From: Patescibacteria group bacterium | Lineage (GTDB): Bacteria; Patescibacteriota; Patescibacteriia; UBA1558; GWA2-36-10 | DNA length: 64,000 bases | Direction of reading: 5' to 3' | NCBI GenBank assembly: GCA_041662585.1 | Contig: JBAZSG010000003.1 | Span: 33,011-97,010 of the forward strand | Part shown: positions 1 through 64,000 of the stretch, piece by piece | Layout of the letters: each line of letters begins with the position of its first letter | How positions within the stretch are numbered: position 1 is the stretch's first letter | The notes under the pieces: generated by a model | Database searches by the model: none | What the model was told of the DNA's origin: nothing | The model's input: only the letters and a program-made list of their open reading frames with translations | Position numbers and translations under genes: made by a program

Positions 1-53
1 GCAATCTTTCTTTATTTACTTATAGTTGTGTAGCTCGGGCATACAGCTATAAT

Positions 54-1022
54 ATGATAGATTTTGTTAATGTTAGTTACGGCCCTATAGCTGCTTATGG
101 TAATAAAGATTATTGGTATTCTTTGTTGAATATGCAGTATTTGACTGATAGTATAGCTAAAAATATACTTGAAGATGATAAATGGTTGGATAAGGTAAGG
201 AAAAAATCCTTGGATAACTTTGAAAAGTTTAAGGAAAATTTTAATAGACAACTGAAGTTAGTAGAATCAAAACCAATAGATTTTTTAATTTGGGTTATAA
301 AAAATTATCCTGATTATTTTGCTAGTCTAGGTTTATATAATGGACTTTGGCGTTATATGGAATATAATAATAACAGCCAGAGAAATATGGCTGATGGCAG
401 TACTGACAAAATAGCTGATGAAAGAAGTCAAGTGGCGATACTTTATCCTTTGGTAGAAAAGTATCTCAAGAGTGCTATTAAATCGATGCTTTCGAGTCTT
501 AATTTGCCGAAAATAGATTATTTGTTATTAACTAGAGAAGAATTGCAAGATGTTTTGGAAAATAATATGGTAAATAAAGAATTACAAATCCTGATAAAGA
601 AAAGAAGTAAAGGTTATGTATATTTATACAAAGATAATATAGAGACCATTATTTTTGATAAAGATGTTTTGAATAAAGTCAAAGATTATGCTATTCCTAA
701 AGTAAAAAATTCAGACATTGTTTACGGCATAGCAGCCTATGGGGGGCTAGTTAAGGGTAAAGTAGTTTTGGATTTAAAAAACTTTGCATCTTATAAAGAG
801 CCAATTTATATTACAGCCATGACTCATCCAGATGAGGTTCCTTGGCTTAAAAAATGTTTAGCTATAGTAACTGATGAAGGAGGAGTATTGTCTCATGTAG
901 CAGTGATTGCCAGGGAATTTAAAATACCTGCGCTTATGGGTACTAAAGTAGCTACCCAAATATTTAAAGATGGCGATATGGTGGAGGTGGATGCTAATAA
1001 AGGGATTGTGAAGAAAATATGA
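54..1022 (+). CDS. PEP-utilizing-enzyme mobile (phosphohistidine swivel) domain protein, paralog 1; 5' end uncertain (frame open to window start)
   Basis: C-terminus ...IVTDEGGVLSHVAVIAREFKIPALMGTKVATQIFKDGDMVEVDANKGIVKKI matches the PEP-utilizers swivel domain (GGxTSHAAIxAREL in PpsA/PPDK/EI). The N-terminal part is unique. The stop overlaps the next start (ATGA). Confidence 0.6.
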   Translation: MIDFVNVSYGPIAAYGNKDYWYSLLNMQYLTDSIAKNILEDDKWLDKVRKKSLDNFEKFKENFNRQLKLVESKPIDFLIWVIKNYPDYFASLGLYNGLWRYMEYNNNSQRNMADGSTDKIADERSQVAILYPLVEKYLKSAIKSMLSSLNLPKIDYLLLTREELQDVLENNMVNKELQILIKKRSKGYVYLYKDNIETIIFDKDVLNKVKDYAIPKVKNSDIVYGIAAYGGLVKGKVVLDLKNFASYKEPIYITAMTHPDEVPWLKKCLAIVTDEGGVLSHVAVIAREFKIPALMGTKVATQIFKDGDMVEVDANKGIVKKI

Positions 1023-2035
1023 ATTTAGATTTTGATAAATCATTAAATTATGAAAGACACCAACGTGATTATTCTATTGTAGTCACTACCCTTGTGTTTA
1101 GAGGTTTGTACAATCAAAATGCCAAGTTTTTTGGTGTAGCTCCTACGGCTTGTTATCTAATAATTAAAAACGATGTTTTATATCATTATATGTCTAAGTA
1201 TGATGGTAAAAGGCGCATGGAAAATTGGCTTCAAAACAATAATATCAAATCTTTTAAAGATCAAGAAAAAATATATTCTGAAAAATTAGAAAAATTTAAT
1301 AAATTTTATAATCAGCAGCCAGATGATTTATTTTTAGCTTTAAAATTGAGCCACGATTTTTTTGTAGATTTCACAGAAATAATTTTATTGGGTTATGAAC
1401 TGCCTTTGTATATGAAAGATATTGCACCTAAAGAAATTATAGATTTTGCTTTTGCTATTAGGCATAAATACGAAGATGTTCACAAAAGAAATGTTGATAT
1501 AACACTAAAGATTTTAAATAAATTGGAAGAAAAGTATAAAATCGAGAAAAATACATTGTCTTATCTAACTATAGATGAGCTAGAAAAATTTTTAAAAACA
1601 GCCGAGTTGCCAGATATTGAAGATAGAAGAAAATATGTATTAATAAAATATGATGGTGATTATTCTTTTTTCTACGACCAAAAAACTTGGAATATTTTAA
1701 ACCCAAAAATAGCTAAAGAATTTGTCCGTGGTAGGACAGCTTTTAAGGGAAAAGTACAAGGCATAGTAAAAGTAATAAATAAGATAAAAGAGGCTGACGA
1801 TTTGAAAGAAGGAGAGATTTTAATTACCAGTATGACAGACCCTCGCTATGTACCAGCTATGAAAAGAGCCGGAGCTATTGTCACTGATGAAGGAGGTATT
1901 ACTTGTCATGCGGCTATAGTTTCTCGTGAGTTAAAAATTCCGTGTGTTATCGGCACAAAAGTTGCTACGGAGATTTTTAAAAATGGCGATATGGTCGAAG
2001 TCGATGCTAATAGTGGTATAGTTAGAAAAATATGA
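1019..2035 (+). CDS. PEP-utilizing-enzyme mobile domain protein, paralog 2 (unique N-terminal domain)
   Basis: C-terminus ...AIVTDEGGITCHAAIVSRELKIPCVIGTKVATEIFKNGDMVEVDANSGIVRKI. There is a 4-nt overlap with both neighbouring genes. Confidence 0.65.
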   Translation: MNLDFDKSLNYERHQRDYSIVVTTLVFRGLYNQNAKFFGVAPTACYLIIKNDVLYHYMSKYDGKRRMENWLQNNNIKSFKDQEKIYSEKLEKFNKFYNQQPDDLFLALKLSHDFFVDFTEIILLGYELPLYMKDIAPKEIIDFAFAIRHKYEDVHKRNVDITLKILNKLEEKYKIEKNTLSYLTIDELEKFLKTAELPDIEDRRKYVLIKYDGDYSFFYDQKTWNILNPKIAKEFVRGRTAFKGKVQGIVKVINKIKEADDLKEGEILITSMTDPRYVPAMKRAGAIVTDEGGITCHAAIVSRELKIPCVIGTKVATEIFKNGDMVEVDANSGIVRKI

Positions 2036-3438
2036 ATATTATGAAAGTAGATAAATATCAAAGAGTATTTGAAAATCAAAATGTAAGGCCATATTATTCT
2101 ATACCTCACAATCAAGGTTTTGGCGAGCCATTAAAAGAATTGGTTAACTATGAATATGATAGAGTAATATACGTGATTTCAGAATCATACGGTAATAAAG
2201 CATATATTCACGAAGATGAAATAAACAAAGGAGCTAATTATTTTTCTAAAATTTGGAAAGATTCAAAAAAGACTAAGGAGATTTTAGCCGAGATAAGAAA
2301 ACGTTTTTTAAATGCCAAAAAACTAGAATTCAATTTATGGAAAATAGATATAATAAATATCAAGGAAGAAAAATTGGTAAGTAAATTAAATAAAATACAA
2401 GACATGTTACTTAATATTTTAAGTGCTCATGTCATTAGCCAGCCACCTCATATAAAAAGTTTGGAAAAGGAGTTAAATAATAGCCTTGAAAAAATAAAAG
2501 ATGTTGATCAATCATTATTAATTAGATCTTTTACACATTTTGAGGGTGTTTTGCCACACGCAGAGGAAGAAAAAGAAATAGAAAAATATAATAAATTATG
2601 GTCAAATATAGACAGCGATAAGAGAGAGACTATATTAGAAGAGTTGGTAAAAAAATATGGTTGGATAAATGCTGTAGAGGGAGATAAACCATATTCTAAA
2701 GAACATTATAAAAATAAAATAGAAACATATAAAAAGTCTTCTGATATAGAATTGTTAGATTTGAGTAAGTATTCTGTACCGCAAGCAGTAAAAATTGGAA
2801 AACTAATTGGTGAATTAGGCTTTTTACGTTTTTGGTCTAGATTTCATATGTTGGCTCTACATTATCAAATGAAACGTATAGTAAAAGAATTAGCCATCAA
2901 AAAAGAAAATAATTTAATAAATTTAATGACCGTAAAAGAAATTACTAATTATATAAATGGAGATGAAATAAATCTTAAAGAGATAGAAAAAAGAAAGAAA
3001 GGTTATGTGGTTTATTTAAAAAATGGAAAAAGTCATTTAGTGTCTGGCCAAGAAACTGATAAATATATTAAACTTACCAAGGAAGATGAATTGTCTCAAA
3101 AACAGATATCTGGATTTGTAGCATGCAGAGGTTTAATAAAAGCTAAAGCTAGAATTATTGATTTTAATTCAAAAGATTATAATAAAGAAGTATCTCAGTT
3201 TAAAAAAGGAGAAATTCTAGTCACAGGTATGACCCGTCCACAAATTGTACATCTATGTAATAAAGCCTCAGCTATTGTAACTGATGAAGGAGGTATAACA
3301 AGCCATGCAGCGGTAGTCAGTAGAGAATTAAATATTCCTTGTGTAATAGGTACTAAAGATGCCACTAAAATTTTTAAAACGGGAGATTTTTTAGAAGTAG
3401 ATGCCAATAAAGGAATAATAACAAAGATTATTAATTAA
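2032..3438 (+). CDS. PEP-utilizing-enzyme mobile domain protein, paralog 3 (unique 380-aa N-terminal region)
   Basis: C-terminus ...AIVTDEGGITSHAAVVSRELNIPCVIGTKDATKIFKTGDFLEVDANKGIITKI. Confidence 0.65.
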   Translation: MNIMKVDKYQRVFENQNVRPYYSIPHNQGFGEPLKELVNYEYDRVIYVISESYGNKAYIHEDEINKGANYFSKIWKDSKKTKEILAEIRKRFLNAKKLEFNLWKIDIINIKEEKLVSKLNKIQDMLLNILSAHVISQPPHIKSLEKELNNSLEKIKDVDQSLLIRSFTHFEGVLPHAEEEKEIEKYNKLWSNIDSDKRETILEELVKKYGWINAVEGDKPYSKEHYKNKIETYKKSSDIELLDLSKYSVPQAVKIGKLIGELGFLRFWSRFHMLALHYQMKRIVKELAIKKENNLINLMTVKEITNYINGDEINLKEIEKRKKGYVVYLKNGKSHLVSGQETDKYIKLTKEDELSQKQISGFVACRGLIKAKARIIDFNSKDYNKEVSQFKKGEILVTGMTRPQIVHLCNKASAIVTDEGGITSHAAVVSRELNIPCVIGTKDATKIFKTGDFLEVDANKGIITKIIN

Positions 3439-3446
3439 TATAATTT

Positions 3447-4373
3447 ATGAGTGAAAAAGAAATGGAAATTATGCCTCAAGGGGGCATAGAAAAACAAAGC
3501 GAAAAGGAAAGAGGTCTAAATAATAGAATATTGCTTAAAATAATTCGTCATGGTGAAAAAACCCCCGAAGGTGCTTTAACTGATTATGGTAGAGAAAAAA
3601 CTAGAGAGACAGTAGCAAATGACAAAAAAATAATAGAAGGCATACAAAAAGTAAAAGTTATGGGTAGTAATGCTGGTCCTAAAAATGAAGCTGGACAAGC
3701 TAGAGCTTTGGAGACAGCTGATATTTATGCAAACACACTGGTTAATGAGGAATATTCTGATCCAGAAATAATAAAGTATGAATCTCGTGCTAGATCAATA
3801 TTGGAAGTGGTTGGTCAAAATACACAACCGCCTTTTAATTGGGGTAAGGAGTATAAAGAAAATTTACCTGAAAATTTTTCAGAATTATCTGATGAGGATA
3901 AAGCAATTGCATCAGCTGAAGCCAATGAAAAAAATCTGACAAAATTAATGACTATGCCCGAAGCAGAAGATTATCGTCAGGAAATATCAGCTAGGTATGC
4001 TATGTTTATAAATACCTATATCAAAATGATAGACCGTATAGAAAATGATCAAAAGATTATGTATCCAGTAGGGGCTCATGGTGGACAAATAGAATTGTTT
4101 TTACAAAAATGTTTAAAACGTAAAACAGAAGATGGTGATGAAATTATTGGTTTTAAGGATAGTAAAGAACTAGGAGGTTCTTTTAATCCTAGTGAAGGAT
4201 TTTTTATTGATATCACCACTGATCAAAATGGAGAAAAGAAAATAGAATTCAATTTTGATGATCCAAAAAGGTTTGAGGGTGAAGAATTGTCACTTGATTT
4301 AGATACTATGTATGAACTTATAGATAAATATAAAGAAAAGTATGGTTCTTTTTATGATAAACAAAACGATTAA
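3447..4373 (+). CDS. histidine phosphatase superfamily (phosphoglycerate-mutase-like) protein
   Basis: N-terminal LLKIIRHGEKTPEGALTDYGREKTRE carries the RHG catalytic motif. A later VGAHGG matches the second-His motif of the PGM-like fold. Confidence 0.5.
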   Translation: MSEKEMEIMPQGGIEKQSEKERGLNNRILLKIIRHGEKTPEGALTDYGREKTRETVANDKKIIEGIQKVKVMGSNAGPKNEAGQARALETADIYANTLVNEEYSDPEIIKYESRARSILEVVGQNTQPPFNWGKEYKENLPENFSELSDEDKAIASAEANEKNLTKLMTMPEAEDYRQEISARYAMFINTYIKMIDRIENDQKIMYPVGAHGGQIELFLQKCLKRKTEDGDEIIGFKDSKELGGSFNPSEGFFIDITTDQNGEKKIEFNFDDPKRFEGEELSLDLDTMYELIDKYKEKYGSFYDKQND

Positions 4374-4389
4374 TTATTATATAAATAAA

Positions 4390-4431
4390 ATAGAAGTAGA
4401 TGCCACAAAAGGTATAGTGAGGAAAGTATAA
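4390..4431 (+). pseudogene. orphan 3' relic of a PEP-utilizer swivel-domain paralog (..IEVDATKGIVRKV*)
   Basis: The in-frame translation of gaagtagatgccacaaaaggtatagtgaggaaagtataa is EVDATKGIVRKV-stop. That is nearly identical to the paralog C-termini VEVDANKGIVKKI and VEVDANSGIVRKI. A stop lies a few codons upstream. Confidence 0.55.
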
Positions 4432-4496
4432 AATAGGCATTAGACAATTTGGTTATTATTAGCTAAACTTTTAATATAATTATTTATATTTTAAAA

Positions 4497-5330
4497 ATGA
4501 AAATATTGATCATAGGCAAAGGCTATCTGGGTACTCGTTGTGCTGAGGCCTGGAAAAATGCTGTCATTAGCGACAAGATCGTAGTCACAGTCAAAGACGT
4601 GGAAGAGCTTATTGACCAACATCAGCCCGATGCTATTTTAAATGCGGCTGGTGTAGTGGGTAAACCAAATGTAGATTGGTGCGAAAACCATCAAATAGAA
4701 ACTATCAAAGGCAATACTATTTTGCCGTTGATTATAGCGGAAGCTTGTCAAAACAAGGGCGTTTATCTTTTACATATGGCCACCGGTTGTATTTTTTATG
4801 GACAGTCTCCTCACGGTGGTCCATGGACAGAAGAGGATTACGGCAATCCAACAGCGGTTTACACCAAATCAAAACTGGCGGCTGATTTAGCTCTGTCTAC
4901 TTTGCCCAATGTCGGTATTGCTCGTATTCGTATGCCTTTTGATAGCTGCTCTCATCCAGCTAATCTCATTGATAAGCTGGCTAAATATGAAAAAATAATT
5001 GATGTAGAAAATTCCATGACGGTAGTAGATGATATGATTGATGTTTTTTATCAATTACTTGAAAAGAAAGCTGAAGGGATATTTCATGTGACCAATCCAG
5101 GGTCCATCAAACACAAAGAAATAATGGAGCTTTACAAAAAATATGTAGATCCAAATCACAGAAATGAATGGATTACCGAAGAAGATTTGGTCAAGCTCGG
5201 GCTGGCCAATAAAAAAAGATCAAATAATATTATGACCTCTTTAAATCTGCCTAAATATGGTATTAAAATGCGGCCGATAAAAGAAGCCGTTGAAGAGGCT
5301 CTTAAAAAATACGCTAAAGGTAAAAAATAA
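4497..5330 (+). CDS. dTDP-4-dehydrorhamnose reductase-like (RmlD-family) sugar-nucleotide reductase
   Basis: MKILIIGKGYLGTRCAEAW Rossmann N-terminus, RmlD-like length and layout. GC is noticeably higher (~40-45%) than in the flanks. Confidence 0.5.
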   Translation: MKILIIGKGYLGTRCAEAWKNAVISDKIVVTVKDVEELIDQHQPDAILNAAGVVGKPNVDWCENHQIETIKGNTILPLIIAEACQNKGVYLLHMATGCIFYGQSPHGGPWTEEDYGNPTAVYTKSKLAADLALSTLPNVGIARIRMPFDSCSHPANLIDKLAKYEKIIDVENSMTVVDDMIDVFYQLLEKKAEGIFHVTNPGSIKHKEIMELYKKYVDPNHRNEWITEEDLVKLGLANKKRSNNIMTSLNLPKYGIKMRPIKEAVEEALKKYAKGKK

Positions 5331-5332
5331 TT

Positions 5333-6061
5333 ATGAGAGGAATAATTTTAGCCGGCGGAGCCGGTAATAGATTGAAACCCTTGACTAAAGTAACTTCTAA
5401 ACAGTTACTGCCTATTTATGATCAGCCGATGATCTATTATCCACTGCAGACTTTAATCAATGGCGGTATCCAAGATATTTTGGTGATTTCTGATCCTAAT
5501 AATATTGGCAATATTGTCCGGTTATTAGGTAGTGGTAAAGATTTTGGTGTCAGAATTCGCTATGAGGTCCAAGATAGTCCCGACGGTCTAGCTCAGGCAT
5601 TTTTGCTTGGTGAGATTTTTATCGGTGATGATGATGTAACTCTTATACTGGGCGACAATCTTTTTGTCGGCGATGGTAAATTTTTGGAGGAAGCGATTCG
5701 AAGTTTTAAGGGTGGTGGTCGGGTTTTTGCCAAGGAAGTGCCAGATCCAGAAAGATATGGTGTAGTAGATTTTGACAAAAAGGGGCAAGCCATTAGCATT
5801 GAAGAAAAACCAAAAAATCCCAAAAGTAATTATGCGGTCACTGGTTTATATATTTATGATAATGGTGTAATTGCCAAAGCCAAAAGTTTGAAACCTTCGG
5901 CTCGCGGAGAATTGGAAATTACCGATGTTAATAATCTTTACCTTAAAGAAGGAAGATTAGATGTCAGAATTTATAAAGATTATTGGCTAGACACCGGTAC
6001 TTTTGATGCTTTACTTGAAGCCGGAAATACTATTGCTAAATTGAGAAAAAATGCTAAATAA
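5333..6061 (+). CDS. glucose-1-phosphate thymidylyltransferase-like nucleotidyltransferase (RmlA family, short form)
   Basis: MRGIILAGGAGNRLKPLTKVTSKQLLPIYDQPMIYYPL is the canonical RmlA/RfbA N-terminus. Confidence 0.65.
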   Translation: MRGIILAGGAGNRLKPLTKVTSKQLLPIYDQPMIYYPLQTLINGGIQDILVISDPNNIGNIVRLLGSGKDFGVRIRYEVQDSPDGLAQAFLLGEIFIGDDDVTLILGDNLFVGDGKFLEEAIRSFKGGGRVFAKEVPDPERYGVVDFDKKGQAISIEEKPKNPKSNYAVTGLYIYDNGVIAKAKSLKPSARGELEITDVNNLYLKEGRLDVRIYKDYWLDTGTFDALLEAGNTIAKLRKNAK

Positions 6062-6063
6062 GT

Positions 6064-6833
6064 ATGAATTTTGAAAATGTTAATGCTAATCTAGAAAAAG
6101 AAAGTAAAGGTGAAAATGTAATTGTTCATTCTGTTTTTATTCGTCATGGAGAAAAATTTCATGATATAAATAATCCAGAAACAGAACTTACTCCTAAAGG
6201 GAGAGAGGCGAGTCGTGAAATTGGAAAAAATAGGCCGGAAGTTGATGCTATAAAAGGCTATAGTAGTGATACTCAAAGAACCCAAACTATGATCCAAATA
6301 ATGAATTTACCAAGAAATTGCAAGGGATAAAAGAAGAGTTGCTAGGAAAAGGATATGATGATTTATCAGAGAATCAAAAAGAAGCCAGGTTAGATGAATA
6401 CAACTCTGTTATTACTGATTGTTATTTAGCTTTGGGTGATCAGAGACCAGATCCAAATACTTATTCCCCAGTAGAAACAGCCGCTACTATGGCCAAGATA
6501 TTGGATAATAATATTAGGATGGCCGATAGATTAAAATCTAATTCAGAAGTTGATTTGGTCAATGCCACACATGATTTTAATATAGTAGCTTTCTTAAAGG
6601 AAGTCTTGGTAAGAAAAATAGATGATAAAAAAGTAGTTGGTTTTGATTCTGTTAAGGAAATAGGAGGAAGTATGGAATTTAATGGTGGTTTTGAAGTTTT
6701 AATAAAGACAGATAATGATGGGCACAAAACTCTAAAAATATTATTTAGAGGAGAAGAATACGAAATAGATGAGACAAGATTAACAGAATTAGTACAAATA
6801 GCCAAAGATTTAAAAAAGCAAGATGAAAAATAA
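6064..6833 (+). pseudogene. histidine phosphatase superfamily paralog, interrupted by a frameshift (ORFs 6064..6330 and 6318..6833)
   Basis: ORF1 has VFIRHGEKFHDINNPETELTPKGREASRE (RHG motif). ORF2 (KEIGGSMEFNGGFEVLIKTDNDGHKTLKILFRGEEYE, VNATHDFN) aligns to the C-terminal two-thirds of 3447..4373. The frame switch lies around 6300-6330. Confidence 0.5.
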
Positions 6834-6850
6834 TATAATAATTTATATAT

Positions 6851-7147
6851 ATGCCAAAATTAAATATAAAACCTTCAAGCAAGGCTAAGCTTAAGATTAA
6901 AAGGCCTATTAAAACAGAATCTAAGTTAGAAAAACTTAATAAAATATTAGATAGAGTACGTCCAGCACTAGAGCGAGATGGAGGCAATCTAGAGCTGATC
7001 AATTTTGATGAAAAAAATGGTTTAGTTGAAATTACATTTCAAGGTGCTTGCGCTCATTGTTCTTTGGCTGATGTTACATTAAAACATTTGATAGAATCTG
7101 AAATTAGAGCTCAAATGCCAGAAATAAAAGAAGTAAGATCTATATGA
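6851..7147 (+). CDS. NifU-like (Nfu-type) Fe-S cluster domain protein
   Basis: VRPALERDGGNLELINFDEKNGLVEITFQGACAHCSLADVTLKHLIESEI matches the NifU C-terminal / Nfu domain pattern (G-x-C-x-x-C ... TLK). The stop overlaps the start of the next gene. Confidence 0.6.
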   Translation: MPKLNIKPSSKAKLKIKRPIKTESKLEKLNKILDRVRPALERDGGNLELINFDEKNGLVEITFQGACAHCSLADVTLKHLIESEIRAQMPEIKEVRSI

Positions 7148-8502
7148 GTAGAAAGTATGATTTTATGTCAAAACCTTGGGTATATTCTATTTCTAGAAAT
7201 ATACATTTTTGGCACGATGAATTATCTATTAAATATAGTTATGCAGGTTGTAAGAAATTAAAATTACCTTCTTTTCATTATGCTCGGATTAATAATACAG
7301 GTCATGGAGATTTTTTTTATTTAGAAACAGGAGAGTATGGTAAGGATAAATTTAATAAAGCTTTAGAAGATAATTTTAAAGATAAAAAATATATTAATTT
7401 TTTAGAAAATTATTATATCAGTAATGGAGAAAAATTGGTTGAACATTCTAAAAAATTAAAATTAGATTATAAAGAATTTAAAGATTATTTTACAGAATAT
7501 GGAATAATGTGTCCTACTTTAGATGGTACTAACACAGGCAGTAAAATTATTACAGATTATTTATTAAATAAGTTATCTAGCTATCCTGATGCTACTGACA
7601 TTATTTCTTATTACTCTCAAATGCCTAAAAAAAGTCCCATGCAGAAGATGGATGAGGAGTTAGCTAAAGGCATTAAAAATAAAGTAGATAAAAAGAAATT
7701 AGCTAAAACATTATATAATAAGTATTGTTGGATACCAATTAGTTTTATTGGAGATCCTTGGGATTTAAAATATTTTGAAGATAAGATTAAAAAATATAGT
7801 CCAAATAAAGAACATAAATTATCTAAACCAAAAGTTCAAATAGCAGATAATTTAATGTATTACTTAAAATTATTAGGTAAAATAGCTTATTTAAATGAAT
7901 ATAGAAAATCTGTTTTTACTAGAGCCAATTATTATATTAGGCCGTTATTAGAAAAAATTGCTCAGGAGTATAATTTGGGTACTTGGAAAGAAATAAATCT
8001 TTTAGCTAGTAATGAGATATTAGATTTATTAGATGGTAAAGATGATTATCAAAAAAAATTGATAAAAGAGAGAAGAAAGGACTGGTTAATGTATGCGGTT
8101 GGTCGAGAGGGTATTGATTATGTCCATGGAAAGTTGGTAAAAGATTTTAGAAATAAATTTATGCCAAAAGCGAATGGTTTAAATTATGTTTCAGGTACAA
8201 TTGCCAATAAAGGTAAGGTCAGAGGTGTAGTAAAAATTATATATGAACCAAAAGATTTTAATAAGTTTAAGAAAGGGGATATATTAGTAGCTAAGATGAC
8301 CTCTATTGATTTTATACCAATAATGAAGCGTGCGGCAGCTTTTGTTACTAACGAAGGGGGTTTAGCATGTCATGCAGCTATAGTTTCTCGTGAATTAAAC
8401 ATCCCCTGTATAATAGGAGCTAAGATAGCTACCGAAGTTTTTAAAGACGGTGACAGAGTAGAAGTAGATGCTAATAGAGGTATAGTTAAGAAGATAAAAT
8501 AA
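7144..8502 (+). CDS. PEP-utilizing-enzyme mobile domain protein, paralog 4 (unique N-terminal domain)
   Basis: C-terminus ...AAFVTNEGGLACHAAIVSRELNIPCIIGAKIATEVFKDGDRVEVDANRGIVKKIK. Confidence 0.65.
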   Translation: MSRKYDFMSKPWVYSISRNIHFWHDELSIKYSYAGCKKLKLPSFHYARINNTGHGDFFYLETGEYGKDKFNKALEDNFKDKKYINFLENYYISNGEKLVEHSKKLKLDYKEFKDYFTEYGIMCPTLDGTNTGSKIITDYLLNKLSSYPDATDIISYYSQMPKKSPMQKMDEELAKGIKNKVDKKKLAKTLYNKYCWIPISFIGDPWDLKYFEDKIKKYSPNKEHKLSKPKVQIADNLMYYLKLLGKIAYLNEYRKSVFTRANYYIRPLLEKIAQEYNLGTWKEINLLASNEILDLLDGKDDYQKKLIKERRKDWLMYAVGREGIDYVHGKLVKDFRNKFMPKANGLNYVSGTIANKGKVRGVVKIIYEPKDFNKFKKGDILVAKMTSIDFIPIMKRAAAFVTNEGGLACHAAIVSRELNIPCIIGAKIATEVFKDGDRVEVDANRGIVKKIK

Positions 8503-8520
8503 TTTTAGACAAACGGAAAA

Positions 8521-8573
8521 GCGGCGACACGTTGTGTGTGTCGCCGCTTTGTTGTTAGTCCGTTGAGCGGACT
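8521..8573. terminator. pair of GC-rich hairpins (gcggcgacac..gtgtcgccgc and agtccgttgagcggact) acting as a bidirectional terminator
   Basis: Perfect inverted repeats, followed by a T-rich run on either strand. Confidence 0.55.
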
Positions 8574-9147
8574 ACTCTTCAATCCAGACGGCATCGATAC
8601 TGCCGTCGTCGTATAGGCGGAAGCGAATCGCTTCCATGGCATCGAGGCTGTGAGCATCGGTCATGCCGAGACACTTGGCCAGCATGGGGATGGTGGGATC
8701 GTGGAAGATCCCGACACCGTGCTGACCCGAATCCATCAGGTCGAACATCTGCTTGAGAGCATTGCGGGCTCCAATGTTGAAGTCAACGAGTACCTGCCGG
8801 TCGATGTTTACGAGCACGGCCTCCATATTGGAGAGGCCACCCTTGATGTCGGCCCGGACATGGTCGGTGATGATAGTGGCGAACAGTTCGCTACTACCGA
8901 GACCGTGGATCGGGTCATGCATCTTCACATGAGTGAAGGCCTGATTGGCTGTCATCATGGCGATGGCGGTTTCGCAGGTGCGGGCGAGAGGCCCCCAGAA
9001 GAGATGGTGAATATTCATGTTGCCTTCGTCGTAGCGCTCCGAGCCTATTTCGTAGGCGTAGGTGGCTCCGTCATAGGAGACATGATTGCCACCGGTATCT
9101 TTGTGCGTGTGGCGATACAAGTCTACGGTTTTGGTTATCTGGGCCAT
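8572..9147 (-). CDS. GC-rich histidine phosphatase superfamily-like protein (start placed at MAQITK..)
   Basis: Strong GC3 codon periodicity. The SD AGGGAGG lies 6 nt upstream of the ATG at 9147. DLYRHTHKD and later WGPLARTCETA resemble the RHG and S-x-L-x-RA-x-QTA motifs of the PGM/SixA fold. The ORF track's longer start at 9213 has no RBS. Confidence 0.45.
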   Translation of the reverse strand: MAQITKTVDLYRHTHKDTGGNHVSYDGATYAYEIGSERYDEGNMNIHHLFWGPLARTCETAIAMMTANQAFTHVKMHDPIHGLGSSELFATIITDHVRADIKGGLSNMEAVLVNIDRQVLVDFNIGARNALKQMFDLMDSGQHGVGIFHDPTIPMLAKCLGMTDAHSLDAMEAIRFRLYDDGSIDAVWIEE

Positions 9148-9222
9148 TTTGGGCCTCCCTGTTTTGGGTTTTGTATGGTACGCCCCTAAATATAGGGGAT
9201 TCTTGTATTTCAAGAATATATT

Positions 9223-9251
9223 AGTATAGCATATTTTTTATTTAATGTCAA
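9223..9251 (-). promoter_or_regulatory. sigma70-like promoter TTGACA-N17-(TGc)TATACT for 8572..9147
   Basis: The reverse complement reads ttgacattaaataaaaaatatgctatact, with an extended -10 TGn. Confidence 0.5.
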
Positions 9252-9292
9252 TATATATAATATATATTATATAGTAAAAAATACTATAAACA

Positions 9293-9321
9293 TTGACATT
9301 TATACTATATCATGCTAGACT
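9293..9321 (+). promoter_or_regulatory. sigma70-like promoter TTGACA-N17-(TGc)TAGACT for 9341..11149
   Basis: cattgacatttatactatatcatgctagact sits 20 nt before the ATG and is divergent from the minus-strand promoter. Confidence 0.45.
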
Positions 9322-9340
9322 GAGTAATTGATAAAAACAT

Positions 9341-11149
9341 ATGTTGGATAAAATTATAAATTCAAAAACTCGTCTAGCTATCTTGTCTTTATTTTTTAAA
9401 AATCAAGACAAAGAATTTTATGCTGGAGAGATTATCAAACAAAGCAATATGGATGCAGCTAATGTCCATAAAGAATTAAAAAATTTGGTAGCTGGTAAAT
9501 TTGTATTGCAAGAAGATAAATCAAGTAGAAAATATTTTTCTTTAAATAAAGATAATATTTTTTATAATGGTTTGGATAAGGTATTTAGTCAATATAAAGT
9601 ATCCATATCTGGAGATGTGTGGTTTTCTTTGGAATCAATGCCAAATTATTATCCTATGGTGGTGGCTTTTACTTGGAATGTAAAACGAGCCAATGATTTT
9701 TTACAAAGCCGTGGCTATAAAAATAAATTTACCAAACTACTCACTACCTATAACAATAATATCAATGATTTGCTTTTGATTAAAAAAGAATTTGACGACT
9801 TATCACAAGAAACTTTAGATAAGATTAATTCTGATCCAGATTGGGGGCATAGATATGTTGATGATTTATCACAAGCCATCCCTAAGTTGGTTAAAGCCAC
9901 TAAAGATTTGGAAAAAGTAAATTTGGGCAAATTATCCAATGAAGAATTATATAATTTATATCAGGAGTATTATGATGCTTATGGACGTCTTCATAGATTT
10001 CACTGGGTACAAACCATCGCTGATTTTGGTGACAATTTGTTTTCTAAATATCTAATGAATTATTTGCGTCATAAGGTCAAAGATAGCCAATATTCTTTGG
10101 GAGAAGTCTTTTCTACTTTGACAACTCCGATAGAAGACGGTCAAGCCGCTAAAGAGTATCAAAATTTATTAGGTATCTTAAAAAATATAATAGCTGATGA
10201 AAATCTAAAACAATATTTTAAAGATACCGAAACTCGTATTATTTACAGAGATTTAAAAAATGTTAATAAGGTTGTTGATGAACAAATTTCTGAACATACT
10301 GGGCTCTATGGTTATCTTGGTTATGGTATGGCCGGCCCTGGTTGGGGTAAAGACTATTTTATTGATATTTTAGGATCTTTGGTCAGACAGAATACCAATC
10401 CTAGTGAATTATTGGATAATTTACAAAAAGACAAAATAAACATTGAAGCCAAACAGCAGAAATTTATTAAACAACTAGAGGTAGATGAAAAACATCAGCA
10501 ATTGTTTGAAGTAGCTAGAGGTTTGGTTTTTACCAAAGGTACTCGCAAGGAATCTATGTTTTACAGTTATAGTGTTATAGAAAATTTGTTTAGAGAAATT
10601 GGTCGCCGTTATTATTTATCGGTCAATCAGGTGAGATATTTTTATCCCCATGAATTTGAAGATTTATTGCTTCACAATAAATTTAGTGCGGCTAAACTAA
10701 ATGAGCGTTATAAATTTAGTTTGCAATATTCAGTAGGTGATTATCATCAAGATAAATTATTAGAAGGTGAAGAAGCTAGAAAATTTTTAGAAAATTTTAA
10801 TATTGTCAAAGAGGAAATCGTTGATATTAAAGTAATGGAAGGAGATTGTGCTTCTCCTGGTCGAGCTCGTGGTAGTGCAAAAATTATCAATATTCCCAAA
10901 GATATGAGTAAAATGGAACAAGGCGATGTGCTTATATCTATCGCCACTACTCCGGATTTAGTACCAGCTATTAAAAAGGCTAGTGCTATTGTCACTGACG
11001 TCGGAGGTATTACTTGTCATGCTGCCATTGTTTCTCGTGAATTGGGCATTCCTTGTGTTATTGGTACTAAAATCGCTACCAAAGCCTTAAAAGATGGTGA
11101 TGTAGTAGATGTAGATGCTACGCATGGTAAAGTTACGATTGTCCGGTAG
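9341..11149 (+). CDS. winged-helix (ArsR/MarR-like) DNA-binding domain fused to a PEP-utilizing-enzyme mobile domain, paralog 5
   Basis: N-terminus KTRLAILSLFFKNQDKEFYAGEIIKQSNMDAANVHKELKNLVAGKFV is a wHTH pattern. C-terminus ...ASAIVTDVGGITCHAAIVSRELGIPCVIGTKIATKALKDGDVVDVDATHGKVTIVR. Confidence 0.6.
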   Translation: MLDKIINSKTRLAILSLFFKNQDKEFYAGEIIKQSNMDAANVHKELKNLVAGKFVLQEDKSSRKYFSLNKDNIFYNGLDKVFSQYKVSISGDVWFSLESMPNYYPMVVAFTWNVKRANDFLQSRGYKNKFTKLLTTYNNNINDLLLIKKEFDDLSQETLDKINSDPDWGHRYVDDLSQAIPKLVKATKDLEKVNLGKLSNEELYNLYQEYYDAYGRLHRFHWVQTIADFGDNLFSKYLMNYLRHKVKDSQYSLGEVFSTLTTPIEDGQAAKEYQNLLGILKNIIADENLKQYFKDTETRIIYRDLKNVNKVVDEQISEHTGLYGYLGYGMAGPGWGKDYFIDILGSLVRQNTNPSELLDNLQKDKINIEAKQQKFIKQLEVDEKHQQLFEVARGLVFTKGTRKESMFYSYSVIENLFREIGRRYYLSVNQVRYFYPHEFEDLLLHNKFSAAKLNERYKFSLQYSVGDYHQDKLLEGEEARKFLENFNIVKEEIVDIKVMEGDCASPGRARGSAKIINIPKDMSKMEQGDVLISIATTPDLVPAIKKASAIVTDVGGITCHAAIVSRELGIPCVIGTKIATKALKDGDVVDVDATHGKVTIVR

Positions 11150-11215
11150 ACAAAAGGTCCATTGGACTTTTTGTTTTAAGCATACTAAAATTAAGATAAA
11201 TATTAATTTATTACT

Positions 11216-12154
11216 ATGGAATTAGTCAGAGATTTTAAAAAAATAGATAAAAATCATGTCGCTTTGGCTGGAGGTAAGGGGGCATCTTTAGGAGAAATGA
11301 CCAAAGCGGGTATTCCTGTACCACCTGGTTTTGTGGTTTTATCTGGAGCTTTTGACAGATTTTTAGAAGAAACAGATTTGAATGTAGAAATAGAAGCTAT
11401 TTTAAAAACAGTTAAACATGAAGATGTTAATTCTGTGGAAAAGTCTTCTTTAAAAATAAGAGATTTAATTGCTGATGCTAAGATGCCAGAGGATATTGCC
11501 AAAGAAATTAAAGTATCTTTTAAAAAGCTTGATGCTAAATATGTAGCTGTGCGTTCTTCTGCTACAGCTGAGGATTCATCTATTGCATCTTGGGCCGGAG
11601 AATTGGAGTCATATCTTAATACCACAGATAAAGATTTGCTTGATAATGTCAAAAAATGTTGGTCATCACTTTTTACACCTCGGGCAATTTTTTATCGTTT
11701 TGAAAAAAAATTACATAACACTAAGGTATCTGTAGCTGTGGTAGTACAAGCAATGGTGCAGTCACAAGTGAGTGGTATTGTTTTTACTGTTCATCCAGTC
11801 ACAGAAGATCAGAAACAGATGATTATTGAAGCTGGTTGGGGATTGGGTGAAGCTATTGTTTCAGGTATGGTTACTCCCGATGCTTATGTTATAGATAAAA
11901 CAGATTTTTCTATTGTGGATATCAATATTTCAGATCAAGCCAAATACATTATCAAAACTAACAAAGGCAACAAATTTACAGATGTGCCTAGTGATAAACG
12001 TGAAGAGCAAAAATTGTCTGGTGCTCAGATTGTAGAGCTAGCCAAAATTTGTGTGGATATTGAAAAACACTACGGCTTTCCTTGTGATATAGAATGGGCT
12101 ATGGAAAAAAATAAATTTTATATTACCCAGTCCAGACCAATCACCACTTTATAA
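11216..12154 (+). CDS. free-standing PEP synthase / pyruvate phosphate dikinase N-terminal ATP-grasp (PPDK_N) domain protein
   Basis: VALAGGKGASLGEMTKAGIPVPPGFVVLSGAF matches the PpsA N-terminus (GGKGANLGEL..GxxVPxGF). Only 312 aa, with no swivel and no PEP-binding domain. Confidence 0.7.
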   Translation: MELVRDFKKIDKNHVALAGGKGASLGEMTKAGIPVPPGFVVLSGAFDRFLEETDLNVEIEAILKTVKHEDVNSVEKSSLKIRDLIADAKMPEDIAKEIKVSFKKLDAKYVAVRSSATAEDSSIASWAGELESYLNTTDKDLLDNVKKCWSSLFTPRAIFYRFEKKLHNTKVSVAVVVQAMVQSQVSGIVFTVHPVTEDQKQMIIEAGWGLGEAIVSGMVTPDAYVIDKTDFSIVDINISDQAKYIIKTNKGNKFTDVPSDKREEQKLSGAQIVELAKICVDIEKHYGFPCDIEWAMEKNKFYITQSRPITTL

Positions 12155-12171
12155 ATTTTATATAAAAGAAA

Positions 12172-12198
12172 AGAGCCCAGTTGTTTAGACAGGGCTCT
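12172..12198. terminator. bidirectional rho-independent terminator hairpin (agagccc..gggctct)
   Basis: The inverted repeat is flanked by an A-run upstream and a T-run downstream. Confidence 0.55.
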
Positions 12199-12221
12199 TT
12201 TAAATTCGCGGTGTTGGCGAA

Positions 12222-12719
12222 TTATACCTCGGTTTCGCCGAGTTGGTCGAGAATCGACCAGCCGATTTCACCGTTTTCGTCGATGGTGATCTCGATGACT
12301 GAGCCGCTTTTGGCGGCTTCTATACCCAGAGACTTGGCAAATGGTCTGCCGGTGCATAGCACAGCCCCATCGGGCAGAGACTCCAGGAAAGCAGGAATGG
12401 CGGGCGCCATATCAGCGATGCCGGTGTAGGCATCATAGGCACAGTGGTTGCCGTCGGCAAAGACGATGGTCGGCTGACCATCGATCATGTCGAGCGACGT
12501 GGCGTCACCCAGAAGCAGAGTTGAGCGGGTCATGGTCAGACCCAGTGTGGCAGCAACGTGCCGATGTCGGCGACCAGTGCCGCATATTACAGCCGCAGGA
12601 TTTTCAGGGAGGAGTCCCTTGAGGGACTCAATCTGATTTACTCCTTTGAGAGTCATCAGGGGGTCAGCCCCATCGCTCTTGTCGCCGTGCAATACGGCGA
12701 AAAATTGATTGACTTTCAC
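12222..12719 (-). CDS. GC-rich SixA-like (phosphohistidine phosphatase-type) histidine phosphatase family protein, GTG start
   Basis: GC3-rich codons. FFAVLHGDKSDGADPLMTLKG ... VICGTGRRHRHVAATLGL has the same layout as SixA (IMRHGDA...RPLT.NG ... VLVSPFLRAEQT), but with L in place of the catalytic R. Confidence 0.4.
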   Translation of the reverse strand: MKVNQFFAVLHGDKSDGADPLMTLKGVNQIESLKGLLPENPAAVICGTGRRHRHVAATLGLTMTRSTLLLGDATSLDMIDGQPTIVFADGNHCAYDAYTGIADMAPAIPAFLESLPDGAVLCTGRPFAKSLGIEAAKSGSVIEITIDENGEIGWSILDQLGETEV

Positions 12720-12766
12720 TTTTTAGCCTTTCTTTTGGGTTGTAGGGTACTTGATTTTAATATAAT

Positions 12767-12795
12767 ATTATAGCATATTTTTATACTTTTGTCAA
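12767..12795 (-). promoter_or_regulatory. sigma70-like promoter TTGACA-N17-(TGc)TATAAT for 12222..12719
   Basis: The reverse complement reads ttgacaaaagtataaaaatatgctataat. Confidence 0.5.
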
Positions 12796-12845
12796 TGATA
12801 GTATTTTTTTAAAAATAATTATTTTGAGGTGGTGTTTTATTGCTA

Positions 12846-12874
12846 TTGACAATAATCACTATATATGCTAATAT
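12846..12874 (+). promoter_or_regulatory. consensus sigma70 promoter TTGACA-N17-TAATAT
   Basis: ttgacaataatcactatatatgctaatat. It drives the GC-rich transcript that ends at the 13286-13319 terminator. Confidence 0.5.
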
Positions 12875-13027
12875 ACAAAATACTTTGATTTTGTAGTGTC
12901 TATCGCTTGTATAAGCAAGGACACTCAAGTCAGGGTAGTATCATTACAATCAAAAAAGGTTGCGACCAAAAGTTGGTTGCAACCAAACAAACACTGAAGT
13001 TGGCCAAGCAGGCCAAGGAGGTTCTTG

Positions 13028-13120
13028 ATGCGTACCTACAAGAAGCATCACTCGCCCCCGTCCGTGGTTTTTACGAATATTATCACCAAAAAGGCGAAGA
13101 AGACCGCCACGACGAGCTGA
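13028..13120 (+). CDS. small ORF MRTYKKHHSPPSVVFTNIITKKAKKTATTS with a perfect SD
   Basis: AAGGAGG lies 6 nt upstream of the ATG. The track's alternative 12907..13167 ORF starts with TTG inside the hairpins and lacks an RBS. Confidence 0.3.
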   Translation: MRTYKKHHSPPSVVFTNIITKKAKKTATTS

Positions 13121-13285
13121 CCGAGATCCGGCCGGCGGTCGTGATTCTGATGAGTATCAGAAAATAAGCTCAATCAGACAACGACCTGCCGAACGAACGA
13201 ACATCAAAAAACTGAATTCGCCGGCGCAAGCCGTACAAAAATGACGGCGATTTGCCGACGATTCAGCAGTGCTCTTCTGTGTATG

Positions 13286-13319
13286 CCGCCCCACCTAGCT
13301 AGGTCGGGGCGGTTTTTTA
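13286..13319 (+). terminator. strong rho-independent terminator (ccgccccacctag/ctaggtcggggcgg + T7)
   Basis: A 12-13-bp GC stem followed directly by TTTTTTATT. Confidence 0.7.
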
Positions 13320-13394
13320 TTGACATTTTTTCTTAAAATTGTTCAAATATTGGGTAGATTTTTTATAAATAATGTGTTAAAATAAGTACATAAT

Positions 13395-13754
13395 ATGTCT
13401 ATAATTCGCACCAGCAAAGTATTATATAAAGATAAATTAGCTTTTTGGCTAATTAATTTTTCTTTTTTGTCTATATTAGCCACTTGGTTTTTATTTTTTA
13501 TTAAAAGAATCAAATATGATCCTTTGGCTGTACTACATTACAATATTTACTCGGGGATTGATATTTTGGGTGCTTGGTACATACTTTTTATTATTCCGGT
13601 TTTAGTTTTAATTGTATCATTTTTAGATTTCTTTTTAGCGGTATTACTTTGGACTAAAGTAAGGGTCATGAGTTATTTTTTATTGCTTACTATTTTACTT
13701 ATAAATGTTTTTATGTTTTTATTTTTATATAATATATTAAATTACAATTTATAA
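13395..13754 (+). CDS. small integral membrane protein (3 predicted TM segments), unknown function
   Basis: Highly hydrophobic 119-aa ORF immediately upstream of mraY. Confidence 0.4.
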   Translation: MSIIRTSKVLYKDKLAFWLINFSFLSILATWFLFFIKRIKYDPLAVLHYNIYSGIDILGAWYILFIIPVLVLIVSFLDFFLAVLLWTKVRVMSYFLLLTILLINVFMFLFLYNILNYNL

Positions 13755-14806
13755 TGCCTTCATTTGAAATAATCAAAGTTTTGACTTTGGCCACCGTAGC
13801 TTTTGCTTTATCTATGTTGCTTACACCAGCTTGGACTCATTTTCTTTATAAGTACAAATTGGTCAAAAATGTTCGTGATGATAATACTACTCCAATATTT
13901 TCCAAATTACACAAAGGTAAATCAGGTACCCCTACTATGGGTGGAGTGCTTATTTGGTTGACGGTTTTGATTTTGGCTATTGTTTTTTGGCTTATTCATA
14001 TTTTTTGGCCAAATACTATATTGGCTGGTTTTGATTTTTTGACTCGTGAAGAAACATATTTGCCTTTAGGCGCTTTGGTAGCGTCAGCTATTGTTGGTTT
14101 GGTAGACGACTGGTTCAATGTTTCTCGTCAGGGAGGTGGAAAAGGTGGTGGTTTGACCGTCAAACACCGTCTTTTTATTTATACTTTGATCGCTTTATTT
14201 GGAGCAGGCTGGTTTTATTTCAAATTAGATTGGGATGTAATCCGTGTACCATTTTTAGGAGTTTTTGAAATGGGCTGGTGGTTTATCCCGTTTTTTGTTT
14301 TTGTGTTGGTAGCCACTGCTTTTTCAGTAAATGAAGCTGATGGTTTGGACGGCTTGGCTGGTGGTATAGTGTTGGCTGCTTTTTCAGCTTATGGCACGAT
14401 TTCTTTTGTGCAAGGAAACTACAATATGGCTGCGTTTTGTGGAGTAATCTCTGGAGCTTTACTTTCATTTTTATGGTTCAATATAAATCCAGCTAGATTT
14501 TTTATGGGTGATACTGGAGCCATGTCACTAGGAATTGTTTTGGGTATTGTAGCCATGTTGACAGGCTATCCATTACTTTTGCCAATCATTGGATTTTTAT
14601 TATTATTAGAATCTTTATCAGTTATTATTCAAATACTTTCTAAAAAAATTCGTCATAAAAAAGTTTTTTTATCTACACCAATTCATCATCACTTTGAAGC
14701 TCAAGGATGGCCAGAAACAAAAATTGTAATGAGGTTTTGGGTTATAGCTGGTGTTTTTGCAGTACTAGGACTTATTATTGCCATTATTGATTTATCTTTA
14801 TGGTAA
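13754..14806 (+). CDS. mraY: phospho-N-acetylmuramoyl-pentapeptide transferase
   Basis: Polytopic membrane protein with MraY motifs (GTPTMGG, VDDW, the D-rich loop ADGLDGLAGG) in the dcw gene order. Confidence 0.85.
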   Translation: MPSFEIIKVLTLATVAFALSMLLTPAWTHFLYKYKLVKNVRDDNTTPIFSKLHKGKSGTPTMGGVLIWLTVLILAIVFWLIHIFWPNTILAGFDFLTREETYLPLGALVASAIVGLVDDWFNVSRQGGGKGGGLTVKHRLFIYTLIALFGAGWFYFKLDWDVIRVPFLGVFEMGWWFIPFFVFVLVATAFSVNEADGLDGLAGGIVLAAFSAYGTISFVQGNYNMAAFCGVISGALLSFLWFNINPARFFMGDTGAMSLGIVLGIVAMLTGYPLLLPIIGFLLLLESLSVIIQILSKKIRHKKVFLSTPIHHHFEAQGWPETKIVMRFWVIAGVFAVLGLIIAIIDLSLW

Positions 14807-16212
14807 ATAGTTTTAAAGGAAAAAAAATATTGGTAATGGGGCTAGGTCTCCATGGTGGAGCTTTGTCGGTTGTAAAATGGTTATTAAAACACCAAGCCAT
14901 TATCACTATTACTGACCTTAAAAATAAAGCACAACTTCAGACAAGTTTAAAAAAATTATCTAAGTTGGCAGGAGCAAGTAGTATAAAATACACTTTGGGG
15001 CGTCATGATTTGGCTGATTTTATAAATCAAGATTTGATTATTCAAAATCCTGGAGTACCAAAAGATAATCAGTTTTTAAATCAAGCTAGAGCCAATAATA
15101 TACCAATTATCAATGAAGCGGTGATGTTTTTTGGGCTTTATCCAGGCTCAGCCATTGCTGTGACTGGTACTCGTGGCAAATCTACCGTCTCTACTTTGAT
15201 TCACAAAATAATCAAAACAACTATAAAAAGTAATGTAGTTACTGGTAATATTGCCACTACTCCTATGTTTGATGTTTTGAGCAAACTCAAGATAAATTCT
15301 TTACCAGTAATTGAGCTTTCTTCTTGGCATTTAGAAACAATGGATGATTATAAGATCTCCCCACATATTGCTGTAGTGACCAATGTTTTAAATGATCATT
15401 TAAATAGATACAAAAATTTTACTGATTATAAGCAAGCCAAAAGAGTAATTTTAAAATATCAAAGTAAAAAAGACAAAGTAATTTTAAATGCTGATAATCT
15501 TTTTAGTCGATCTTTTGCTAAACAGGCCAAAGCAAGTGTTTATTTTTATTCTCTAAATAAAAAAGTAAGAGGTGTTTATCTAAGTAAAAATAAAATTTAT
15601 TTTAAGGATAAAACTAAAGCATCTTTTGTAATGAGTATAGATTACATAAAGCTTTTAGGTAAACACAATTTATCAAATATTTTAGCAGCTATTTGCGTAG
15701 CTAAAATAGTGGGCATAAACAACAAAAATATTTCTAGAGCCGTTAATGCTTTTAAAGGTGTAGATTATAGATTAGAGTACAAAACAACTATAAATGGTAT
15801 TGATATTTATAATGATTCTACATCTACTACTCCAGATGCAAGTCTCGCAGCGATTGAAGCGATGGGTAACAAAAAAATTATTTTGTTGGCTGGTGGTGAA
15901 GATAAAAAATTGGATTATCAAAAATTGGCCAAGAAAATAAAAACAAGAGTAGCTTATACCGTGTTACTTGATGGTAGTGCTAGTAACAAACTCAAAAAAG
16001 CACTTAAAAAAATAAAATATCCACAAGACAAAATATTTTCAGATATAGCTACTTTGAAAAAAGCATTTGCTATAGCTTGGCAACAAAGAAGTAGAGGAGA
16101 TGTTATTTTATTTTCTCCTGGAGCAGCTAGTTTCAACATGTTTAAAAATGAGTTTGACAGAGCGCGTCAATTTGATGCTTTGATATATGCACAGCAGAAG
16201 AAGAAACAATAG
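14800..16212 (+). CDS. murD: UDP-N-acetylmuramoylalanine--D-glutamate ligase
   Basis: KKILVMGLGLHGG Rossmann motif and TGTRGKSTVS P-loop. Positioned after mraY as in the canonical dcw order. Confidence 0.8.
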   Translation: MVNSFKGKKILVMGLGLHGGALSVVKWLLKHQAIITITDLKNKAQLQTSLKKLSKLAGASSIKYTLGRHDLADFINQDLIIQNPGVPKDNQFLNQARANNIPIINEAVMFFGLYPGSAIAVTGTRGKSTVSTLIHKIIKTTIKSNVVTGNIATTPMFDVLSKLKINSLPVIELSSWHLETMDDYKISPHIAVVTNVLNDHLNRYKNFTDYKQAKRVILKYQSKKDKVILNADNLFSRSFAKQAKASVYFYSLNKKVRGVYLSKNKIYFKDKTKASFVMSIDYIKLLGKHNLSNILAAICVAKIVGINNKNISRAVNAFKGVDYRLEYKTTINGIDIYNDSTSTTPDASLAAIEAMGNKKIILLAGGEDKKLDYQKLAKKIKTRVAYTVLLDGSASNKLKKALKKIKYPQDKIFSDIATLKKAFAIAWQQRSRGDVILFSPGAASFNMFKNEFDRARQFDALIYAQQKKKQ

Positions 16213-17353
16213 TTTTATAGAATGGTTTTTACAGCCATTTACCAGCAGACGGACTGATGGGCATCAGCCAGATTTTGTTTTATTGATTATTATTGCTTTG
16301 CTATTATTTTTTGGTTTAGTATTTTTATCATCAGCTTCTTCTGTGTTGGCTTTTTATGAATATCAAGATACTTATCGTTTTGTAAAGCAACAAATTATCC
16401 ATGGTATTTTACCAGGTTTGTTGCTGTTTTATATAGCCATACGTATCAATTATATATATTACAAAAAATTAGCTTGGCTTGCTTTACTGGGATCTTTTGG
16501 ATTATTGATTTTAGTTTTTTTTACTAGCCTTGGAAGTTCTTATAGCGCTCAGTCTTGGATAGTTTTTGGTAGTATTTCTTTTCAACCTTCAGAATTGGTA
16601 AAATTATTTTTAATTATTTTTTTGGCAGCTTGGTTTGAAATAAAAGGCAATGACATAAAAGAATTTAAGAAGACAACTATACCTTTTATAATTATTATTG
16701 CTTGTATTGGTTTTTTAATTATCAAGCAGCCAGATATTGGTACTTTGAGTATTATTGGGATTACAGCCTTAGCTATGTATTATGTGGCTGGAGCTAGACT
16801 GACTCATTTAGGCCTAATACTAGCAGCTGCTTCTGTTACTTTTGTGGTTATGATTAAAGCAGCACCATATCGTATGAATAGAATAGTTGCTTGGCTCAAT
16901 CCCAATGTAGATCCACAGGGTATTGGTTGGCAAATAAAACAATCACTTATTGCTGTTGGTTCTGGTGGTTGGATGGGTTTGGGGATTGGATCTTCACGTC
17001 AAAAATCATATTTACCTCAACCAGCCAACGATTCTATATTTGCAATTATTGCCGAAGAGATTGGTTTTCTTTTTTCTTTAGCTTTTATTATTTTATTTAT
17101 AATTTTGATTCACCGTGGTTTTCAAATAGTCAGACAATCAGATGATACTTTTGCCAAACTATTAGCATTGGGCATTACGACTTGGATGGCTTTACAGATT
17201 TTTATAAATATTGGAGGCATGCTCAAATTAATGCCACTGACTGGCGTGACACTTCCTTTTATGTCACTAGGAGGAACCAATTTAGTGGTGACACTTTTGG
17301 CTATGGGTATTTTAGCCAATATTTCAAAATTTACAAACCAGCATAATAGATAA
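16187..17353 (+). CDS. ftsW: SEDS-family peptidoglycan glycosyltransferase FtsW/RodA
   Basis: 10-TM protein between murD and murG with the conserved SEDS blocks (PSELVK, IGTLSII, GGTNLVV). Confidence 0.8.
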   Translation: MHSRRRNNSFIEWFLQPFTSRRTDGHQPDFVLLIIIALLLFFGLVFLSSASSVLAFYEYQDTYRFVKQQIIHGILPGLLLFYIAIRINYIYYKKLAWLALLGSFGLLILVFFTSLGSSYSAQSWIVFGSISFQPSELVKLFLIIFLAAWFEIKGNDIKEFKKTTIPFIIIIACIGFLIIKQPDIGTLSIIGITALAMYYVAGARLTHLGLILAAASVTFVVMIKAAPYRMNRIVAWLNPNVDPQGIGWQIKQSLIAVGSGGWMGLGIGSSRQKSYLPQPANDSIFAIIAEEIGFLFSLAFIILFIILIHRGFQIVRQSDDTFAKLLALGITTWMALQIFINIGGMLKLMPLTGVTLPFMSLGGTNLVVTLLAMGILANISKFTNQHNR

Positions 17354-18385
17354 ATGCAAAATAAAAATCCAAAAATATTATTAGCAGGTGGAGGGACACT
17401 TGGGTCAGTATCTCCACTTTTGGCTATTGCTGCAAAATATAAAGCCGACTATCTTTTTGTAGGTAGTGAGCATGGTCCAGAGCAAGATTTTGTAATTTCT
17501 CAAGGTATAGCCAATTTTCAGTCTATAAAAAGTGGCAAATTACGTCGTTATTTTGACTGGCAAAATTTTGTAGATGTATATCGAATCAAGCTAGCTTTTT
17601 TTCAAAGTCTAAAAATAATTTGGCATTTTAAACCAGATATAGTGCTGACAGCTGGTTCTTTTGTCGCTGTACCAGTGGTGTGGGCTGCTTGGCTACTTGG
17701 CAAGCCAGTGGTTGTTCATCAACAAGATTTGGTAGTTGGTTTGGCCAATAAATTGATGGCACCTTTTGCAAAAAAAATTACAGTAGTATTTCCTGAGCAA
17801 ATAAAAGATTTTGATAATAAAAAAACTATAGTTACTGGTAATCCAGTTAGAGAAGCAAAAAGTAGCTTAGAAAAAACTTCTCCCCTTATAGTAATTACCG
17901 GTGGAGGATTAGGTGCTCGTTCTATGAATAAATTTGTTAAAGATTTTGTTCCCAGAATGTTAGAGGCTGGTTTTGAAGTTTATCATATACTTGGCAAAAA
18001 AAATCTAGATCAAGCCTTGGAGCTTCGTGGGTATCATAGCGACAAGTTTATAAAAAATGCTATGCTTGATATATTGGCTCAAGCTGATATTATCATATCT
18101 CGAGCTGGTATGTCTTTGATATCAGAGGCGGCGGCTTTAAAAAAAGCTCTGGTGCTTATTCCAATGGAAGACAGTCATCAAGAAAGAAATGCTGCTTTTT
18201 TGGCCAAGCACAATGCCGCAGTGATGATTAGGCAAGGAAATCATCATATAATGAATAGATATTTGGATAAATTATTAGTGAAAGAAGATTTAAGACAAGC
18301 TTTGGGCAACAATCTTTATAATCTCTTTCCAAAAAACGCTATAAATGATTATATTATACTGATAGATAAGATTTTGAATAAATAA
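17354..18385 (+). CDS. murG: UDP-GlcNAc:lipid I N-acetylglucosaminyltransferase
   Basis: ILLAGGGTLGSVSPLLAIA N-terminus and GT28 C-terminal fold. Confidence 0.8.
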   Translation: MQNKNPKILLAGGGTLGSVSPLLAIAAKYKADYLFVGSEHGPEQDFVISQGIANFQSIKSGKLRRYFDWQNFVDVYRIKLAFFQSLKIIWHFKPDIVLTAGSFVAVPVVWAAWLLGKPVVVHQQDLVVGLANKLMAPFAKKITVVFPEQIKDFDNKKTIVTGNPVREAKSSLEKTSPLIVITGGGLGARSMNKFVKDFVPRMLEAGFEVYHILGKKNLDQALELRGYHSDKFIKNAMLDILAQADIIISRAGMSLISEAAALKKALVLIPMEDSHQERNAAFLAKHNAAVMIRQGNHHIMNRYLDKLLVKEDLRQALGNNLYNLFPKNAINDYIILIDKILNK

Positions 18386-19740
18386 TGACCAAACTAAATT
18401 TAGACAAAATAAATAAAGTATACTTAGCTGGCATAGGTGGTATTGGTTTATCAGCTATTGCTTATTATTTTCAAAATTTAAACAAAGTTGTTGAAGGTTC
18501 AGATTTATTAGAGTCAGAAGTGACCAAAAGATTAGAGGCAGCAAACATTGATATAAGATTTAAACAAGTAGCCAAAAATATTACAGATGATATTGATTTA
18601 TTTATTTATTCTTCAGCTTTACCAGACACACATCCAGAGTTACTTCAAGCCAGAGAATTTAAAATTCCTACTTTGAGTTATTTTGAATTTTTGGGGTTGC
18701 TTTCCAAAAATTATAAAACAATTGCCGTGACTGGTACCAATGGTAAAACTAGCACCACCGCAATGTTGGGGCTGATATTAGAAAAAGCAGGTCTTGATCC
18801 GACAGTTATAGTTGGTTCTCTAGTACCTCAGTGGGGCAATAATTTTCGTTTGGGAAAATCAGATTTATTGGTAGTTGAGGCTTGTGAGTGGAGAGCTCAT
18901 ATGCTCAATCTTCATCCTAGTATTATAGTACTGACCAATGTTGCTGAAGATCATTTGGATTTTTATAAAAATTTAACAGATATTAAAAAACATTTTAAAA
19001 AATTTGTTCACAAGCTTCCTGAAGATGGTTTGTTTGTCAAAAATTTTGATGATCAAAATTCTAAAGAAATAAACTTTAAAAATACTATTACCTATGGTGT
19101 GAGTGAAGAAGCAGATTGTTTTTACAAAGATTTGAAAATAGAAGATAACAAACAAAAATTTAATACCAACAAATTTCAAAATATAGAATTATCAATACCT
19201 GGTAAATACAATATTTACAACGCTTTGGCAGCTATGTCGGTAGCTAATTATCTAGGAGTAAACAAGCATCAGATGTGGAATGCTTTAGCTGAATTTAAGA
19301 GTACTTGGCGTAGATTTGAAATTGTCGGTCAGATGAAATCAAATATTGTGATTTCTGATTATGCTCATCATCCTGATTCTATCAATATGTTGCTTCGAGC
19401 GACCAAAGATTTTTATCCAGACCAAAAAATTATTGCTGTTTTCCAGCCACATCATCATAATAGGACCAAGACTTTACTTGATGAATTTGCCAAAGCTTTT
19501 TATTTGGCTGATCAAGTCATTGTTTCTGAAATATATAATGTAGCTGGTCGAGAAGATAAAATAAAAGAAGATGTAAGTTCTGTTGATTTGGTAGATAAAA
19601 TGAATCACAAACACAAGTATTATGCCAATGATTTCAAAAGAATAAAAGAAATACTCAAAGATATAAATCCTATAAATTCAGTTATTATTTTTATCGGAGC
19701 AGGGGATATAGATAATTTAGCGCGAGAAATAATTGATTAA
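18385..19740 (+). CDS. murC: UDP-N-acetylmuramate--L-alanine ligase
   Basis: LAGIGGIGLSAIA and GTNGKTSTTAMLG motifs. Confidence 0.8.
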   Translation: MTKLNLDKINKVYLAGIGGIGLSAIAYYFQNLNKVVEGSDLLESEVTKRLEAANIDIRFKQVAKNITDDIDLFIYSSALPDTHPELLQAREFKIPTLSYFEFLGLLSKNYKTIAVTGTNGKTSTTAMLGLILEKAGLDPTVIVGSLVPQWGNNFRLGKSDLLVVEACEWRAHMLNLHPSIIVLTNVAEDHLDFYKNLTDIKKHFKKFVHKLPEDGLFVKNFDDQNSKEINFKNTITYGVSEEADCFYKDLKIEDNKQKFNTNKFQNIELSIPGKYNIYNALAAMSVANYLGVNKHQMWNALAEFKSTWRRFEIVGQMKSNIVISDYAHHPDSINMLLRATKDFYPDQKIIAVFQPHHHNRTKTLLDEFAKAFYLADQVIVSEIYNVAGREDKIKEDVSSVDLVDKMNHKHKYYANDFKRIKEILKDINPINSVIIFIGAGDIDNLAREIID

Positions 19741-19742
19741 AT

Positions 19743-20492
19743 ATGAAAATAGTTAATATAAAAAATTCCAGAAAGTTAAATCTAGTAGGTGATTTGTATA
19801 CTGCTGATTCAGCTAAGATAATTATCATGAGTCATGGTTTTGCTTATGACAGACATGAAAAAGAAAACAAGTTTGATAAAATAGCCGAAAGTTTTAATAA
19901 AGTAGGTTACAATGTATTAAAATATGATTTTTCTGGTAGTGGTGAAAGCGATGACAGTCCATTAACACTAGCCAACTACATAGCTGATTTAAAATCAGTA
20001 ATTAAATATGCTAGAGAAAATGGATATAAAGATATTATATTGTTTGGGGCTAGTTTGGGAGGTTTAGTATCATTATCGGCATACAACGAAGATATAAAAG
20101 CCATAGTATGTTTAGCACCAGTCAGTGATAAGGTAGATTCGCAGTGGCGCAGAAAAAATTTTAGTGAAGAAGATTTGCTAGAAATTAAAAAAACTGGCCA
20201 GGTGATGCACAAAGCTCATGGTTTTAGGGATAAAATAATAATAGATAGACAATATTTATTAGACAGAGAAGAGGTAAACCAAAAATTATTGTTGAGAAAT
20301 ATAAAATGTCCAGTTTTGATATTTCATTCCAATGATGATACTTATGTACCACTTAAGGTTTCTGAAAGAGCTGTCAAAATTCTTGGCAATAAAGGAGAGC
20401 TTTATTTTATAAAAGACGCTGGACATGCCTTTTTAAAGCATCTTGATACGGTGGTAAACAAAACAATCAATTGGTTAGCTAAAAAAAATTAA
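19743..20492 (+). CDS. alpha/beta-fold hydrolase
   Basis: GASLGG nucleophile elbow and an acidic/His triad region (HSNDD...GHAF). Confidence 0.55.
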   Translation: MKIVNIKNSRKLNLVGDLYTADSAKIIIMSHGFAYDRHEKENKFDKIAESFNKVGYNVLKYDFSGSGESDDSPLTLANYIADLKSVIKYARENGYKDIILFGASLGGLVSLSAYNEDIKAIVCLAPVSDKVDSQWRRKNFSEEDLLEIKKTGQVMHKAHGFRDKIIIDRQYLLDREEVNQKLLLRNIKCPVLIFHSNDDTYVPLKVSERAVKILGNKGELYFIKDAGHAFLKHLDTVVNKTINWLAKKN

Positions 20493-20496
20493 ACAT

Positions 20497-21417
20497 ATGC
20501 AAATAGAAAAAAATAAAAGTCTCAAAGAATATACCACTTTTAAAATCGGTGGTCCTGCTGAGTTTTTTGCAGATGTAAAAACTGTCGAAGATTTGCAAAT
20601 TGCTTTAAAGTGGGCCAAAGACAATCAGCAGCCTTTTAGAATCTTAGGTGGTGGTAGCAATATGCTGGTCTCTGACAATGGACTCAAAGGACTGATTGTC
20701 AAATTAAATTTTGATAAATTAGAATTTGATGGTACAAAAGTTATAGTTGGTCCCGGAGTATTATTGACTTATTTATTAAATAAAGCGCTAGAGCATAATT
20801 TAACCGGTTTAGAGTTTGCTGCTGGAGTACCAGGTACAGTTGGTGGGGCTATCCGTGGTAATGCTGGCACTTATGGAGTAGCAATGGATAGCGTAGTAAA
20901 AAAAATAAAATATCTTGATGAAAAATTAGGAGTTCAAGAAATGGACAATAATGAGGCAAATTTTGCCTATCGTCATAGTATATTTAAAGAAAAGACTTGG
21001 GTCATACTAGAAGCAGAAATGCAACTTGAACAAGGTGATATTAAAGCAGCTAGAGCCTTGGTTAAAGAAAGATTGATATATCGTCAAAATACTCAGCCAA
21101 ATTTACCATCAGCTGGTTGTATTTTTAAAAATATATTGTTTGAGCAAGTAGATTTAAATAAATTAAAAGAAAAGAACATAGATATTGATAAATTTTCCCA
21201 ATATAAAAAAATTCCAGCCGCTCATTTGATAGAAAAAGCTGGTTTGAAGGGCCATACTATTGGTGGAGCACAGGTTTCTGAATTACATGGTAACTATATT
21301 GTCAACAAAGGAGATGCTACAGCCGAACAAGTAATTATGCTTATTAGTTTTATAAAGCAGCAAGTTAGGGATAAGTATGGTGTCCAATTGCAAGAGGAAG
21401 TGCAATTATTGGTCTAA
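20497..21417 (+). CDS. murB: UDP-N-acetylenolpyruvoylglucosamine reductase
   Basis: YTTFKIGGPAEFF FAD-binding N-terminus and MurB C-terminal domain. Confidence 0.8.
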   Translation: MQIEKNKSLKEYTTFKIGGPAEFFADVKTVEDLQIALKWAKDNQQPFRILGGGSNMLVSDNGLKGLIVKLNFDKLEFDGTKVIVGPGVLLTYLLNKALEHNLTGLEFAAGVPGTVGGAIRGNAGTYGVAMDSVVKKIKYLDEKLGVQEMDNNEANFAYRHSIFKEKTWVILEAEMQLEQGDIKAARALVKERLIYRQNTQPNLPSAGCIFKNILFEQVDLNKLKEKNIDIDKFSQYKKIPAAHLIEKAGLKGHTIGGAQVSELHGNYIVNKGDATAEQVIMLISFIKQQVRDKYGVQLQEEVQLLV

Positions 21418-21461
21418 TATTAGCCAAAAAGCTTATTTTTTAGATATCTGGTCTATAATCA

Positions 21462-21490
21462 TTGACTTTTTGAAAAAAATCTGTATAATA
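21462..21490 (+). promoter_or_regulatory. sigma70-like promoter TTGACT-N16/17-TATAAT upstream of infA
   Basis: attgactttttgaaaaaaatctgtataata. Confidence 0.4.
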
Positions 21491-21595
21491 TAGGGGCATT
21501 GATTATTTATAGGATTTTTAAGTATTTATGCTTATTTAAAGGAAAATTCTTATGGTCAATTGATCATAGAAGAATTTCTTTTTTTATAGAAATAA

Positions 21596-21832
21596 ATGAC
21601 AGAACAAGAGCCGAAAGTAAACAAAAAAGGATTTTTGGAGATGGATGGAGAAGTGTTAGATCTTCTTCCTAATGCCAACTTTAAAGTGGTTTTGGAAAAC
21701 GGCCATGAGGTTTTGGCTCATTTAGCTGGTAAGATGCGTATGTTTAAGATAAGAATCTTACCTGGTGATAAAGTCACTATAGAAATGAGTCCCTATGATA
21801 TGAGTAAAGGAAGAATTATTTATAGAAAATAA
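21596..21832 (+). CDS. infA: translation initiation factor IF-1
   Basis: S1-like OB fold with IF-1 signatures. Confidence 0.9.
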
Positions 21833-21838
21833 TATAGT

Positions 21839-21952
21839 ATGAAAGTAAGATCATCAGTGAAAAAAATGTGCAAAGACTGCAAAATCACTCGTCGTAAGAA
21901 CAGAGTGGTTTGTATTTGTAAAAATCCTAAACATAAACAAAGACAAGGATAA
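21839..21952 (+). CDS. rpmJ: 50S ribosomal protein L36 (not in the ORF track, 38 aa)
   Basis: [37 protein letters not shown] is the canonical L36 zinc ribbon. Confidence 0.9.
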
Positions 21953-21989
21953 ATTAGTTAAAACTTTTAAACTTTATAAACTAAATTTT

Positions 21990-22376
21990 ATGGCCAGAAT
22001 CGCAGGTATAAATATTCCAAGTGAAAAAAGAGCTGAAATAGCCCTTACTTATATTTATGGTATTGGTTTGACAACTGCTCAAAAAATATTAAAAGAAGTA
22101 AAGCTTGACGCTAATAAAAAAATCAAAGATTTTAGTGATGAAGAAATCAATCTAATTAGAAAAAGATTAGAAACCATCAAAGTAGAAGGTGAACTTCGTC
22201 GTGATAAAATATCAAACATCAAGAGACTCAAAGAAATAAAATCATACCGTGGCTCTCGTCATGTAAAAAACTTACCTGCCCGAGGTCAAAGATCAAAAAC
22301 CAATTCTCGTACTATACGCGGTAACAAGCGTGTTACTATGGGAAGTGGTAAAGCCAAACCCGAACAAAAAACTTAA
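21990..22376 (+). CDS. rpsM: 30S ribosomal protein S13
   Basis: MARIAGINIPSEKRAEIALTYIYGIG. Confidence 0.92.
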   Translation: MARIAGINIPSEKRAEIALTYIYGIGLTTAQKILKEVKLDANKKIKDFSDEEINLIRKRLETIKVEGELRRDKISNIKRLKEIKSYRGSRHVKNLPARGQRSKTNSRTIRGNKRVTMGSGKAKPEQKT

Positions 22377-22397
22377 TTTAAATGATTTGTATATAAT

Positions 22398-22784
22398 ATG
22401 GTAAAGACAATAAAATCAAAAAAGAAAGTAAAAAAGAGTATTAAAAAAGGACAAGCTTATATTCAAGCTACCTACAATAATACTGTTGTTACTGTTACTG
22501 ATGAACAAGGTAATACTTTGGCTTGGTCATCTGCTGGTTTAAATGGTTTTAAAGGCCCTAAAAAAGCTACTCCTTATGCAGCTGGTATTATTGTTAGAAA
22601 TGTTTCTGACAAGGTAAAAGAAATGGGTTTGGCAACAGTAGATATTTTTGTAAAAGGAGTTGGAGCTGGTCGTGAAGCTGCAATTCGTGCTTTTCACGCC
22701 AATGGTTTAGCAATTGGCTCTATCAAAGATATGACTCCAATACCTCACAATGGTTGTAGACCAAGAAAACAAAGAAGAGTATAA
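22398..22784 (+). CDS. rpsK: 30S ribosomal protein S11
   Basis: AWSSAGLNGFKGPKKATPYAA. Confidence 0.92.
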   Translation: MVKTIKSKKKVKKSIKKGQAYIQATYNNTVVTVTDEQGNTLAWSSAGLNGFKGPKKATPYAAGIIVRNVSDKVKEMGLATVDIFVKGVGAGREAAIRAFHANGLAIGSIKDMTPIPHNGCRPRKQRRV

Positions 22785-22801
22785 ACTTTATAAACTAAAT
22801 T

Positions 22802-23410
22802 ATGGCTAGAAATTTAAAACCAAGACATAAAGCAAGTCGTAGATTTGGCGAAAACGTTGCTGATACTTTGAAGGAATCAAAGAAAAACTATCCTCCAGGA
22901 ATGCATGGTCCTAAAAAGACTTTTGCTAAAACCTCAGAATTTGGACGTCAGTTAAAAGAAAAGCAAAAGGCCAAAGCTATTTATGGTATTTTAGAAAAGC
23001 AATTTAGATTGACTTTTGAAGATGCTGCTAAATTATCAGGTGATTTGGGTCAAAATTTATTGATAACCCTTGAAAGTCGTTTGGATAATGTAATTCATCG
23101 TTCAGGACTGGCTCAAACTAGACGTTTGGCTCGTCAATTGGTGACTCATGGACATTTTACTGTAGATGGTGTAGCTACTGATATTCCTTCATATCGAGTT
23201 AAGGCAGGTCAAATTATTAAAGTAAAAGAAAATAAAACCAAAAAAGGTTATTGGGCAAATTTATTAGAGGGTATTGATAAAGTACAAACTGCTGGTTGGT
23301 TATCACTAGATGGTAAAAACCTAACCATTACTGTCAATTCTCTACCAAATAAAGAAGAATTGCCAAATAACATTGATACTCCACTAATAGTTGATTTTTA
23401 TTCTAGATAA
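22802..23410 (+). CDS. rpsD: 30S ribosomal protein S4
   Basis: MARNLKPRHKASRRFGENV with an S4 domain. Confidence 0.9.
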   Translation: MARNLKPRHKASRRFGENVADTLKESKKNYPPGMHGPKKTFAKTSEFGRQLKEKQKAKAIYGILEKQFRLTFEDAAKLSGDLGQNLLITLESRLDNVIHRSGLAQTRRLARQLVTHGHFTVDGVATDIPSYRVKAGQIIKVKENKTKKGYWANLLEGIDKVQTAGWLSLDGKNLTITVNSLPNKEELPNNIDTPLIVDFYSR

Positions 23411-23437
23411 TAATAAATAAAAATTAAAAATAGATTT

Positions 23438-24220
23438 ATGATTCAAATTACATTCCCAGATAAAACAAGTATAAAGGATTTAAAGGATAATCACTATCAA
23501 GTGGTCATTGAACCCTTTTTTCCTGGTTTTGGTGTAACAGTAGGCAATGCTCTTCGTAGAGTACTACTTTCATCACTTGAGGGTGCTGCTGTGACTTCTT
23601 TTAAAGTAGAAGGAGCTCAACACGAATTTGATTCTGTCGAGGGTGTTAAAGAAGACTTGGTAGAGATAATGTTAAATTTGAAACAGTTAAGAGTTAAATC
23701 TTTTTCTGAAGAACCTGTAAAATTGATTTTAGATGTTAAAGGCGAAAAAGTTGTAACGGCAGCTGATATTAAAAAGAATGCTGATGTAGAAATCATTAAT
23801 TCAGATTTAGTGATTGCTACCATTACTGATAAAAATACAAAATTTGGAATGGAAATAACGGTTGAACAAGGTAGAGGCTATGTGACTGTAGAACAACGTG
23901 ATGATAGTAAAAAATTGGAGATTTCTAATGTGGCTATTGATTCTAGTTTTTCACCAGTATTAAATGTAGGTTACAAAATAGACAATGTGCGTGTTGGTGA
24001 AATGACTAATTACGAAAGACTCACCATTGATATGTTAACCGATGGTACAATTGATGCTAAAGTAGCTATTTCTCGTGCGGCTAAGATTTTGGAAGATCAT
24101 TTTAAATTGTTTATTGAAGAAGAAATACCAGTAGTAAGCAAAAAGAAAGATAAAGATGTAGAAGAAAAACCAAAAAAAGTTACCAAAAAAGTAAGTACTA
24201 AAGACAAAGAAGATAAATAA
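23438..24220 (+). CDS. rpoA: DNA-directed RNA polymerase alpha subunit, N-terminal domain only (no recognisable alpha-CTD; Lys-rich tail)
   Basis: GNALRRVLLSSLEGAAVTSFKVEG... is the alpha-NTD. The protein ends after ~225 aa with KKKDKDVEEKPKKVTKKVSTKDKEDK, and rplQ starts 2 nt later. Confidence 0.8.
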   Translation: MIQITFPDKTSIKDLKDNHYQVVIEPFFPGFGVTVGNALRRVLLSSLEGAAVTSFKVEGAQHEFDSVEGVKEDLVEIMLNLKQLRVKSFSEEPVKLILDVKGEKVVTAADIKKNADVEIINSDLVIATITDKNTKFGMEITVEQGRGYVTVEQRDDSKKLEISNVAIDSSFSPVLNVGYKIDNVRVGEMTNYERLTIDMLTDGTIDAKVAISRAAKILEDHFKLFIEEEIPVVSKKKDKDVEEKPKKVTKKVSTKDKEDK

Positions 24221-24221
24221 T

Positions 24222-24572
24222 ATGAGACATAGAAAAGTAGGTAAAAAATTGGGCAGAGAAGCCGGACCACGCAAAGCTTTGACAGATAGCTTGGCTACTT
24301 CATTGGTATTGTATGAAAAAATAGTAACTACTGAAGCCAAGGCCAAAGCTATTCGTCCTATTGTAGAAAAACTTATTACACGTTCCAAAGTAAAGTCTGT
24401 ACACAATAAACAACAATTGGGTAGAGTTTTGGAAGACAAAAAAGCTGTACAAAAACTATTGGATGTTATTGGACCAAAATATAAAGATAGAAAAGGTGGC
24501 TATACTCGCATTATAAAAATGACTCGTCGTCAAGGTGATGGTGCTGCTATGGCTCAAATTGAACTGGTATAA
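24222..24572 (+). CDS. rplQ: 50S ribosomal protein L17
   Basis: MRHRKVGKKLGREAGPRKAL. Confidence 0.9.
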   Translation: MRHRKVGKKLGREAGPRKALTDSLATSLVLYEKIVTTEAKAKAIRPIVEKLITRSKVKSVHNKQQLGRVLEDKKAVQKLLDVIGPKYKDRKGGYTRIIKMTRRQGDGAAMAQIELV

Positions 24573-24576
24573 ATAT

Positions 24577-24924
24577 ATGGAAAGAACAACACACAAAATT
24601 GATGCAGAAGGTAAGATAGCTGGTAGATTGGCCAGTGAGATTGCTATGCTTTTGCAAGGTAAAAATAGAGTAGATTATCAAGCACATACAGATTGTGGTG
24701 AAATTGTTGAAGTAACAAATGTAGCTGGTATGAAATTTTCTGGTAAAAAACTAGAAAGCAAAGTTTATAATCGAGTTACCGGTTATCCAGGTGGTCTTCG
24801 TACCAAAAGAGTAAAAAATATGATGGCAGAAGAGCCTCAAGAAGTACTTCGTAAGATGGTTTATATGATGCTTCCAAAAAATAAACTTAGACCTAATATG
24901 ATTAAAAGATTAAAAGTAAGCTAA
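24577..24924 (+). CDS. rplM: 50S ribosomal protein L13 (start moved to MERTTHKIDAEGK)
   Basis: KIDAEGKIAGRLASEIAMLLQGK matches L13. The track start at 24535 lies inside rplQ. Confidence 0.85.
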   Translation: MERTTHKIDAEGKIAGRLASEIAMLLQGKNRVDYQAHTDCGEIVEVTNVAGMKFSGKKLESKVYNRVTGYPGGLRTKRVKNMMAEEPQEVLRKMVYMMLPKNKLRPNMIKRLKVS

Positions 24925-24925
24925 T

Positions 24926-25339
24926 ATGGCAGTTAATAAAGAAAACAAAGATTATATTCCAGCTGTTGGCAAAAGAAAAAGAGCCATTGCTAGAATTAGA
25001 ATCATCAAAAATAATGTTAAGGGTCTAAAGATTACCATCAATGACAAAGACTACAAAGAATATTTACCTTATTTAGAATGGCAAGAATTAATTTTGAGGT
25101 CATTAAAATTGGCCGGTAGAGATAATATTACTATTAGTATCAAAGTTGCTGGTGGTGGAATCAAAGGACAAGTAGATGCTATAAAACACGGTATTGCCAA
25201 AGCATTGCTTAAGACTGATGAAGATTTACGTTCTACTTTGAAAAAAGATGGTTTACTTACTAGAGATTCTCGTATAAAAGAAAGAAAGAAACCTGGTCTT
25301 AAAAAAGCTCGTAAAGCTCCACAATGGAGTAAGAGATAA
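24926..25339 (+). CDS. rpsI: 30S ribosomal protein S9
   Basis: C-terminus ...GLKKARKAPQWSKR. Confidence 0.9.
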   Translation: MAVNKENKDYIPAVGKRKRAIARIRIIKNNVKGLKITINDKDYKEYLPYLEWQELILRSLKLAGRDNITISIKVAGGGIKGQVDAIKHGIAKALLKTDEDLRSTLKKDGLLTRDSRIKERKKPGLKKARKAPQWSKR

Positions 25340-25365
25340 ACTTACGATAATATATAAATTATATA

Positions 25366-25392
25366 AAAATCTCGCTTTTAGCGAGATTTTTT
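25366..25392 (+). terminator. rho-independent terminator (aaaatctcgc tttta gcgagatttt + TT)
   Basis: Perfect 9-bp stem and T-run after rpsI. Confidence 0.7.
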
Positions 25393-25464
25393 GATTAAAT
25401 AAAGATAAAAGAGATGATGTTTTTGAGCCTTTATTTAGTGGGTTTTTTGTGATAAAATAGACTT

Positions 25465-26892
25465 ATGTTAACTAGTCAACGAATTACCAGTAATACTAGT
25501 TTTTTCATGTTAGCGCTGATTTTTCAGAAAGTGCTTTCTTTTGTTTATTTTACAATTTTGGCTCGTAATTTGGGATCTGAAAGTATGGGTCAGTATTTTT
25601 TTGCAGTTTCTTTTGCTTCCATGTTTTCAGTACTAATTGATCTTGGCCTTTCACCACTTTTGATAAGAGAAGTAGCCAAAGAGGAAGAATCAAATAAGTG
25701 GTTTGGACAGATTTTTACTATCAAACTTATACTGGCTTTGATTACAGCTTTTATTATTTTGGGTTTAGATTTAATTTTATTTTATAGTGATCCAGTTAGA
25801 AATCTAATATTTTTGACTACAGCTATTATAGTTATTGATAGTTTTACTTTATTTTTTTATGCCTTTATTCGAGGTAAACAAAATCTCAGGTTTGAATCTT
25901 TGGGAGTGATTATTTTTCAATTGATAGTAATAGTAATGGGACTTGCTTTATTAAATATAACTAGCAATGTATTTTTATTACTCACTGTGCTTTTTACTGC
26001 TAGTTTATTTAATTTGATTTACTCTGGTATTATTTTAAACAAAAAGTTTGCTATAAAATTAAAACTTTATTTTTCCAAAGATTTAGCCAAGAAAATCATG
26101 ATGATAGCCTTGCCTTTTGCTTTGGCTGCTATTTTTGCCAAAATTTATGCTTATATAGATACGGTTTTAATAAAATTATTTTTAGGTGACAAGGAGGTAG
26201 GTTTTTATAGTGTAGCTTATAAAATTACCTTTGCCTTGCAGTTTATTCCCTTGGCTTTTGTAGCAGCACTTTATCCAGCCTTTTCCAATTATTTCAAAAC
26301 AGATATTGAAAAATTAAAACGTACTTTTGCTAGGGCTTTCAACTATTTGGCTTTTATAGCTCTACCACTTAGCTTTGGTATTATTGCCCTGTCAGGAGAG
26401 ATAATAAACAAGCTGTATACTGATGATTTTGATTCTGTTTGGCCACTCAAAGTTTTGATTGCTTCCATACCATTTTTATTTATAAATTTTTCTTTGTCCA
26501 GCTTTTTAAACGCTAGTGAAAGACAAAAAATAAATACTAGAAATCTTGGTATTATAATGTTGTTTAATATTATTTTAAATTTGATTTTAATACCAAAGCT
26601 TGGTGTTTGGGGGGCTAGTTTGACATCCACTTTATCTACCTTGTTTTTATTTATATTAAATCTTAGAGAAGTAATGAGGGTGGTACATATGCCTATTATA
26701 TTTTTTAGACCAATACTCGGATCTTTGTTATCAGCCTTTATAATGTATTGGTCGGTTGTTTATAGCAAAGATATAGTAGGTTGGATTTTATCTATAATAG
26801 TAGGAGCTATAGTATATTTGTTGTTAATGCTTATTACTCGTACTGTAAAAATACAGGATTTGCTACAATTAAAAAAATCATTTAGATCATGA
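25465..26892 (+). CDS. polysaccharide biosynthesis / Wzx-like MOP-family flippase
   Basis: About 14 TM helices with the typical MOP/Wzx layout. It heads a glycosyltransferase cluster. Confidence 0.6.
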   Translation: MLTSQRITSNTSFFMLALIFQKVLSFVYFTILARNLGSESMGQYFFAVSFASMFSVLIDLGLSPLLIREVAKEEESNKWFGQIFTIKLILALITAFIILGLDLILFYSDPVRNLIFLTTAIIVIDSFTLFFYAFIRGKQNLRFESLGVIIFQLIVIVMGLALLNITSNVFLLLTVLFTASLFNLIYSGIILNKKFAIKLKLYFSKDLAKKIMMIALPFALAAIFAKIYAYIDTVLIKLFLGDKEVGFYSVAYKITFALQFIPLAFVAALYPAFSNYFKTDIEKLKRTFARAFNYLAFIALPLSFGIIALSGEIINKLYTDDFDSVWPLKVLIASIPFLFINFSLSSFLNASERQKINTRNLGIIMLFNIILNLILIPKLGVWGASLTSTLSTLFLFILNLREVMRVVHMPIIFFRPILGSLLSAFIMYWSVVYSKDIVGWILSIIVGAIVYLLLMLITRTVKIQDLLQLKKSFRS

Positions 26893-27974
26893 AAAAAACT
26901 TTAGTTTTAACACATGAATATTATCCTTTCAAAGGTGGAGTAGCTCGCTATTGCCACAATCTTTTTAAGTTTTTTAAAGAAGATCAATATTTGGTGATTA
27001 GTGACAATCAAGAAATAAAGTCTCATGACAATATCATACATACTAGATTAGTTTGGAAATGGATAAAGCCAGCTTGGCTGTTGGCTTATTTTAAATTAAA
27101 AAAATTAATCAAACAAAACAATATAAATCAGATATTTACTCCAAATATTTTGCCTTTGGGTAGTTTGGCTTATTTTTTAAAAATACCTTATATTATTTCT
27201 TTACATGGTTTAGATATTAATTTGGCTATCAAAAATAAACCAGCGCTTACCAAAAAAATATTAGTTAATGCCAAAGCCATAATTACCAATAGTCAAAATA
27301 CAGCTAAAATTTTTGATGCACTAGAAATTGATAAAACAAAAATATATATTATATATCCAGCCTTAGATTTTGATACTAGCTATGATGAAAGCAAATTAAA
27401 AGCTTTTCGTAGAAAACTGGATATAAATGACGAAAAAATAATTATTACTTTGGGGCGTCTAAATAAACGCAAAGCTCAAGATTTGGTAATAGAGGCTATC
27501 GCTGAAATAAAAAATGATTATAAACTAAAATATTTTATAATCGGCAGAGGGCAAGAAAAACAAAATTTAGAAATTTTAATTAAAAAATATAAACTAGAAA
27601 AAAGTGTTTTTATTTTTGATAATATAGAAGATGAAGAGTTGATTTATTTTTTTAAGATGGCGGATATTTTTGCTATGCCCTCTAGAAATATAGAGGCAGA
27701 CATAGAGGGTTTTGGTATAGTATTTTTGGAAGCGGCAATTTGTAAGTTAGCTATTATTGCTGGGGATAGTGGAGGTATCAAAGAGGTATTCAATGCTTCT
27801 GATCAAGCAATATTGGTCCCTGGAGACGATATACGAGCCCTAATCAATGCTTTGAAGTATTTATTGAACAATCCTAAAGAAGCTGATAAACTAGCACTCA
27901 ATGCTTATAAACGGGCCAAAGAATTTAAAAGTGCCCAAGAACAGTCATTAATTTTAAAAGAAATATTAAAATAG
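26889..27974 (+). CDS. glycosyltransferase family 4 (GT-B)
   Basis: C-terminal EGFGIVFLEAAICKLAIIAGDSGGIKEV has the GT4 E-x7-E region. Confidence 0.7.
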   Translation: MKKTLVLTHEYYPFKGGVARYCHNLFKFFKEDQYLVISDNQEIKSHDNIIHTRLVWKWIKPAWLLAYFKLKKLIKQNNINQIFTPNILPLGSLAYFLKIPYIISLHGLDINLAIKNKPALTKKILVNAKAIITNSQNTAKIFDALEIDKTKIYIIYPALDFDTSYDESKLKAFRRKLDINDEKIIITLGRLNKRKAQDLVIEAIAEIKNDYKLKYFIIGRGQEKQNLEILIKKYKLEKSVFIFDNIEDEELIYFFKMADIFAMPSRNIEADIEGFGIVFLEAAICKLAIIAGDSGGIKEVFNASDQAILVPGDDIRALINALKYLLNNPKEADKLALNAYKRAKEFKSAQEQSLILKEILK

Positions 27975-27975
27975 T

Positions 27976-29145
27976 ATGAAAAAATTTGATGTCATAATGC
28001 TCAATATGTCCAATTATTCAGAATGGGATGAAGGCGTTTCAAATCGTAATTATCATATATTACGTGAACTTTTAAATAGAGAAGACATTGGTAAAATATT
28101 GGCAGTTGATTATTTGCCACTCAATTTTAAAAGAGCCTTGCGCAATTATAAAGAAGGTATAGTTTTGAATATCAAGGATGCCAAAGTAATAAAAAGGGGA
28201 TTGACGCATAAAGTATCTAAGATTTCTGACAAACTATATGTTTATACAGATACAGATTTTTGGTTGAGACCAAATAGTAGTATAAAGCGTATCAAGCGTA
28301 CGGCTATTGATCTAAATTTTGGGGATTTTGTATTATGGTCCTATTATCCTTTTGCTGCTCCTTATTGGGACAATATGGGACAGAAAATGACAATTTTTGA
28401 TGCTGTAGATAATTGGTTACTCCATTCTTCTTATGCTAAATATACAGACAAATTAAAATTTGCTTATGAAAAAATAAAAAATGAAACAGATCTCATTTTT
28501 GTAGTTTCAAAAAATCTTACCAATTTTTTTGATGATCAACCAAATGTTTATTGGATACCAAATGGTGTAGATATAAAGCATTATAATAAAAAGTTTTCTT
28601 TAATCAATAGAGATATTTCAGATATCAGCAAACCAATTATTGGTTATATTGGAGTTGTTCAAGAAAAAGTAGATTTTAATTTGCTTAGATATCTGTCAGA
28701 AAAAAATCCAGACAAATCTATTGTAGTTGTTGGGCCAGTTTGGGCAGAACAAGAAAAAGCCAAAGAAGAATTGAATCAACAAAAAAATGTATATTTTTTG
28801 GGTTATAAAAAATATGCTGAAGCTCCACAATACATTCAACAATTTGACGTGGGTATTATACCTCATAAAACAGCTGGATTTTCTGCCACTACCAATCCAA
28901 TGAAAATGTATGAATATTTAGCTTGTGGTAAGCCAGTGGTGGCTACAAATAATATTGGTACAGAAAATGTAGCCGATATGATATCTTTGGCCAAAGATTA
29001 TGAGAGTTTTAATACTTTAATTAATCAAGCTATATTAGATGATAGTATAGCTGCTCAAGAAAATAGAAAAGAATTAGTAAAAAAGTTTTCTTGGTTTAAT
29101 ACGGTTACTAAGATGTTGGAATTGATTTCCAACAAATTCAATTAA
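27976..29145 (+). CDS. GT-B glycosyltransferase (GT4-like)
   Basis: TNPMKMYEYLACGKPVVATN motif. Confidence 0.55.
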   Translation: MKKFDVIMLNMSNYSEWDEGVSNRNYHILRELLNREDIGKILAVDYLPLNFKRALRNYKEGIVLNIKDAKVIKRGLTHKVSKISDKLYVYTDTDFWLRPNSSIKRIKRTAIDLNFGDFVLWSYYPFAAPYWDNMGQKMTIFDAVDNWLLHSSYAKYTDKLKFAYEKIKNETDLIFVVSKNLTNFFDDQPNVYWIPNGVDIKHYNKKFSLINRDISDISKPIIGYIGVVQEKVDFNLLRYLSEKNPDKSIVVVGPVWAEQEKAKEELNQQKNVYFLGYKKYAEAPQYIQQFDVGIIPHKTAGFSATTNPMKMYEYLACGKPVVATNNIGTENVADMISLAKDYESFNTLINQAILDDSIAAQENRKELVKKFSWFNTVTKMLELISNKFN

Positions 29146-29159
29146 TTTTTTATTTAAAA

Positions 29160-30029
29160 ATGGATAGACCAGACCTATCAGTTATTATTGTCAATTGGAA
29201 AGTTAAAAATTTATTACAAACTTGTATTAATTCTATTTTGGTTTACAAAGACAATTATAAGATAGAAATATTTGTGATAGACAACGACAGTGGTGATGGT
29301 AGTGTAGAGATGATAAATAAAAATTATCCAGAAGTAAAATTGATAGCTTTAGACAAAAATATTGGTTTTGGCGCGGCCAATAATTTGGCTATAAAACAAG
29401 CTAGAGCTGATTATATATTTTTATTAAATCCAGATACAGAACTTACTAAAGATTTTTTTACTAAAATATTTCAATATATTCAAAATAATCCAAATGTTGA
29501 TATTGTTGGTCCCAAAATCATAAATGATGATGGAAGTAAACAAGCTTCAGTAAGACGTAATCCGGATTTATTTTCTCAAATTTTGGTGTTATTAAAATTG
29601 ACAAACATAGCTGGCGCCAATAAATTTTTGGAGCATTATTTTTTTAAAGACTTTGATTATAGTCAGGAGCAAGATGTTGATCAGATTATGGGAGCAGCTA
29701 TGTTTATAAAAAGATCAGTTTTTAATAAAATAGCTGCTTTTGATGAAAATTTTTTTGTTTGGTTTGAAGAGGTAGATTTGTGTACTAGAGCTAAGGCATT
29801 TGGCTTAAATATAAGCTATTTTCCAGGTGCTTATATTATTCATCATGGGGGAGTGAGTTTTTCCAAAAGTAATATTTTGAAAAAACAAAAAATGTTTAAT
29901 AAGAGTCTGTTATATTATTTTTTTAAACACAAGCCTCTTTGGCAGACTATAATTATTTTATTATTACTTCCTATCAATATAATTTTGACACTGAGTTATG
30001 TCTTATTTCGCAAAGCAAAGACAAAATAA
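29160..30029 (+). CDS. glycosyltransferase family 2
   Basis: SVIIVNWKV...IFVIDNDSGDGS (DxD/DNxS) GT-A N-terminus. Confidence 0.7.
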   Translation: MDRPDLSVIIVNWKVKNLLQTCINSILVYKDNYKIEIFVIDNDSGDGSVEMINKNYPEVKLIALDKNIGFGAANNLAIKQARADYIFLLNPDTELTKDFFTKIFQYIQNNPNVDIVGPKIINDDGSKQASVRRNPDLFSQILVLLKLTNIAGANKFLEHYFFKDFDYSQEQDVDQIMGAAMFIKRSVFNKIAAFDENFFVWFEEVDLCTRAKAFGLNISYFPGAYIIHHGGVSFSKSNILKKQKMFNKSLLYYFFKHKPLWQTIIILLLLPINIILTLSYVLFRKAKTK

Positions 30030-31446
30030 TTTATTTTTTATATACTTGGGCATTTTTTTGCTTTTAGAATTTTTGTCTTGGCTAGCTTGGGGTTCACCAA
30101 ATATTTCTTGGATAATTTTAGTTATTATTTCTGTTTTTATATTGTTTTTATTGGTTAAAGATTCAAAATATTTATTATATATTCCTTTGGCAGAAATATT
30201 TTGGGGCTCACTTGGACATAGTTTTGAGTACAATATTTTTAACACTAGATTGGTTTTATTTTCTTTGGTAGTTTTGGTTTTTCTGATTAAAAATATTAGA
30301 CATTTTAATAAATTAAAAATATTAAAAGATAAAACCTTATTTTTTACTTATGTTTTTTTGTTATTTTTAATTTTGCTCGGTATAATAAATGGCTATTATA
30401 ATCAAGAGGATTTTAGAAAAGTTTTTTTAGATGCCAATGCTTATTTATATATTATATATTTACCTATTTGGTATCAAGTTTATGATAGTCAACAATTAAA
30501 AGATATTTTTGATATATTAAAAGCAGCTATTTTGCTAGTAGCTGTAAAAACCTTGATATTATTTAATATTTTTGCTCAAGATTATTCTTTTTTAAATATT
30601 GATAGTATATATCGATGGATTAGAGATACTAGGACAGGAGAAATAACAGCTTTCAAAGATTCCTTTTTTCGGATATTCATGCAATCTCAATTTTATTTAA
30701 TTTTAGCTTGGTTTTTATTATTTACCAAACAACTCAAAGATTTTAAGAATAAACATAATTTTTTATTAATTAGTTTTATTTCAGCAGCCTTGCTAGTTTC
30801 TTTATCTCGTAGTTTTTTCTTAGGAGTAGCTATGGGTTTATTATTTGTATTAGTAAATATATTTATTTATCAAAAACGATATATTTTTTTGTATGTATTT
30901 TTAAATTTAGTGGCAATAGGATTGGCTAGTATTTTGATAATTCAGATTTTTTATAATTTACCTACTTATAAAAATTTTAATATATTTACACAACGCAGCA
31001 TTGATAGTTCAGAAGCAGCCGCTAGCACACGTACACAGCTATGGGGACCAATGTGGCAGACAATAGCCCAGCGACCGATAGTTGGTCATGGATTTGGCAA
31101 AGAAATTAGTTATCAATCTTCAGACCCTCGGATTAAAAATATTAATAATCCAGATGGTTGGCATATTAGCTATGCTTTTGAATGGGGTTGGATGGATCAA
31201 TTGGTAAAAGGAGGGGGATTGTTGCTATTGATTTTTATTGTATGGATAATACAGATTTATCAACGGCTCTATGCCAAATTTTCAGAAGATCCTATACTTA
31301 GTTTGACTTTGGGAGCTACATTGACTAGTTTGCTAATTATTCATATATTTACACCATATATTAATCATCCTATAGGTTTGTCACTTTTGATGTTAATTAC
31401 TATAATTTTTGGACTTTATGCAAAAAAAACCAACAGTTACCATTAG
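29998..31446 (+). CDS. O-antigen ligase / Wzy-like polytopic membrane protein
   Basis: Multi-TM protein with a large periplasmic loop and an SRSFFLG motif, located within the glycan locus. Confidence 0.4.
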   Translation: MSYFAKQRQNNLFFIYLGIFLLLEFLSWLAWGSPNISWIILVIISVFILFLLVKDSKYLLYIPLAEIFWGSLGHSFEYNIFNTRLVLFSLVVLVFLIKNIRHFNKLKILKDKTLFFTYVFLLFLILLGIINGYYNQEDFRKVFLDANAYLYIIYLPIWYQVYDSQQLKDIFDILKAAILLVAVKTLILFNIFAQDYSFLNIDSIYRWIRDTRTGEITAFKDSFFRIFMQSQFYLILAWFLLFTKQLKDFKNKHNFLLISFISAALLVSLSRSFFLGVAMGLLFVLVNIFIYQKRYIFLYVFLNLVAIGLASILIIQIFYNLPTYKNFNIFTQRSIDSSEAAASTRTQLWGPMWQTIAQRPIVGHGFGKEISYQSSDPRIKNINNPDGWHISYAFEWGWMDQLVKGGGLLLLIFIVWIIQIYQRLYAKFSEDPILSLTLGATLTSLLIIHIFTPYINHPIGLSLLMLITIIFGLYAKKTNSYH

Positions 31447-32416
31447 TTTGCTTACTTGGAATGGTCAAAAATACTTACCTTGGCTACTCAAAAGCCTTTC
31501 TGAACAATCTTTTGTAGATTGGGAACTTTTGGTATTGGATAATGCTTCTACTGATAATTCAGTAGAAGTGGTTAGAGAATATTATCCCAAAGCTAGAATT
31601 ATAGGTCAAAAACAAAATATTGGTTTTGCCAAGGGGCACAATCTACTAATAAATTGGTCAAACTCAGATTATGTTTTTGTTTTAAATCAAGATGTGATAT
31701 TAGAGACAAATTATTTGAGAGAGTTGGTAGATTTTTTGGAGGACCATAAAAATGCAGCTTCTTGTGCTGGAAAATTGATGTATTGGGATTTTGAAAATGG
31801 ACTTAAAACCAAAACAATTGATTCTTATGGATTAAAAATAAATAGAAAACGAGAAGTGATGGACAATCATCAAGGAGAAACAGAATTTAGTATAGACAAT
31901 AAAGAGGTGTTTGGTTTGTCTGCCACAGCTACTTTGTATAGACGCAGGGCACTGGATATTGTAGCTGGGCAACCAAAAGAAAATCATTTGGAGTATTTTG
32001 ATGAAGATTTTTTTGCTTATAAAGAGGATATAGATTTGGCTTGGAGGCTTAGACTTTTTGGTTGGGAAAATTGGCTGGTCACTACCACCAAAGCATACCA
32101 TGATCGTAGTATAGCCAAAGGTAAAGATCTTAAAGAATCTCGTAAGCACAGAGGATTGGCCAACAAATTTTCTTATCGCAATCATTTTATGTTGCTTTAT
32201 AAAAATTCTTTTTATAAAAATTTATTTAGAGATTTTTTTGCTATTAAGTGGTATGAAATTAAAAAATTTTTATATTTACTTATTTTTGAAAGAAGTACAT
32301 TAGTAGGGATAAAAGAATATTTTTTAAATATCCCAAAGCTATATAAAAAAAGAAAATATACTATGAAACATAGAAAAATAAATGCTGATGATATATACAA
32401 ATGGTTTAAAAAATAA
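31409..32416 (+). CDS. glycosyltransferase family 2
   Basis: TISLLTWNGQKYL...LLVLDNASTDNS. Confidence 0.7.
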   Translation: MDFMQKKPTVTISLLTWNGQKYLPWLLKSLSEQSFVDWELLVLDNASTDNSVEVVREYYPKARIIGQKQNIGFAKGHNLLINWSNSDYVFVLNQDVILETNYLRELVDFLEDHKNAASCAGKLMYWDFENGLKTKTIDSYGLKINRKREVMDNHQGETEFSIDNKEVFGLSATATLYRRRALDIVAGQPKENHLEYFDEDFFAYKEDIDLAWRLRLFGWENWLVTTTKAYHDRSIAKGKDLKESRKHRGLANKFSYRNHFMLLYKNSFYKNLFRDFFAIKWYEIKKFLYLLIFERSTLVGIKEYFLNIPKLYKKRKYTMKHRKINADDIYKWFKK

Positions 32417-33224
32417 TATGGATTTATCAATTGTAATTTTAAATTATAAAACAAAAAATTTGGCCAAAGAATTATTAAAAAATTTGGCGGAATTAAATTT
32501 GCCATATCAGCATGAGATTATCGTAGTAGATAATGCATCTTATGATGGTCTCAAGGAAATAGTAACTGAAAAATTTCCACAAGTGAAGTTTGTTCAAAGT
32601 GACAAAAATGGTGGTTTTGCAGCTGGTAATAATATTGGCATAAGATTGGCCATGGGCAAATATATTATGATAATGAATCCAGATTTGGCCGTTTTATCAA
32701 AGGCCATACCGATTCTTTATGATTATATGGAAGTCAATCCTAGTGTTGGTTTGGCTGGTCCAAGACTTATAAATGCTGATAAGAGTGTGCAAGCGTCTTG
32801 TACAAATTGGCCAGATTGGAAATTGCCTTTTTATAGACGTACATCACTTGGCAATACCAAGGCTGGACAAAAATGGTTGGATAAATACACAATGAAAGAA
32901 CTAGATCATTACAAAAATAGCTATGTACCAACTTTGTTTGGTGCTTGTCTTATTTTTAGAAAAGCAGCAATAGAAAAAGTAGGCTTATTGGATGAAAGGT
33001 ATTTTATGTATTTTGAAGATTTGGATTGGTCTAGGCGTTTTTGGGAAAACGGCTTTAAGGTGTCTTATGTTGGTCAAGCTGAGATAATTCATTTGCATCG
33101 TCGTCAATCAGCCGCTGAAAACATTATGAAATCTTTATTGGATAGAACAGCCCGTTTTCATATTATTAGTTTTATTAAGTATTTATTAAAATTTAGAGGC
33201 AAAAAATTGCCAGAGATTAAATAG
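32382..33224 (+). CDS. glycosyltransferase family 2
   Basis: LSIVILNYKT...IIVVDNASYDG. Confidence 0.7.
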   Translation: MLMIYTNGLKNNMDLSIVILNYKTKNLAKELLKNLAELNLPYQHEIIVVDNASYDGLKEIVTEKFPQVKFVQSDKNGGFAAGNNIGIRLAMGKYIMIMNPDLAVLSKAIPILYDYMEVNPSVGLAGPRLINADKSVQASCTNWPDWKLPFYRRTSLGNTKAGQKWLDKYTMKELDHYKNSYVPTLFGACLIFRKAAIEKVGLLDERYFMYFEDLDWSRRFWENGFKVSYVGQAEIIHLHRRQSAAENIMKSLLDRTARFHIISFIKYLLKFRGKKLPEIK

Positions 33225-33295
33225 CTTTTACCTTGATTTTTAAGCTATTTTCTTGTATTATTATTTTATTAACGATATAAAAAAATTTTAAATTT

Positions 33296-34795
33296 ATGCT
33301 CAAAAAACCAAGTAAAGAGCCAGCAATAAATGATGAATATGGGCAGAGATTAGCCAAATTAGATAGTCTAAAACAAGCCAAAATAGAGCCTTATCCAGCC
33401 AGAAGCAAAAAAAATATTAGCGTGGCTGATTTTTTGAAAAATTTTGTTAAATTATTGAGCAGTAAGAAGCCAGTCATTAGCGCAGGCAGGATTACAAGTT
33501 TGCGTTTGCAAGGTGGATCTTGTTTTTTAAATTTAGAAGATTATTCTGGTAAGCTCCAAGTATTTTTGAGACGCGATGGTCTAGGAGAAAAAGATTATCA
33601 AATATTTAAAGACAATATTGATACCGGTGATTTTATAGAAGTGAGTGGTAGTGCTTTTGAAACCAAAACCAAAGAGCCAACTATCTTGGCTGATAGTTTT
33701 GAGATTTTATCTAAAACTTTATTACCTTTACCAGATCAATATTATGGACTTAAAGATCCTGATCTTAGATTTAGAAAAAGATATTTAGATTTATTGATTA
33801 ACCCCAAAGTAAAAGATACTTTTAAATTGCGTAGTGATATTATTAAACTGAGTCGTCAGTATTTTGATGATTATGGTTTTATAGAAGTAGATACGCCAGT
33901 ATTACAAGCTGTAGCTGGAGGAGCCACTGCTCAACCATTTATCACTCATCATAATGCATTGGATATTGATATGTATCTTCGAGTAGCTCCAGAGCTTTAT
34001 CTCAAACGTTTGATAGTTGGTGGTTATGATAAAGTTTATGAGATAGCCAGGTGTTTTAGAAACGAAGGTATAGATCATCAACATAATCCCGAATTTACGC
34101 AAATTGAAGCTTATTGGGCCTACAAGGATTATACATTTTTGATGGAATGGGTAGAAAAATATTTTGAATTTTTAGTTAAGAGTCTAAACAATGGAAATAC
34201 CAAAATAAAAAATGCTAAAGATGTTATTGATTTTAAAACTCCTTATAAGCGTCTTGATTTTAAAGAGGCATTAGATAAAGCTTTAAAAATTGATCTTGAT
34301 AAAACAAGTGATAATGAATTATTTAATATTGCTAAAAAATCAAAATTAAATCCTGATAAAACTTGGGGTAGAGGTAAGCTTTTGGATGAGCTATATAAAA
34401 AATTTGTAAGGTCTAAATTAATTCAGCCTACTTTTATAATCAATCATCCTTTGGAATTGTCACCACTATCCAAAAAAATACCAAATAGACCAAATTATGT
34501 AGAAAGATTTCAATTGGTCGTGAAAACAGCTGAAATGTGCAATGCCTTTTCTGAGCTCAATGATCCATTGGATCAAGAAGAGCGTTTTAGAGAACAAAAG
34601 AAACTTCGTGATGCTGGCGATGAAGAAGCTCAAGGAGCAGACGCTGATTTTGTCGAAGCTCTTAAACACGGCATGCCGCCGACAGTTGGTTTAGGTGTCG
34701 GTATTGATAGATTAGTAATGATGCTTGGTGATATAGAAAATATCAAAGAAGTTATTTTATTTCCTACCATGCGACCAAAAAATGAAGATAAATAA
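33296..34795 (+). CDS. lysS: lysine--tRNA ligase (class II)
   Basis: OB anticodon-binding domain plus class II motifs (FRNEG, GLGIDRLVM). Confidence 0.9.
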   Translation: MLKKPSKEPAINDEYGQRLAKLDSLKQAKIEPYPARSKKNISVADFLKNFVKLLSSKKPVISAGRITSLRLQGGSCFLNLEDYSGKLQVFLRRDGLGEKDYQIFKDNIDTGDFIEVSGSAFETKTKEPTILADSFEILSKTLLPLPDQYYGLKDPDLRFRKRYLDLLINPKVKDTFKLRSDIIKLSRQYFDDYGFIEVDTPVLQAVAGGATAQPFITHHNALDIDMYLRVAPELYLKRLIVGGYDKVYEIARCFRNEGIDHQHNPEFTQIEAYWAYKDYTFLMEWVEKYFEFLVKSLNNGNTKIKNAKDVIDFKTPYKRLDFKEALDKALKIDLDKTSDNELFNIAKKSKLNPDKTWGRGKLLDELYKKFVRSKLIQPTFIINHPLELSPLSKKIPNRPNYVERFQLVVKTAEMCNAFSELNDPLDQEERFREQKKLRDAGDEEAQGADADFVEALKHGMPPTVGLGVGIDRLVMMLGDIENIKEVILFPTMRPKNEDK

Positions 34796-35378
34796 ATTAT
34801 TGATTGCTACTCACAACCCTGGTAAGTTTGTAGAGATGAAAAGACAATTAAAAATCTTGGGTATAGAAGTATTGTCTTTAGATGATTTGAATATAAAAGA
34901 AGATTTTGAAGAAACAGCCAATACATATGAAGAAAACGCTCTAGGCAAAGCTAAATTTTATTATAATATTACTAAAATTCCCACCTTAGCAGATGATTCA
35001 GGCTTGTCAGTAGATGCTTTGGATGGTGCTCCAGGTATAAATTCACGTTCGTGGCCAGGTTATCGAGGTAGTGATGAAGAGCTGTTAAAAATGTTACTTG
35101 ATAAATTAAAAAATGTACCAAAAGAAAAAAGAACAGCCAAATTTATTAGTGTTATAGTATTATATAATGGTCAAGAAACATTGATTAGTAGAGGAGAGGA
35201 GCCAGGTATTATTGCTGAAAAACAAATTTCTAAACTAGAAAAAGGCTTGCCCTATAGTGCTGTTTTTTATCCAAGAGGTTATAATAAAGTTTTTTCAGAA
35301 TTAACTATTGATGAAAAAAATGCTATTAGTCATCGAGGCAGAGCACTAGATCAAATAATTAAACAAATTAAACAATAA
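34782..35378 (+). CDS. rdgB: non-canonical purine NTP pyrophosphatase (Ham1/RdgB family)
   Basis: [16 protein letters not shown] ... SHRGRALDQ. Confidence 0.8.
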
Positions 35379-35379
35379 T

Positions 35380-35949
35380 ATGGATAAAAAAAATCTTTTA
35401 ATCATGACTGGAGTAATTTTTGTGGCTCTAGTATTGATGCTGATTTTTCCAGCCAATAAAATTACTATGGAAGAAGCAATAATTAAAACAAATAAAGGGG
35501 ATATAAAAGTAGCTTTATATTATGATAAAACACCTATTACTGTAGAAAATTTTGTAAAGTTAGCTCAAGAAGGTTTTTATGATGATATAAAATTTCATAG
35601 AGTCATTGAAAATTTTATGATCCAAACAGGAGATCCACAAGCCAAAGGCGAAGAGGGTAAGGATTTTGTTTATGTACCAAATGGTAGCGCTTTGCCAATA
35701 GCCGGCACAGGTGGACCAGGTTATACTTTTCAAGATGAATTTCACCCCAATTTAAGACACAATATAACTGGTACTTTATCCATGGCCAACTCTGGTCCCA
35801 ATACAAATGGATCACAATTTTTTATAACCCATGTACCGACTCCATGGCTCGATGATAAGCATACGGTTTTTGGTAGAGTATTAGAAGGACAAGATGTTGT
35901 AAATTCTATAGTACAAGGTGATTATATAAAAAAAATAGTAATAAAATAA
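35380..35949 (+). CDS. cyclophilin-type peptidyl-prolyl cis-trans isomerase with an N-terminal TM/signal anchor
   Basis: [15 protein letters not shown]...[19 protein letters not shown]. Confidence 0.85.
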
Positions 35950-35950
35950 T

Positions 35951-37189
35951 ATGTTAGATATTAATTTGATTATAGAAGAGACAGATAAGATTAAAGAGTC
36001 TTTGGCCAAACGAGGTTTTAAGGCTGATTTTAAGAAAATAATAAAATTAGATAATCTTCGCAAAAAGCTCATTAACAAAAACGAAGATTTAAAAGCCGAG
36101 CGAAATAAATTTTCAAAATCTAAGCCAGATGCACAGACTATAAAGAGAATGAAAGCTTTGGGTACAGAGATCAAAGATTCTGATATCAATTTGTCTAAAA
36201 TCCAAGCAGATTTGGAAAAAGAGTTGGCTGCTTTACCAAATATTGTAGCTGACGATGTTGTAGCTGGCGATAAAGAAAACAATAAAATTATAAAGACTTT
36301 TAAAACCCAAATAAAATTTGGTTTTAAAATTAAAAATCATGTAGATTTGGCTACTGATTTAGCTTTGATTGATTATGAGCGAGCAGCAAAAATGTCTGGA
36401 GCTGGTTTTTGGGTTTATACTGGCCAAGGAGCATTACTAGAGTGGGCTTTGCTTCAATATTTTGTTGATTATCATCGGCAAAATAATTATACTTTTATAA
36501 TTCCACCTTTTTTGCTTACGGAAAAATCAGCTTATACTTCTGGTCATTTACCAAAATTTAGAGATGATCTTTTTTGGACTCAGGACAAGCTTTGTTTAAA
36601 TGCGACTAGCGAAATGATGCTTGGCAATTATCATCGTGATGAAATATTAAACAGCAAAACCTTGCCATTGAAATATTATGCATTTTCTACTTGCTTTCGT
36701 AGAGAAGCTGGTTCATATAGAGCAGAAGAGAGAGGTATGATTCGTGGACATCAATTCAACAAAATTGAAATGTTTCAATTTACTAAGCCAGAAAATTCTT
36801 GGGCTGCTTTTGACGAATTACTTGCTCACGCTCAAGCATTGGTTGAAGGCTTAGATTTACATTACAATACTGTACAACTAGCTGCTGGTGATTGTAGTGC
36901 TGCTATGGCCAAAACAGTAGATATAGAAGTGTGGATTCCATCTATGAATGGCTACAAAGAAGTATCTTCTGTTTCCAATGCTCTAGATTATCAAGCAAGA
37001 CGTGGAAATATAAAATTTAAACATGAAAGTGGGGATAACAAATTTGTACATACTTTAAATGCATCAGGATTGGCTACTAGTCGTATTTTGCCAGCAATAC
37101 TAGAACAAAATCAACAAGCTGATGGTTCGGTAAGAATACCAAAAGTATTACAAAAGTATATGGGTAATAAAGAATTTTTAGGAAAATAA
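35951..37189 (+). CDS. serS: serine--tRNA ligase
   Basis: N-terminal coiled coil plus class II core (FRREAGSYRAEERGMIRGHQF). Confidence 0.9.
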   Translation: MLDINLIIEETDKIKESLAKRGFKADFKKIIKLDNLRKKLINKNEDLKAERNKFSKSKPDAQTIKRMKALGTEIKDSDINLSKIQADLEKELAALPNIVADDVVAGDKENNKIIKTFKTQIKFGFKIKNHVDLATDLALIDYERAAKMSGAGFWVYTGQGALLEWALLQYFVDYHRQNNYTFIIPPFLLTEKSAYTSGHLPKFRDDLFWTQDKLCLNATSEMMLGNYHRDEILNSKTLPLKYYAFSTCFRREAGSYRAEERGMIRGHQFNKIEMFQFTKPENSWAAFDELLAHAQALVEGLDLHYNTVQLAAGDCSAAMAKTVDIEVWIPSMNGYKEVSSVSNALDYQARRGNIKFKHESGDNKFVHTLNASGLATSRILPAILEQNQQADGSVRIPKVLQKYMGNKEFLGK

Positions 37190-38290
37190 ATGGCACTAAC
37201 TTGGATTGAAATAAACAAAAAAGATATTCTACACAATATTAGGCAGTTCAAAAATTTGGCGCCTAATTCTGAATTTTGGCCAGTAGTCAAAAGTAATGCC
37301 TATGGGCATGGTAGTAAAGAAATAGTTACTTTTCTTAAAGATAATGAAGATGTAGCTGGTTTTATGGTGGCTAGTTTAGAGGAAGCTCTAGAAATAAAAT
37401 CTTTGACAAAAAAGTTAATTATAGTACTTTCTTATTTTGATAGAGAAGACACAAAGTCGCTAGAAAAAGTAGATAAGCAAATTTCTTTGCCAATTTATGA
37501 TTTAGAAACTATTGATTATTTAGCAGCTTTCAATAAAAGTTTTTTATTGAATATAAAGATTGACACTGGCACAGCTCGTCTTGGTTTTGCAGTAGAGGAT
37601 TTGCCACTGGCGGTAGACAAAATTGAAAATACCAAGAATTTAAAAATATTTAGTATTTTTACGCATTATGCTGAATCTGAATCAGAAGATCAAAATTTTA
37701 GCAAACAGCAATTAGCTATTTTTAATAAAGCGACTAAAGATTATAAACAATATAAACTTCATAGTGCTTGTAGTGCAGCAACAATAGCTTTGCCAGAAGC
37801 ACAGAGCAATATTATAAGGATTGGCTTGTCTTTTTATGGTTTGTGGCCAAGCGAAGCTACCAAAAGACGAGCTTGGATGTCCAAAATGTGTTTACAGCCA
37901 TTATTGACTTGGAAAACAAAAGTAATTCAAATTAAGCAACTTAAAAAAGGAGCTAGCATAGGTTATAATAGGACTTATAAGTGCGTTAAAGATTGTAAAA
38001 TAGCCGTTTTGCCAATTGGTTATAATGAAGGCTATGGAAGATTACTTTCCAATAGTGGAGAAGTATTGATAAAAGGACAGAGATGTCCAATACGTGGAAA
38101 TATTTGTATGAATCTTAGTATGGTAGAAATTCCAGATGACCTGGATATACAAATAGGGGAGATAGTGACACTCATAGGCACAGATAGTGGTCAAAATATA
38201 AGCGTAGATGATATAGCAAAAAAATGTCAGACTATCAATTATGAAATAGTAACCAAAATAAAACATAGTTTACCAAGGGTACTTGTTTAA
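37190..38290 (+). CDS. alr: alanine racemase
   Basis: PVVKSNAYGHG PLP-lysine motif. Confidence 0.8.
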   Translation: MALTWIEINKKDILHNIRQFKNLAPNSEFWPVVKSNAYGHGSKEIVTFLKDNEDVAGFMVASLEEALEIKSLTKKLIIVLSYFDREDTKSLEKVDKQISLPIYDLETIDYLAAFNKSFLLNIKIDTGTARLGFAVEDLPLAVDKIENTKNLKIFSIFTHYAESESEDQNFSKQQLAIFNKATKDYKQYKLHSACSAATIALPEAQSNIIRIGLSFYGLWPSEATKRRAWMSKMCLQPLLTWKTKVIQIKQLKKGASIGYNRTYKCVKDCKIAVLPIGYNEGYGRLLSNSGEVLIKGQRCPIRGNICMNLSMVEIPDDLDIQIGEIVTLIGTDSGQNISVDDIAKKCQTINYEIVTKIKHSLPRVLV

Positions 38291-38339
38291 TATTCAATGT
38301 TTTACGACACATAATATATCGACTTATTTAGAGTAGAGT

Positions 38340-39164
38340 ATGGCAGCCTTAATCAAAACAACCAAAACATGGAAAAGACATTTTCCACAAAAACCCCAAA
38401 AGGTCAAAAGGGGTTATTATGGTAAGCAAAAAAGTATCCAGAAGAAAACAATTATTAGAATTATTTTTATAATTTTTATTTTATTATTATTACAAAGTAT
38501 TTTTCAAATAAACTATTTTAAAATAACTAAGATAAATTTGAGTGGTCAAAAAGACCTCAATGTTGAAGAAGTACAAGAATTTGTATTAAATGAACTTACA
38601 GTCAATAAATATATATTTTTTGAAGCTAGTAATTATTTTTTGGCACCTGTAGATGATATAAATTTTAAATTAATTAATAAATACAACTTAGATTCAGTCA
38701 GTATAGAAAAAAAATGGCCAGCTGTATTAAATATTAGCGTCAAAGAAAAAAGTTCACACTTTATTTGGAAGAAAGATGACTCAATATACCTACTTAACGC
38801 TAAAGGGCTCTTAAATCGCCAAATCAGCATTTTGGACGATAAATACTTGGTTTTAGACGATAGGCGTGAGCAAAGACCAGAAGGTGAACAAATTTTTAAT
38901 GAAGAAGAGATAGACATCATAAATCAAATATATTTAAATTGGATTGACCTGATAAGTACTAGGTCCAAATTGGAACGCATTACTATTTACAATGATTGGG
39001 TTATTGAATTGAATACGCAAACTGGTTTTTATGTAAAGATAGATAAAGATCAGGATATCAGGGAACAGCTAAATAATCTAAAGACAGTACTAGAAGAAAA
39101 TATAACCGGAGTAGATATTGATTATATTGATATTAGATTTGGGGATAAGGTCTATTTTAAGTAA
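38340..39164 (+). CDS. FtsQ/DivIB-like cell division protein (TM + POTRA)
   Basis: Single N-terminal TM segment followed by a POTRA-like ITKINLSGQKDLNVEEVQEFV. Confidence 0.45.
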   Translation: MAALIKTTKTWKRHFPQKPQKVKRGYYGKQKSIQKKTIIRIIFIIFILLLLQSIFQINYFKITKINLSGQKDLNVEEVQEFVLNELTVNKYIFFEASNYFLAPVDDINFKLINKYNLDSVSIEKKWPAVLNISVKEKSSHFIWKKDDSIYLLNAKGLLNRQISILDDKYLVLDDRREQRPEGEQIFNEEEIDIINQIYLNWIDLISTRSKLERITIYNDWVIELNTQTGFYVKIDKDQDIREQLNNLKTVLEENITGVDIDYIDIRFGDKVYFK

Positions 39165-39177
39165 TAGATATTAATAT

Positions 39178-39206
39178 TTGACATATGTGTGGTTATTATA
39201 TAGACT
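39178..39206 (+). promoter_or_regulatory. sigma70-like promoter TTGACA-N17-TAGACT
   Basis: ttgacatatgtgtggttattatatagact upstream of the first recombinase gene. Confidence 0.4.
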
Positions 39207-39257
39207 TAATAAAGGTTCGCATAATATAGGTTAAGCGAAGTAATAATATATATAACA

Positions 39258-40229
39258 ATGGAAAAGTCAAAAAAGACAATAATTAAGCACATCCCCCATT
39301 TCTTAGAATATTGTGAAGTTGCTAAAGGTTTAGCTAATTTAACTGTTAAAAATTATGATAGATTTTTATCACCATTTCAAAAATGGTTGAATAAAAATAA
39401 ATTATCAGACCTTCTCCCCCATGAATTATCGCAACAGCATATTTGGGATTATCGTTTGTATTTATCTAGGTATGTAAATCCTAATTTAAAAGCTAATCTC
39501 TTAAAAACAACTCAAAATTATTATTTAATTGCTTTGAGAAGTTTATTGTCTTATTTTGCTGAAAAAGATATATCCTCTCTCCCCCCAGAAAAGATTAAAC
39601 TTAGTAAAGATAAAAAAGGTCGCGTGGTAAAATTTTTATCACTAGATCAAATTGAAAAACTATTGTTAGCACCTGATATTGAAAAATTTTCAGGTCTTCG
39701 AGATAGAGCTATTTTAGAAACATTGTTTAGTACTGGTTTAAGGGTATCAGAGCTTATTGCTCTTAATACAGATGTAATCAATTTAGAAATATTAAATAAA
39801 AATAAAAAAAAGGATTTAGAATTAGTAATAATTGGCAAGGGAAGACAACCACGAACAGTATATTTATCAGAAAGAACTATAAATTGGTTAATAAAATATT
39901 TAAATAAAAGGCAAGACAGTGATTCAGCTTTATTTATTAATGCTCTTCAACATAAAATTACTTCATCTAAACGTCTTTCGGTGCGAGCGGTGGAAATAAT
40001 GATTAAAAAGTATTGCAAATTAACTGGATTGCCCATTACTACCACTCCTCATACTATACGACACTCCTATGCAACAGATTTATTAGAACAAGGAGTAGAT
40101 TTAAGAACTATACAGGAATTTCTTGGCCATCGTAATATTGTAACTACACAAGTTTATACGCATGTTACTAATAAACATTTAAGAGATGTCCATAGAGCAT
40201 TTCATAGTGGAAGAAATTTAAAAAATTAA
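39258..40229 (+). CDS. tyrosine site-specific recombinase (XerC/XerD family)
   Basis: R..HxxR..Y catalytic box HTIRHSYATDLLEQGVDLRTIQEFLGHRNIVTTQVYTHV. Confidence 0.8.
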   Translation: MEKSKKTIIKHIPHFLEYCEVAKGLANLTVKNYDRFLSPFQKWLNKNKLSDLLPHELSQQHIWDYRLYLSRYVNPNLKANLLKTTQNYYLIALRSLLSYFAEKDISSLPPEKIKLSKDKKGRVVKFLSLDQIEKLLLAPDIEKFSGLRDRAILETLFSTGLRVSELIALNTDVINLEILNKNKKKDLELVIIGKGRQPRTVYLSERTINWLIKYLNKRQDSDSALFINALQHKITSSKRLSVRAVEIMIKKYCKLTGLPITTTPHTIRHSYATDLLEQGVDLRTIQEFLGHRNIVTTQVYTHVTNKHLRDVHRAFHSGRNLKN

Positions 40230-40233
40230 TAAA

Positions 40234-40734
40234 ATGAAAAAAAGCGAAAATTTACCATGGCATATTGTAGAAAAAGAAATACATAAGGAAATAGAATGGT
40301 TGACAAAATCTATTGATATTATGGGTAAAGCAGAGAATTCACCAATACCTAGTGAATATTATTTGTATAGGTTAATTGCTATTTTAATTGTGGGTGGACA
40401 AATTAAAGCTAGGGAAATAACTTCTAATGATTTATGGGGTAAATTAAGTAATAATAAAGTTGAAAAAGTACATAAACATGGAAAAGATTGGCATAGAAAT
40501 ATGATGAATATTATTGATAAGTATTTTAAGGATCAAGATTACGATATTATCACAGAGCCTAATTTACATAATGGTCGAGCAGATTTAGGAGTTTTTAAAA
40601 CAGGAAAAAAAGATTTATATATTGAAGTTGGTACTACTTCTATTTATAAATTATGCCTTAATCTTCATTTTATGAAAGACATGATTATTTTAATAGTTCC
40701 ATCTAATAATAAAGTAATAGAATTTGAAAAATAA
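40234..40734 (+). CDS. hypothetical protein between the two recombinases
   Basis: ORF with a 4-nt overlap into the next gene and no recognisable motif. GRADLGVF...LYIEVG is weakly reminiscent of a restriction-endonuclease-like fold. Confidence 0.35.
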   Translation: MKKSENLPWHIVEKEIHKEIEWLTKSIDIMGKAENSPIPSEYYLYRLIAILIVGGQIKAREITSNDLWGKLSNNKVEKVHKHGKDWHRNMMNIIDKYFKDQDYDIITEPNLHNGRADLGVFKTGKKDLYIEVGTTSIYKLCLNLHFMKDMIILIVPSNNKVIEFEK

Positions 40735-41668
40735 CATGCTCCCTAATTTTAAAGAATTTTTATTATACTTAGAAAAAAAGGATTATTCTATTCAGACTAT
40801 CCATAGTTATGAAAGAGATCTAAATACTTTTGAAAATTTTTTAGAGGAAGATATTAAAATAGGTTTTGATCAATTGAATAAAAGACACATTATCAAATTT
40901 CAAACTTATCTCTCCTCTGCTTCCAGACAGACTGCTGCTCATGAGCAGGGCGAAAAAAAATTATCTAGCCAAAGTATCAATCGTATGCTTTCAAGTTTAC
41001 GGTCTTATATTAAATTTTTAATAGATGTGAATTATAAATCTCCAATTGATTCTGATTCTATCAAACTACTAAAAATTGAAAAGGAGTATGGCCAAGTTCC
41101 AGAAATGCCTGACTTGATAAGACTAATAGAATGTCCTACTAAGTTTGAAACTGATCTCACTATCAAGCTTCGCAATCGTGCCATGCTCGAGACATTATTT
41201 TCTACTGGTATGCGTATTTCCGAATTACTTTCTTTGAAGCGTGAACAACTAGACAATACTGGACGTATTTATGTCATGGGTAAAGGCAAAAAACAACGCT
41301 TTGTTTATCTTACTCCTCGAGCTATCAAACATATCAAAGATTATTTACTCACTCGTCATGATCAAGCTCCTTATCTTTTTATACCGTATCGTGGCTTAAA
41401 TAATGCTGATAAAAATAAAAAAATCTCTACCAATTATTTGCAAGCAAAAATAAAAAAATATAGAGAGCTTCTCTCTATCAATATCCCTATTTCAGCTCAC
41501 TCTATAAGACATTCTTTTGCTACTTATTTGGCAGAAAATGGTGCCAATCCAGCCGCTATTCAAATATTACTTGGTCATGAGTCTTTAGATACTACCACTC
41601 GTTATGTACATACTAGTGATCGTTATGCTGAAAAAATGCATACAGATTTTTATCCTCTTAAAAAATAA
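40724..41668 (+). CDS. tyrosine site-specific recombinase (XerC/XerD family)
   Basis: HSIRHSFATYLAENGANPAAIQILLGHESLDTTTRYVHT. Confidence 0.8.
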   Translation: MKNNMLPNFKEFLLYLEKKDYSIQTIHSYERDLNTFENFLEEDIKIGFDQLNKRHIIKFQTYLSSASRQTAAHEQGEKKLSSQSINRMLSSLRSYIKFLIDVNYKSPIDSDSIKLLKIEKEYGQVPEMPDLIRLIECPTKFETDLTIKLRNRAMLETLFSTGMRISELLSLKREQLDNTGRIYVMGKGKKQRFVYLTPRAIKHIKDYLLTRHDQAPYLFIPYRGLNNADKNKKISTNYLQAKIKKYRELLSINIPISAHSIRHSFATYLAENGANPAAIQILLGHESLDTTTRYVHTSDRYAEKMHTDFYPLKK

Positions 41669-41938
41669 ACTATAAAATTTATTATTTTTTGTAAAAAAAA
41701 CGGACATCCTCTCAGGTGCGAAAAGGATGTCCATCAGAGCTGATTTGTTCCAGTATTTTGAAAAGCTAGTATCAGCCGCAACCTATATTAAGATGGTTGT
41801 GCTCGTTGTATGGGTAGGTTTTTTTGTTGTGGAGAGTTCCTACACCAAAGAGCTCTTAAATAGGTTACTAACTATTCAAAGAACAAATCAGATTAAGCTG
41901 ATATTAGCAAACTAAAAATATATTGTCAAATAAAAAAA

Positions 41939-41953
41939 GCCCCTAAACGGGGC
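41939..41953. terminator. bidirectional terminator hairpin gcccctaaacggggc flanked by A-run and T-run
   Basis: Inverted repeat with aaaaaaa upstream and taatttt downstream. Confidence 0.6.
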
Positions 41954-41969
41954 TAATTTTAGTTTAATT

Positions 41970-43223
41970 TTATGGTAAGTAGTTTAATGGATCTACAGGG
42001 ACTCCATTGAGACGAATTTCTAAGTGAAGATGAGGTCCGGTAGTCAGTGGTCCAGCTCCTCTGGTTCCTGGCATACCACCACTATAGCCTATAATATCAC
42101 CTTTGGATACAAATTGATCAGCACTAACATTTATTTTATTGACGTGTCCATAGACAGTAGAAAGACCGTCGGCATGAACTATCATAATATAGCTATAACC
42201 AGTAGATCCTCCATCTTTGGCTTTGGCCACATAGCCAGAGTCAGCTGCTCTAAGAGCAGTGCCTTGTGGTGTAGCAATGTCTATCGCTGGATGTTCAAAA
42301 ATATAACGGTATGGATAATCAGCATCGTGGAAATAAGAGGTAATCCTTTGAGAAGCCACTGGCCACATCAGACCATCACTAGAGATGTTTTCTAATTCCA
42401 ATTGTCGGTTTACTTTTTCACGAGCTACTTTTTCTAGATAAACAATGTCATTATTTATATCTTCTTGTTCTTGTTTGGCTTGGCGTAAAAGTTCTTGATA
42501 TTTAGATTCTTGTCCTTGGGTAGCTGCCATCAAAGAAAATTTGACTGTTTTTTGTCCATCTAGGTTATCTTTTTTACTGTCTAGAATATTATTTAAAGTA
42601 TTAAGCTCGTTTATTTTATTTTCTATAGAAGATTTATCAGTATCAAGAGCCAATTTTATTTCATATAATTGTTCTACTCCGTCAAATAAATTATCTCTCA
42701 TATCTTCTAGACGACTAAGATCGGCCAAGAAGTCACTAAAATTATTATTTAGTATTACTATTTCTAATAAACTATTTTGTTGCTGTTGTCTATGTAGTGA
42801 TCTGATAATACCAGCCAGTATTTCTTTTTGCTCGCTTATTTCTTTTTCTTTAGCATCAATTTTTAATTGAGTATTTTCTATTTGAAGATCCAGCTCTTCA
42901 ATTTCTAGCTGGGTTGATTCTATTTCTAGATTTATTTTGGCTATACTATCATTGAGAGTACTTACTTGGTTGTTTAGATTGCCAATTTCTCTTTGTTTGG
43001 CAGATATATTTTTTTGATAGATATCAATTTGACGTTTTAATTCTTGAATTTCAGAGCGTTTTTCATTGATATCTTGGTTTATTTGCCATGTTTCTACGGT
43101 ATTTAGGTTGTCTAGTTTGTATTCAACAGCCTTAGTATTATAAGGGAAAAAAATAAAGCCAAATATGGCTATCGACAATATACTAGCTAATATTTTGATA
43201 GTTTTTATTTTTATTTGTAGCAT
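41970..43223 (-). CDS. M23-family metallopeptidase with a long N-terminal coiled coil (EnvC-like)
   Basis: Signal/TM N-terminus, ~250 aa of heptad-rich sequence, and a C-terminal LytM/M23 domain (HxxxD ... GPHLHLE). Confidence 0.75.
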   Translation of the reverse strand: MLQIKIKTIKILASILSIAIFGFIFFPYNTKAVEYKLDNLNTVETWQINQDINEKRSEIQELKRQIDIYQKNISAKQREIGNLNNQVSTLNDSIAKINLEIESTQLEIEELDLQIENTQLKIDAKEKEISEQKEILAGIIRSLHRQQQQNSLLEIVILNNNFSDFLADLSRLEDMRDNLFDGVEQLYEIKLALDTDKSSIENKINELNTLNNILDSKKDNLDGQKTVKFSLMAATQGQESKYQELLRQAKQEQEDINNDIVYLEKVAREKVNRQLELENISSDGLMWPVASQRITSYFHDADYPYRYIFEHPAIDIATPQGTALRAADSGYVAKAKDGGSTGYSYIMIVHADGLSTVYGHVNKINVSADQFVSKGDIIGYSGGMPGTRGAGPLTTGPHLHLEIRLNGVPVDPLNYLP

Positions 43224-43277
43224 GGTTTTTTCAATATAGCTATATTATAGCATATTTATAGCTTCTTGGCAAGAAAA

Positions 43278-44705
43278 TTAGCCCAATTTTTTAATTGCTT
43301 TATTAATTCTAAGTAAAGCTTCTTCTTTGCCTAAAAATTCTAGTAACTCTCCTGGTGATGGAGAGCGTTCTAGACCAGAACAAGCTACTCTTAGTGGCCA
43401 AAAAATGTCTCCCGGACTAAGTGATCTTTTGGCTATTATATTTTTTATAGAATTATCAATAGTATTTTGGTCCCATTCACTATGATGTATTTTGGCCAGA
43501 GTGCCCAAGGCTAGGTTTAAAGCCTCTTTGGTTTTGGCTAAATCGGATTTTTTAAAAATTAGCATTTCTGCTTGATAATCTGGCAATTCAAATAAAAATT
43601 TACTATCTTCAGCTAGTTGAGCTAAGTTTTCTATACGGCTATTGAATAATCTTAAAACTTTTTTGGCTTGATGAGAGTTTTTGCCCAAAAATTTTTCTGT
43701 TTCACTTATCAGCTGTTCAAATCTTTTGTCATTTTGGGTTATTATTTTTTTGATATATTCAGCATTAAACCAATTTAGTTTTGTAATATCAAATACAGCT
43801 CCAGCTTTATTTATTTTTTCCAAAGAAAATTCTTTGATCAATTCTTTGGTCAAGAAAAATTCTTGATTGTTACCAGGATTCCACCCTAGCAGGGCTATAT
43901 AATTTATCAAAGCTTCTACAACATAACCTTTGTTGAGATAATCCTCTACAGCTACATCCCCTTGTCTTTTGGATAGTTTGGACCTATCAGGATTGAGCAA
44001 TAGTGGTAGATGTACAAAAATAGGTAAATGATAATTTAGAGCATTATAAATTAAAAGATGTTTGGGAAAAGATGGCATCCACTCCTCTCCTCTTATGACA
44101 TGACTAATACGCATATCATGATCGTCTACGACACTAGCTAGATGATAAGTAGGATATTTATTTGATTTTAAAATAACAAAATCATCCAAATCTTTGCTTT
44201 TAACAGAAATTTTTCCATAAACAATATCTTGTCCACTTATGATTTGCTCGTCTGGAATTTTAAAACGGACTACAAATTTTTCACCAGCTTTTATTTTTTG
44301 GGCTATTTCTTCTTTGCTAAGATTCAAGCAATGGCGATCATATTTGGGTACTTGTTTATTTTTTTGTTGTTCGTCCCGTATTTTATCCAATCTTTCCTGA
44401 GAGCAAAAGCATCTATAGGCATGGTTGTTGTCTAGTAGTTTGTCACTAGCTTTTTGATAAAGTTTTATTCTATTTGATTGATGTTGTATATCTTTGTCTG
44501 AGTTTATGTCAAATTTTGATAAAGTATCTATGAGTTGTTTGTCAGCACCTTCTATATATCTAGCTCTATCGGTATCCTCTATTCTAATGATAAATTCACC
44601 TTTATTTTTTTTGGCCCACAAATAAGAAAACAAAGCTGTACGAAGACCACCAATGTGAAGGTATCCAGTTGGACTGGGAGCAAATCTAGTTCTCACTTTT
44701 TCCAT
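43278..44705 (-). CDS. gltX: glutamate--tRNA ligase
   Basis: RFAPSPTGYLHIGGLRTALF (HIGH) and KLSKR motifs. Confidence 0.9.
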   Translation of the reverse strand: MEKVRTRFAPSPTGYLHIGGLRTALFSYLWAKKNKGEFIIRIEDTDRARYIEGADKQLIDTLSKFDINSDKDIQHQSNRIKLYQKASDKLLDNNHAYRCFCSQERLDKIRDEQQKNKQVPKYDRHCLNLSKEEIAQKIKAGEKFVVRFKIPDEQIISGQDIVYGKISVKSKDLDDFVILKSNKYPTYHLASVVDDHDMRISHVIRGEEWMPSFPKHLLIYNALNYHLPIFVHLPLLLNPDRSKLSKRQGDVAVEDYLNKGYVVEALINYIALLGWNPGNNQEFFLTKELIKEFSLEKINKAGAVFDITKLNWFNAEYIKKIITQNDKRFEQLISETEKFLGKNSHQAKKVLRLFNSRIENLAQLAEDSKFLFELPDYQAEMLIFKKSDLAKTKEALNLALGTLAKIHHSEWDQNTIDNSIKNIIAKRSLSPGDIFWPLRVACSGLERSPSPGELLEFLGKEEALLRINKAIKKLG

Positions 44706-45432
44706 GTTTTTGTTGTTTTTTAGCTTTTTTATATACCAAGTAAGGAAAGATAAATATAGCTCTGTTGATGCGTAACAGTCTTTTTGGCTGTAATATTAGC
44801 CTCCAAAGCCATTCTAAACCAAGACTTTGTAAAAGCTTGGGAGCTCTTTTTATTTTACCAGACATAAAGTCAAAAGTCCCGCCTATGCCAGCAGCTATTT
44901 TGACATTTGGTATTTGCTGTATATTTTCTGAAATCCAAATATCTTGAGTCGGCGCTCCAAGACCAACTAGTATTATATCTGGAGCAAACATTTTTCCTTT
45001 GGCTAGAGCTGTATGCTCATCTGATACTTGAAAGTCTAGAGCTGGATATTTATTTTTTATCGCTACAAAAAAATTGTCAGTCTTGGTCATTCCTTTACTA
45101 TATAAACAAAACATTATTTTTAAATTTTTGTTTATAGCCAAATCAATTAATATTTCACTTAATCTGACTCCGGTTATTCTATCATCCAATGATATGCTAT
45201 GACCCAAATATTGTAGGGCTTTTATAATACCAGCGCCATCAATAAGAGAGATACTGGCTTTATTTATTATTTCCAAAAACTTTTTATTGTTTTGACTTTG
45301 CACTATAAATTCTGGATTGACCGTAGCTATTTGATGTTGTTTTTGAGAATCCAAAAATTCAAACAATTTATTTTTTAGTTTGTGTTCTGCTAGTGTGTTT
45401 AATTTTACGCCCAAAAGATTGTATTCGTTCAT
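44686..45432 (-). CDS. WecB/TagA/CpsF-family glycosyltransferase (GT26)
   Basis: Family-typical layout with C-terminal GIGGTFDFMSGKIKRAP. Confidence 0.7.
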   Translation of the reverse strand: MNEYNLLGVKLNTLAEHKLKNKLFEFLDSQKQHQIATVNPEFIVQSQNNKKFLEIINKASISLIDGAGIIKALQYLGHSISLDDRITGVRLSEILIDLAINKNLKIMFCLYSKGMTKTDNFFVAIKNKYPALDFQVSDEHTALAKGKMFAPDIILVGLGAPTQDIWISENIQQIPNVKIAAGIGGTFDFMSGKIKRAPKLLQSLGLEWLWRLILQPKRLLRINRAIFIFPYLVYKKAKKQQKHGKSEN

Positions 45433-45980
45433 AGATCAAAAACTTGCAAGGTTGTATATTCTGAGCCAGCTTTGGTCAACTCACTTTCTTTTAATTCAAA
45501 ATAAGAAACAAAAAATGATTTTTTAATTTGCCAATTATTAAATTCTTCAAATTCTTCAAAATCAGCTTTTTGTTTTACTCTAGCTAAAGTAAGATGAGCA
45601 GAAAAGCGTCTAACTTCTTTGTGCGATAAACCATCATCAAATAGTACTTGATCTATTTCATCATACAATTTTTGTAAGTCATTGTTTTTTTTGATGGCTA
45701 GAGCCAATACTTTTGGTTGTTGGATATTAAATATTTCACTTTGATTTATTTCTAATTCAAGATCACTAATGCCTATATCTATCCTAGACAAGCTGTTTAA
45801 TAAATCAGGAATTTTGTCTATAGGAAAATCGCCCAAAAATTTTAGGGTCAAATGCATTTGTTCTAAATTTGCTTTTTTCAATTTTTCCCAAGGTAAATTT
45901 AGATTAGAAAATTTTTTGATTATATCCTTGCTAAGCATTGGATCAACTGGCAATGATATAAACAATCTTTTAGTTTCCAT
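45429..45980 (-). CDS. RNA 2',3'-cyclic phosphodiesterase / 2'-5' RNA ligase (2H family, LigT-like)
   Basis: Two H-x-T-x motifs, HLTLKF and HLTLAR. Confidence 0.7.
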   Translation of the reverse strand: METKRLFISLPVDPMLSKDIIKKFSNLNLPWEKLKKANLEQMHLTLKFLGDFPIDKIPDLLNSLSRIDIGISDLELEINQSEIFNIQQPKVLALAIKKNNDLQKLYDEIDQVLFDDGLSHKEVRRFSAHLTLARVKQKADFEEFEEFNNWQIKKSFFVSYFELKESELTKAGSEYTTLQVFDL

Positions 45981-46080
45981 AGCTTAATTTTATCTTAAAT
46001 ATACCCAAAAATCAATGGTAAAAATATAAAAATTTTGCTATAATAGATAAACTAAAATAAAAAATAAACTTTAAATTTAT

Positions 46081-47559
46081 ATGTCTAGCTATTATAAGCG
46101 TAAAATCGCAATTTTTACTTTACTTTCTATACTTATCCCCAACCTAGTATATGGTGCTGAGGTAGATTATAATCATATAATCTCTGATCAAGAGGCAGAA
46201 GACTATCAATCTATGACAATGTTTGAAATTAGGGATTTTTTACGTTCTCAAAATTCTTATTTAGCAGATTATGAATATAGTGGAAACAATCCCTCTCTTG
46301 CTCAGTTGGCTCTTGATCCAGCCAAAAAATATATTCAGACTAGAGGTGCTGCCGAAATAATCTATAATGCTGCTCAAGAGGCAAAAATAAATCCTCAATT
46401 TTTATTAACTTTATTACAAAAAGAGCAAGGCTTGATAGAAAATTCAGATCCTTCGGAGAGAAATTTAAATTTTGCTATGGGTTATTATTGTTATGATGGA
46501 AATTATTGTAATGTTGCTTATAAAGGATTTGGCAAGCAAATTAGAGGTGCTGCTCTTCAATTTCGTTGGTATATGGATAATATCTATTCATACAATTGGC
46601 AACCAAACAAAGCCGCTTGTGCTGATGATCCAAATACATCGCTACCTTGTACTTCCAAAGGAACTGTAGTTACTCCAGCCAACAAAATTACAGCCGCTAT
46701 GTATATTTACACGCCTCATCTTCATGGAAATAAATTGTTTTTTACGCTTTGGAATAAATATGGCTTTGGTGGAGAAATTGACGAAGTGGAAAATGATATT
46801 CCTGTTGTCAAAACTGGCTTCTTTCCGGAAGGTGCTTTAGTAAAAGCCAAAGACAGTGAAGCGGGCACTATTTATTTGATCAGCAATGAGCAAAAAAGAG
46901 CTTTTGCAAATATGAATGCTTTGGTGTCACGCTTTGATCCAGATAAAGTCTTGTTAGTAGATCAAAAAGATTTAGCAAATTATGACAATGGTCCTGTGAT
47001 TGCGCATGCTAATTATTCAGTCTTGGAAGATTTGAGTGCTAAGAGATATTTGATAGATGGCGTGACCAAGAGGCTTATCACCTCAGATGAAGCTTTTCGT
47101 CAACTTGGCTATAGTCTTGAAGAAATAGAAAAAGTAAGTGACACTGATTTAAATGCTTATCAGACAGGTGAACCATTGGATGAATCTTCTAGTCCTTTTG
47201 CAGAGCTTTGGAAAGATATGACTAGTGCTGAGGTTTACCTTGTAAAAGATGGTCAAAAACACACAATAATTGATCAATTTATTTTGAATGCCAATTTTGC
47301 TGACATGAAAATAAAAGAAGTAACTGCTAAAACATTGGAAAATTTGAGTAGTGGAACACCAATCAAATTACTAGATGGTACTTTGATCAAAAAAGATTTA
47401 GATGCCAGAGTTTATGTAATATCCAATGGACAAAGACGTCTTATTTCCGACGGAGCTACTTTTGAAAAATTGGGCTACAATTGGTCTCAAATATACACTG
47501 TCAGTAGTAAAATAATGAATTTTCATGTTCTAGGTGAGCCAATTTTAAGTCAAGAATAA
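46081..47559 (+). CDS. secreted protein with four C-terminal ~45-aa repeats, unknown function
   Basis: Signal peptide with a Cys-containing N-terminal domain. The repeats are TIYLISNEQKRAF.., KRYLIDGVTKRLITSDEAFRQLGY.., EVYLVKDGQKHTII.., RVYVISNGQRRLISDGATFEKLGY. Confidence 0.45.
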   Translation: MSSYYKRKIAIFTLLSILIPNLVYGAEVDYNHIISDQEAEDYQSMTMFEIRDFLRSQNSYLADYEYSGNNPSLAQLALDPAKKYIQTRGAAEIIYNAAQEAKINPQFLLTLLQKEQGLIENSDPSERNLNFAMGYYCYDGNYCNVAYKGFGKQIRGAALQFRWYMDNIYSYNWQPNKAACADDPNTSLPCTSKGTVVTPANKITAAMYIYTPHLHGNKLFFTLWNKYGFGGEIDEVENDIPVVKTGFFPEGALVKAKDSEAGTIYLISNEQKRAFANMNALVSRFDPDKVLLVDQKDLANYDNGPVIAHANYSVLEDLSAKRYLIDGVTKRLITSDEAFRQLGYSLEEIEKVSDTDLNAYQTGEPLDESSSPFAELWKDMTSAEVYLVKDGQKHTIIDQFILNANFADMKIKEVTAKTLENLSSGTPIKLLDGTLIKKDLDARVYVISNGQRRLISDGATFEKLGYNWSQIYTVSSKIMNFHVLGEPILSQE

Positions 47560-47563
47560 TTAT

Positions 47564-48376
47564 ATGATTACCTTTGCTTGTTTTGTACCTCACTCACCAA
47601 TTCTTATACCAGAGGTAGGTAAAGAAAATTTGGATAAATTAAAAACAACTGTAGATGCTTATAAAAATCTAGAGCAGGATTTGTATTCTGCTAAGCCAGA
47701 TATTATTATTGTGATTTCTCCACATGCTAATGCTCAAGGAGGTAATTTTTTTACCATAAATCAACAACCAAAGTTATTGGCCAATTTTAAAAAATTTGGT
47801 GATTTGGTCACTAAATTACAATTTAATAATGAAATTGGTTTTGGTTATAAAATAAAAGAATCTTGTGAAGATTATTTTCCGATTATGCTGACAGCCGAAC
47901 AAGAGCTTGATTATGGTAGCGCTGTACCTCTCCTCTATTTGACTGAACATTTACCAAATATCAAAATTGTTAGTATTGGTTATGCTGATTTGTCTTATCA
48001 AGAGCATATAAAATTTGGTGAGCTTATTCGTAAACAAACGAATTTGATTGACAAAAGGATAGCTATTGTTGCTTCTGGAGATTTGTCTCACAAATTACAC
48101 AAAGATTCTCCAGCTGGCTATTCATCACGAGCTCAAGAATTTGATCAAGAAATAATCAAATTACTAAATGATACTTCGTCTACCAATAGACAAAACAAAA
48201 TAGACAAACTTGTTGATTTGGATCCAAAGCTTATAGCCGAATCTGGCGAATGTGGCATGCGTTCACTTTTGATACTTTTGGGTATTATCAAAGAACTAAA
48301 CTATCAAGCCAGTAAGCTCAGCTATCAAGCACCTTTTGGTATAGGCTATCTGGTACAAAATTTTGAAATAAAATAA
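47564..48376 (+). CDS. class III extradiol dioxygenase (LigB) / MEMO1-like family protein
   Basis: Family-like N-terminus FACFVPHSPILIPEVG...IIIVISPHA. Low-specificity call. Confidence 0.35.
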   Translation: MITFACFVPHSPILIPEVGKENLDKLKTTVDAYKNLEQDLYSAKPDIIIVISPHANAQGGNFFTINQQPKLLANFKKFGDLVTKLQFNNEIGFGYKIKESCEDYFPIMLTAEQELDYGSAVPLLYLTEHLPNIKIVSIGYADLSYQEHIKFGELIRKQTNLIDKRIAIVASGDLSHKLHKDSPAGYSSRAQEFDQEIIKLLNDTSSTNRQNKIDKLVDLDPKLIAESGECGMRSLLILLGIIKELNYQASKLSYQAPFGIGYLVQNFEIK

Positions 48377-48399
48377 GCTCCTAAACGGAGCTTTTTTTG
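48376..48399. terminator. terminator hairpin agctcctaaacggagct + T7
   Basis: Perfect 6-bp stem followed by TTTTTTTG. It overlaps the stop of the minus-strand ORF. Confidence 0.55.
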
Positions 48400-48647
48400 T
48401 TTTCTGATATTAGCTTGAAAAAATAGCGCCAACGACCAGATCCTTGAGCCAATTCTTTGGTATCATCTAGGCATTTTTCTACAAAATTTCTATTGTAATC
48501 TTTACATACTTTGAATACTGAGTTGCGTTTTGATTGAGGAATAGCCAGCTCTTCTATAATACGCAAAGCCAAATCTTGCCACTGATAAGCTGGTGCTTTA
48601 TTGATGGTATCTTTTTTATTTTTGAATATATCGGCTATTTGTTGCAT
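48381..48647 (-). CDS. hypothetical protein (88 aa)
   Basis: ORF only. Confidence 0.3.
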   Translation of the reverse strand: MQQIADIFKNKKDTINKAPAYQWQDLALRIIEELAIPQSKRNSVFKVCKDYNRNFVEKCLDDTKELAQGSGRWRYFFKLISENKKSSV

Positions 48648-48687
48648 ACATATATACTAGCAAATATATATATATTAGTCATTAGCA

Positions 48688-48716
48688 TTGACAAAATAGA
48701 TAAAATATAGTATTAT
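48688..48716 (+). promoter_or_regulatory. consensus promoter TTGACA-N17-TATTAT (copy 1 of a duplicated promoter)
   Basis: agcattgacaaaatagataaaatatagtattat. An SD AAGGA precedes the ATG at 48753. Confidence 0.5.
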
Positions 48717-48752
48717 ACTCTATAAATAATAAAGCTCTTTCAAGGAATTTAT

Positions 48753-48947
48753 ATGAAACGACTTAAGATCTTTATCTTTATTCTCGTTATTTTGATATTA
48801 TTGCCATTTACTTGTAGCATTTGTAAAAAGAAAAGCAATATTATCATAGATAAAAAATGCCTATTGTCAAACGACTTAGGCTTTTTTAAAAAAAATAATA
48901 TAGCATTGACAAAACAGATAAAATATAGTATATTATATTTATGTTAA
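48753..48947 (+). CDS. small hydrophobic Cys-containing peptide (64 aa); its 3' end runs into the duplicated promoter
   Basis: Own promoter and SD. N-terminal signal/TM segment, CSICKKK...KKC. Confidence 0.35.
   Translation: MKRLKIFIFILVILILLPFTCSICKKKSNIIIDKKCLLSNDLGFFKKNNIALTKQIKYSILYLC
48906..48934 (+). promoter_or_regulatory. consensus promoter TTGACA-N17-TATATT (copy 2), 6 nt before the def ATG (near-leaderless)
   Basis: agcattgacaaaacagataaaatatagtatatt is a 33-bp near-identical repeat of 48684-48716. Confidence 0.5.
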
Positions 48948-49441
48948 AAATAGCCAAATATCCAGATTCAATACTTCGTAAAACTGCTAAAACAATTAGC
49001 GTTTTTGATGCTGAGCTCAAAAAAATGGCTGATGATATGGCCAAAGCTATGTACGATGATGATGGGATTGGTTTGGCCGCTCCCCAAGTCAGTAAAAGTA
49101 TTAGATTGATAGTAATTGGTTTGGGACACGGAGAGTATAAAGCTTATGTAAATCCTAAAATTACTTTTTCTTCTAAAGAAAAAACCACTACCGATGAAGG
49201 CTGTTTATCTATTCCAAAAGTATTTGCCAATGTGATTAGACCAAAAAAAATTAATCTAAAATATCATGATCTTGATGGTAATTTACAAAAAGAAAAATTA
49301 AAAGGTATGAGCGCAGTAGTGGTGCAACATGAAATAGATCATCTAAATGGTATTTTATTTATAGATAGAGCGGAGAAAATAACACAAGGGCAAGAGTTAT
49401 TGGATGCTATGAGAAAACAACTTGATGACCAAGCAAAATAA
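48941..49441 (+). CDS. def: peptide deformylase
   Basis: GIGLAAPQV, EGCLS and HEIDHLNG motifs. Confidence 0.9.
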   Translation: MLKIAKYPDSILRKTAKTISVFDAELKKMADDMAKAMYDDDGIGLAAPQVSKSIRLIVIGLGHGEYKAYVNPKITFSSKEKTTTDEGCLSIPKVFANVIRPKKINLKYHDLDGNLQKEKLKGMSAVVVQHEIDHLNGILFIDRAEKITQGQELLDAMRKQLDDQAK

Positions 49442-50354
49442 ACATATTATATTTTGGGGTACACCAGATTTTTCTGTACCCTCTTTAAATATTCTAAATA
49501 ATTTAAATTTAGTTTCTTTGCTTGTTACTCAGCCCGATAGACCAGCTGGGCGTAATAAAAAATTGTCAGCTAGCCCAGTAAAAATTTATGCTGAGCAAAA
49601 TAATATAGATATTTTAACTCCTGAAAAACTGGATCAAGATTTTATACAAGCTTTAAAAAAATATTTGCCAGCCACTTTTGTAGTAGTAGCCTATGGTAAA
49701 ATAATACCCCAAGAAGTGTTGGATTTATCTGAACTCAGAGCTATAAATATTCATCCATCTTTATTACCAGTATTACGTGGGCCATCTCCGATACAAACAG
49801 CTATTTTAGAGGGTTTTGAATCTACAGGAGTATCTTTGATGCAACTCGATAAAAAGATGGACCATGGGCCCATTTTGGGGCAAATAGAGGCTAAAATAGG
49901 CCCAAATGAGGACTATATTAGTTTGTCTGAGCGTCTATCCAAATTGGGGGCTGACATTTTAGCTAAAAACATCCATAAGTATTTAGATGCTGATATCAGT
50001 CCTCTAGCTCAAGATGATAGCCGTGCTACTTTTTGTAAGCTGATTAGCAAAGAAGATGGTAAGATAGATTGGCAAAAATCAGCTCAAGAAATACACAATC
50101 AAGTACGAGCATATCGAGAATGGCCTGGTGCTTATACCAAGCTAGATGATTTGGCTATAAAGATTTTGCAAACGGAAGTAGTTTTGGAAAATATAAAAAC
50201 TGGCCAAATAAAATTTGATAAAAATAATTTACTAGTTGGTACAGCTAAAGATAGTTTAAAAATATTAGAGCTTCAAGTGGCTGGTAAAAAACCAATGACA
50301 GCTTCAGAATTTATACGTGGTTATCAAAAATATTTAGCCAAATATTTTCAATAA
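49422..50354 (+). CDS. fmt: methionyl-tRNA formyltransferase
   Basis: Formyltransferase N-domain (HPSLLPVLRGPSPIQ) plus C-terminal domain, directly downstream of def. Confidence 0.85.
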   Translation: MMTKQNKHIIFWGTPDFSVPSLNILNNLNLVSLLVTQPDRPAGRNKKLSASPVKIYAEQNNIDILTPEKLDQDFIQALKKYLPATFVVVAYGKIIPQEVLDLSELRAINIHPSLLPVLRGPSPIQTAILEGFESTGVSLMQLDKKMDHGPILGQIEAKIGPNEDYISLSERLSKLGADILAKNIHKYLDADISPLAQDDSRATFCKLISKEDGKIDWQKSAQEIHNQVRAYREWPGAYTKLDDLAIKILQTEVVLENIKTGQIKFDKNNLLVGTAKDSLKILELQVAGKKPMTASEFIRGYQKYLAKYFQ

Positions 50355-50394
50355 AAAACACTCTAATTTATTTAAAGTGTTTTTTTATTTTTAA

Positions 50395-51912
50395 TTAATT
50401 ATTTTTTTTTGGAGTTACATTAAAGCCCAGATATTTACCAAGCATTAGTCTAGTTTGAGCATCTATAGCTGGGATAGAACCAAATAAAATCATGGTAATT
50501 GGGAAAATGGCCCATTGTAAAAGCATTAGTAAATATTTAAATGGCAAAGTGATTTTTGTATTACGATATTTTGTAGGTATGGGTGGCAAGATAATAACAC
50601 TCATAAACGCAATAAGTATCATGCCAATCATACCTGAACGCATCAAATTTTCTAGCATCAAAGGAGCGTTTTGAGTAAGGACGCTGGTTACATTTTGTTT
50701 TTCAGCTAGATACAATGGTAAATAACCCATAAAAAATATCAGTATTGGCGCAGTTGCCCAAGTGTAGATACCTTCAGTTTGATTCCAGATATAAACCCAT
50801 TTTTTATTTTTAGGTATTTTGTTATTTTTGGAAAACTGCCAAACCATATAAGGAAAATGTTCTACTCCATAAGCCCAACGACGCATTTGTTTATATTGAT
50901 TTATCAAACTACGTCTTAGATTGCCTACATGTACAGTATTCATAGATACTGGTATATGCATCGGCATTACTTCATAGTCTCCATCATAGTGAATCAGACA
51001 TTGTAAAAATATACGAGAATCTTCAGTGACTATATTGTTTTGCCAAAAACCAATTTCTACTAGTGCTTGCCAACTCATCGAATGAGATGAAAAAGTAAAT
51101 AGTCTTTCAGGACGAGCCAAATCAGTGAGCAACCAAAAAGTAGTACCATTGGCTACTATTCTGGTGATTATATCTGATTCCCAAATATTGTTGTGGTAAA
51201 AAGCCATTGGTTGAAAACTAGCTCTATATGGATTTTTATGGGATATAAATTTGTGTGTAAGATAAGCAAAATAATCTGGATGAGAAATGGTATCTATGTC
51301 AAAAGTTGAAACAATTATTTTTTTGTAATCAAGACCTTGAGTATCGATATATTTTTTTACTTCATAACCAGCATGATAAAGATTTGAGCCCTTGCCTTTT
51401 ATCTCCCCTTTTAGATTATCTGGATGGAGAGTGATGATGATATTGTAAAAAATATTGTTATATTTTTGTTTTATTTGTTCAGCAATTTTAGCAAATTGAT
51501 CTTGATAGCGCTCTTCACCAGCCAAAACAATTATCATTTTTTGTTTATCGTATTTTGTTTTAAAGCTAAGGTTATCAAAAGTATTGTCTACTACTTCAAA
51601 AGGTTCTCCAGCTGTAGGTAAAAATACTACATGATAATATTCAGACCAATGTTTATTGTGAGTATGTTGAAGAAAATTCCACCAATCTATCTTACGGGCT
51701 TTAAGATATTTAAACCATGAAATAAGTAAAAAGATGAGCATATAAGTAATGCGTAAGACAAAATAAATATCAAAAATAATCACAAAATAGATACCATAAA
51801 GTGGTGATATTAAAGAAAGTAAAATAGTAAAAATAAAAGTAAACCAAACAGCCAAGCCTGGTATTATTTCTAAACTTCTGTATTTATAATAATCTTTTTG
51901 TGCTTTATTCAT
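50395..51912 (-). CDS. membrane-embedded processive family-2 glycosyltransferase (cellulose/chitin-synthase-like)
   Basis: N- and C-terminal TM bundles with a cytoplasmic GT-A domain carrying DxD, TED (VTEDSRIF) and QxxRW (QYKQMRRWAYG) motifs. Confidence 0.6.
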   Translation of the reverse strand: MNKAQKDYYKYRSLEIIPGLAVWFTFIFTILLSLISPLYGIYFVIIFDIYFVLRITYMLIFLLISWFKYLKARKIDWWNFLQHTHNKHWSEYYHVVFLPTAGEPFEVVDNTFDNLSFKTKYDKQKMIIVLAGEERYQDQFAKIAEQIKQKYNNIFYNIIITLHPDNLKGEIKGKGSNLYHAGYEVKKYIDTQGLDYKKIIVSTFDIDTISHPDYFAYLTHKFISHKNPYRASFQPMAFYHNNIWESDIITRIVANGTTFWLLTDLARPERLFTFSSHSMSWQALVEIGFWQNNIVTEDSRIFLQCLIHYDGDYEVMPMHIPVSMNTVHVGNLRRSLINQYKQMRRWAYGVEHFPYMVWQFSKNNKIPKNKKWVYIWNQTEGIYTWATAPILIFFMGYLPLYLAEKQNVTSVLTQNAPLMLENLMRSGMIGMILIAFMSVIILPPIPTKYRNTKITLPFKYLLMLLQWAIFPITMILFGSIPAIDAQTRLMLGKYLGFNVTPKKNN

Positions 51913-52988
51913 AAAATATATTGATCACTTTCTATGCCGACTGCTTCAGAGATATTTTTAAAATTGTCTTGTTTCAACAAATTTTCTAGTTGTTTATTTA
52001 TAATATTTATGGCTTTTGGTCCATTATAGATCAAACCAGTAATCAACTGTACTAGATTTGCTCCAGCTTTTATTTTTTTGTAAGCATCATAGCCTGAAAA
52101 GACGCCTCCTGTGCCGATAATTTTATATTTACCTTCGCTATTTTTGTAAAGATAAGCAATTATTTTATCTACTCTATCTGTGAGTGCTTGCCCAGATACA
52201 CCACCTGGCTTGTCTTTGTGTTTTGATTTTAAATTCAAAACACTTCTTTCTTTGGCTAGGTTACAGGCAATGATAGCAGAAATTTGGTATTTTTTAGCCA
52301 AATAAATAATATCATCTATTTCCTCTTTTAATAAATCTTGTCCAATTTTTAGCCAAATAGGTTTTTGTTGGATATTTATAGATTGGACTCTGTCTAAAAT
52401 TGGTTCTAGTAATATTTTTGATTGTAAACCAGAAAAGTTTTTGACATTTGGACAACTCAAGTTGATAGTGATGATATCAGCATATTCAGACAAAAGATCA
52501 AAACTAGCTTGATAATCATCAGCAGCCTGCTCCATAGCTACAGCATTACTTTTGGCAATACTAGCAGAGATTATACCGGTTTTTTTCTTGAGTTGTTCTA
52601 CTATTTTTTTAGCACCTTTATTACATAATCCATAATAAACCACCAAACCTTTATCCTGGGGCAATCTCCATAGTCTTGGTTTTGGATTGCCACTTTGCTC
52701 TTGATAAGTGATAGAACCGATTTCAGCCCAAGAAAATCCCATAGCTGACCAAGTATTTATAGCTTGTCCATTTTTGTCGAGTCCTGCTGCTAGACCAATT
52801 GGATTTTTGAAATACAAAGAAAATAATTTTTGACTTAGTACAGGTGAAGTATAATCTAATGCAGATTTTAATATTTTGTTTAGTGTTTTTGATTTACTAA
52901 AAAAAGATAAACCCCATAGAGTAAAATTGTGTATTTTTTCTGGGTCAATTAGAAATAAAATTGGTCGGACCATCCTTTGATAAAACAT
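51909..52988 (-). CDS. pyrD: dihydroorotate dehydrogenase (class 2, quinone-type)
   Basis: MFYQRMVRPILFLIDPEKIH...NPIGLAAGLDKNG...PRLWRL... matches class 2 DHODH. Confidence 0.7.
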   Translation of the reverse strand: MFYQRMVRPILFLIDPEKIHNFTLWGLSFFSKSKTLNKILKSALDYTSPVLSQKLFSLYFKNPIGLAAGLDKNGQAINTWSAMGFSWAEIGSITYQEQSGNPKPRLWRLPQDKGLVVYYGLCNKGAKKIVEQLKKKTGIISASIAKSNAVAMEQAADDYQASFDLLSEYADIITINLSCPNVKNFSGLQSKILLEPILDRVQSINIQQKPIWLKIGQDLLKEEIDDIIYLAKKYQISAIIACNLAKERSVLNLKSKHKDKPGGVSGQALTDRVDKIIAYLYKNSEGKYKIIGTGGVFSGYDAYKKIKAGANLVQLITGLIYNGPKAINIINKQLENLLKQDNFKNISEAVGIESDQYIL

Positions 52989-52989
52989 T

Positions 52990-53265
52990 TTATTTTTGTA
53001 ATATATTTTTTAAGTGCTGTTTAGATTCTTTTAATATTTCTAAGTATAAATTTTTTATAAATTTTGGATCCAAATCATTATCTATAGCTTTTTGTTTTAC
53101 ATTTTTTAATATTTGTTTTTCTCTTTTAGAATCATAAATTTTATTGATATCTTTGAAAGTAGCTATTTCTTTTAGCAAGCTAAATCTACTAGCTAAGGCA
53201 TCAATAATGTTTTTGTCAGCTAGGTCTATTTTTTGTCTAATTTTGGCTAGTTTATCTTTGGGCAT
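52990..53265 (-). CDS. monofunctional chorismate mutase (AroQ class)
   Basis: 91-aa all-helical protein with the LAKIRQKIDLADKNIIDALASRFSLLKEIA pattern. Confidence 0.5.
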   Translation of the reverse strand: MPKDKLAKIRQKIDLADKNIIDALASRFSLLKEIATFKDINKIYDSKREKQILKNVKQKAIDNDLDPKFIKNLYLEILKESKQHLKNILQK

Positions 53266-53327
53266 AGTGATTTATCAGCTATAACATAGCAGAAAATTGT
53301 TTATTTTTCAAGGCTAAAAAAGACTCT

Positions 53328-53789
53328 TTAAAGAGTCTCTAGATCTAGCTTATGTTTAATTACTTTATTGTGTTTGTCAAAAAGAAAAGAAGCCTTAAAA
53401 CTTTGTCCTTTTAGAAATATAGGCAGCCAATACTTATCAGCATCCCACATTTTTTTATAGGGAATATTGTCTATATTATACCACTCGGGTTTCATTTCTT
53501 CGCTCTCTTGTTCTTGACCAACAAAATTATCACAATGAAAAACATGCACCTCAGAATCTTGATTTTTATCTTGCCAAGCAAAATCTATTATAGCCAGCTT
53601 TTTTATAGTTTTAAGCTCTAGTGAACTTTCTTCAAAAACTTCTCTTATTGCTGATTCTTCTACAGTTTCTCCAGTTTCAAGTTTGCCACCAAAACCATTG
53701 AGTTTGCCCATACCAAAACCTCTCTTTTTAAAACCAAGAAGTATTTTATTATCTTTAGTTATCAAAACTAATGTTAAGATTGTTTTCAT
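53328..53789 (-). CDS. NUDIX hydrolase
   Basis: Nudix box GFGGKLETGETVEESAIREVFEESSL. Confidence 0.8.
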   Translation of the reverse strand: MKTILTLVLITKDNKILLGFKKRGFGMGKLNGFGGKLETGETVEESAIREVFEESSLELKTIKKLAIIDFAWQDKNQDSEVHVFHCDNFVGQEQESEEMKPEWYNIDNIPYKKMWDADKYWLPIFLKGQSFKASFLFDKHNKVIKHKLDLETL

Positions 53790-53904
53790 AAATATATTAT
53801 ATAAAGCGTATAATATTTTGCTTAATTAAGCAATAAATATTTAAATAGCCGGGCTATATTTAATATTTATTTGGCTAATATTAGCTAAGTAATATATCTT
53901 ACTC

Positions 53905-53933
53905 TTGACAAAATATAAAATAAGGTGTATAAT
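53905..53933 (+). promoter_or_regulatory. consensus promoter TTGACA-N17-TATAAT, about 170 nt upstream of the GC-rich gene at 54108
   Basis: cttgacaaaatataaaataaggtgtataat. Confidence 0.5.
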
Positions 53934-54107
53934 AATACATTAAATAAAATAGTTTTGTGCTTGCCCATTACTTTATATCCTATTTTATATCGTTAGTGTG
54001 TAAACATAAAACCTTTTTATAGGTTTGTACCATAACAACAAATCGAAGAAAAAAGATCAAAGAATAAGCTAAAGTTTCTAACCACACTTTTAGGAAGGGG
54101 TACGAAA

Positions 54108-54974
54108 ATGCGTACACGTAATTTCAGTTTTTTGGCGATGGCTTTCGTAGCCATCATGCTCACTGTCGTTTCTACTCAGGCTAAGGTGGTCCTCACGCCG
54201 ACCACAGTTGACTCTGTCGGAGTCGAAAGAGTCGGAGACAGCACCTTGCTCAAGGTGCCGGCGACAATAGAGGTCTACGATTCCTTATTTGTTGACAGCG
54301 TCAACACTTATCGAATCAATGATTTGGTTGAAGCTATTAAGCAAGTCGATTCGACTTTCGATGGTAGCGAAGCCGCCGTCAAGGCTCGCATCACACAGCG
54401 CGAAGCTCGGGCCAAGGCCGAGGCCGACAGTCTGGCAGCTGCTGAAGCCGCCGAATTGAAGAAGCTTCACAAGCAGTGGAGCAAAGAAGTGAAACCGCTG
54501 TCGTATGACAGCGTCTGGGTATGGGCTTTGATTCCTGATAACGATACCGCTTATATGAAAGCGGAATGGTTGGCCGAGCGTTATAGCTTGACACTGAGTC
54601 AAGCTGACATCTACAACCTTGATTCGAAAGAGATCATTGAAGAGCTCAAAGCTCAACTTCGGCAGCGACAGAAAATCAATGCCACAGTCGATACTCGCAT
54701 CGCCAAATCAATCGCTGGACTGCAAAGTCAGCTCAACGCTTTGAGCGATACCCTGTCTCAGACCCGGGCCGGCGTGGAGCTCGCATACAAGTTGGCGGAT
54801 GAAGCCAATTGCAAGGCCGAGGCCAATACGGCCGAAATATCAAGGCTCTGGAGCGTTTGGGAAGCGCTCGAAGTACAGGACAGTGTTTCCACTGTCCCTA
54901 ACCCCGAGACCACCACACCTCCCCCCGCTCCCGACTCTTCCAATGCATCTTTGGTCAAAAACGACGGCAAATAA
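54108..54974 (+). CDS. GC-rich secreted protein (signal peptide, central coiled coil, Pro/Thr-rich C-terminus), unknown function
   Basis: MRTRNFSFLAMAFVAIMLTVVSTQA signal peptide. Codon GC3 bias and GC content are sharply different from the flanks. SD GGAAGGGG. Confidence 0.5.
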   Translation: MRTRNFSFLAMAFVAIMLTVVSTQAKVVLTPTTVDSVGVERVGDSTLLKVPATIEVYDSLFVDSVNTYRINDLVEAIKQVDSTFDGSEAAVKARITQREARAKAEADSLAAAEAAELKKLHKQWSKEVKPLSYDSVWVWALIPDNDTAYMKAEWLAERYSLTLSQADIYNLDSKEIIEELKAQLRQRQKINATVDTRIAKSIAGLQSQLNALSDTLSQTRAGVELAYKLADEANCKAEANTAEISRLWSVWEALEVQDSVSTVPNPETTTPPPAPDSSNASLVKNDGK

Positions 54975-54997
54975 ACGCCATCAAGCTTTCTTCGATT

Positions 54998-55036
54998 GGA
55001 GGCCTGCTATCCATTAGCGGGCCTCCTTTCTTTTAC
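54998..55036 (+). terminator. GC-rich hairpin terminator (ggaggcc...ggcctcc + TTTCTTTT)
   Basis: Inverted repeat followed by a T-run. Convergent with the end of the giant gene. Confidence 0.55.
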
Positions 55037-55091
55037 AAAAAAACAGAGCTGATAAATATAGCCCTATTTTTTTAAACTATTTTTTAGAAAT

Positions 55092-58000
55092 TTATTTGGC
55101 TAATTGTTTATCTATTTTGGATATAATATTAGCATTTTCTTCAACAGCTTTGTTTATTTTATCAAGCGAAAAATTTGAATTGTTTGGAGGACCCTCTTTT
55201 AAGATTGTTTGCATTTTTGCCAATTCTGTTTTTAAATTCTGTAATTCAGTATGGTCCATCTGATCAAATTCACTGGTGGAAACTAATTCTTTATTGTAAA
55301 AGCCTTTGTACAATTCATTCATCGTAATGCTATTAATTTCAGCTACAGGAGTTTCTTCGTCAGGACTTAAGGCATAATCTTCAATATTATCAAGTTGGTC
55401 GTCAGTTGACATTTCATTGGTACTTGGTGGAAGCTGATCTATTTCTTCACCTTGAGCTTCTAGTTGTTTTACTAAGTCAGTGATTCTCTCCAATCTTTCT
55501 TGCTCAGTGCCTTCATTACTAATATTATATTTTTCAAACAAATCAGCTCTTTCAGTCAATACATTGTTGGCTAGACCAATGGCTATTTCTTCATAATCTG
55601 GCCGGCTAGTGTCAATATCAGGATTCCAAGATTTTAATAGTTCCATAGCTGTTTCTGGCTTAATATTGGAAACATTTTCTATTTCAGGATTTATTGTAGT
55701 TTCTGGCATAGCTTTTTCTACAACAGCCGCTTCTTCATCGTTTGCTACTGTTTCAGCTTTTGAAGAGTTTTTTTCCATGTTGTTTACTTTGATTTCAGCT
55801 ACATCCATATCATGGCGTAATTTTTCTATAGTATTTTTTGTAGCCAATTCTTTGATAGCTTCCTCTATAGTTATGGATTTGTCATGAACATCACCTTTAT
55901 TGATAGCCTCTTGAATAAATTCTTGCATGTGACTTCTATGGTGTCTTTCTAGTAGCTGGTTATTTTGTTCAGAATAACCTTCTATTTTTTCATCTAGTAA
56001 ATCAGAGACACTTTCTTTTTTAAGAAAATCCCACTCAGCTTTACCATAGTCATCAACAAAACCAAGCTTGGTTAGAGTAGTTTCTAGCTCGGTATTAATA
56101 TCATATTCTGGAGTAGCCAATGCCGGAATATTTTCTATTATTTTTTGTGATTCAAAATTGGCTAGCTGTGTATTTAATCGTTCTGTCATCTCAGCCTTAG
56201 TATCTTCTATTAGTGATAAAAGTTTTTCAGCTTTTACTTCAGAAACTCTGTCAATCAATTCTTCACCAGCTTCTTTATTGTTCAAAATAATTGGATTCTC
56301 TAGATTTGTGTCACCTACTCTGACTACCTCATTGTCTTTAATCAGGATTTCTTCATTATCAATCACAAAAGTGCCAGAATCTTCATCTTTAAATGCTAGG
56401 TCAGTAGCTAGTTCACCGAGCTCAGTATTATTTAAGGTAGCTTGAAACAATCTATTTTCAGCGGCATCTATTTGTTGTTGATCTAGCTTTATCTGTTCGG
56501 CAGCTATATTTTCTGGTTTGAGCATGTCACCCCAAGTTGCATCTTTGATATTGTCAATATAGGCTACTGCCCCTGAATTTTCAATATTTTCTGTAGTAAT
56601 AGTTTCTTCAGCATGAGCGACTAAAACGCGGACAATATTGTCTTGAAAACCATCATAATCATTTACCACTACCTTACCATTTTCAACAGAAACATATTTT
56701 TGAAAATCTTCGGCACTAATACCAGCGATATCATGACCTTCAGACAATTTTGTCATGTTGGCTCCAATATTTAATATTTGAGCTGCTTCTACATTGGTGA
56801 TTTCGTCGCCAAAATGCATACTATCAATACCTACTCGATAAAATACTTGCTCTAGATGTTTTGGGGCACCATCTTTAGCAAGCTCCAAAGATAAATTACG
56901 TTTTATGGATTCTCCAGTTTTGGTTTCTGGTTCATCTTTTTCAATTTCTTTAAATCCAGTATGCTTTATAGATGCGTGTTCAATGGAAAATTTTTGTTCA
57001 TCGTTTATGAGACCAGATTGGTACAATTTTTCAAGCAAAGCAGTAGCTTCTCCAGCTTTGGCTCCGTGTATTTGCTCAGCAATTTTATTTAATTCTTCGC
57101 TTGTAATATCTCCATCAAATGAGTTGATACCAAACTCTTTTTCAAGCTCCAATCTGTCTTGAACTTCTATGACAGTTTTGATATCAATTTGACTGTTTTC
57201 AATGGCATTTTTAGCTATTTCTTCATTACTAAGGTTTAATTCTTGACCAACATGCGTTGCTATTGCTTGTTTGTATTGTTCCAAGGTCAAAGTACCATCA
57301 TCTAATAAATGATTTAAAGCGTGACGAGCATTGATTGCTTCTTGAGATTTTGGGTCATTGTCTAATTCACAAACCACCTTATCCAAATCTTCAATCGTTA
57401 CTCCTTTTTCAAAGATATTTATTATTTTTTCAACTTCTGGATTGATTGTTTCTTCGGTTTTTTGTTCATTAGTGGTATCTGGCTGAGTCGTTTGCGTAGT
57501 ATCTATATGTTCAAGATTATTCCAATCTGGAGGTGAAGATTTTTGATTTTCTAATTTATAAAATAGCTTACTTTCTTCATTTGCAGTTTCGTGTATTGGA
57601 TTTTTAATTTCAGGAGATTGTGTTGTAGTATCTGACTGATTAGTTTCAGTATTTTGTGTTGTATCTGAAGTAATTATTTTTTCTTCAAGTTCTTCTTTGG
57701 TTTCTGAAACTGGTTTTGGTATTTCTACATGAGAAGTATTAGTAGTTGCTGTGTCTTGATTTTCGTCAGCGTCAGTAACAATATTTTTAATATCTTCTAC
57801 TATTGTTTCTGTACGAGCTGCAGCAGCTCCTGCATTTAAAGTAACCCTATTAAGTACATTATCAAGACCGGCATTTATATCATAGCTTCCTCCATTCATA
57901 GTTGTGCTACCAAAACTAACCAATTCACTACCAATGGCACCAGCCAAAGCTCCTTTTGCTCCTTCGTAGCCAGCTTTAGCAAAAACTTTGAGTTTTTCTT

Positions 58001-61000
58001 CGCGACTTAAGTTCCAAAAAGCTTTTGATAAACCTATCAAACTTTTTCTTTTTCTTTCTTTCTCAGCAATATCGGCAGCTTCAGCTATTTGCATTGCTCT
58101 AGCTCCTACTATCTTTTGAGCAAAATCATCTTTTTCCATAGCATCATCCATTCCAGCAAGCTGTGCCTCTTGTATCATTTTGACTTCCAAAGCATCAATT
58201 TTTAATTCAATTTTGGCTCTTTCAGTTTCTTTGATATCAGGTAATTTTATTCTAGCTCTAGCTTCATGAATCAATGTTTCAGCTTGAGCAAAAGTATCTG
58301 TAGTTAATTCAAATTGCTCAAATTCACCAAGAATTTCTCTGGTAGTTTTGACTTCGCTTTTACTTTTGGCAAGTATTTCAGACCTCAGAGAACCAAGCAT
58401 TCTTTGAGAACCCATGTAAGCAGCGCCTATTAAAACATCAGTATTAGCAGTTCCAGCGATGGCACCAGAAGTAAAACCTTTGGCCAAGGCCTGCATAAAG
58501 CTTTCTGGTGGAGTTGTACCAAATATTTTTGATACATAAGACATTCCATATGAGCTTTTGGCTTTATCATCAATTTCATCAAACTTTTCTTGAGCCACTA
58601 CATCACCTAAAATGACATTCATTTCACGAGCTACCATCAAATGTGCTCTGGTTATTAATTCTTTTTTTCCATCTTCATTTAATACTTCACCATCTTTTAG
58701 TGTTTCTAGTGTCTTTTCTATTTGATAGGAAACATATTCTTCAAGGGCATTATTTTCACTAAGATTTTTTATTAACTCTTGTCTTTTTTTTATCTTATCT
58801 TTTTTCAAAGAACCTTCATTCTCTCTAGCACTTTGTGTTATTCTAAGTAACTCCTGGATTGCTTCAAGCTTGGCTTTTTTTTCTTCAAAGTTTTCTCCAC
58901 TAAATGTCCTATTTATGGCTTCATCATTAAATGACAATTCATAAGATTTAGCACTCTGTATTTTTAATTTTTCTTTTTGACTGATATCAAATTCAATCAA
59001 ATCAGACATATCACTTTTTAATTGAGCAAATAGATCTGTTTCACTAAGTCCCTTGTCTGTCAATTTTTCAGCTTTTTTTGCCAAATTTTTCATACCCTTG
59101 GCATTGAATTTTTCAAAGCCTTTACCAAGTGCGTAATTTAAACCAGATGAAAAAGCACCAGCAGCTCCACCAACAGCCATTTTTATAAACAAAGCAGAAC
59201 TACTCATTGTTTTTGCTACCAGCATAGTACCCTTCATAATTATTGCATATTGAGCACCACCTAGTATTCCTTTGGCAAATTTTTTGCCTTCTTTTTTTAG
59301 AGTAGATTCAGGATCTTTATTGGCTGCAATATGTTCTTGCATGATTACTTCTGATTGTAAACAAAAATTTTCAAAGTATTTGTTGATAGCATCTTGCTTA
59401 TAAAGCTCACTAATGTGCATTTCTTGCAATAATTCATCTGTCATCATAGCATTAAATTTTTCTTTTAATGCGTCAATATCTTTTAAGTCTTCTAAAGTCA
59501 AATTTGCAAAAAATTCATTAAATTCTTTGCTTTTAATTCTTTCTGCCTGATTATCTATTTTAAATAATTCAGCTATCTTATCACGAAATCCAGCTGATCT
59601 TGTAGCCACATCCAAAGTTTCTTCCCCACTTTGTATTTTAGTAATAACATTTTTTAATATTTCTGGTGTAAAAAGTTGTTCTGATCCTTGAATAGATATA
59701 TTTTCGCTATCTATTATAGCTATAAGTTCTTCCAAAGATTTGGCGTTTTCAATCAATGCTCTAGCTTTTTCCTCTTCCATTATTGCTTCAGGCTTTGTTT
59801 CAGCTGCAGGAGTTTCTTCAATCTTTTGTGTATCTTCTGTTTTTGGTGTTTCTTCAGGTGCTGGTATTTCAAAAGTTTCTGATGTTTCTTCAAGCAATTT
59901 TTCGGTAGGTCTTTTTGTATTTAAAATTGCTGATAAGGGGTATATAACTTCTCTGTATCTTGCAATTTCTTTTTCTGAAGATGCTTTTTCTTCCCCAGTT
60001 TTTTCTTTTGGTTTACCATAAGTATCATTGTTATCATCAGGTTCATAAGAATAGTCTAATTCACCATTTAGATTGTTAACAAAATAAGTTAAAACAGCCT
60101 CCATTTCTTGGAAATTGCCAGATTCCAATTGTTTTATTTGAGTATTAACTTGTTTTTCCATTGCTTGATAAAAATCTAGAGCACCTTCTTTATATGGTTC
60201 TTTACTTTTTAAAATATCTTTTAAGAGGTTAACGCCTTTTTGTATTATTTCCTGATCTGTCTGTTCACTTTCTGTTGGAGTTTCGATAAGAGGTCTTTTT
60301 GTATTTAAAATTGCTGATAAGGGGTATATAACTTCTCTGTATCTTGCAATTTCTTTTTCTGAAGATGCTTTTTCTTCAGGATTGTAAGAGTAATGCAATT
60401 CATTATCTAAGTTGTTAATAAAATAAGTTAAAACAGCTTCCATTTCATTAAAATCATCAGACTCTAGTTGTTTGATTAGAGTATTGATTTCTCTTTCCCT
60501 TTCTTTATAAAAATTTGGGTCTTGTTCTTTATATTGCTCTGCACTTTTTAAAATATCTTTTAAGAGGTCAACACCTTTTTGTATTATTTCTTGATCTGTT
60601 TTCTCAACTTCAATATTTTCAGAGCTTGTTTCAACTACTGGTGTTTTTAGAACATCTGGTGTCTCGGGTATTTCAGGGGTTTCTGGAGTTTTTTCGTCAG
60701 GTGTTATATTTTCTAAAACTGGCTCTGAATTTTTTTGGGTTTTTGTTTTCAAGTATCCTCCTTTTTTTCTTTTACTTTGTTCAACAAAACCATCAACTAA
60801 ATCCTCAACTAACCTATCGGTAGCTGGTATTTTTGATTTATTGGGTATTTTTGGTACTGTAAGTGGAGTTTGATAATCAACATTTTCAGAATCAATAACT
60901 TGTCCAGAAGCTGGCTCATAGTGGTGGTGGTCAGTAACTTTTTTAGAACTTCTACCATATGTCATAGCAACTTCACCTATAGCTTTTTTAGCTTCCATAG

Positions 61001-61241
61001 CAGCTATTTCAGCACCTTGATTGATGTTGTCTAGAGCAATTTTTTCTGTATCATCAAGCCCAGATTTAATATCTTCGGGTAATTGTTTTAAATTAAGAAT
61101 TTCATCATCAATATTTTGAGTTGTTTCTGTGACAACTGTTTCTAAACTAGGAATAGTTTTTTCATCTTCATAATTTCCTGATAGAAGTTCTCTTAACTCG
61201 TCATCTGGTAATAGACCAGTCTTTATTTTTTTTCTAGTCAT
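55092..61241 (-). CDS. giant (2049 aa) acidic repeat-containing protein, unknown function
   Basis: Single uninterrupted ORF. There is an internal ~120-aa tandem repeat (DQEIIQKGV(D/N)LLKDILKS...EKASSEKEIARYREVIYPLSAILNTKRP) with an 88-nt stretch identical at 59907-59994 and 60293-60380. Gly/Ala-rich hydrophobic segments occur mid-protein. Confidence 0.65.
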   Translation of the reverse strand: MTRKKIKTGLLPDDELRELLSGNYEDEKTIPSLETVVTETTQNIDDEILNLKQLPEDIKSGLDDTEKIALDNINQGAEIAAMEAKKAIGEVAMTYGRSSKKVTDHHHYEPASGQVIDSENVDYQTPLTVPKIPNKSKIPATDRLVEDLVDGFVEQSKRKKGGYLKTKTQKNSEPVLENITPDEKTPETPEIPETPDVLKTPVVETSSENIEVEKTDQEIIQKGVDLLKDILKSAEQYKEQDPNFYKEREREINTLIKQLESDDFNEMEAVLTYFINNLDNELHYSYNPEEKASSEKEIARYREVIYPLSAILNTKRPLIETPTESEQTDQEIIQKGVNLLKDILKSKEPYKEGALDFYQAMEKQVNTQIKQLESGNFQEMEAVLTYFVNNLNGELDYSYEPDDNNDTYGKPKEKTGEEKASSEKEIARYREVIYPLSAILNTKRPTEKLLEETSETFEIPAPEETPKTEDTQKIEETPAAETKPEAIMEEEKARALIENAKSLEELIAIIDSENISIQGSEQLFTPEILKNVITKIQSGEETLDVATRSAGFRDKIAELFKIDNQAERIKSKEFNEFFANLTLEDLKDIDALKEKFNAMMTDELLQEMHISELYKQDAINKYFENFCLQSEVIMQEHIAANKDPESTLKKEGKKFAKGILGGAQYAIIMKGTMLVAKTMSSSALFIKMAVGGAAGAFSSGLNYALGKGFEKFNAKGMKNLAKKAEKLTDKGLSETDLFAQLKSDMSDLIEFDISQKEKLKIQSAKSYELSFNDEAINRTFSGENFEEKKAKLEAIQELLRITQSARENEGSLKKDKIKKRQELIKNLSENNALEEYVSYQIEKTLETLKDGEVLNEDGKKELITRAHLMVAREMNVILGDVVAQEKFDEIDDKAKSSYGMSYVSKIFGTTPPESFMQALAKGFTSGAIAGTANTDVLIGAAYMGSQRMLGSLRSEILAKSKSEVKTTREILGEFEQFELTTDTFAQAETLIHEARARIKLPDIKETERAKIELKIDALEVKMIQEAQLAGMDDAMEKDDFAQKIVGARAMQIAEAADIAEKERKRKSLIGLSKAFWNLSREEKLKVFAKAGYEGAKGALAGAIGSELVSFGSTTMNGGSYDINAGLDNVLNRVTLNAGAAAARTETIVEDIKNIVTDADENQDTATTNTSHVEIPKPVSETKEELEEKIITSDTTQNTETNQSDTTTQSPEIKNPIHETANEESKLFYKLENQKSSPPDWNNLEHIDTTQTTQPDTTNEQKTEETINPEVEKIINIFEKGVTIEDLDKVVCELDNDPKSQEAINARHALNHLLDDGTLTLEQYKQAIATHVGQELNLSNEEIAKNAIENSQIDIKTVIEVQDRLELEKEFGINSFDGDITSEELNKIAEQIHGAKAGEATALLEKLYQSGLINDEQKFSIEHASIKHTGFKEIEKDEPETKTGESIKRNLSLELAKDGAPKHLEQVFYRVGIDSMHFGDEITNVEAAQILNIGANMTKLSEGHDIAGISAEDFQKYVSVENGKVVVNDYDGFQDNIVRVLVAHAEETITTENIENSGAVAYIDNIKDATWGDMLKPENIAAEQIKLDQQQIDAAENRLFQATLNNTELGELATDLAFKDEDSGTFVIDNEEILIKDNEVVRVGDTNLENPIILNNKEAGEELIDRVSEVKAEKLLSLIEDTKAEMTERLNTQLANFESQKIIENIPALATPEYDINTELETTLTKLGFVDDYGKAEWDFLKKESVSDLLDEKIEGYSEQNNQLLERHHRSHMQEFIQEAINKGDVHDKSITIEEAIKELATKNTIEKLRHDMDVAEIKVNNMEKNSSKAETVANDEEAAVVEKAMPETTINPEIENVSNIKPETAMELLKSWNPDIDTSRPDYEEIAIGLANNVLTERADLFEKYNISNEGTEQERLERITDLVKQLEAQGEEIDQLPPSTNEMSTDDQLDNIEDYALSPDEETPVAEINSITMNELYKGFYNKELVSTSEFDQMDHTELQNLKTELAKMQTILKEGPPNNSNFSLDKINKAVEENANIISKIDKQLAK

Positions 61242-61256
61242 ATAATTAAAATATAA

Positions 61257-61442
61257 TTAATATCTATCTTTTAACTCTTGAAGTTTTTCAGCTATTTTTT
61301 GATCATCAATTCTTTGAGCAATGGCTTTAACTATTTTATCCTTGTCTTGTCTTAATCTATTCAATTTGATAACAAATAAATCATAAATCTGCTGGATTTC
61401 TATAATGCTATCTTGAGTTGATTTATTATTAGTTTGTGGCAT
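61257..61442 (-). CDS. hypothetical small protein (61 aa)
   Basis: ORF immediately upstream of the giant gene on the same strand. Confidence 0.3.
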   Translation of the reverse strand: MPQTNNKSTQDSIIEIQQIYDLFVIKLNRLRQDKDKIVKAIAQRIDDQKIAEKLQELKDRY

Positions 61443-61447
61443 ATTTT

Positions 61448-61783
61448 TTATTTACTCAAAGCGTCTTTCATTTTAGCTGTACGATCAAAAAAGTTATAGG
61501 CATAGTCATCCAAAAACTTTTTTTGTTCTTCAGCAAAGTTGGGTATTTTTTTAATAAAGAATTGATTTAATTCTTCACCTGAGGCTTTATTATCTACTTT
61601 TTCATAGTAAGCTTCTAATTGTTCGGTAGATAGTTTGGCTAGTAAAAATAAACCCATTTTTTTCTCTAGTTGCTCTGCCAATCTATCTACATAGTCAGTA
61701 TCTATCTTACCATCAGCATTTGTTAAATTTGCCTTGCTAAGTAAGGCCGTAATAAATTCTTGAGCAAATGATTGTTTTGTCAT
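61448..61783 (-). CDS. hypothetical protein (111 aa)
   Basis: ORF only. Confidence 0.35.
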   Translation of the reverse strand: MTKQSFAQEFITALLSKANLTNADGKIDTDYVDRLAEQLEKKMGLFLLAKLSTEQLEAYYEKVDNKASGEELNQFFIKKIPNFAEEQKKFLDDYAYNFFDRTAKMKDALSK

Positions 61784-61836
61784 ATTTTTATAGTTATTGT
61801 TAGTTTTAATATATATTATATTATACCAAAAAAAGC

Positions 61837-62421
61837 CTAAGTATCAAACTTGGCTAATAATTTTTTGGTTAATTTAACTGGCAAACCAAGTACACTATCC
61901 TCTTCACCTTGTATTTTCAGTATATAAGGCTTTATTAGCGGATCATTGGTTGAAAATCCCCCAGCTTGTGTAAATACATTTCCTTCAGCTATCAACTTGT
62001 CTATAATATTATCAGGAATGCTTTTAAAATATACTTTTTTAGAATCAGAAGCCTCTACTCTTTTTCCTGTACTAGTATCAGTGACTACTATGGTATTGAT
62101 AGCCTCAGCTGGATATTTTGCATAGCTTTTTAAAAACTCTCTAGCTTCTTGTGGTGTCTCTGGTTTTTCACGTATTGTACCATTATAATTTATTACTTGA
62201 TCAGCAGTAATAAGTAATGCTACTTCGTTTATTTTTTTTATTAAAGCATCGGCTTTGGCGTTAGCCAATTTGCTAGTCAGTATTTGAGGATTGTCGTCTC
62301 TGATAGCTTTTTCATCAATATCAGCTGTCAGTACTTCAAAATCATAGCCCATTTTTTCTAGCACCGCTTTTCTTCCTTTAGACGCACTACCTAGTATAAT
62401 TTTATATTTTTTAAGCCCCAT
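61837..62421 (-). CDS. maf: Maf-family nucleoside triphosphate pyrophosphatase (start moved to [14 protein letters not shown])
   Basis: [22 protein letters not shown] is a Maf N-terminal motif. The track start at 62466 would overlap secA by 56 nt. Confidence 0.75.
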
Positions 62422-64000
62422 GACATTTTTTATATTTTTTACCAGATCCGCAGTAGCAGGGATCATTGCGACCTATGCGTTGACCAGAGGCATCAGTTGG
62501 TTTGTTGGATACAGCAGTATTTTTGGCCTCGCGATTGGTCACCTGTTTTTGAAATGGTTGATAGCCTTGTTTTTGTTCTTCAAAAACTTTTTGACTTTCT
62601 CCTGGTCTAGGAGCCTTGTTCCCTCCACTGACAGTATTTCTTTTTAGACTTATCTTAAATACAGAATAAACTATTTGTTTGCGAATAGCATCAAGTAAAG
62701 TATTAAACAAAGTAAAGGCTTCGCGTTTGTATTCTACTAGAGGATCTCTTTGTCCATAACCTTGTAAGCCAATACCAGTACGGAGTTTATCCATAGCTGT
62801 CAGGTGCTCTACCCATAATGTATCTATACTTTTGAGTACAATACTACGCTCTATAATTTGCATCGGTGTCCATGTCTTATCATCCATGGTGACATGGGTA
62901 TTGATGTCTTCTGTTAGTTTTAAATATTTTTCTTTGGCAATAGAATCTATATATTCAATCAAAGTATCTCTATTGACATGACTATTTGTTTTGCCGTTGA
63001 TGTCCAAAAGTTCTTTTAGCTTATTTTCTTCAGCAGATTCTAATAGAAAAATAGATTTTATAGTTTCCAATATTTCCTTGGGGTCAAAGTCAGAAGTATT
63101 TTTTCCACTTAAAGTATGAAAGGATACTACATTTTCAATTTCTTTGTTTACATATTCAAGTACTATATCTTGGGAAGTGCGTTCAGATTTGTGCTCTTTA
63201 TCAGAAAAAATTTCTAAGAGTTGTTGGCGTGAGCCATAGACTACTTGGCGATGTTTATTGATAATATCATCATATTCTACCAAATGTTTTCTAATATCAA
63301 AGTTGTGTCCTTCTACTTTCTTTTGGGCAGATTCTATAGAGTTGGAAATAATCTTATTTTCTATGGGCACATCTTCAGCCAAACCTAGTTTGTCCATCAC
63401 ATTTTTCATACGATCTGAACCAAAAACACGCATCAGATCATCTTCCATGGAAATATAAAATCTAGAAGAACCTATATCACCTTGACGACCAGACCTACCT
63501 CTGAGCTGATTGTCTATACGACGTGATTCGTGACGCTCAGTACCCAAAACATGCAAACCACCTAGTTTGATAATTTCCTCATACTTAGCTTTGTCATATG
63601 GTGCACCGCCCAAGATAATATCCACACCACGACCAGCCATATTGGTAGCCACAGTTACAGCTCCTTTGCGTCCAGCTTGAGCGATTATTTCGGCTTCTTT
63701 TTCATGAAATTTGGCATTAAGTAGATTATGAGGAATACCAGCTTTGTCTAGTAAATTGCCTAGTTCTTCATTTTTTTCAATAGAAATAGTACCAACTAAT
63801 ACTGGCTGTCCTTTTTCATGACGGGCTTTTATTTCTCGAACAATAGCCTTGAGCTTGCCTCGATAGTTTTTGTAGATTCTATCCCCTTGATCATCTCTAG
63901 CAAAAGGCTTGTTGGTAGGGATTACAGTCACATCCAAGCTATATATTTTGGCCATTTCTTCAGCTTCAGTAGCTGCTGTACCTGTCATACCAGCTAGTTT
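62411..64000 (-). CDS. secA: protein translocase ATPase SecA, C-terminal ~530 aa (5' end beyond the window)
   Basis: DEAD-like helicase C-domain motifs ([10 protein letters not shown]) and a C-terminal zinc-binding tail [15 protein letters not shown]. Confidence 0.9.

Follow-up and report, generated by a model that had tools for sequence, protein, structure and literature searches.

In the 64,000-nucleotide stretch of Patescibacteria DNA analysed here (called the window), rpoA encodes an alpha subunit of RNA polymerase consisting of the N-terminal domain (NTD) and a short disordered tail. The best explanation, in our judgement very probably the right one, is a naturally occurring alpha subunit that lacks the C-terminal domain (CTD), is expected to retain normal core assembly and is fixed in a whole clade. 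The alpha-CTD is usually regarded as universal in bacterial RNA polymerase, being the docking site of UP elements and many activators, and a CTD-less alpha subunit is of moderate interest for the evolution of the polymerase and for annotation. Its occurrence fits a small-genome organism (702-kb contig).

The rpoA gene and its product

The window (GC content ~31%) carries rpoA in the conserved cluster infA-rpmJ-rpsM-rpsK-rpsD-rpoA-rplQ-rplM-rpsI (Table 1), in which the order rpsM-rpsK-rpsD-rpoA-rplQ is the same at related loci. Nothing relevant was found when the window was scanned with Rfam and for tRNA genes. An identical protein (P0001) is present in NCBI/JGI/ENA as a Patescibacteria MAG protein, encoded on a 702,058-bp contig.

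Table 1. Positions of rpoA, the parts of its product and the neighbouring genes in the window
Feature	Position	Strand	Basis
infA	21596-21832	+	gene calls and Pfam families, source contig
rpmJ	21839-21952	+	gene calls and Pfam families, source contig
rpsM	21990-22376	+	gene calls and Pfam families, source contig
rpsK	22398-22784	+	gene calls and Pfam families, source contig
rpsD	22802-23410	+	gene calls and Pfam families; S4 Pfam matches
rpoA CDS, CTD-less RNA polymerase alpha subunit	23438-24220	+	260 aa, ATG to TAA (24218-24220)
Alpha NTD (dimerisation / beta-beta' assembly), residues 1-226	23438-24115	+	Pfam limits, structure alignment, AlphaFold2
Disordered Lys/Glu-rich tail, residues 227-260	24116-24217	+	sequence, pLDDT, charge counts
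Lys cluster KPKKVTKK, residues 244-251	24167-24190	+	alignment of close relatives
rplQ (ribosomal protein L17), complete	24222-24572	+	PF01196, E 9e-34, profile positions 3-97 of 97
rplM	24577-24924	+	gene calls, source contig
rpsI	24926-25339	+	gene calls, source contig

Pfam searches of the rpoA product recovered the RpoA insert domain (PF01000; E 2.2e-29, 102.6 bits against a cutoff of 33.9, residues 57-172) and the Rpb3/Rpb11-type dimerisation domain (PF01193; E 1.6e-22, 79.4 bits against a cutoff of 24). The alpha-CTD family (PF03118) was absent from the product even at E<=1, and no match was obtained with a custom CTD HMM, the seeds of which were 20 Patescibacteria CTDs together with those of E. 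coli and B. subtilis. TIGR02027 matched with 259.6 bits (cutoff 227.8) over profile positions 3-235 of 298; the NCBIfam rpoA models were matched over profile positions ~1-250 of 298-340 only, and the product scored below the cutoffs of the PRK05182 sub-models because the CTD part is missing. Solved RpoA chains in the PDB aligned to residues 1-247 (E down to 5e-57), a range corresponding to the NTD and the linker start of full-length alpha subunits, and the conserved assembly motif GNALRRVLLSS was shared with the solved alpha subunits, that of B. subtilis among them. In the AlphaFold2 prediction (25-sequence alignment; mean pLDDT 68.5) the NTD was modelled, secondary structure stopped after a helix at residues 207-223, and residues 229-260 had pLDDT values below 50 and no secondary structure. 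The first-pass annotation had described the gene as encoding the alpha NTD only, followed by a Lys/Glu-rich tail of about 30 aa, and had suggested alignment to RpoA profiles as a check. Both descriptions agree with these matches, which stop short of the CTD, and with the tail itself (EEEIPVVSKKKDKDVEEKPKKVTKKVSTKDKEDK), which is 34 aa long and contains 12 Lys and 10 Asp/Glu residues.

Relative to canonical RpoA of E. coli and B. subtilis, the NTD of the window protein is orthologous (40-45% identity to solved alpha subunits, E 1e-51 to 1e-57) and the gene occupies the same operon position, whereas the canonical CTD, a helix-hairpin-helix domain of ~65-80 aa, is replaced by the ~34-aa disordered K/E-rich tail. 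In E. coli, the alpha NTD is enough to assemble alpha2-beta-beta' and to support basal transcription (Igarashi & Ishihama 1991 and Hayward et al. 1991, both cited in PMC8321222), and UP elements and activators require the CTD (references 64-67 in PMC8321222). From this established biochemistry, the alpha NTD dimer would be expected to nucleate the core enzyme as usual, and the resulting holoenzyme would work without UP-element reading through the alpha-CTD and without docking of class-I-type activators, and because of this promoter use would depend on sigma-DNA contacts. A CTD-less alpha subunit accordingly predicts promoters that lack alpha-dependent UP function and are not subject to class-I-type activation.

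Integrity of the locus and the search for a CTD elsewhere

The first-pass annotation had placed rplQ 2 nt past the rpoA stop codon, with the end of rpoA at 24222, and had concluded that there was no space for a CTD in between. The adjacency stood and the figures did not: the stop codon ends at 24220 and the single nucleotide 24221 separates it from the rplQ ATG. The conclusion was upheld, as no room is left for a hidden CTD because rplQ, which is complete, starts at 24222.

Truncation of a normal rpoA gene by a frameshift, a premature stop or a mis-assembly, with the CTD segment hidden downstream, was considered and appears extremely improbable. Public data do contain broken rpoA genes, such as two loci at which the CTD ORF is frameshifted or overlapping after the NTD ORF (L082, L084) and a case in which an in-frame TGA parts the NTD from the CTD (L085/L086). 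In the window, however, rplQ follows after the single spacer nucleotide, and a search of the six-frame translation of all 64 kb with the custom HMM yielded no CTD, neither downstream of rpoA nor elsewhere. Furthermore, the same CTD-less architecture was found in 120 of the 120 nearest homologues and in 32 of 32 species representatives from independent assemblies, a recurrence that rules out the frameshift or assembly error which had been named beforehand as a possible refutation. The rpoA gene of the window has an intact frame ending after the NTD, is fixed in its lineage and is not a pseudogene. The sole match of the six-frame search below E 0.1 was an ORF at positions 1019-2035 (12 bits), which was rejected as a CTD since Pfam identified it as a PEP-utilizer-domain protein.

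It is also rather unlikely, to a lesser degree, that the function has been split off or relocated, with the CTD or an analogue being encoded as a separate protein, as a fusion or in a second rpoA paralogue. Two paralogous alpha subunits occur in Francisella (PDB 6wmp), and short ORFs matching only PF03118 are present in metagenomes (35 and 314 matches in two CTD profile searches of a collection of 5.8 billion proteins). The search for a stand-alone CTD that had been suggested in the first-pass annotation was negative within the window, which makes up ~10% of its source contig (702 kb or more). Against a separate gene, all five short CTD-only ORFs for which the context was examined were located directly upstream of rplQ, that is, in the rpoA position, and four of the five were directly preceded by an rpoA-NTD ORF or by a fragmented region in the rpoA position, which marks them as pieces of rpoA and not as genes acting in trans. 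The candidates rejected in this way comprised those with rpoA broken by a frameshift (L082, L084) or split by an in-frame TGA (L085/L086) and one with fragmented gene calls in the rpoA position (L083); a further one (L087) adjoins rplQ on a contig that ends ~230 nt upstream, before any NTD. The longest contigs among the CTD-only matches listed were 226 kb and 101 kb, compared to 350-860 kb for contigs carrying CTD-less rpoA. The database negative is weak, because both searches depend on shared words and the best 120 of the 314 matches were listed for the second one. Altogether, a trans-encoded CTD is weakly disfavoured for the window genome, and a highly divergent one may have escaped the search.

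Distribution among Patescibacteria and comparison with known alpha subunits

The best 120 homologues in a collection of 5.8 billion proteins (63-100% identity, 231-305 aa) all contained PF01000 and PF01193, and PF03118 was found in none of them; the custom HMM likewise detected no CTD in any of the 120. One database protein (P0025, 305 aa) proved to be chimeric, with a KOW domain, and was excluded from the statistics. When a single genome was scanned for each GTDB species, 80 rpoA loci were obtained. At an identity of at least 63%, 32 of 32 loci were CTD-less, with ORFs of 249-276 aa and record titles naming Candidatus Komeilibacteria, Parcubacteria or Patescibacteria group bacterium, and rplQ was located at most 34 nt downstream (with an overlap of at most 1 nt) at all 31 loci with rplQ on the fetched stretch. 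The closest named relatives of the window genome were Candidatus Komeilibacteria and Parcubacteria MAGs. At 47-57% identity, 20 loci had a clear alpha-CTD with the pattern LSxRxxNxL...GxGxKSxxEI, and their labels were Doudnabacteria, Moranbacteria or Paceibacterota, or in some cases a Saccharibacteria label assigned by automated pipelines. Approximately 27 further loci in the same identity range were without a CTD, including more Komeilibacteria as well as Magasanikbacteria.

An exhaustive HMMER search was run against 1.84 billion cluster representatives, and the 150 best matches were classified into 85 with a CTD, 48 short and CTD-less, and 17 long and apparently CTD-less. The long representatives (299-401 aa) were mostly chimeric or frameshifted database proteins, with a few long-tailed variants; the chimeric and frameshifted ones were left out of the statistics. 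A Pfam check supported the classification for 48 of 48 CTD-less proteins (47 short or long-tailed representatives and the window protein) and for seven of seven CTD-containing controls. In an alignment of close relatives (A1), 68 columns were invariant, showing the NTD to be strongly conserved.

In a rough neighbour-joining tree of 241 non-redundant sequences (228 NTD columns), the window protein was placed inside a clade of 134 tips, all of them CTD-less, which was nested in a clade of 186 tips, of which 92% were CTD-less. Fitch parsimony on this tree gave a CTD-containing root. At least 13 state changes were needed, some of which are probably artefacts, and CTD-containing Doudnabacteria-like sequences were nested among CTD-less groups; multiple losses are not claimed on this basis, as the tree is too crude to tell one loss from several. 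The loss of the CTD is derived and clade-specific within the Patescibacteria, because close relatives are all without the domain while more distant Patescibacteria keep it, which is also the outcome of the comparison across related lineages that the first-pass annotation had called for. The CTD-less clade may correspond roughly to class ABY1, with Komeilibacteria, Magasanikbacteria and allies.

CTD-less alpha subunits have been reported from the endosymbionts Candidatus Hodgkinia and Tremblaya and from the chloroplast rpoA of Euglena (PMC8321222). Parcubacteria without an alpha-CTD are mentioned in one sentence of the same paper, and in the available part of the source cited there (Nelson & Stegen 2015) rpoA appears merely among the core genes. 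The window protein resembles these alpha subunits in that the NTD was kept and the CTD lost in a reduced-genome lineage. It differs from those of Hodgkinia and Tremblaya, which have eroded NTDs, in that the NTD of its lineage is fully intact, and from the reported cases in general in that the loss was mapped to a Patescibacteria clade with CTD-containing sister groups and in the presence of a basic cluster or AT-hook-like terminus on the tails of its lineage. The archaeal subunits Rpo3(D)/Rpo11(L) and the eukaryotic Rpb3/Rpb11 and AC40/AC19 also have the dimerisation and insert domains and no DNA-binding CTD. In contrast to the Rpo3/Rpb3 type, the window protein is clearly a bacterial alpha subunit, presumably forming a homodimer: the RpoL model NF002233 reached only E 0.01, and all strong matches were bacterial alpha models or structures. 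The likeness to the archaeal and eukaryotic subunits is convergent loss, not ancestry.

[quoted passage not shown] As far as could be determined, three points appear to be new: that the loss maps to a Patescibacteria clade with CTD-containing sister lineages, that the linker-derived tail has changed in charge, and that some tails have AT-hook-like termini. A species-rich and environmentally widespread CTD-less clade beside sister lineages that have the domain constitutes a natural experiment in minimal transcription initiation. In addition, CTD-less genes will be scored as partial by any annotation pipeline, completeness check or phylogenomic marker set in which an RpoA of ~320 aa is expected.

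The Lys/Glu-rich tail

The tail of the window protein has a net charge of -3 in its N-terminal half and +5 in its C-terminal half, amounting to only +2 for the whole tail, and its Lys cluster is a modest one, with five Lys among 10 residues. The same charge segregation was found in the tails of homologues, the general layout being an acidic stretch followed by basic residues toward the C-terminus. For statistical comparison, 163 unique CTD-less tails were set against 63 NTD-CTD linkers from CTD-containing relatives. The median length was 32 aa in both groups, while Lys content was 28% in tails and 14% in linkers, and median net charge was +1 and -3, respectively. Windows of 10 residues with at least six K/R were present in 76% of the tails (35% after shuffling) and in 13% of the linkers, and the mean difference in charge between the two halves of a tail was 3.9 in favour of a more positive C-terminal half (0 after shuffling); these statistics are descriptive only, because related sequences were counted as independent.

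Tail sequences were poorly conserved and of low complexity, with lengths spanning 5 to 75 aa. In alignment A1, [EK]KPKK-x-TKK was the sole tail motif conserved among close relatives. The pattern KK-x(1-3)-KK was present in 104 of the 134 members of the window's CTD-less clade, compared to an expectation of ~50 and a maximum of 63 when tails were shuffled, with the related members again treated as independent. Eight CTD-less alpha subunits (L034, L038, L041, P0080, P0126, P0130, P0147 and P0192) from a few related lineages ended in K(K/R)RGRPKK, which contains the canonical AT-hook core RGRP and was found at the terminus of none of the CTD-containing proteins; the AT_hook family (PF02178) matched RGRP-ending tails with 12.5-15.4 bits, which is below its cutoff of 17.4 bits. 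The window tail has no R-G-R-P core and no GRP, the Lys cluster KPKKVTKK standing alone. About a dozen members of the window's clade had purely acidic tails without a basic cluster, and DNA binding can for this reason be no universal role of the tail.

These features can be read in two ways. The main rival to a DNA-binding tail, with roughly even chances of being correct, is that the tail is a neutral leftover of the NTD-CTD linker without a DNA-binding or any other role, leaving a polymerase without alpha-DNA contact. The identical median lengths of tails and linkers are what such a remnant would show, as are the unconserved sequence, the wide range of lengths and the sub-lineage with purely acidic tails, and the linkers of CTD-containing relatives are already K/E-rich. 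A neutral remnant accounts less well for a Lys content about double that of linkers, for basic residues that are clustered non-randomly and placed C-terminally, and for the retention of the paired-lysine pattern in the window's clade at about twice the shuffled expectation. The restriction of the RGRP core to the extreme C-terminus of CTD-less proteins, and the fact that tails have stayed at ~30 aa in genomes under strong reduction, also argue against neutrality.

The alternative, in which the tail binds DNA, is put forward tentatively. The former NTD-CTD linker would have become the tail and gained a C-terminal Lys cluster, and the tail could then contact AT-rich DNA upstream of promoters weakly and without sequence specificity (the genome has 31% GC), replacing in part the interaction between alpha-CTD and UP elements. 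The KRGRPKK ends, as a sequence motif, suggest a compensating non-specific binding of AT-rich DNA, and weak binding of this kind by the linker-derived tail is conceivable, though less probable than not. In its widest form, that the folded alpha-CTD has been functionally replaced throughout a large clade by a disordered minor-groove tail, composed of an acidic spacer and a Lys cluster or AT-hook, the proposal is a possible yet doubtful one; such a tail would amount to a minimal UP-element reader without folded structure that evolved on the polymerase itself. DNA binding by the Lys-rich or AT-hook tail, if real, would show how a folded DNA-binding domain can give way to a basic segment that is short and disordered.

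A comparable arrangement is known from CarD of Myxococcus xanthus, in which an RNA polymerase-binding module is followed by a disordered acidic segment and then by basic RGRP AT-hooks, and the HMGA-like domain of which interacts with AT-rich DNA in the minor groove (PMC4374960). The AT-hook region is described as functionally equivalent to a histone-H1-like domain (Garcia-Heras et al. 2009, as cited in PMC4374960). CarD differs from the alpha tail in being a factor of its own, which has four AT-hooks and attaches to the beta subunit, whereas the tail is much shorter and is located on alpha itself; moreover, CarD has RGRP, while the window tail, a putative DNA binder, has a Lys cluster without RGRP. 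The acidic-then-basic layout is shared between the HMGA-like domain of CarD and the alpha tail. In other myxobacteria, the histone-H1-like variant of CarD is Lys-rich.

Interrupted and probably chimeric rpoA genes in the databases

Several of the database loci inspected in the search for an alpha-CTD encoded in trans contained a short CTD-only ORF beside an interrupted rpoA. In L082 and L084, rpoA was present as an NTD ORF with an overlapping or frameshifted CTD ORF, one of the ORFs being annotated by NCBI as 'alpha C-terminal domain-containing protein'; these splits probably reflect sequencing frameshifts, not stand-alone CTD genes. In L085, which carries a related Patescibacteria rpoA, the boundary between NTD and linker (...ILAQHFA*VADEIS...) coincides exactly with an in-frame TGA, after which come a normal CTD and then rplQ. 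The CTD ORF (86 aa) was identical in a second sample, L086; the TGA itself was read in L085, while in L086 a separately called ORF stops just before the CTD ORF. This TGA could correspond to stop-codon read-through or recoding, or else to a genuine split between NTD and CTD.

The database protein P0025 (305 aa, from an ENA contig of 1545 bp) consisted N-terminally of the RpoA NTD of the window's clade and ran on into KOW-domain (NusG/Spt5-like) sequence, probably as a result of a chimeric short contig.

The sole literature statement found on alpha-CTD absence in Parcubacteria was that of PMC8321222, which cites PMC4508563; in the accessible parts of the text and supplements of the latter, RNA polymerase domains are nowhere discussed.

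Other features of the window

Features in the window (locations without a locus handle) and in related or broken rpoA loci.
Feature	Location	Strand	Source or support
rpoA, NTD ORF + overlapping or frameshifted CTD ORF	L082 5145-6204		NCBI GCA_046350905.1
rpoA, NTD ORF + overlapping or frameshifted CTD ORF	L084 3282-4192		JGI 3300055511
rpoA with in-frame TGA	L085 992-1915		ENA ERZ27250602
rpoA region with the identical CTD ORF	L086 1-393		ENA ERZ27250635
C-terminal PF00391	54-1022	+	Pfam
C-terminal PF00391	1019-2035	+	Pfam
C-terminal PF00391	2032-3438	+	Pfam
C-terminal PF00391	7144-8502	+	Pfam
C-terminal PF00391	9341-11149	+	Pfam
Stand-alone PPDK_N ATP-binding domain	11216-12154	+	
164-aa ORF	12222-12719	-	
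Tyrosine recombinase/integrase	39258-40229	+	PF00589, E 5e-37
2049-aa ORF	55092-61241	-	no Pfam family at E<=0.001

Judged from its sequence, the region 54-12154 is an unusual paralogue array of putative split phosphotransfer modules: the PEP-utilizers mobile domain (PF00391) was the sole Pfam match in each of five ORFs (E 1e-21 to 1e-26), the N-terminal 250-520 aa of which had no Pfam match, and a PPDK_N ORF follows them. The adjoining ~1.2 kb (12154-13395), with locally raised GC (0.39 vs ~0.31), contained no convincing ORF; a tRNA scan was negative there, and no Rfam match reached its threshold. The 164-aa ORF on its minus strand had no Pfam match.

The 2049-aa ORF matched no Pfam family at E<=0.001; very large proteins with no known function are characteristic of Patescibacteria. 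The integrase ORF, surrounded by housekeeping genes, could be XerC/D, or else mark an integrated element.

Follow-up and report, generated by a model that had tools for sequence, protein, structure and literature searches.

Genomic islets and 'moron'-like cassettes are recognised by a sharp composition anomaly, a promoter and terminator of their own, an orphan-like product and an orientation opposed to that of the surrounding genes, and foreign and orphan genes mostly have a higher AT content than the genome that hosts them. Genes for abundant envelope proteins, such as S-layer proteins and Braun lipoprotein Lpp, are monocistronic and combine a strong promoter, or several in tandem, with a long 5' leader, a signal peptide and an efficient terminator; Lpp itself is small and secreted, forms a trimeric coiled coil and has a very stable mRNA. 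Trimeric coiled coils also build fibres and adhesins such as reovirus sigma-1, P22 gp26 and the stalks of trimeric autotransporters, and in the giant-protein loci of CPR bacteria and other episymbionts a very large ORF that evolves fast and has few domains is accompanied by small conserved genes. Here we compare with these systems a GC-rich gene from a 64-kb stretch of the genome of an ultra-small bacterium of the Patescibacteria group (hereafter the window, 64,000 nucleotides), which an earlier note on this DNA had described as the third of three high-GC cassettes.

The window has 32.2% GC overall and its profile is not uniform: three main stretches exceed 0.42 in 300-nt windows (8351-9300, 12051-13450 and 54001-55150), and three further short stretches barely pass the threshold, at 0.43. 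In the third main stretch (island 3), read at a resolution of 100 nt, GC is 0.30-0.36 before ~54100, where it jumps to 0.48-0.64, and returns to ≤0.32 at ~55000-55050. The ORF located here (54108-54974, plus strand) encodes 288 aa with 52% GC against 32% for the genome, and its GC contents at the three codon positions are 0.55, 0.42 and 0.58. With the GC3 of 41 ordinary window genes at 0.221 ± 0.029, the ORF lies at z = +12. All of its synonymous classes are shifted toward GC (NNC 0.51 vs 0.14, NNG 0.50 vs 0.18), and at four-fold sites G and C are up in proportion. The anomaly to which the name 'cassette' or 'island' referred is real, and the composition is atypical for the host as in a horizontal island, but the meaning of a foreign cassette is unsupported (see below). 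An assembly chimera was ruled out, because both junctions of island 3 are the same in the Logan and ENA assemblies, made by two assemblers (Logan sequence of SRR6484324 matches window positions 45109-59936 with 100% identity), and because orthologous loci exist. An RNA gene was also ruled out as the source of the GC-rich patch: ARAGORN found no tRNA or tmRNA and Rfam gave no match at gathering score in the window, nor did a search of 53780-55100 against Rfam even at E ≤ 1. There are no mobility genes, integrase or tRNA near the GC-rich DNA, and its neighbours are housekeeping genes.

The signals proposed for this gene were all recovered. The sigma-70-type promoter (53905-53933, plus strand) matches the consensus TTGACA-N17-TATAAT at 12 of 12 positions, and the only two perfect copies in the 64 kb, where 0.49 would be expected by chance, are those of islands 2 and 3. 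The promoter core is conserved in two related loci, L005 (as two tandem copies) and L010, and TTGACA...TAnnnT is present 86-248 nt upstream of the ATG in all seven family loci. About 20 nt upstream of the -35 hexamer lies a palindrome, GGCTAATATTAGCT (53873-53886), a candidate operator or upstream element. It recurs upstream of the homologue promoters in L003 (1282-1293) and L010 (AGCTAATATTAGCT) and as a near-copy in L006, and the window holds eight matches to it at ≤2 mismatches against 1.5 expected, those checked being intergenic. The earlier note had proposed an AT-rich leader of ~170 nt; from the presumed transcription start, the 5' untranslated leader (53940-54107, plus strand) would measure ~168 nt, at 27% GC, and it contains the Shine-Dalgarno sequence AGGAAGGGG (54092-54100). 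Promoter, palindrome and leader are conserved and AT-rich among the family loci, whose leaders stay at 21-39% GC; the leader's conservation with L005 and L010 is partial, covering the promoter and short blocks only. A riboswitch or structured leader was ruled out, since the leader folds no better than shuffled sequences (z = -1.6) and has no Rfam match at E ≤ 1. The intrinsic terminator (54998-55036, plus strand) consists of a 12-bp GC-rich stem (54998-55026) and the T-tract TTTCTTTT, with a folding energy of -27.7 kcal/mol (z = -5.3 vs shuffles), and equivalent GC-rich hairpins are located 3' of the gene in all other family loci. The whole unit is bracketed by a perfect 15-nt direct repeat (at 53865 and 55090) and also flanked by an imperfect 23-nt inverted repeat. 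Because the direct repeat overlaps half of the dispersed palindrome (TTTGGCTAAT, five copies vs 0.7 expected) and the gene is syntenic in relatives, we do not read the repeat as an insertion scar, and a target-site duplication is unconvincing.

The 288-aa product belongs to an unnamed Patescibacteria family of predicted secreted helical or coiled-coil proteins, as judged from composition, phmmer and a family alignment (A1). Its N-terminus is predicted to be a classical n-h-c signal peptide of the Sec type (residues 1-25; 54108-54182, plus strand), with MRTRNFSFLAMAFVAIMLTVVSTQA cleaved from KVV at the predicted site between TQA and KV. By inspection and a hydropathy scan, all seven homologues have a hydrophobic h-region and, after it, an A-x-A-like site, in agreement with the signal peptide noticed earlier, and a lipobox Cys (L-[AS]-[GA]-C) near the cleavage site is absent in the window protein and most homologues. 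The core motif W-x2-E-V-x-P-L-x2-D-x-V-W-x-W (residues 124-139; 54477-54524, plus strand) occurs in five of the seven homologues; E127, V128, D134 and W139 are invariant in the alignment, and the region has an AF2 pLDDT of 75-90. The AF2 model, of modest quality as a whole (pLDDT 61), places helices at residues 88-128 and 173-234, the latter a long helix that is probably a coiled coil (54624-54809, plus strand), and the family profile weakly matches trimeric coiled coils over residues ~170-246 (reovirus sigma-1, 5.5e-5; P22 gp26, 1e-3). The coiled-coil character claimed for the product is probable. The Pro/Thr-rich tail is also there: the C-terminal 30 residues are rich in Pro, Thr and Ser, and the tail (residues 257-288; 54876-54971, plus strand) is probably disordered (pLDDT <50) and is not conserved among homologues. 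Foldseek with the AF2 model found no PDB match below E = 1.5, Pfam, NCBIfam, PHROGs and PADLOC gave no significant family, and Pfam and NCBIfam detected no S-layer/SLH or anchoring domain. The product would be a Sec-exported, mostly alpha-helical coiled-coil protein of ~26 kDa in its mature form.

An exhaustive phmmer search returned matches P0002-P0006 with E from 3e-16 to 5e-4, and the family comprises only six clusters among 1.84 billion representatives; the three clusters carrying a source name, including that of the query, are all from 'Patescibacteria group bacterium'. Word-indexed protein searches recovered nothing but the query with the window protein, and one extra member with the family profile. 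No homologue was found outside Patescibacteria or in phages, plasmids or viral contigs, and the family is small, very fast-evolving and found only in Patescibacteria. Its members are 240-330 aa long, and their indels keep the frame. In L005, to which the locus from a second sample (L018) is identical, the gene order is the same as in the window, with DHODH, chorismate mutase (CM) and NUDIX genes leading to the gene and, convergent with it, the giant ORF, a 61-aa ORF, DUF5663, Maf and SecA. In L010 (Ca. Komeilibacteria RIFOXYD1_FULL_37_29), the DUF5663 and giant genes again converge on the homologue, so that two other Komeilibacteria-type genomes have the same syntenic slot occupied. In more distant Patescibacteria (L007/8, L009 and L003), the pairing with the giant gene is kept and the other flank is different. 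We met no empty or patchy sites among these relatives (L005, L010, L003, L007/8, L009). Island 3 is thus very probably an inherited secreted-protein gene and not a foreign cassette.

The GC excess is kept as well. In 7/7 loci, the GC3 of the homologue is well above that of its neighbours (0.58 vs 0.19-0.21 in the window, 0.67 vs 0.23-0.33 in L005, and 0.43 vs 0.20-0.23, 0.68 vs 0.32-0.39, 0.74 vs 0.33-0.44 and 0.39 vs 0.17-0.24 in other loci), and a MAD-based scan marks it as the sole GC3 outlier in L005, L006, L007 and L009 and below the cut-off in L010. The orthologous gene exceeds its genome by 10-20 GC points (six in the weakest case) and by 0.2-0.45 in GC3. The step in GC lies ≤22 nt from the ATG in five of seven loci, the rise coinciding with the ATG rather than with the transcription start, and just past the terminator in 5/7. 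Between the window and L005, four-fold sites are near saturation, with 42-48% identical vs 31-34% expected at random (22% vs 27% expected in NUDIX, with n = 23 sites only). With synonymous sites near saturation, an imported composition should have ameliorated; amelioration toward the host composition is not seen, the GC3 values of 0.58 and 0.67 persisting in both. The protein itself is the fastest-evolving of its neighbourhood: it is 34% identical between the window and L005, against 60-81% for the neighbours (exceptions are chorismate mutase at 47%, the 61-aa ORF at 54% and the giant gene at 45%), and its L010 and L005 versions share 25% identity. The nucleotide sequence of the ORF is not conserved beyond the protein requirement. 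The composition therefore does not reflect a donor; it belongs to the translated region, and its persistence in all lineages points to active maintenance.

The other two main GC-rich genes of the window share much of this design, as had been claimed. Island 1 (8572-9150, minus strand; GC3 0.72) encodes a product with a histidine-phosphatase fold (AF2 pLDDT 81; Foldseek PDB E = 3.5e-6 to PhoE, CobC and PGAM), and island 2 (12222-12719, minus strand; GC3 0.61) lies behind a perfect consensus promoter at 12767-12795 (minus strand). Islands 1-3 have in common a native-type TTGACA promoter and a GC-rich hairpin terminator, while their products are unrelated, the difference in product class being also as reported. 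Their GC3 z-scores are +12 to +17. As to the shared donor signature that was to be looked for, the islands do have a common codon signature, the RSCU of the three being correlated among themselves (r = 0.44-0.69) and negatively with host genes; that it came from a donor is not supported, since none was found and the homologues of island 3 in syntenic relatives are GC3-elevated too. Islands 1 and 2 are conserved in L011 and are GC-rich there too. All three genes are oriented against the local gene strings, probably head-on to replication; islands 1 and 2 share the plus-strand GC skew of the surrounding region, a sign that they may be coded on the lagging strand. It is possible, if somewhat doubtful, that Patescibacteria of the Komeilibacteria type contain a limited set of genes in which selection or a local repair bias keeps the GC of the translated region far above the genomic level. 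Candidate members in the window are 8572-9150, 12222-12719, 12907-13167 and 54108-54974, each monocistronic with a strong TTGACA-type promoter (perfect consensus at islands 2 and 3) and its own hairpin terminator, and those tested against relatives evolve unusually fast.

Downstream, the gene converges with the giant gene, as the earlier note had it: a 2049-aa ORF (55092-61241, minus strand), the conserved neighbour of the family, lies tail-to-tail with 54108-54974. Directly upstream of the giant gene is a 61-aa ORF (61257-61442, minus strand; called gene L001:17150-17335) that is conserved in L005 and L007, and the string begins with a 111-aa DUF5663-like ORF (61448-61783, minus strand; PF18908 at E = 7.7e-4, below the Pfam cut-off). 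DUF5663 also appears in unmarked precomputed matches on the L007, L008 and L009 products and in a second alignment (A2). The homologue is tail-to-tail with a giant ORF in the six loci whose contig extends past the gene; L006 ends at the contig edge. Giant ORFs of 1397-1833 aa stand beside it in L005, L007/8, L009 and L010, and a truncated one in L003. A giant ORF with an upstream DUF5663-type gene is found in the window, L005, L007/8, L009 and L010, and the ~60-aa ORF in the window, L005 and L007/8. BLASTP does not align the giant proteins of distant loci, and only their C-terminal ends are similar (...EGPP...IDKxLAK). The giant proteins lack an N-terminal signal peptide, their clear membrane segments are few, and no Pfam domain was detected in the giant ORF. 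PADLOC found nothing in the gene and module save a chance-level ZorA match of the DUF5663 ORF (E = 0.0075). These data define a conserved four-gene neighbourhood of DUF5663, ~60-aa ORF, giant ORF and convergent, predicted secreted coiled-coil protein, and make it a plausible candidate for the surface or host-attachment machinery of these episymbionts. From this positional link, the 288-aa protein may act beyond the cytoplasmic membrane, partnering or assisting a giant envelope or host-contact protein.

To what the GC excess is due may be indicated by RNA folding. Compared with synonymous-codon shuffles, the folding energies of the seven family members have z-scores of -4.2, -5.0, -5.2, -6.0, -2.4, -2.5 and -2.1, and those of islands 1 and 2 are -3.3 and -5.0, while the mean over 30 control genes is -1.65 (Mann-Whitney p = 2e-4; p = 0.008 vs GC-matched genes); three of the seven family members are within the control range. 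The extra folding survives local shuffles in blocks of 40 codons. Selection for a stable, highly folded mRNA may be the cause of the high GC, and is the most likely one, a view we hold only tentatively; the folding evidence for selection on GC is suggestive only, and GC-biased repair linked to recombination, or codon-level control, would account for the same GC pattern. On the mRNA-stability reading, the gene, with signals of strong expression in its consensus promoter and in the tandem promoters of L005, would be highly expressed, and stability would be the selected trait. Five short genes at 21.9-25.3 kb, presumed from their position to encode ribosomal proteins, have a GC3 of 0.15-0.23; high expression therefore does not generally go with high GC, and translational selection as in highly expressed genes was rejected as a general explanation.

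A rival that acts on the same codons is control by codon class, in which rare GC-ending (especially C-ending) codons throttle or time translation, for instance by slowing elongation for Sec targeting or folding or by tying expression to a particular tRNA supply, with folding as a by-product. It would explain why the GC rise starts at the ATG, why every synonymous class is shifted and why the islands have one codon signature, opposed to that of host genes, despite unrelated products. We nevertheless find it unlikely: a consensus promoter with poor codons is a contradictory design for a needed protein, the extra folding survives shuffles that keep codon usage, and islands 1 and 2 encode cytoplasmic-type enzymes, so that secretion is not the common reason. 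Alternatively, the gene might be a hot spot either of allele exchange, if its product is a diversifying surface protein, or of fork-restart recombination, if it is strongly transcribed and meets the replication fork head-on; there GC-biased repair would raise GC and speed protein change. This fits the fastest-evolving protein of the neighbourhood, the proportional rise of G and C, the conserved promoter/leader and terminator flanks, which could be homology arms, and three genes facing their local strings with, at islands 1 and 2, a skew that points to lagging-strand coding, the direction of replication being taken from skew only. We regard it as quite improbable, because it predicts no extra mRNA structure and because the leader, in the same transcript and within conversion range, stays AT-rich. 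Moreover, GC-biased conversion in bacteria shifts GC3 by a few percent, and a rise from 0.2 to 0.6-0.7 is too large for it.

The remaining rivals concern what the GC-rich DNA is. GC-rich patches in AT-rich genomes are often structural RNAs, the folding density here is -0.36 kcal/mol per nt against ~-0.2 in host genes, with z-scores down to -6, and GC-rich DNA yields long ORFs on both strands, all of which would suit a chiefly structured non-coding or dual-function RNA with a secondary or spurious ORF. Conservation is at the protein level (signal peptide, Trp-rich core, lengths, in-frame indels) and not in the nucleotides beyond protein needs, and Rfam is empty, making this reading very unlikely. 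A recent foreign cassette, delivered from a GC-rich donor under a native-style promoter with all three islands from one donor, draws on the GC3 z-scores, the common codon signature, the orphan-like proteins and the direct repeat. Against it are the orthologues in the same slot in L005 and L010 and beside the giant-gene module elsewhere, all GC3-elevated, the saturated synonymous sites, the conservation of islands 1 and 2 in L011, the confinement of homologues to Patescibacteria, the overlap of the repeat with a dispersed palindromic motif, and the lack of an integrase or tRNA; no donor of matching composition was found to carry the family, the loci read having 0.32-0.44 GC. We consider it exceedingly improbable.

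With modest confidence, we favour vertical inheritance of a gene with a strong promoter and with coding GC under selection, whose secreted coiled-coil product would be a partner of the giant-protein module. On this model, 54108-54974 would be a genuine monocistronic gene of a Komeilibacteria-like member of the Patescibacteria (CPR), passed on vertically and probably transcribed from the consensus promoter with its upstream palindrome, through the ~170-nt leader, to the strong hairpin. Its GC-rich coding sequence may be kept through selection for a strongly folded, long-lived mRNA of a strongly transcribed gene that faces its neighbours, and its product would be exported as partner of the giant envelope or host-contact protein. 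It is routine to take a GC-rich patch in an AT-rich genome for foreign DNA, and here that reading fails; the persistence of the GC excess past synonymous saturation implies that something other than ancestry sets the composition. If selection on mRNA or decoding is the cause, it offers a testable view of gene-specific expression control in organisms without genetic handling, and calls for caution with composition-based calls of horizontal transfer in CPR genomes. The high-GC class, if true, would be an undescribed layer of post-transcriptional control, with ultra-stable or specially decoded mRNAs, or alternatively a mutational footprint of transcription-replication conflict in reduced genomes, and the protein made from island 3 would serve as secreted partner to a giant host-contact protein.

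Compared with the known systems, the locus is like the giant-protein loci of CPR bacteria and other episymbionts in its large ORF and its small DUF5663 and ~60-aa companions, and neither this module nor its convergent secreted partner nor the GC phenomenon turned up in our literature search, which also gave no match for 'DUF5663'. The likeness to trimeric fibres and adhesins is a weak profile match (E 5.5e-5 to 1e-3) confined to the heptad-repeat region and probably compositional, with no head or anchor domain and no Foldseek match at E < 1. With S-layer genes and Lpp the gene shares its layout, but the product lacks a lipobox Cys and any SLH or other S-layer domain, and is related to neither in sequence or fold. 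Genomic islets and 'morons' have the same anomaly, signals, orphan-like product and opposed orientation; here the search for a donor, a mobility gene, a tRNA or a genuine target duplication came up empty, and, unlike most foreign and orphan genes, this gene is GC-richer than its host, occupies the same slot in diverged relatives and retains its anomaly beyond synonymous saturation.

The window has a GC content of 32.2%, and in 300-nt windows three main stretches rise above 0.42 GC (8351-9300, 12051-13450 and 54001-55150), while three further short stretches only just exceed this cut-off, at 0.43. Resolved to 100 nt, the last of the main stretches climbs from ~0.30-0.36 to 0.48-0.64 near 54100 and drops again at ~55000-55050. 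It is occupied by a single plus-strand ORF of 288 aa (54108-54974), the island 3 gene, with GC of 0.55, 0.42 and 0.58 at the three codon positions and a GC3 at z = +12 relative to 41 ordinary window genes (0.221 ± 0.029). A perfect TTGACA-N17-TATAAT promoter (53905-53933, plus strand) precedes the gene; across the 64 kb the only other exact consensus match stands ahead of island 2. Between promoter and gene lies a leader of ~168 nt with 27% GC and the Shine-Dalgarno sequence AGGAAGGGG. Its product starts with a signal peptide (MRTRNFSFLAMAFVAIMLTVVSTQA, followed by KVV) and has a tail rich in Pro, Thr and Ser. The terminator is a GC-rich hairpin with a 12-bp stem and a T-tract (54998-55036, plus strand; -27.7 kcal/mol, z = -5.3), beyond which lies the convergent giant ORF of 2049 aa (55092-61241, minus strand). 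An earlier note had read from the sequence a GC-rich stretch with a consensus promoter, a leader of ~170 nt, a hairpin terminator, a signal-peptide product with a Pro/Thr-rich tail and convergence with the giant gene, and all of this is confirmed by compositional statistics and sequence. A 702-kb contig in the public records carries the protein as 'MAG: hypothetical protein WCS88_03040 [Patescibacteria group bacterium]'. We rejected an assembly artefact because window 45109-59936, both junctions included, is matched at 100% identity by an independently built Logan assembly of SRR6484324.

In the protein searches, of the kind that the earlier note had suggested, a word-indexed search matched only the protein itself; phmmer, run exhaustively against 1.84 billion cluster representatives, added five relatives, the best (P0002) with E = 3e-16 and 37% identity and the others (P0003-P0006) with E from 1.6e-6 to 5.4e-4. 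Family proteins are 240-330 aa long and all have N-terminal signal peptides; in the 29-kb Logan contig L005 the full-length gene starts at 9905 and its product with MHTKLFSIILMTVLVVLIASVSNANA, followed by KVVL. Five of the seven members have the core W-x2-E-V-x-P-L-x2-D-x-V-W-x-W in common. The island 3 protein has no significant match in Pfam, PHROGs, NCBIfam or PADLOC. Its AlphaFold2 model, based on six aligned sequences, is largely helical; the long helices span 88-128 and 173-234, and confidence in the core is moderate (mean pLDDT 61). Foldseek found no PDB match with E < 1.5, and a profile search of PDB sequences gave only weak matches, to the trimeric coiled coils of reovirus sigma-1 and P22 gp26. 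Every source-named member comes from a 'Patescibacteria group bacterium', and no relatives were found in phages, plasmids or viral contigs. The gene belongs to an unnamed, lineage-restricted family of predicted secreted proteins in a conserved giant-gene neighbourhood.

Gene order around the L005 homologue is identical to that of the window: Def-Fmt and, further on, DHODH-chorismate mutase-NUDIX lead to the gene, which faces the giant ORF (1833 aa in L005), 61-aa and 111-aa ORFs and, further on, Maf and SecA. In Candidatus Komeilibacteria bacterium RIFOXYD1_FULL_37_29 (L010), reached via its DUF5663 neighbour, a 301-aa signal-peptide ORF stands tail-to-tail with a giant ORF, carries the same upstream palindrome, promoter and leader blocks as the window, and matches the L005 homologue at E = 3e-14 and 25% identity. 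More distant genomes have a different upstream flank (Dus, an ATPase, DnaX), and there the gene always faces, tail-to-tail, a giant ORF (1397-1740 aa) that comes after a DUF5663 gene (L006, at a contig edge, could not be judged); in L007/8 a ~60-aa ORF lies between the two. BLASTP cannot align the strongly diverged giant proteins with one another, yet their C-terminal ends are alike (...EGPP...IDKxLAK). The conserved convergence implies that the island 3 gene is one arm of a four-gene neighbourhood and no free-standing cassette; it is a vertically inherited, fast-evolving gene permanently paired with the DUF5663/giant-gene string. Within the window's giant gene, a perfect 87-nt direct repeat (59907-59993 and 60291-60377), where the overlapping Logan contig L002 stops, sits in an internal duplication of ~130 residues ('TDQEIIQKGV.LLKDILKS...EKASSEKEIARYREVIYPLSAILNTKRP'). 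Downstream of the L006 homologue, tandem ~100-nt repeats with tRNA-like 3' ends ('...ggttcgaatccaagtcccggagcca'; L006 10930-11421) may represent an array of tRNA genes, or repeats derived from tRNA, where the contig ends.

The GC excess travels with the gene: compared with its neighbours, the homologue has GC3 of 0.58 vs 0.19-0.21 in the window, 0.67 vs 0.23-0.33 in L005, 0.43 vs 0.20-0.23 in L003, 0.68 vs 0.32-0.39 in L006, 0.74 vs 0.33-0.44 in L007 and 0.39 vs 0.17-0.24 in L009; the L010 homologue has GC ~0.49 (GC3 0.54) vs 0.36 for its locus. In a MAD-based scan the homologue was the sole GC3 outlier in L005, L006, L007 and L009, and fell below the cut-off in L010, perhaps because a longer ORF including the AT-rich leader was scanned. 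In five of seven loci the largest GC up-step lies within 22 nt of the start codon, and in five of seven the down-step comes 12-58 nt past the stop, at the terminator end; GC of the 200 nt ahead of ATG is 21-39% in the seven loci. Every synonymous class is shifted in the island 3 gene relative to the host (NNC 0.51 vs 0.14 and NNG 0.50 vs 0.18 in two-fold boxes; C 0.39 vs 0.14 and G 0.18 vs 0.07 at four-fold sites), and Leu and Arg usage moves to CTN and CGN codons. The island 3 protein is the fastest-evolving of its neighbourhood (34% identity between window and L005, vs 60-81% for neighbours other than chorismate mutase, 47%, the 61-aa ORF, 54%, and the giant gene, 45%). At four-fold sites of identical residues, window and L005 agree at 42-48% vs a random expectation of 31-34% (NUDIX, with 23 sites, is an exception at 22% vs 27%); the synonymous positions have been through more than one round of turnover. 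An imported composition would thus be expected to decay to host level, and no decay is seen in any lineage.

A foreign island with a donor signature, as the earlier note implied, is therefore not supported. Composition is all that the gene has in common with a transferred islet, four of five defining features tested failing, and a recent transfer is unlikely: synteny across relatives contradicts it, as do the conservation of the AT-rich promoter, palindrome and leader, the survival of the GC excess through synonymous turnover, and the finding of no donor or mobility gene. Two perfect 15-nt copies of ATTTATTTGGCTAAT in direct orientation (53865 and 55090) flank the unit; we rejected them as a target duplication because their core TTTGGCTAAT is half of a dispersed palindrome, GGCTAATATTAGCY, and the downstream copy codes for the giant protein's last residues. 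The palindrome has eight matches in the window with up to two mismatches (1.5 expected), and the half-site five (0.7 expected). Sites with the core GCTAAT/ATTAGC lie at 53873-53886, 4451, 21412, 41764, 41896 and 41951 in the window, at L003 1282-1293 and at L010 ~16495-16510; the copies checked are intergenic, and in several genomes one stands ~20 nt upstream of the -35 element of the family promoter, making it a candidate operator for a Patescibacteria regulator.

To test a prediction of selection acting on the RNA, we compared the folding of native ORFs with synonymous-codon permutations in which protein, codon usage and GC were held constant; the native ORFs proved the more stably folded. 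The seven family members gave z of -4.2, -5.0, -5.2, -6.0, -2.4, -2.5 and -2.1, and islands 1 and 2 gave -3.3 and -5.0, vs +0.6 to -3.05 for 19 ordinary genes of the same genomes and +0.6 to -3.9 for 11 genes from genomes of 44-50% GC (Mann-Whitney p = 4e-4 for family vs AT-rich neighbours, 0.008 for family vs GC-matched genes and 2e-4 for all GC-rich genes vs all controls). The excess remains when shuffles are confined to 40-codon blocks (z -3.0 to -4.1), and folding density is -0.36 kcal/mol per nt vs ~-0.2 in host genes. The difference is significant groupwise, but since three members overlap the control range we regard it as suggestive.

Islands 1 (8572-9150, minus strand) and 2 (12222-12719, minus strand) share further traits with island 3. 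The common design described by the earlier note holds for the TTGACA promoters (TTGACA-N17-TATACT in island 1) and GC-rich hairpin terminators, as does the difference in products; a donor signature is not supported. All three islands are monocistronic and oriented opposite to adjacent gene strings. Plus-strand GC skew is positive to ~40 kb and negative past ~52 kb, and islands 1 and 2 follow the plus-strand skew of the surrounding region although they are minus-strand genes; from skew alone, all three are probably lagging-strand, head-on genes. Skew is ~+0.2 before 40 kb, gene orientation and skew switch within ~40000-52000, and the cumulative maximum near 50 kb looks like a replication terminus. 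A 300-nt gap between convergent genes (41700-41960), with two strong hairpin terminators, ~200 nt of moderately GC-rich sequence and no Rfam match, could be a small RNA or dif-type site.

Islands 1 and 2 are retained, still GC-rich, in L011, a 549-kb contig of a relative (DNA ~78-87% identical; island-1 protein 58%, the adjoining 602-aa protein 80%) whose island-1 homologue (L011 5221-5799, minus strand) NCBI names Ca. Komeilibacteria RIFOXYC1_FULL_37_11. The divergent island-1 product, with 'RHT' and 'HDP' motifs and no Pfam match, is modelled as a histidine-phosphatase fold (pLDDT 81, pTM 0.81; Foldseek E = 3.5e-6 to phosphoglycerate mutase, CobC and PhoE), and its location between PEP-utilising/PPDK-like genes suggests that it serves as a phospho-histidine phosphatase for their swivel domains. 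The 165-aa island-2 product ('LHGDK', 'GTGRRHRHVAATL') looks like a SixA-like histidine phosphatase with the catalytic Arg of the RHG motif replaced; it has no BLASTP similarity to island 1 and no match among PDB sequences. Nearby, at least three genes contain a C-terminal PEP-utiliser mobile-domain segment (3183-3443, 8308-8502, 10961-11133; ~70-76% nucleotide identity to L011 copies); these are paralogues in a small family of PPDK/PEP-synthase-like genes that are split or fragmentary. L011 lacks window segments 12797-13300 and 7144-8502, and with them a GC-rich unit (12850-13310) with its own TTGACA promoter, hairpin terminator and 86-aa ORF (12907-13167) or short alternative frame, and a 452-aa PEP-utiliser-domain gene (7144-8502); each is a recent gain or loss beside conserved islands.

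The products of islands 1 and 2 are unrelated to that of island 3, which excludes secretion as the common cause of high GC. Ordinary translational selection is likewise excluded, since five short genes at 21.9-25.3 kb, which we take from their position to be ribosomal-protein genes, have GC3 of only 0.15-0.23. A structured-RNA function is unlikely; no tRNA, tmRNA or Rfam family matched the window, with no Rfam match at the island 3 locus even at E <= 1. Two rivals concern the excess itself, namely codon-class control of translation, to be set beside the shift of every synonymous class, and recombination- or repair-linked bias at a strongly transcribed head-on gene, to be set beside the probable lagging-strand position. 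We favor a gene that would be strongly transcribed from its near-consensus signals and whose persistently GC-rich, over-folded coding region may be kept for a stable, nuclease-resistant mRNA. Sec would export its helical signal-peptide product, which might act beyond the membrane together with the giant protein or on it; the rapid divergence of both would fit a role at the cell surface or in host contact. The function would be ordinary in kind. The anomaly in GC, found in a few further genes of this genome too, is actively maintained, a persistence that is unusual and testable with public data.

In the library searched we found no paper on the DUF5663/giant-gene module or on persistent GC-rich genes in Patescibacteria, an absence that is no proof of novelty. 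S-layer genes and Lpp, whose stable mRNA encodes a small, secreted, trimeric coiled coil, have the expression layout of abundant envelope proteins, and tandem strong promoters are known from very highly expressed envelope-protein genes; the L005 orthologue has a tandem pair of consensus promoters 63 nt apart (L005 9655-9750). The island 3 protein differs from Lpp in having no lipobox and from S-layer proteins in having no S-layer domain, with no detectable homology to either. In its expression layout the island 3 gene resembles the genes of these abundant envelope proteins.

Follow-up and report, generated by a model that had tools for sequence, protein, structure and literature searches.

A 2049-aa protein encoded in the window (the whole stretch of 64,000 nucleotides analysed here) appears, from gene order and sequence comparison, to be the centre of a conserved four-gene cassette that is found only in some Patescibacteria. 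The cassette opens with small protein A (DUF5663-like), followed by small protein B and the giant; a convergent gene encoding a secreted coiled-coil protein closes it. The giant belongs to an undescribed family, for which no relative with a known function or fold could be recognised, and we tentatively propose that it serves as a scaffold that is anchored in the membrane, spans the envelope and has both cytoplasmic and secreted partners. The genes and signals of the region are:

54108..54974, plus strand: convergent 288-aa gene, with a Sec-type signal peptide (MRTRNFSFLAMAFVAIMLTVVSTQA followed by KV), a coiled coil and a Pro/Thr-rich tail
54998..55026, no strand: G+C-rich, terminator-like hairpin of 12 pairs between the two convergent genes
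55092..61241, minus strand: giant protein gene, an uninterrupted ORF (2049 aa, pI 4.6, 230 kDa)
61257..61442, minus strand: small protein B, the second cassette gene (61 aa; by eye, one long amphipathic helix)
61448..61783, minus strand: small protein A (111 aa, DUF5663-like), helical, without signal peptide, first gene of the cassette
61820..61847, minus strand: promoter-like site at the end of maf (TTGATA, 16-nt spacer, TG, TATAAT); the 111-aa ORF follows 37 nt further downstream
61837-62466: maf, upstream of the 111-aa ORF
62411-63988: C-terminal part of secA, upstream of the 111-aa ORF

The giant protein, its family and its tandem repeat

Reading the ORF across its full length, we found no internal stop in 55092..61241 (minus strand), and many homologues of similar length are colinear with it, in agreement with the sequence-only reading, which had taken the giant for one protein. 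Its description as highly acidic holds as well: over the whole protein D+E residues number 405 and K+R residues 240 (computed pI 4.61, net charge -165). By inspection, the giant starts with the charged N-terminus MTRKKIKTGLLPDDELRELL and has no N-terminal signal peptide, as first read; such a peptide was found in none of the 81 family representatives (0/81), all of which have charged N-termini.

The source is a metagenome assembly, in which exact repeats are prone to collapse or chimerism, and the giant might then not be one protein, or its exact repeat might be mis-assembled. Such an artefact is scarcely credible, the least probable of the readings considered here: the colinear homologues are many and independent; the exact tract of 87 nt is shorter than the assembler k-mer (k141, the start of the contig name), so the tract should not have confused the assembly; and an NCBI MAG encodes a near-identical but slightly different giant of 2048 aa that keeps the same two repeat copies. 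The same giant protein is carried by a 702-kb contig.

An exhaustive HMMER search gave a family of 81 cluster representatives (23 with E <= 1e-30). Those with an available name all come from Patescibacteria, and the representatives are colinear with the giant over two conserved modules. For homologues of 1400-2600 aa the colinearity extends over aa 449-2048 of the giant, one example being P0003 (2021 aa, 52% identity). The sequence-only reading had overlooked this family, the fact that conservation is strongest outside the repeat, and the place of the convergent gene in the same conserved cluster. The regions of the giant, all on the minus strand, are:

59565..61241: variable N-terminal region (aa 1-559), with a basic N-terminal tip, Pro/Thr/Glu-rich linkers and two repeat units
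60291..60599: repeat copy A (aa 215-317, from the codon alignment), with its identical tract at 60291-60377
59907..60260: repeat copy B (aa 328-445, from the codon alignment), with a 15-aa insertion and its identical tract at 59907-59993
57792..59564: module A (aa 560-1150), conserved and all-helical, with three Gly/Ala-rich hydrophobic segments
57255..57791: low-complexity linker rich in Thr/Gln/Glu/Asn/Pro (aa 1151-1329), conserved in its C-terminal third only
55752..57254: module B (aa 1330-1830), a conserved alpha/beta region
56505..56918: module B core domain (aa 1442-1579), with the motif LELGKxGxPxxLEQ...LNVxANLxxLxEGHxVAG
55095..55751: variable acidic C-terminal region (aa 1831-2049), partially aligned with P0003 and P0006 only

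The core domain of module B is common to most family representatives (~68 out of 81). Its module is modelled by AlphaFold with a pLDDT of 92, no match to that fold was found in PDB or among viral folds (BFVD), and neither module has a sequence match in Pfam, NCBIfam, PHROG or PDB. No catalytic-looking residues are conserved in module B, and any role for it is a guess. Module A has three invariant residues, one of them within hydrophobic segment H2. The N- and C-terminal regions of the giants evolve fast, with lineage-specific duplications; in the N-terminal region of our protein the closest relatives align at aa 12-137 and 449-564 only.

The tandem repeat lies in this region, and whole-protein self-comparison revealed no second internal duplication. 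The coordinates first given for it, and a tail of '88 nt', were right within a few bases: the last 87 nt of both copies form an exact direct repeat (59907-59993 = 60291-60377), and the rest of the unit (60031-60272 versus 60370-60611) is ~78-79% identical. At 79% identity, 87 identical bases would be expected by chance with P ~2e-9. The codon alignment covers 103 codons, with 68 identical ones, 13 synonymous differences and 22 non-synonymous ones; all differences lie upstream of the tail, which is identical at its synonymous sites too, and the 15-aa insertion of copy B directly abuts the identical tract. These patterns bear out the proposed recent homogenisation for part of the repeat. The repeat is a species-specific duplication of a domain in a fast-evolving region, and its 3' part was homogenised later, either through gene conversion or in a second round of recombination. 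The unit is missing from all other family members (80/80) and from all loci examined, and the repeat is incidental to the function of the family.

Genes flanking the giant

The 61-aa ORF and the 111-aa ORF share the strand of the giant and lie upstream of it; 15 nt separate the giant from the 61-aa ORF, and 5 nt separate the two ORFs from each other. Homologues of both were found directly upstream in all seven loci with module-A-type giants (7/7; in L020 the counterpart of the 61-aa ORF is positional only), and the surroundings of these loci are unrelated (secA-maf, SSB with an LTD/PKD protein, uvrA/uvrC, IS1595 and proC). The conserved order and the promoter-like site upstream suggest that the giant is co-transcribed with the two ORFs, as had been proposed. 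This site has 11 out of 12 consensus matches and an extended -10 element and is the top minus-strand site in 53-64 kb, judged by consensus match only. The giant does lie downstream of secA and maf, as first noted, but their adjacency is probably incidental, not being conserved beyond the closest relative.

Homologues of small protein A occupy this position in L002 and L017-L021 (phmmer E 1e-45 to 1e-19), and those of small protein B (60-68 aa) in L002, L017, L018, L019 and L021 (phmmer E 3e-25 to 4e-9). A 66-aa ORF sits at the small protein B position in L020, where single-sequence phmmer was blank; its match to the small protein B profile is circular, the ORF having been in the training set. 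Small protein B has no Pfam family. For small protein A and its homologues the best Pfam match is DUF5663 (PF18908; E 7.7e-4 to 5e-3), to which the family is similar in length and helical character, but all scores (17.7-20.4 bits; 20.4 bits and E 7.7e-4 for small protein A itself) are under the gathering cut-off of 23.7, so that the family is at best a divergent branch. DUF5663 is an uncharacterised family of small proteins, and a full-text literature search returned no paper naming it. DUF5663-like small ORFs also adjoin two distant family members (L001 and L024), and the small protein A profile matches them (88% in L024 and 64% in L001).

The convergent gene recurs as well: homologues of the 288-aa protein, which form one connected similarity network, are found convergently downstream of giants in 10 distinct loci (the same position is seen in L002, L004, L005, L006, L010, L012, L017, L018 and L019), and in L001, L003, L020 and L021 the gene is missing or something different takes its place. 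In closely related loci this linkage could reflect descent rather than function. The 288-aa protein has a relative neither in Pfam nor in PDB. G+C content is ~41% around its gene (the 54-56 kb bin) versus ~30% nearby. Profiles of the three partner families had no other match in ~330 kb of Patescibacteria DNA.

Giants without module A have a different pair of paralogous small ORFs upstream, whereas a 288-aa-type protein with a signal peptide accompanies giants both with and without module A. The small partners thus track the N-terminal half of the giant and the secreted partner tracks module B.

Hydrophobic segments and a proposed topology

Module A contains three hydrophobic segments, all on the minus strand (flank values are mean net charges):

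59124..59279: H1 (aa 655-706), a predicted helical hairpin with 46% Gly+Ala+Ser; flanks +3.5 before and +3.0 after
58371..58490: H2 (aa 918-957), a short hairpin with Gly926 invariant and Tyr942 nearly invariant; flank +1.2 after
57843..57995: H3 (aa 1083-1133), with a basic stretch before (mean 7 K/R, net +5.4) and an acidic stretch after (net -2.4)

The Gly/Ala-rich stretch from which membrane interaction was first suggested corresponds to aa 661-701, in H1. Within module A, H2 and H3 belong to the best-conserved windows, small-xxx-small motifs are five times as dense in H1-H3 as in the protein on average, and the basic clusters at the flanks are conserved although the giant as a whole is strongly acidic. 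These stretches are thus conserved functional elements, not linkers. H1-H3 are also the only parts of module A with AlphaFold pLDDT < 50 (neighbouring helices have 85-96), the behaviour expected if their structure depends on a membrane or an oligomer. In about half of the 81 representatives there are hydrophobic segments with Kyte-Doolittle values >= 1.6, located 150-450 residues upstream of the core domain; in distant relatives these are genuinely hydrophobic transmembrane segments at a position comparable to H1-H3, and several representatives show a 'hairpin plus one single helix' pattern, implying an odd number of membrane crossings. Because of the conservation of H2 and H3, the transmembrane segments of relatives and the conserved basic flanks, the suggested interaction with the membrane appears well supported. 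The flank charges, with 0-1 K/R in the hairpin turns, fit a positive-inside pattern (N-in, two hairpins, one crossing, C-out), and the giant probably spans the cell membrane.

The giant's own segments are weakly hydrophobic, with a Kyte-Doolittle 19-residue mean of at most 1.35, and none reaches the usual threshold of 1.6. Lys/Arg residues are conserved inside them, as is a Glu in the middle of H3, and H1-H3 could equally be interfacial amphipathic helices or reflect tight Ala/Gly helix packing in a soluble protein. The giant might then be a cytoplasmic structural protein with peripheral membrane binding or none, i.e. a cytoskeleton-like or membrane-shaping scaffold of a very small cell, with the Gly/Ala-rich helices on the inner leaflet or packed against each other, the small proteins as subunits and the secreted protein functionally unrelated. 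We consider this unlikely, although still to be reckoned with, given the true transmembrane segments at the corresponding position in distant relatives, the conserved asymmetry of charge around H3, which a peripheral helix would not need, and the signal-peptide gene, which stays linked even where all other neighbours differ.

In the envelope-spanning scaffold that we favour, the acidic N-terminal half (aa 1 to ~1090, including the helical parts of module A) would be cytoplasmic, H1 and H2 would dip into the membrane as hairpins, H3 would be the single crossing, and the C-terminal ~935 residues (a low-complexity stalk, module B with its new fold and the variable tail) would lie outside. For ~935 acidic residues to be exported with no classical signal peptide, H3 would have to serve as an internal signal-anchor. 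The two small proteins, which lack signal peptides, may associate with the cytoplasmic half, as stable subunits or as assembly factors by which the hydrophobic hairpins are kept soluble, and the 288-aa protein may meet module B outside. The role is likely to be structural, in an assembly of the cell envelope or cell surface, possibly one used for contact with host cells.

Comparison with known systems

Among cultivated Patescibacteria, the cell surface is the preferred destination of very large proteins, and those of Absconditicoccaceae have signal peptides or clear transmembrane helices and known domains for adhesion, e.g. fibronectin III and adhesin repeats (PMC13059738). The giant resembles the latter in that it comes from the same phylum, is of similar size (> 1500 aa) and is probably associated with the membrane or the surface, but it has no signal peptide, its hydrophobic segments are weak and it has no known domain.

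Small helical partners are also a feature of type VII LXG toxins (with Lap1/Lap2) and of type III translocators (with class II chaperones). The cassette is similar to both in that the gene of a large helical protein without Sec signal is immediately preceded by two small helical ORFs, and to translocators in the central hydrophobic hairpins of that protein. The giant could therefore leave the cell as an effector or translocator and insert into the membrane of a different cell (e.g. a host bacterium), with the small acidic helical proteins as chaperones or targeting factors; its fast-evolving, duplication-prone termini and the mostly episymbiotic life of Patescibacteria (PMC13059738) would suit such a function. 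We regard this as distinctly improbable. Sequence and fold searches gave no link to either system, Pfam shows no LXG, WXG100, TPR-chaperone, toxin or translocator domain, and the conserved neighbourhood includes neither a secretion ATPase nor an immunity-type gene. Unlike polymorphic toxin loci, each locus has one copy at a stable chromosomal position, and the most variable parts do not occupy the C-terminal place of a toxin with an immunity gene behind it, the downstream gene being convergent and secreted.

Phage tape measure proteins are likewise long and helical; they too have Gly-rich hydrophobic segments and two small ORFs ahead of their gene, which here would encode the chaperones of a mobile-element remnant. 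This likeness is superficial, and such an origin is highly improbable and largely refuted: the giant has no PHROG match, no relative among 2.9 million viral contigs and no fold match in BFVD, and every locus has housekeeping neighbours and lacks phage structural genes.

In type II signal-anchor proteins a basic cluster, a hydrophobic helix and an acidic stretch direct the C-terminal domain across the membrane. H3 differs from such anchors in its Gly/Ala-rich, weak core with a conserved Glu and in the two hairpins that precede it, but its basic-hydrophobic-acidic arrangement is that of bitopic type II proteins with long cytoplasmic N-terminal domains.

The giant gene and its tandem repeat

The giant gene is a single ORF of 2049 codons on the minus strand with no internal stop, and its product (230 kDa, pI 4.6) contains 405 Asp and Glu residues against 240 Lys and Arg; the description of one uninterrupted, highly acidic protein in the sequence-only reading holds. 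The gene and the features that accompany it in the window are:

54108-54974, plus strand, 288-aa ORF encoding a signal-peptide protein, convergent with the giant gene
54998-55026, G+C-rich hairpin of 12 pairs between the giant stop codon and the 288-aa ORF
55092-61241, minus strand, giant gene
59907-60260, repeat copy B (aa 328-445), with a 15-residue insertion
60291-60599, repeat copy A (aa 215-317)
61257-61442, minus strand, 61-aa ORF (ORF61), 15 nt from the giant start
61448-61783, minus strand, 111-aa ORF (ORF111), 5 nt from ORF61
61847-61820, strong promoter-like site just before ORF111 (TTGATA, 16-nt spacer, TG, TATAAT)

Beyond ORF111, Pfam annotation places maf (E 2e-40) and then the C-terminal half of secA, as had been read from the sequence (the maf start and the secA stop overlap by 56 nt as listed, at 62411-62466; as the Pfam match of maf begins at residue 22, the gene may start at a later ATG). 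The window has a G+C content of ∼30% and a gene content typical of Patescibacteria, and Rfam and tRNA scans of its whole length gave no matches. An identical giant protein is also encoded on a 702-kb metagenomic contig, and an NCBI 'Patescibacteria group bacterium' MAG encodes a hypothetical protein that is 100% identical save for a one-residue deletion.

Two other parts of the window deserve mention. A complete cell-wall synthesis cluster (mraY, murD, ftsW, murG, murC, a hydrolase and murB; 13754-21417, plus strand) indicates that the organism makes peptidoglycan. Genes for split dikinase-like proteins form an unusual array of paralogues at 54-12154 (plus strand): five ORFs (54-1022, 1019-2035, 2032-3438, 7144-8502 and 9341-11149) end in a PEP-utilising-enzyme mobile (phosphohistidine swivel) domain (E 1e-21 to 1e-26) and have N-terminal parts with no Pfam match; they are followed by an ORF for a stand-alone pyruvate-phosphate-dikinase ATP-binding domain (11216-12154, E 1e-100), and RmlD-like and RmlA-like genes are interspersed among them.

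Fragment-against-whole comparison revealed exactly one internal duplication in the giant (a BLAST self-comparison gave the diagonal only, and the 340-385-nt repeat is below the identity range of Tandem Repeats Finder, which listed only short low-complexity arrays). The terminal 87 nt are the same in both copies (59907-59993 and 60291-60377), as against 79% identity over the 222 aligned nucleotides before them, where there are 13 synonymous and 22 non-synonymous codon differences; at 79% identity, 87 identical bases would arise by chance with P ∼2e-9. Since the tail has no differences even at synonymous sites, selection on the protein is ruled out as the cause, and the simplest reading of the sequence is a recent gene-conversion or recombination tract, whose 5' boundary is at the 15-aa indel. 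The recent homogenisation proposed earlier is thus borne out. Because the exact tract is shorter than the assembler k-mer (k141) and the same structure is present in the NCBI version, mis-assembly is unlikely, and we regard an assembly or annotation artefact as essentially excluded, its probability being negligible. The repeat unit has no match in other family members or in the relatives' loci examined, and several relatives carry unrelated duplications of their own in their variable regions, so that the repeat is a local, species-specific event in a fast-evolving region. The observation that drew attention to the locus was correct, as were the inferences attached to it, but the repeat itself is a minor feature and the least important one of the locus.

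Architecture and relatives of the giant protein

A word-index homology search with the whole giant matched the protein itself and one weak sequence, and searches with a broad and a narrower family alignment (A1 and A2) matched none. An exhaustive HMMER scan with aa 600-1799 retrieved 81 cluster representatives, 23 of them at E <= 1e-30, and the protein can be divided as follows.

Regions of the giant protein
aa 1-559, N-terminal region, variable
aa 560-1150, module A, conserved, all-helical
aa 1151-1329, linker, low-complexity, Thr/Gln/Glu-rich
aa 1330-1830, module B, conserved, alpha/beta
aa 1831-2049, C-terminal region, variable

The module B core (aa 1442-1579) is common to ∼68 of the 81 representatives, some of which are only 450-1500 aa long; module A is confined to one subgroup of the family. 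All named sources are Patescibacteria (Candidatus Komeilibacteria, Candidatus Kerfeldbacteria and 'Patescibacteria group'). Contig scans with alignment A2 gave five genomic and nine metagenomic loci but no viral one, and no giant relative was found among the 2.9 million viral contigs searched. The giant was also considered as a phage tape measure protein, and rejected as one: it has no PHROG match, no viral-contig relative and no BFVD fold match, and its neighbours are housekeeping genes. We consider such an origin essentially excluded, with a very small probability left to it.

Nothing characterised resembles the giant, which public databases already list as a hypothetical protein. Remote homology searches left the modules with no relative in PDB, Pfam, NCBIfam or PHROG: aligned members gave no Pfam match for module A (17 members) or module B (45 members), the giant had none in NCBIfam or PHROG, and PDB profile searches with both modules and the secreted partner returned only coiled-coil or low-complexity noise (syntaxin, prion protein, keratin). 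Matches of the giant and the small ORFs to ColG_sub, Fis1_TPR_N, FAM92 and a ParD antitoxin were chance-level, sub-threshold and inconsistent, and were discarded. The papers on giant bacterial genes that were examined do not cover this family, and no family, domain or fold has previously been described for the protein. Module B has a high-confidence predicted model and no fold relative, which makes it a candidate new fold. Its near-invariant residues are Gly, Asn and Leu; as none of these looks catalytic, a binding or structural role is likelier than an enzymatic one.

Partner genes of the giant

In the closest named genome (Candidatus Komeilibacteria, locus L002), secA, maf, an ORF111 homologue (110 aa, E 1e-43), an ORF61 homologue (61 aa, E 2e-20) and a 1609-aa giant occur in the same order. 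Five more module-A giants (P0003, P0007, P0014, P0019 and P0025; 30-52% identity) are each preceded by a 109-121-aa ORF111 homologue (E 1e-42 to 1e-19) and a 60-68-aa ORF; the latter is homologous to ORF61 by single-sequence phmmer in L017, L018, L019 and L021 (E 3e-25 to 4e-9), and in L020 it is a counterpart by position only. The genes around these loci are unrelated (SSB with an LTD/PKD protein; uvrA and uvrC; an IS1595 transposase; proC). As the triplet is kept while its surroundings differ, ORF111, ORF61 and the giant move as a unit, and the conserved gene order supports the co-transcription proposed for them.

Giants without module A (L003-L015) have a different upstream pair, of 106-121 aa and 115-119 aa, whose members are paralogues of each other (hhalign 95.6%). 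Homology of this pair to ORF111 and ORF61 is unsupported (hhalign probabilities <= 5%), but a marginal profile match (E 0.009) makes a distant link possible. Ten of these loci (L003-L006, L008-L012 and L014) have a gene for a VanZ-like membrane protein and rplT downstream, indicating a stable chromosomal position beside the infC-rpmI-rplT region; L019 also has a VanZ-like gene nearby.

ORF111 matches DUF5663 (PF18908) at 20.4 bits (E 7.7e-4) and its homologues at 17.7-18.4 bits, below the gathering cut-off of 23.7 bits; even so, this sub-threshold family is the recurring best match in six independent loci. DUF5663-like small ORFs are also found directly downstream of distant family members in L001 and L024, with profile-profile links to the ORF111 family of 64% and 88%, respectively. 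These similarities suggest that ORF111 is a divergent relative of DUF5663, not a member by Pfam's rule. A full-text literature search found no paper naming DUF5663 or PF18908, and the giant is the first consistent genomic partner for these uncharacterised small proteins.

On the 3' side, a Sec signal peptide is clearly recognisable in the 288-aa protein, along with a coiled coil and a tail rich in Pro and Thr. Homologues are placed convergently in the same way at nine further distinct loci, beside both types of giant, and form a single connected similarity network; Pfam and PDB searches gave no relative for the family. Profiles of the three partner families gave no further matches in the ∼330 kb of Patescibacteria sequence examined. 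The bin holding the 288-aa gene (54001-56000) has a G+C content of ∼41% against ∼30% around it, and the gene is overlapped by several long antisense ORFs, as are its homologues in L004, L005, L006, L010 and L012; in L017, it is the antisense strand that carries the gene call.

Two loci with distant core-domain proteins of 858-1002 aa (L023 126-6577 and L024 1-7383) have a different conserved neighbourhood: a M23 (LysM) peptidase, a ∼200-230-aa coiled-coil protein, a 435-677-aa protein (with a weak YkuD match in L024), the core-domain protein, UvrD and KsgA. This gene content hints at a link with cell-wall remodelling.

The arrangement of small genes and giant would also suit an exported effector or translocator with dedicated chaperones; no recognisable secretion or toxin component accompanies it, however, and we think this explanation improbable. 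An LXG/WXG100 type VII system was rejected: Pfam gives the giant no N-terminal LXG domain, no WXG100- or Lap-type match was found for the small ORFs or the homologues, and ORF111 lacks tryptophan altogether. The 64 kb examined of the ∼0.7-Mb genome and the 10-kb flanks of related loci show no EssC/FtsK-type secretion ATPase. Visual inspection suggested a YxxxD-type export motif in ORF111, but the closest homologue does not conserve it, and the idea was abandoned.

Proposed membrane topology and possible roles

Module A contains three Gly/Ala/Ser-rich hydrophobic segments:

aa 655-706, H1
aa 918-957, H2
aa 1083-1133, H3

Small-xxx-small motifs are five times as dense in these segments as in the protein on average. 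Of the three residues invariant in module A, one lies in H2; H2 and H3 rank with the best-conserved windows of the module, and pLDDT < 50 in module A is confined to H1-H3 (AlphaFold). Most module-A sequences share a Glu at the centre of H3 (aa 1093-1113, window ∼57903-57965; AIGSELV, AIGAELV, ALGAEVV, ALGVELV); unusual in a simple membrane anchor, it could be an oligomer contact or an ion-binding site.

The hydropathy of the giant is modest (maximum Kyte-Doolittle 19-residue mean 1.35), and Lys/Arg residues, besides the Glu of H3, are conserved inside the segments. The low hydropathy and these internal charges favour a cytoplasmic structural protein bound peripherally to the membrane, a main rival reading that we consider somewhat unlikely. 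Of the distant relatives, about half have segments of higher hydropathy (1.6-2.2), placed comparably upstream of the core domain, and several show a hydrophobic hairpin followed by a single helix. In this very acidic protein, conserved basic clusters flank the segments: over 11-17 aligned sequences, the mean net charge is +3.5 before and +3.0 after H1, +1.2 after H2, and +5.4 before and -2.4 after H3, with hairpin turns nearly free of Lys/Arg. Basic flanks on the proposed cytoplasmic side, neutral turns and an acidic stretch after H3 fit the positive-inside pattern expected for a cytoplasmic N-terminus, two returning hairpins and one final crossing, in which case the linker, module B and the C-terminal tail would all be external. 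The basic flanks and the relatives' hydrophobic segments support the membrane interaction suggested for the Gly/Ala-rich stretches. None of the 81 relatives has an N-terminal signal peptide, and the N-terminus of the giant, as noticed before, lacks one, being charged and without a hydrophobic core. A basic tip (MxRRxKGxKR...) followed by an acidic stretch is common to the closest relatives (P0003, P0004, P0005 and the L002 giant); within aa 1-15 of the giant the tip reads MTRKKIKTG.

The partners without a signal peptide differ when the N-terminal half of the giant differs; the partner that has one goes with module B. Combined with the distribution of charge, these correlations suit a membrane-spanning protein. 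Our favoured reading, put forward tentatively and at somewhat less than an even chance, is that the giant is an envelope-spanning scaffold. Its N-terminal half would be inside, bound by the two small proteins, which may be subunits or factors that help the hydrophobic hairpins to assemble; outside, its C-terminal ∼935 residues would meet the secreted coiled-coil protein. A bolder and distinctly unlikely proposal is that the four genes encode a new envelope-spanning machine of one Patescibacteria branch, with no known secretion or adhesion counterpart. In such a machine, the cytoplasmic N-terminal half would be held by two small dedicated partners and the new-fold module B, exposed outside, would join the secreted coiled-coil protein. 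The whole would be an organelle for attachment or transfer that connects the inside of an ultra-small cell with the cell surface or with a host cell. The remaining probability falls to explanations outside those listed here.

Much of bacterial diversity lies within Patescibacteria, most of which are believed to live attached to other cells; to our knowledge, hardly any of the molecules behind their envelope and their host contacts are known. Uncharacterised large proteins are frequent in genomes of this kind, and the organisms that carry the giant are uncultivated. The giant gene takes up ∼0.9% of a ∼0.7-Mb genome and stays linked with its three partner genes across lineages with only ∼30% identity, which argues for an important lineage-specific function. 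The locus offers a clearly delimited starting point, since its domains, its partner genes and a topology open to testing are now defined, towards a function that we infer.

A Patescibacteria surface adhesin of known type was rejected, given the charged N-terminus without a hydrophobic core and the absence of the Pfam domains concerned (FN3, cadherin-like, adhesin repeats). The large surface proteins of cultivated Patescibacteria have signal peptides and known adhesion domains (PMC13059738), whereas the giant has neither; host attachment by the giant would be only an analogy with these proteins.
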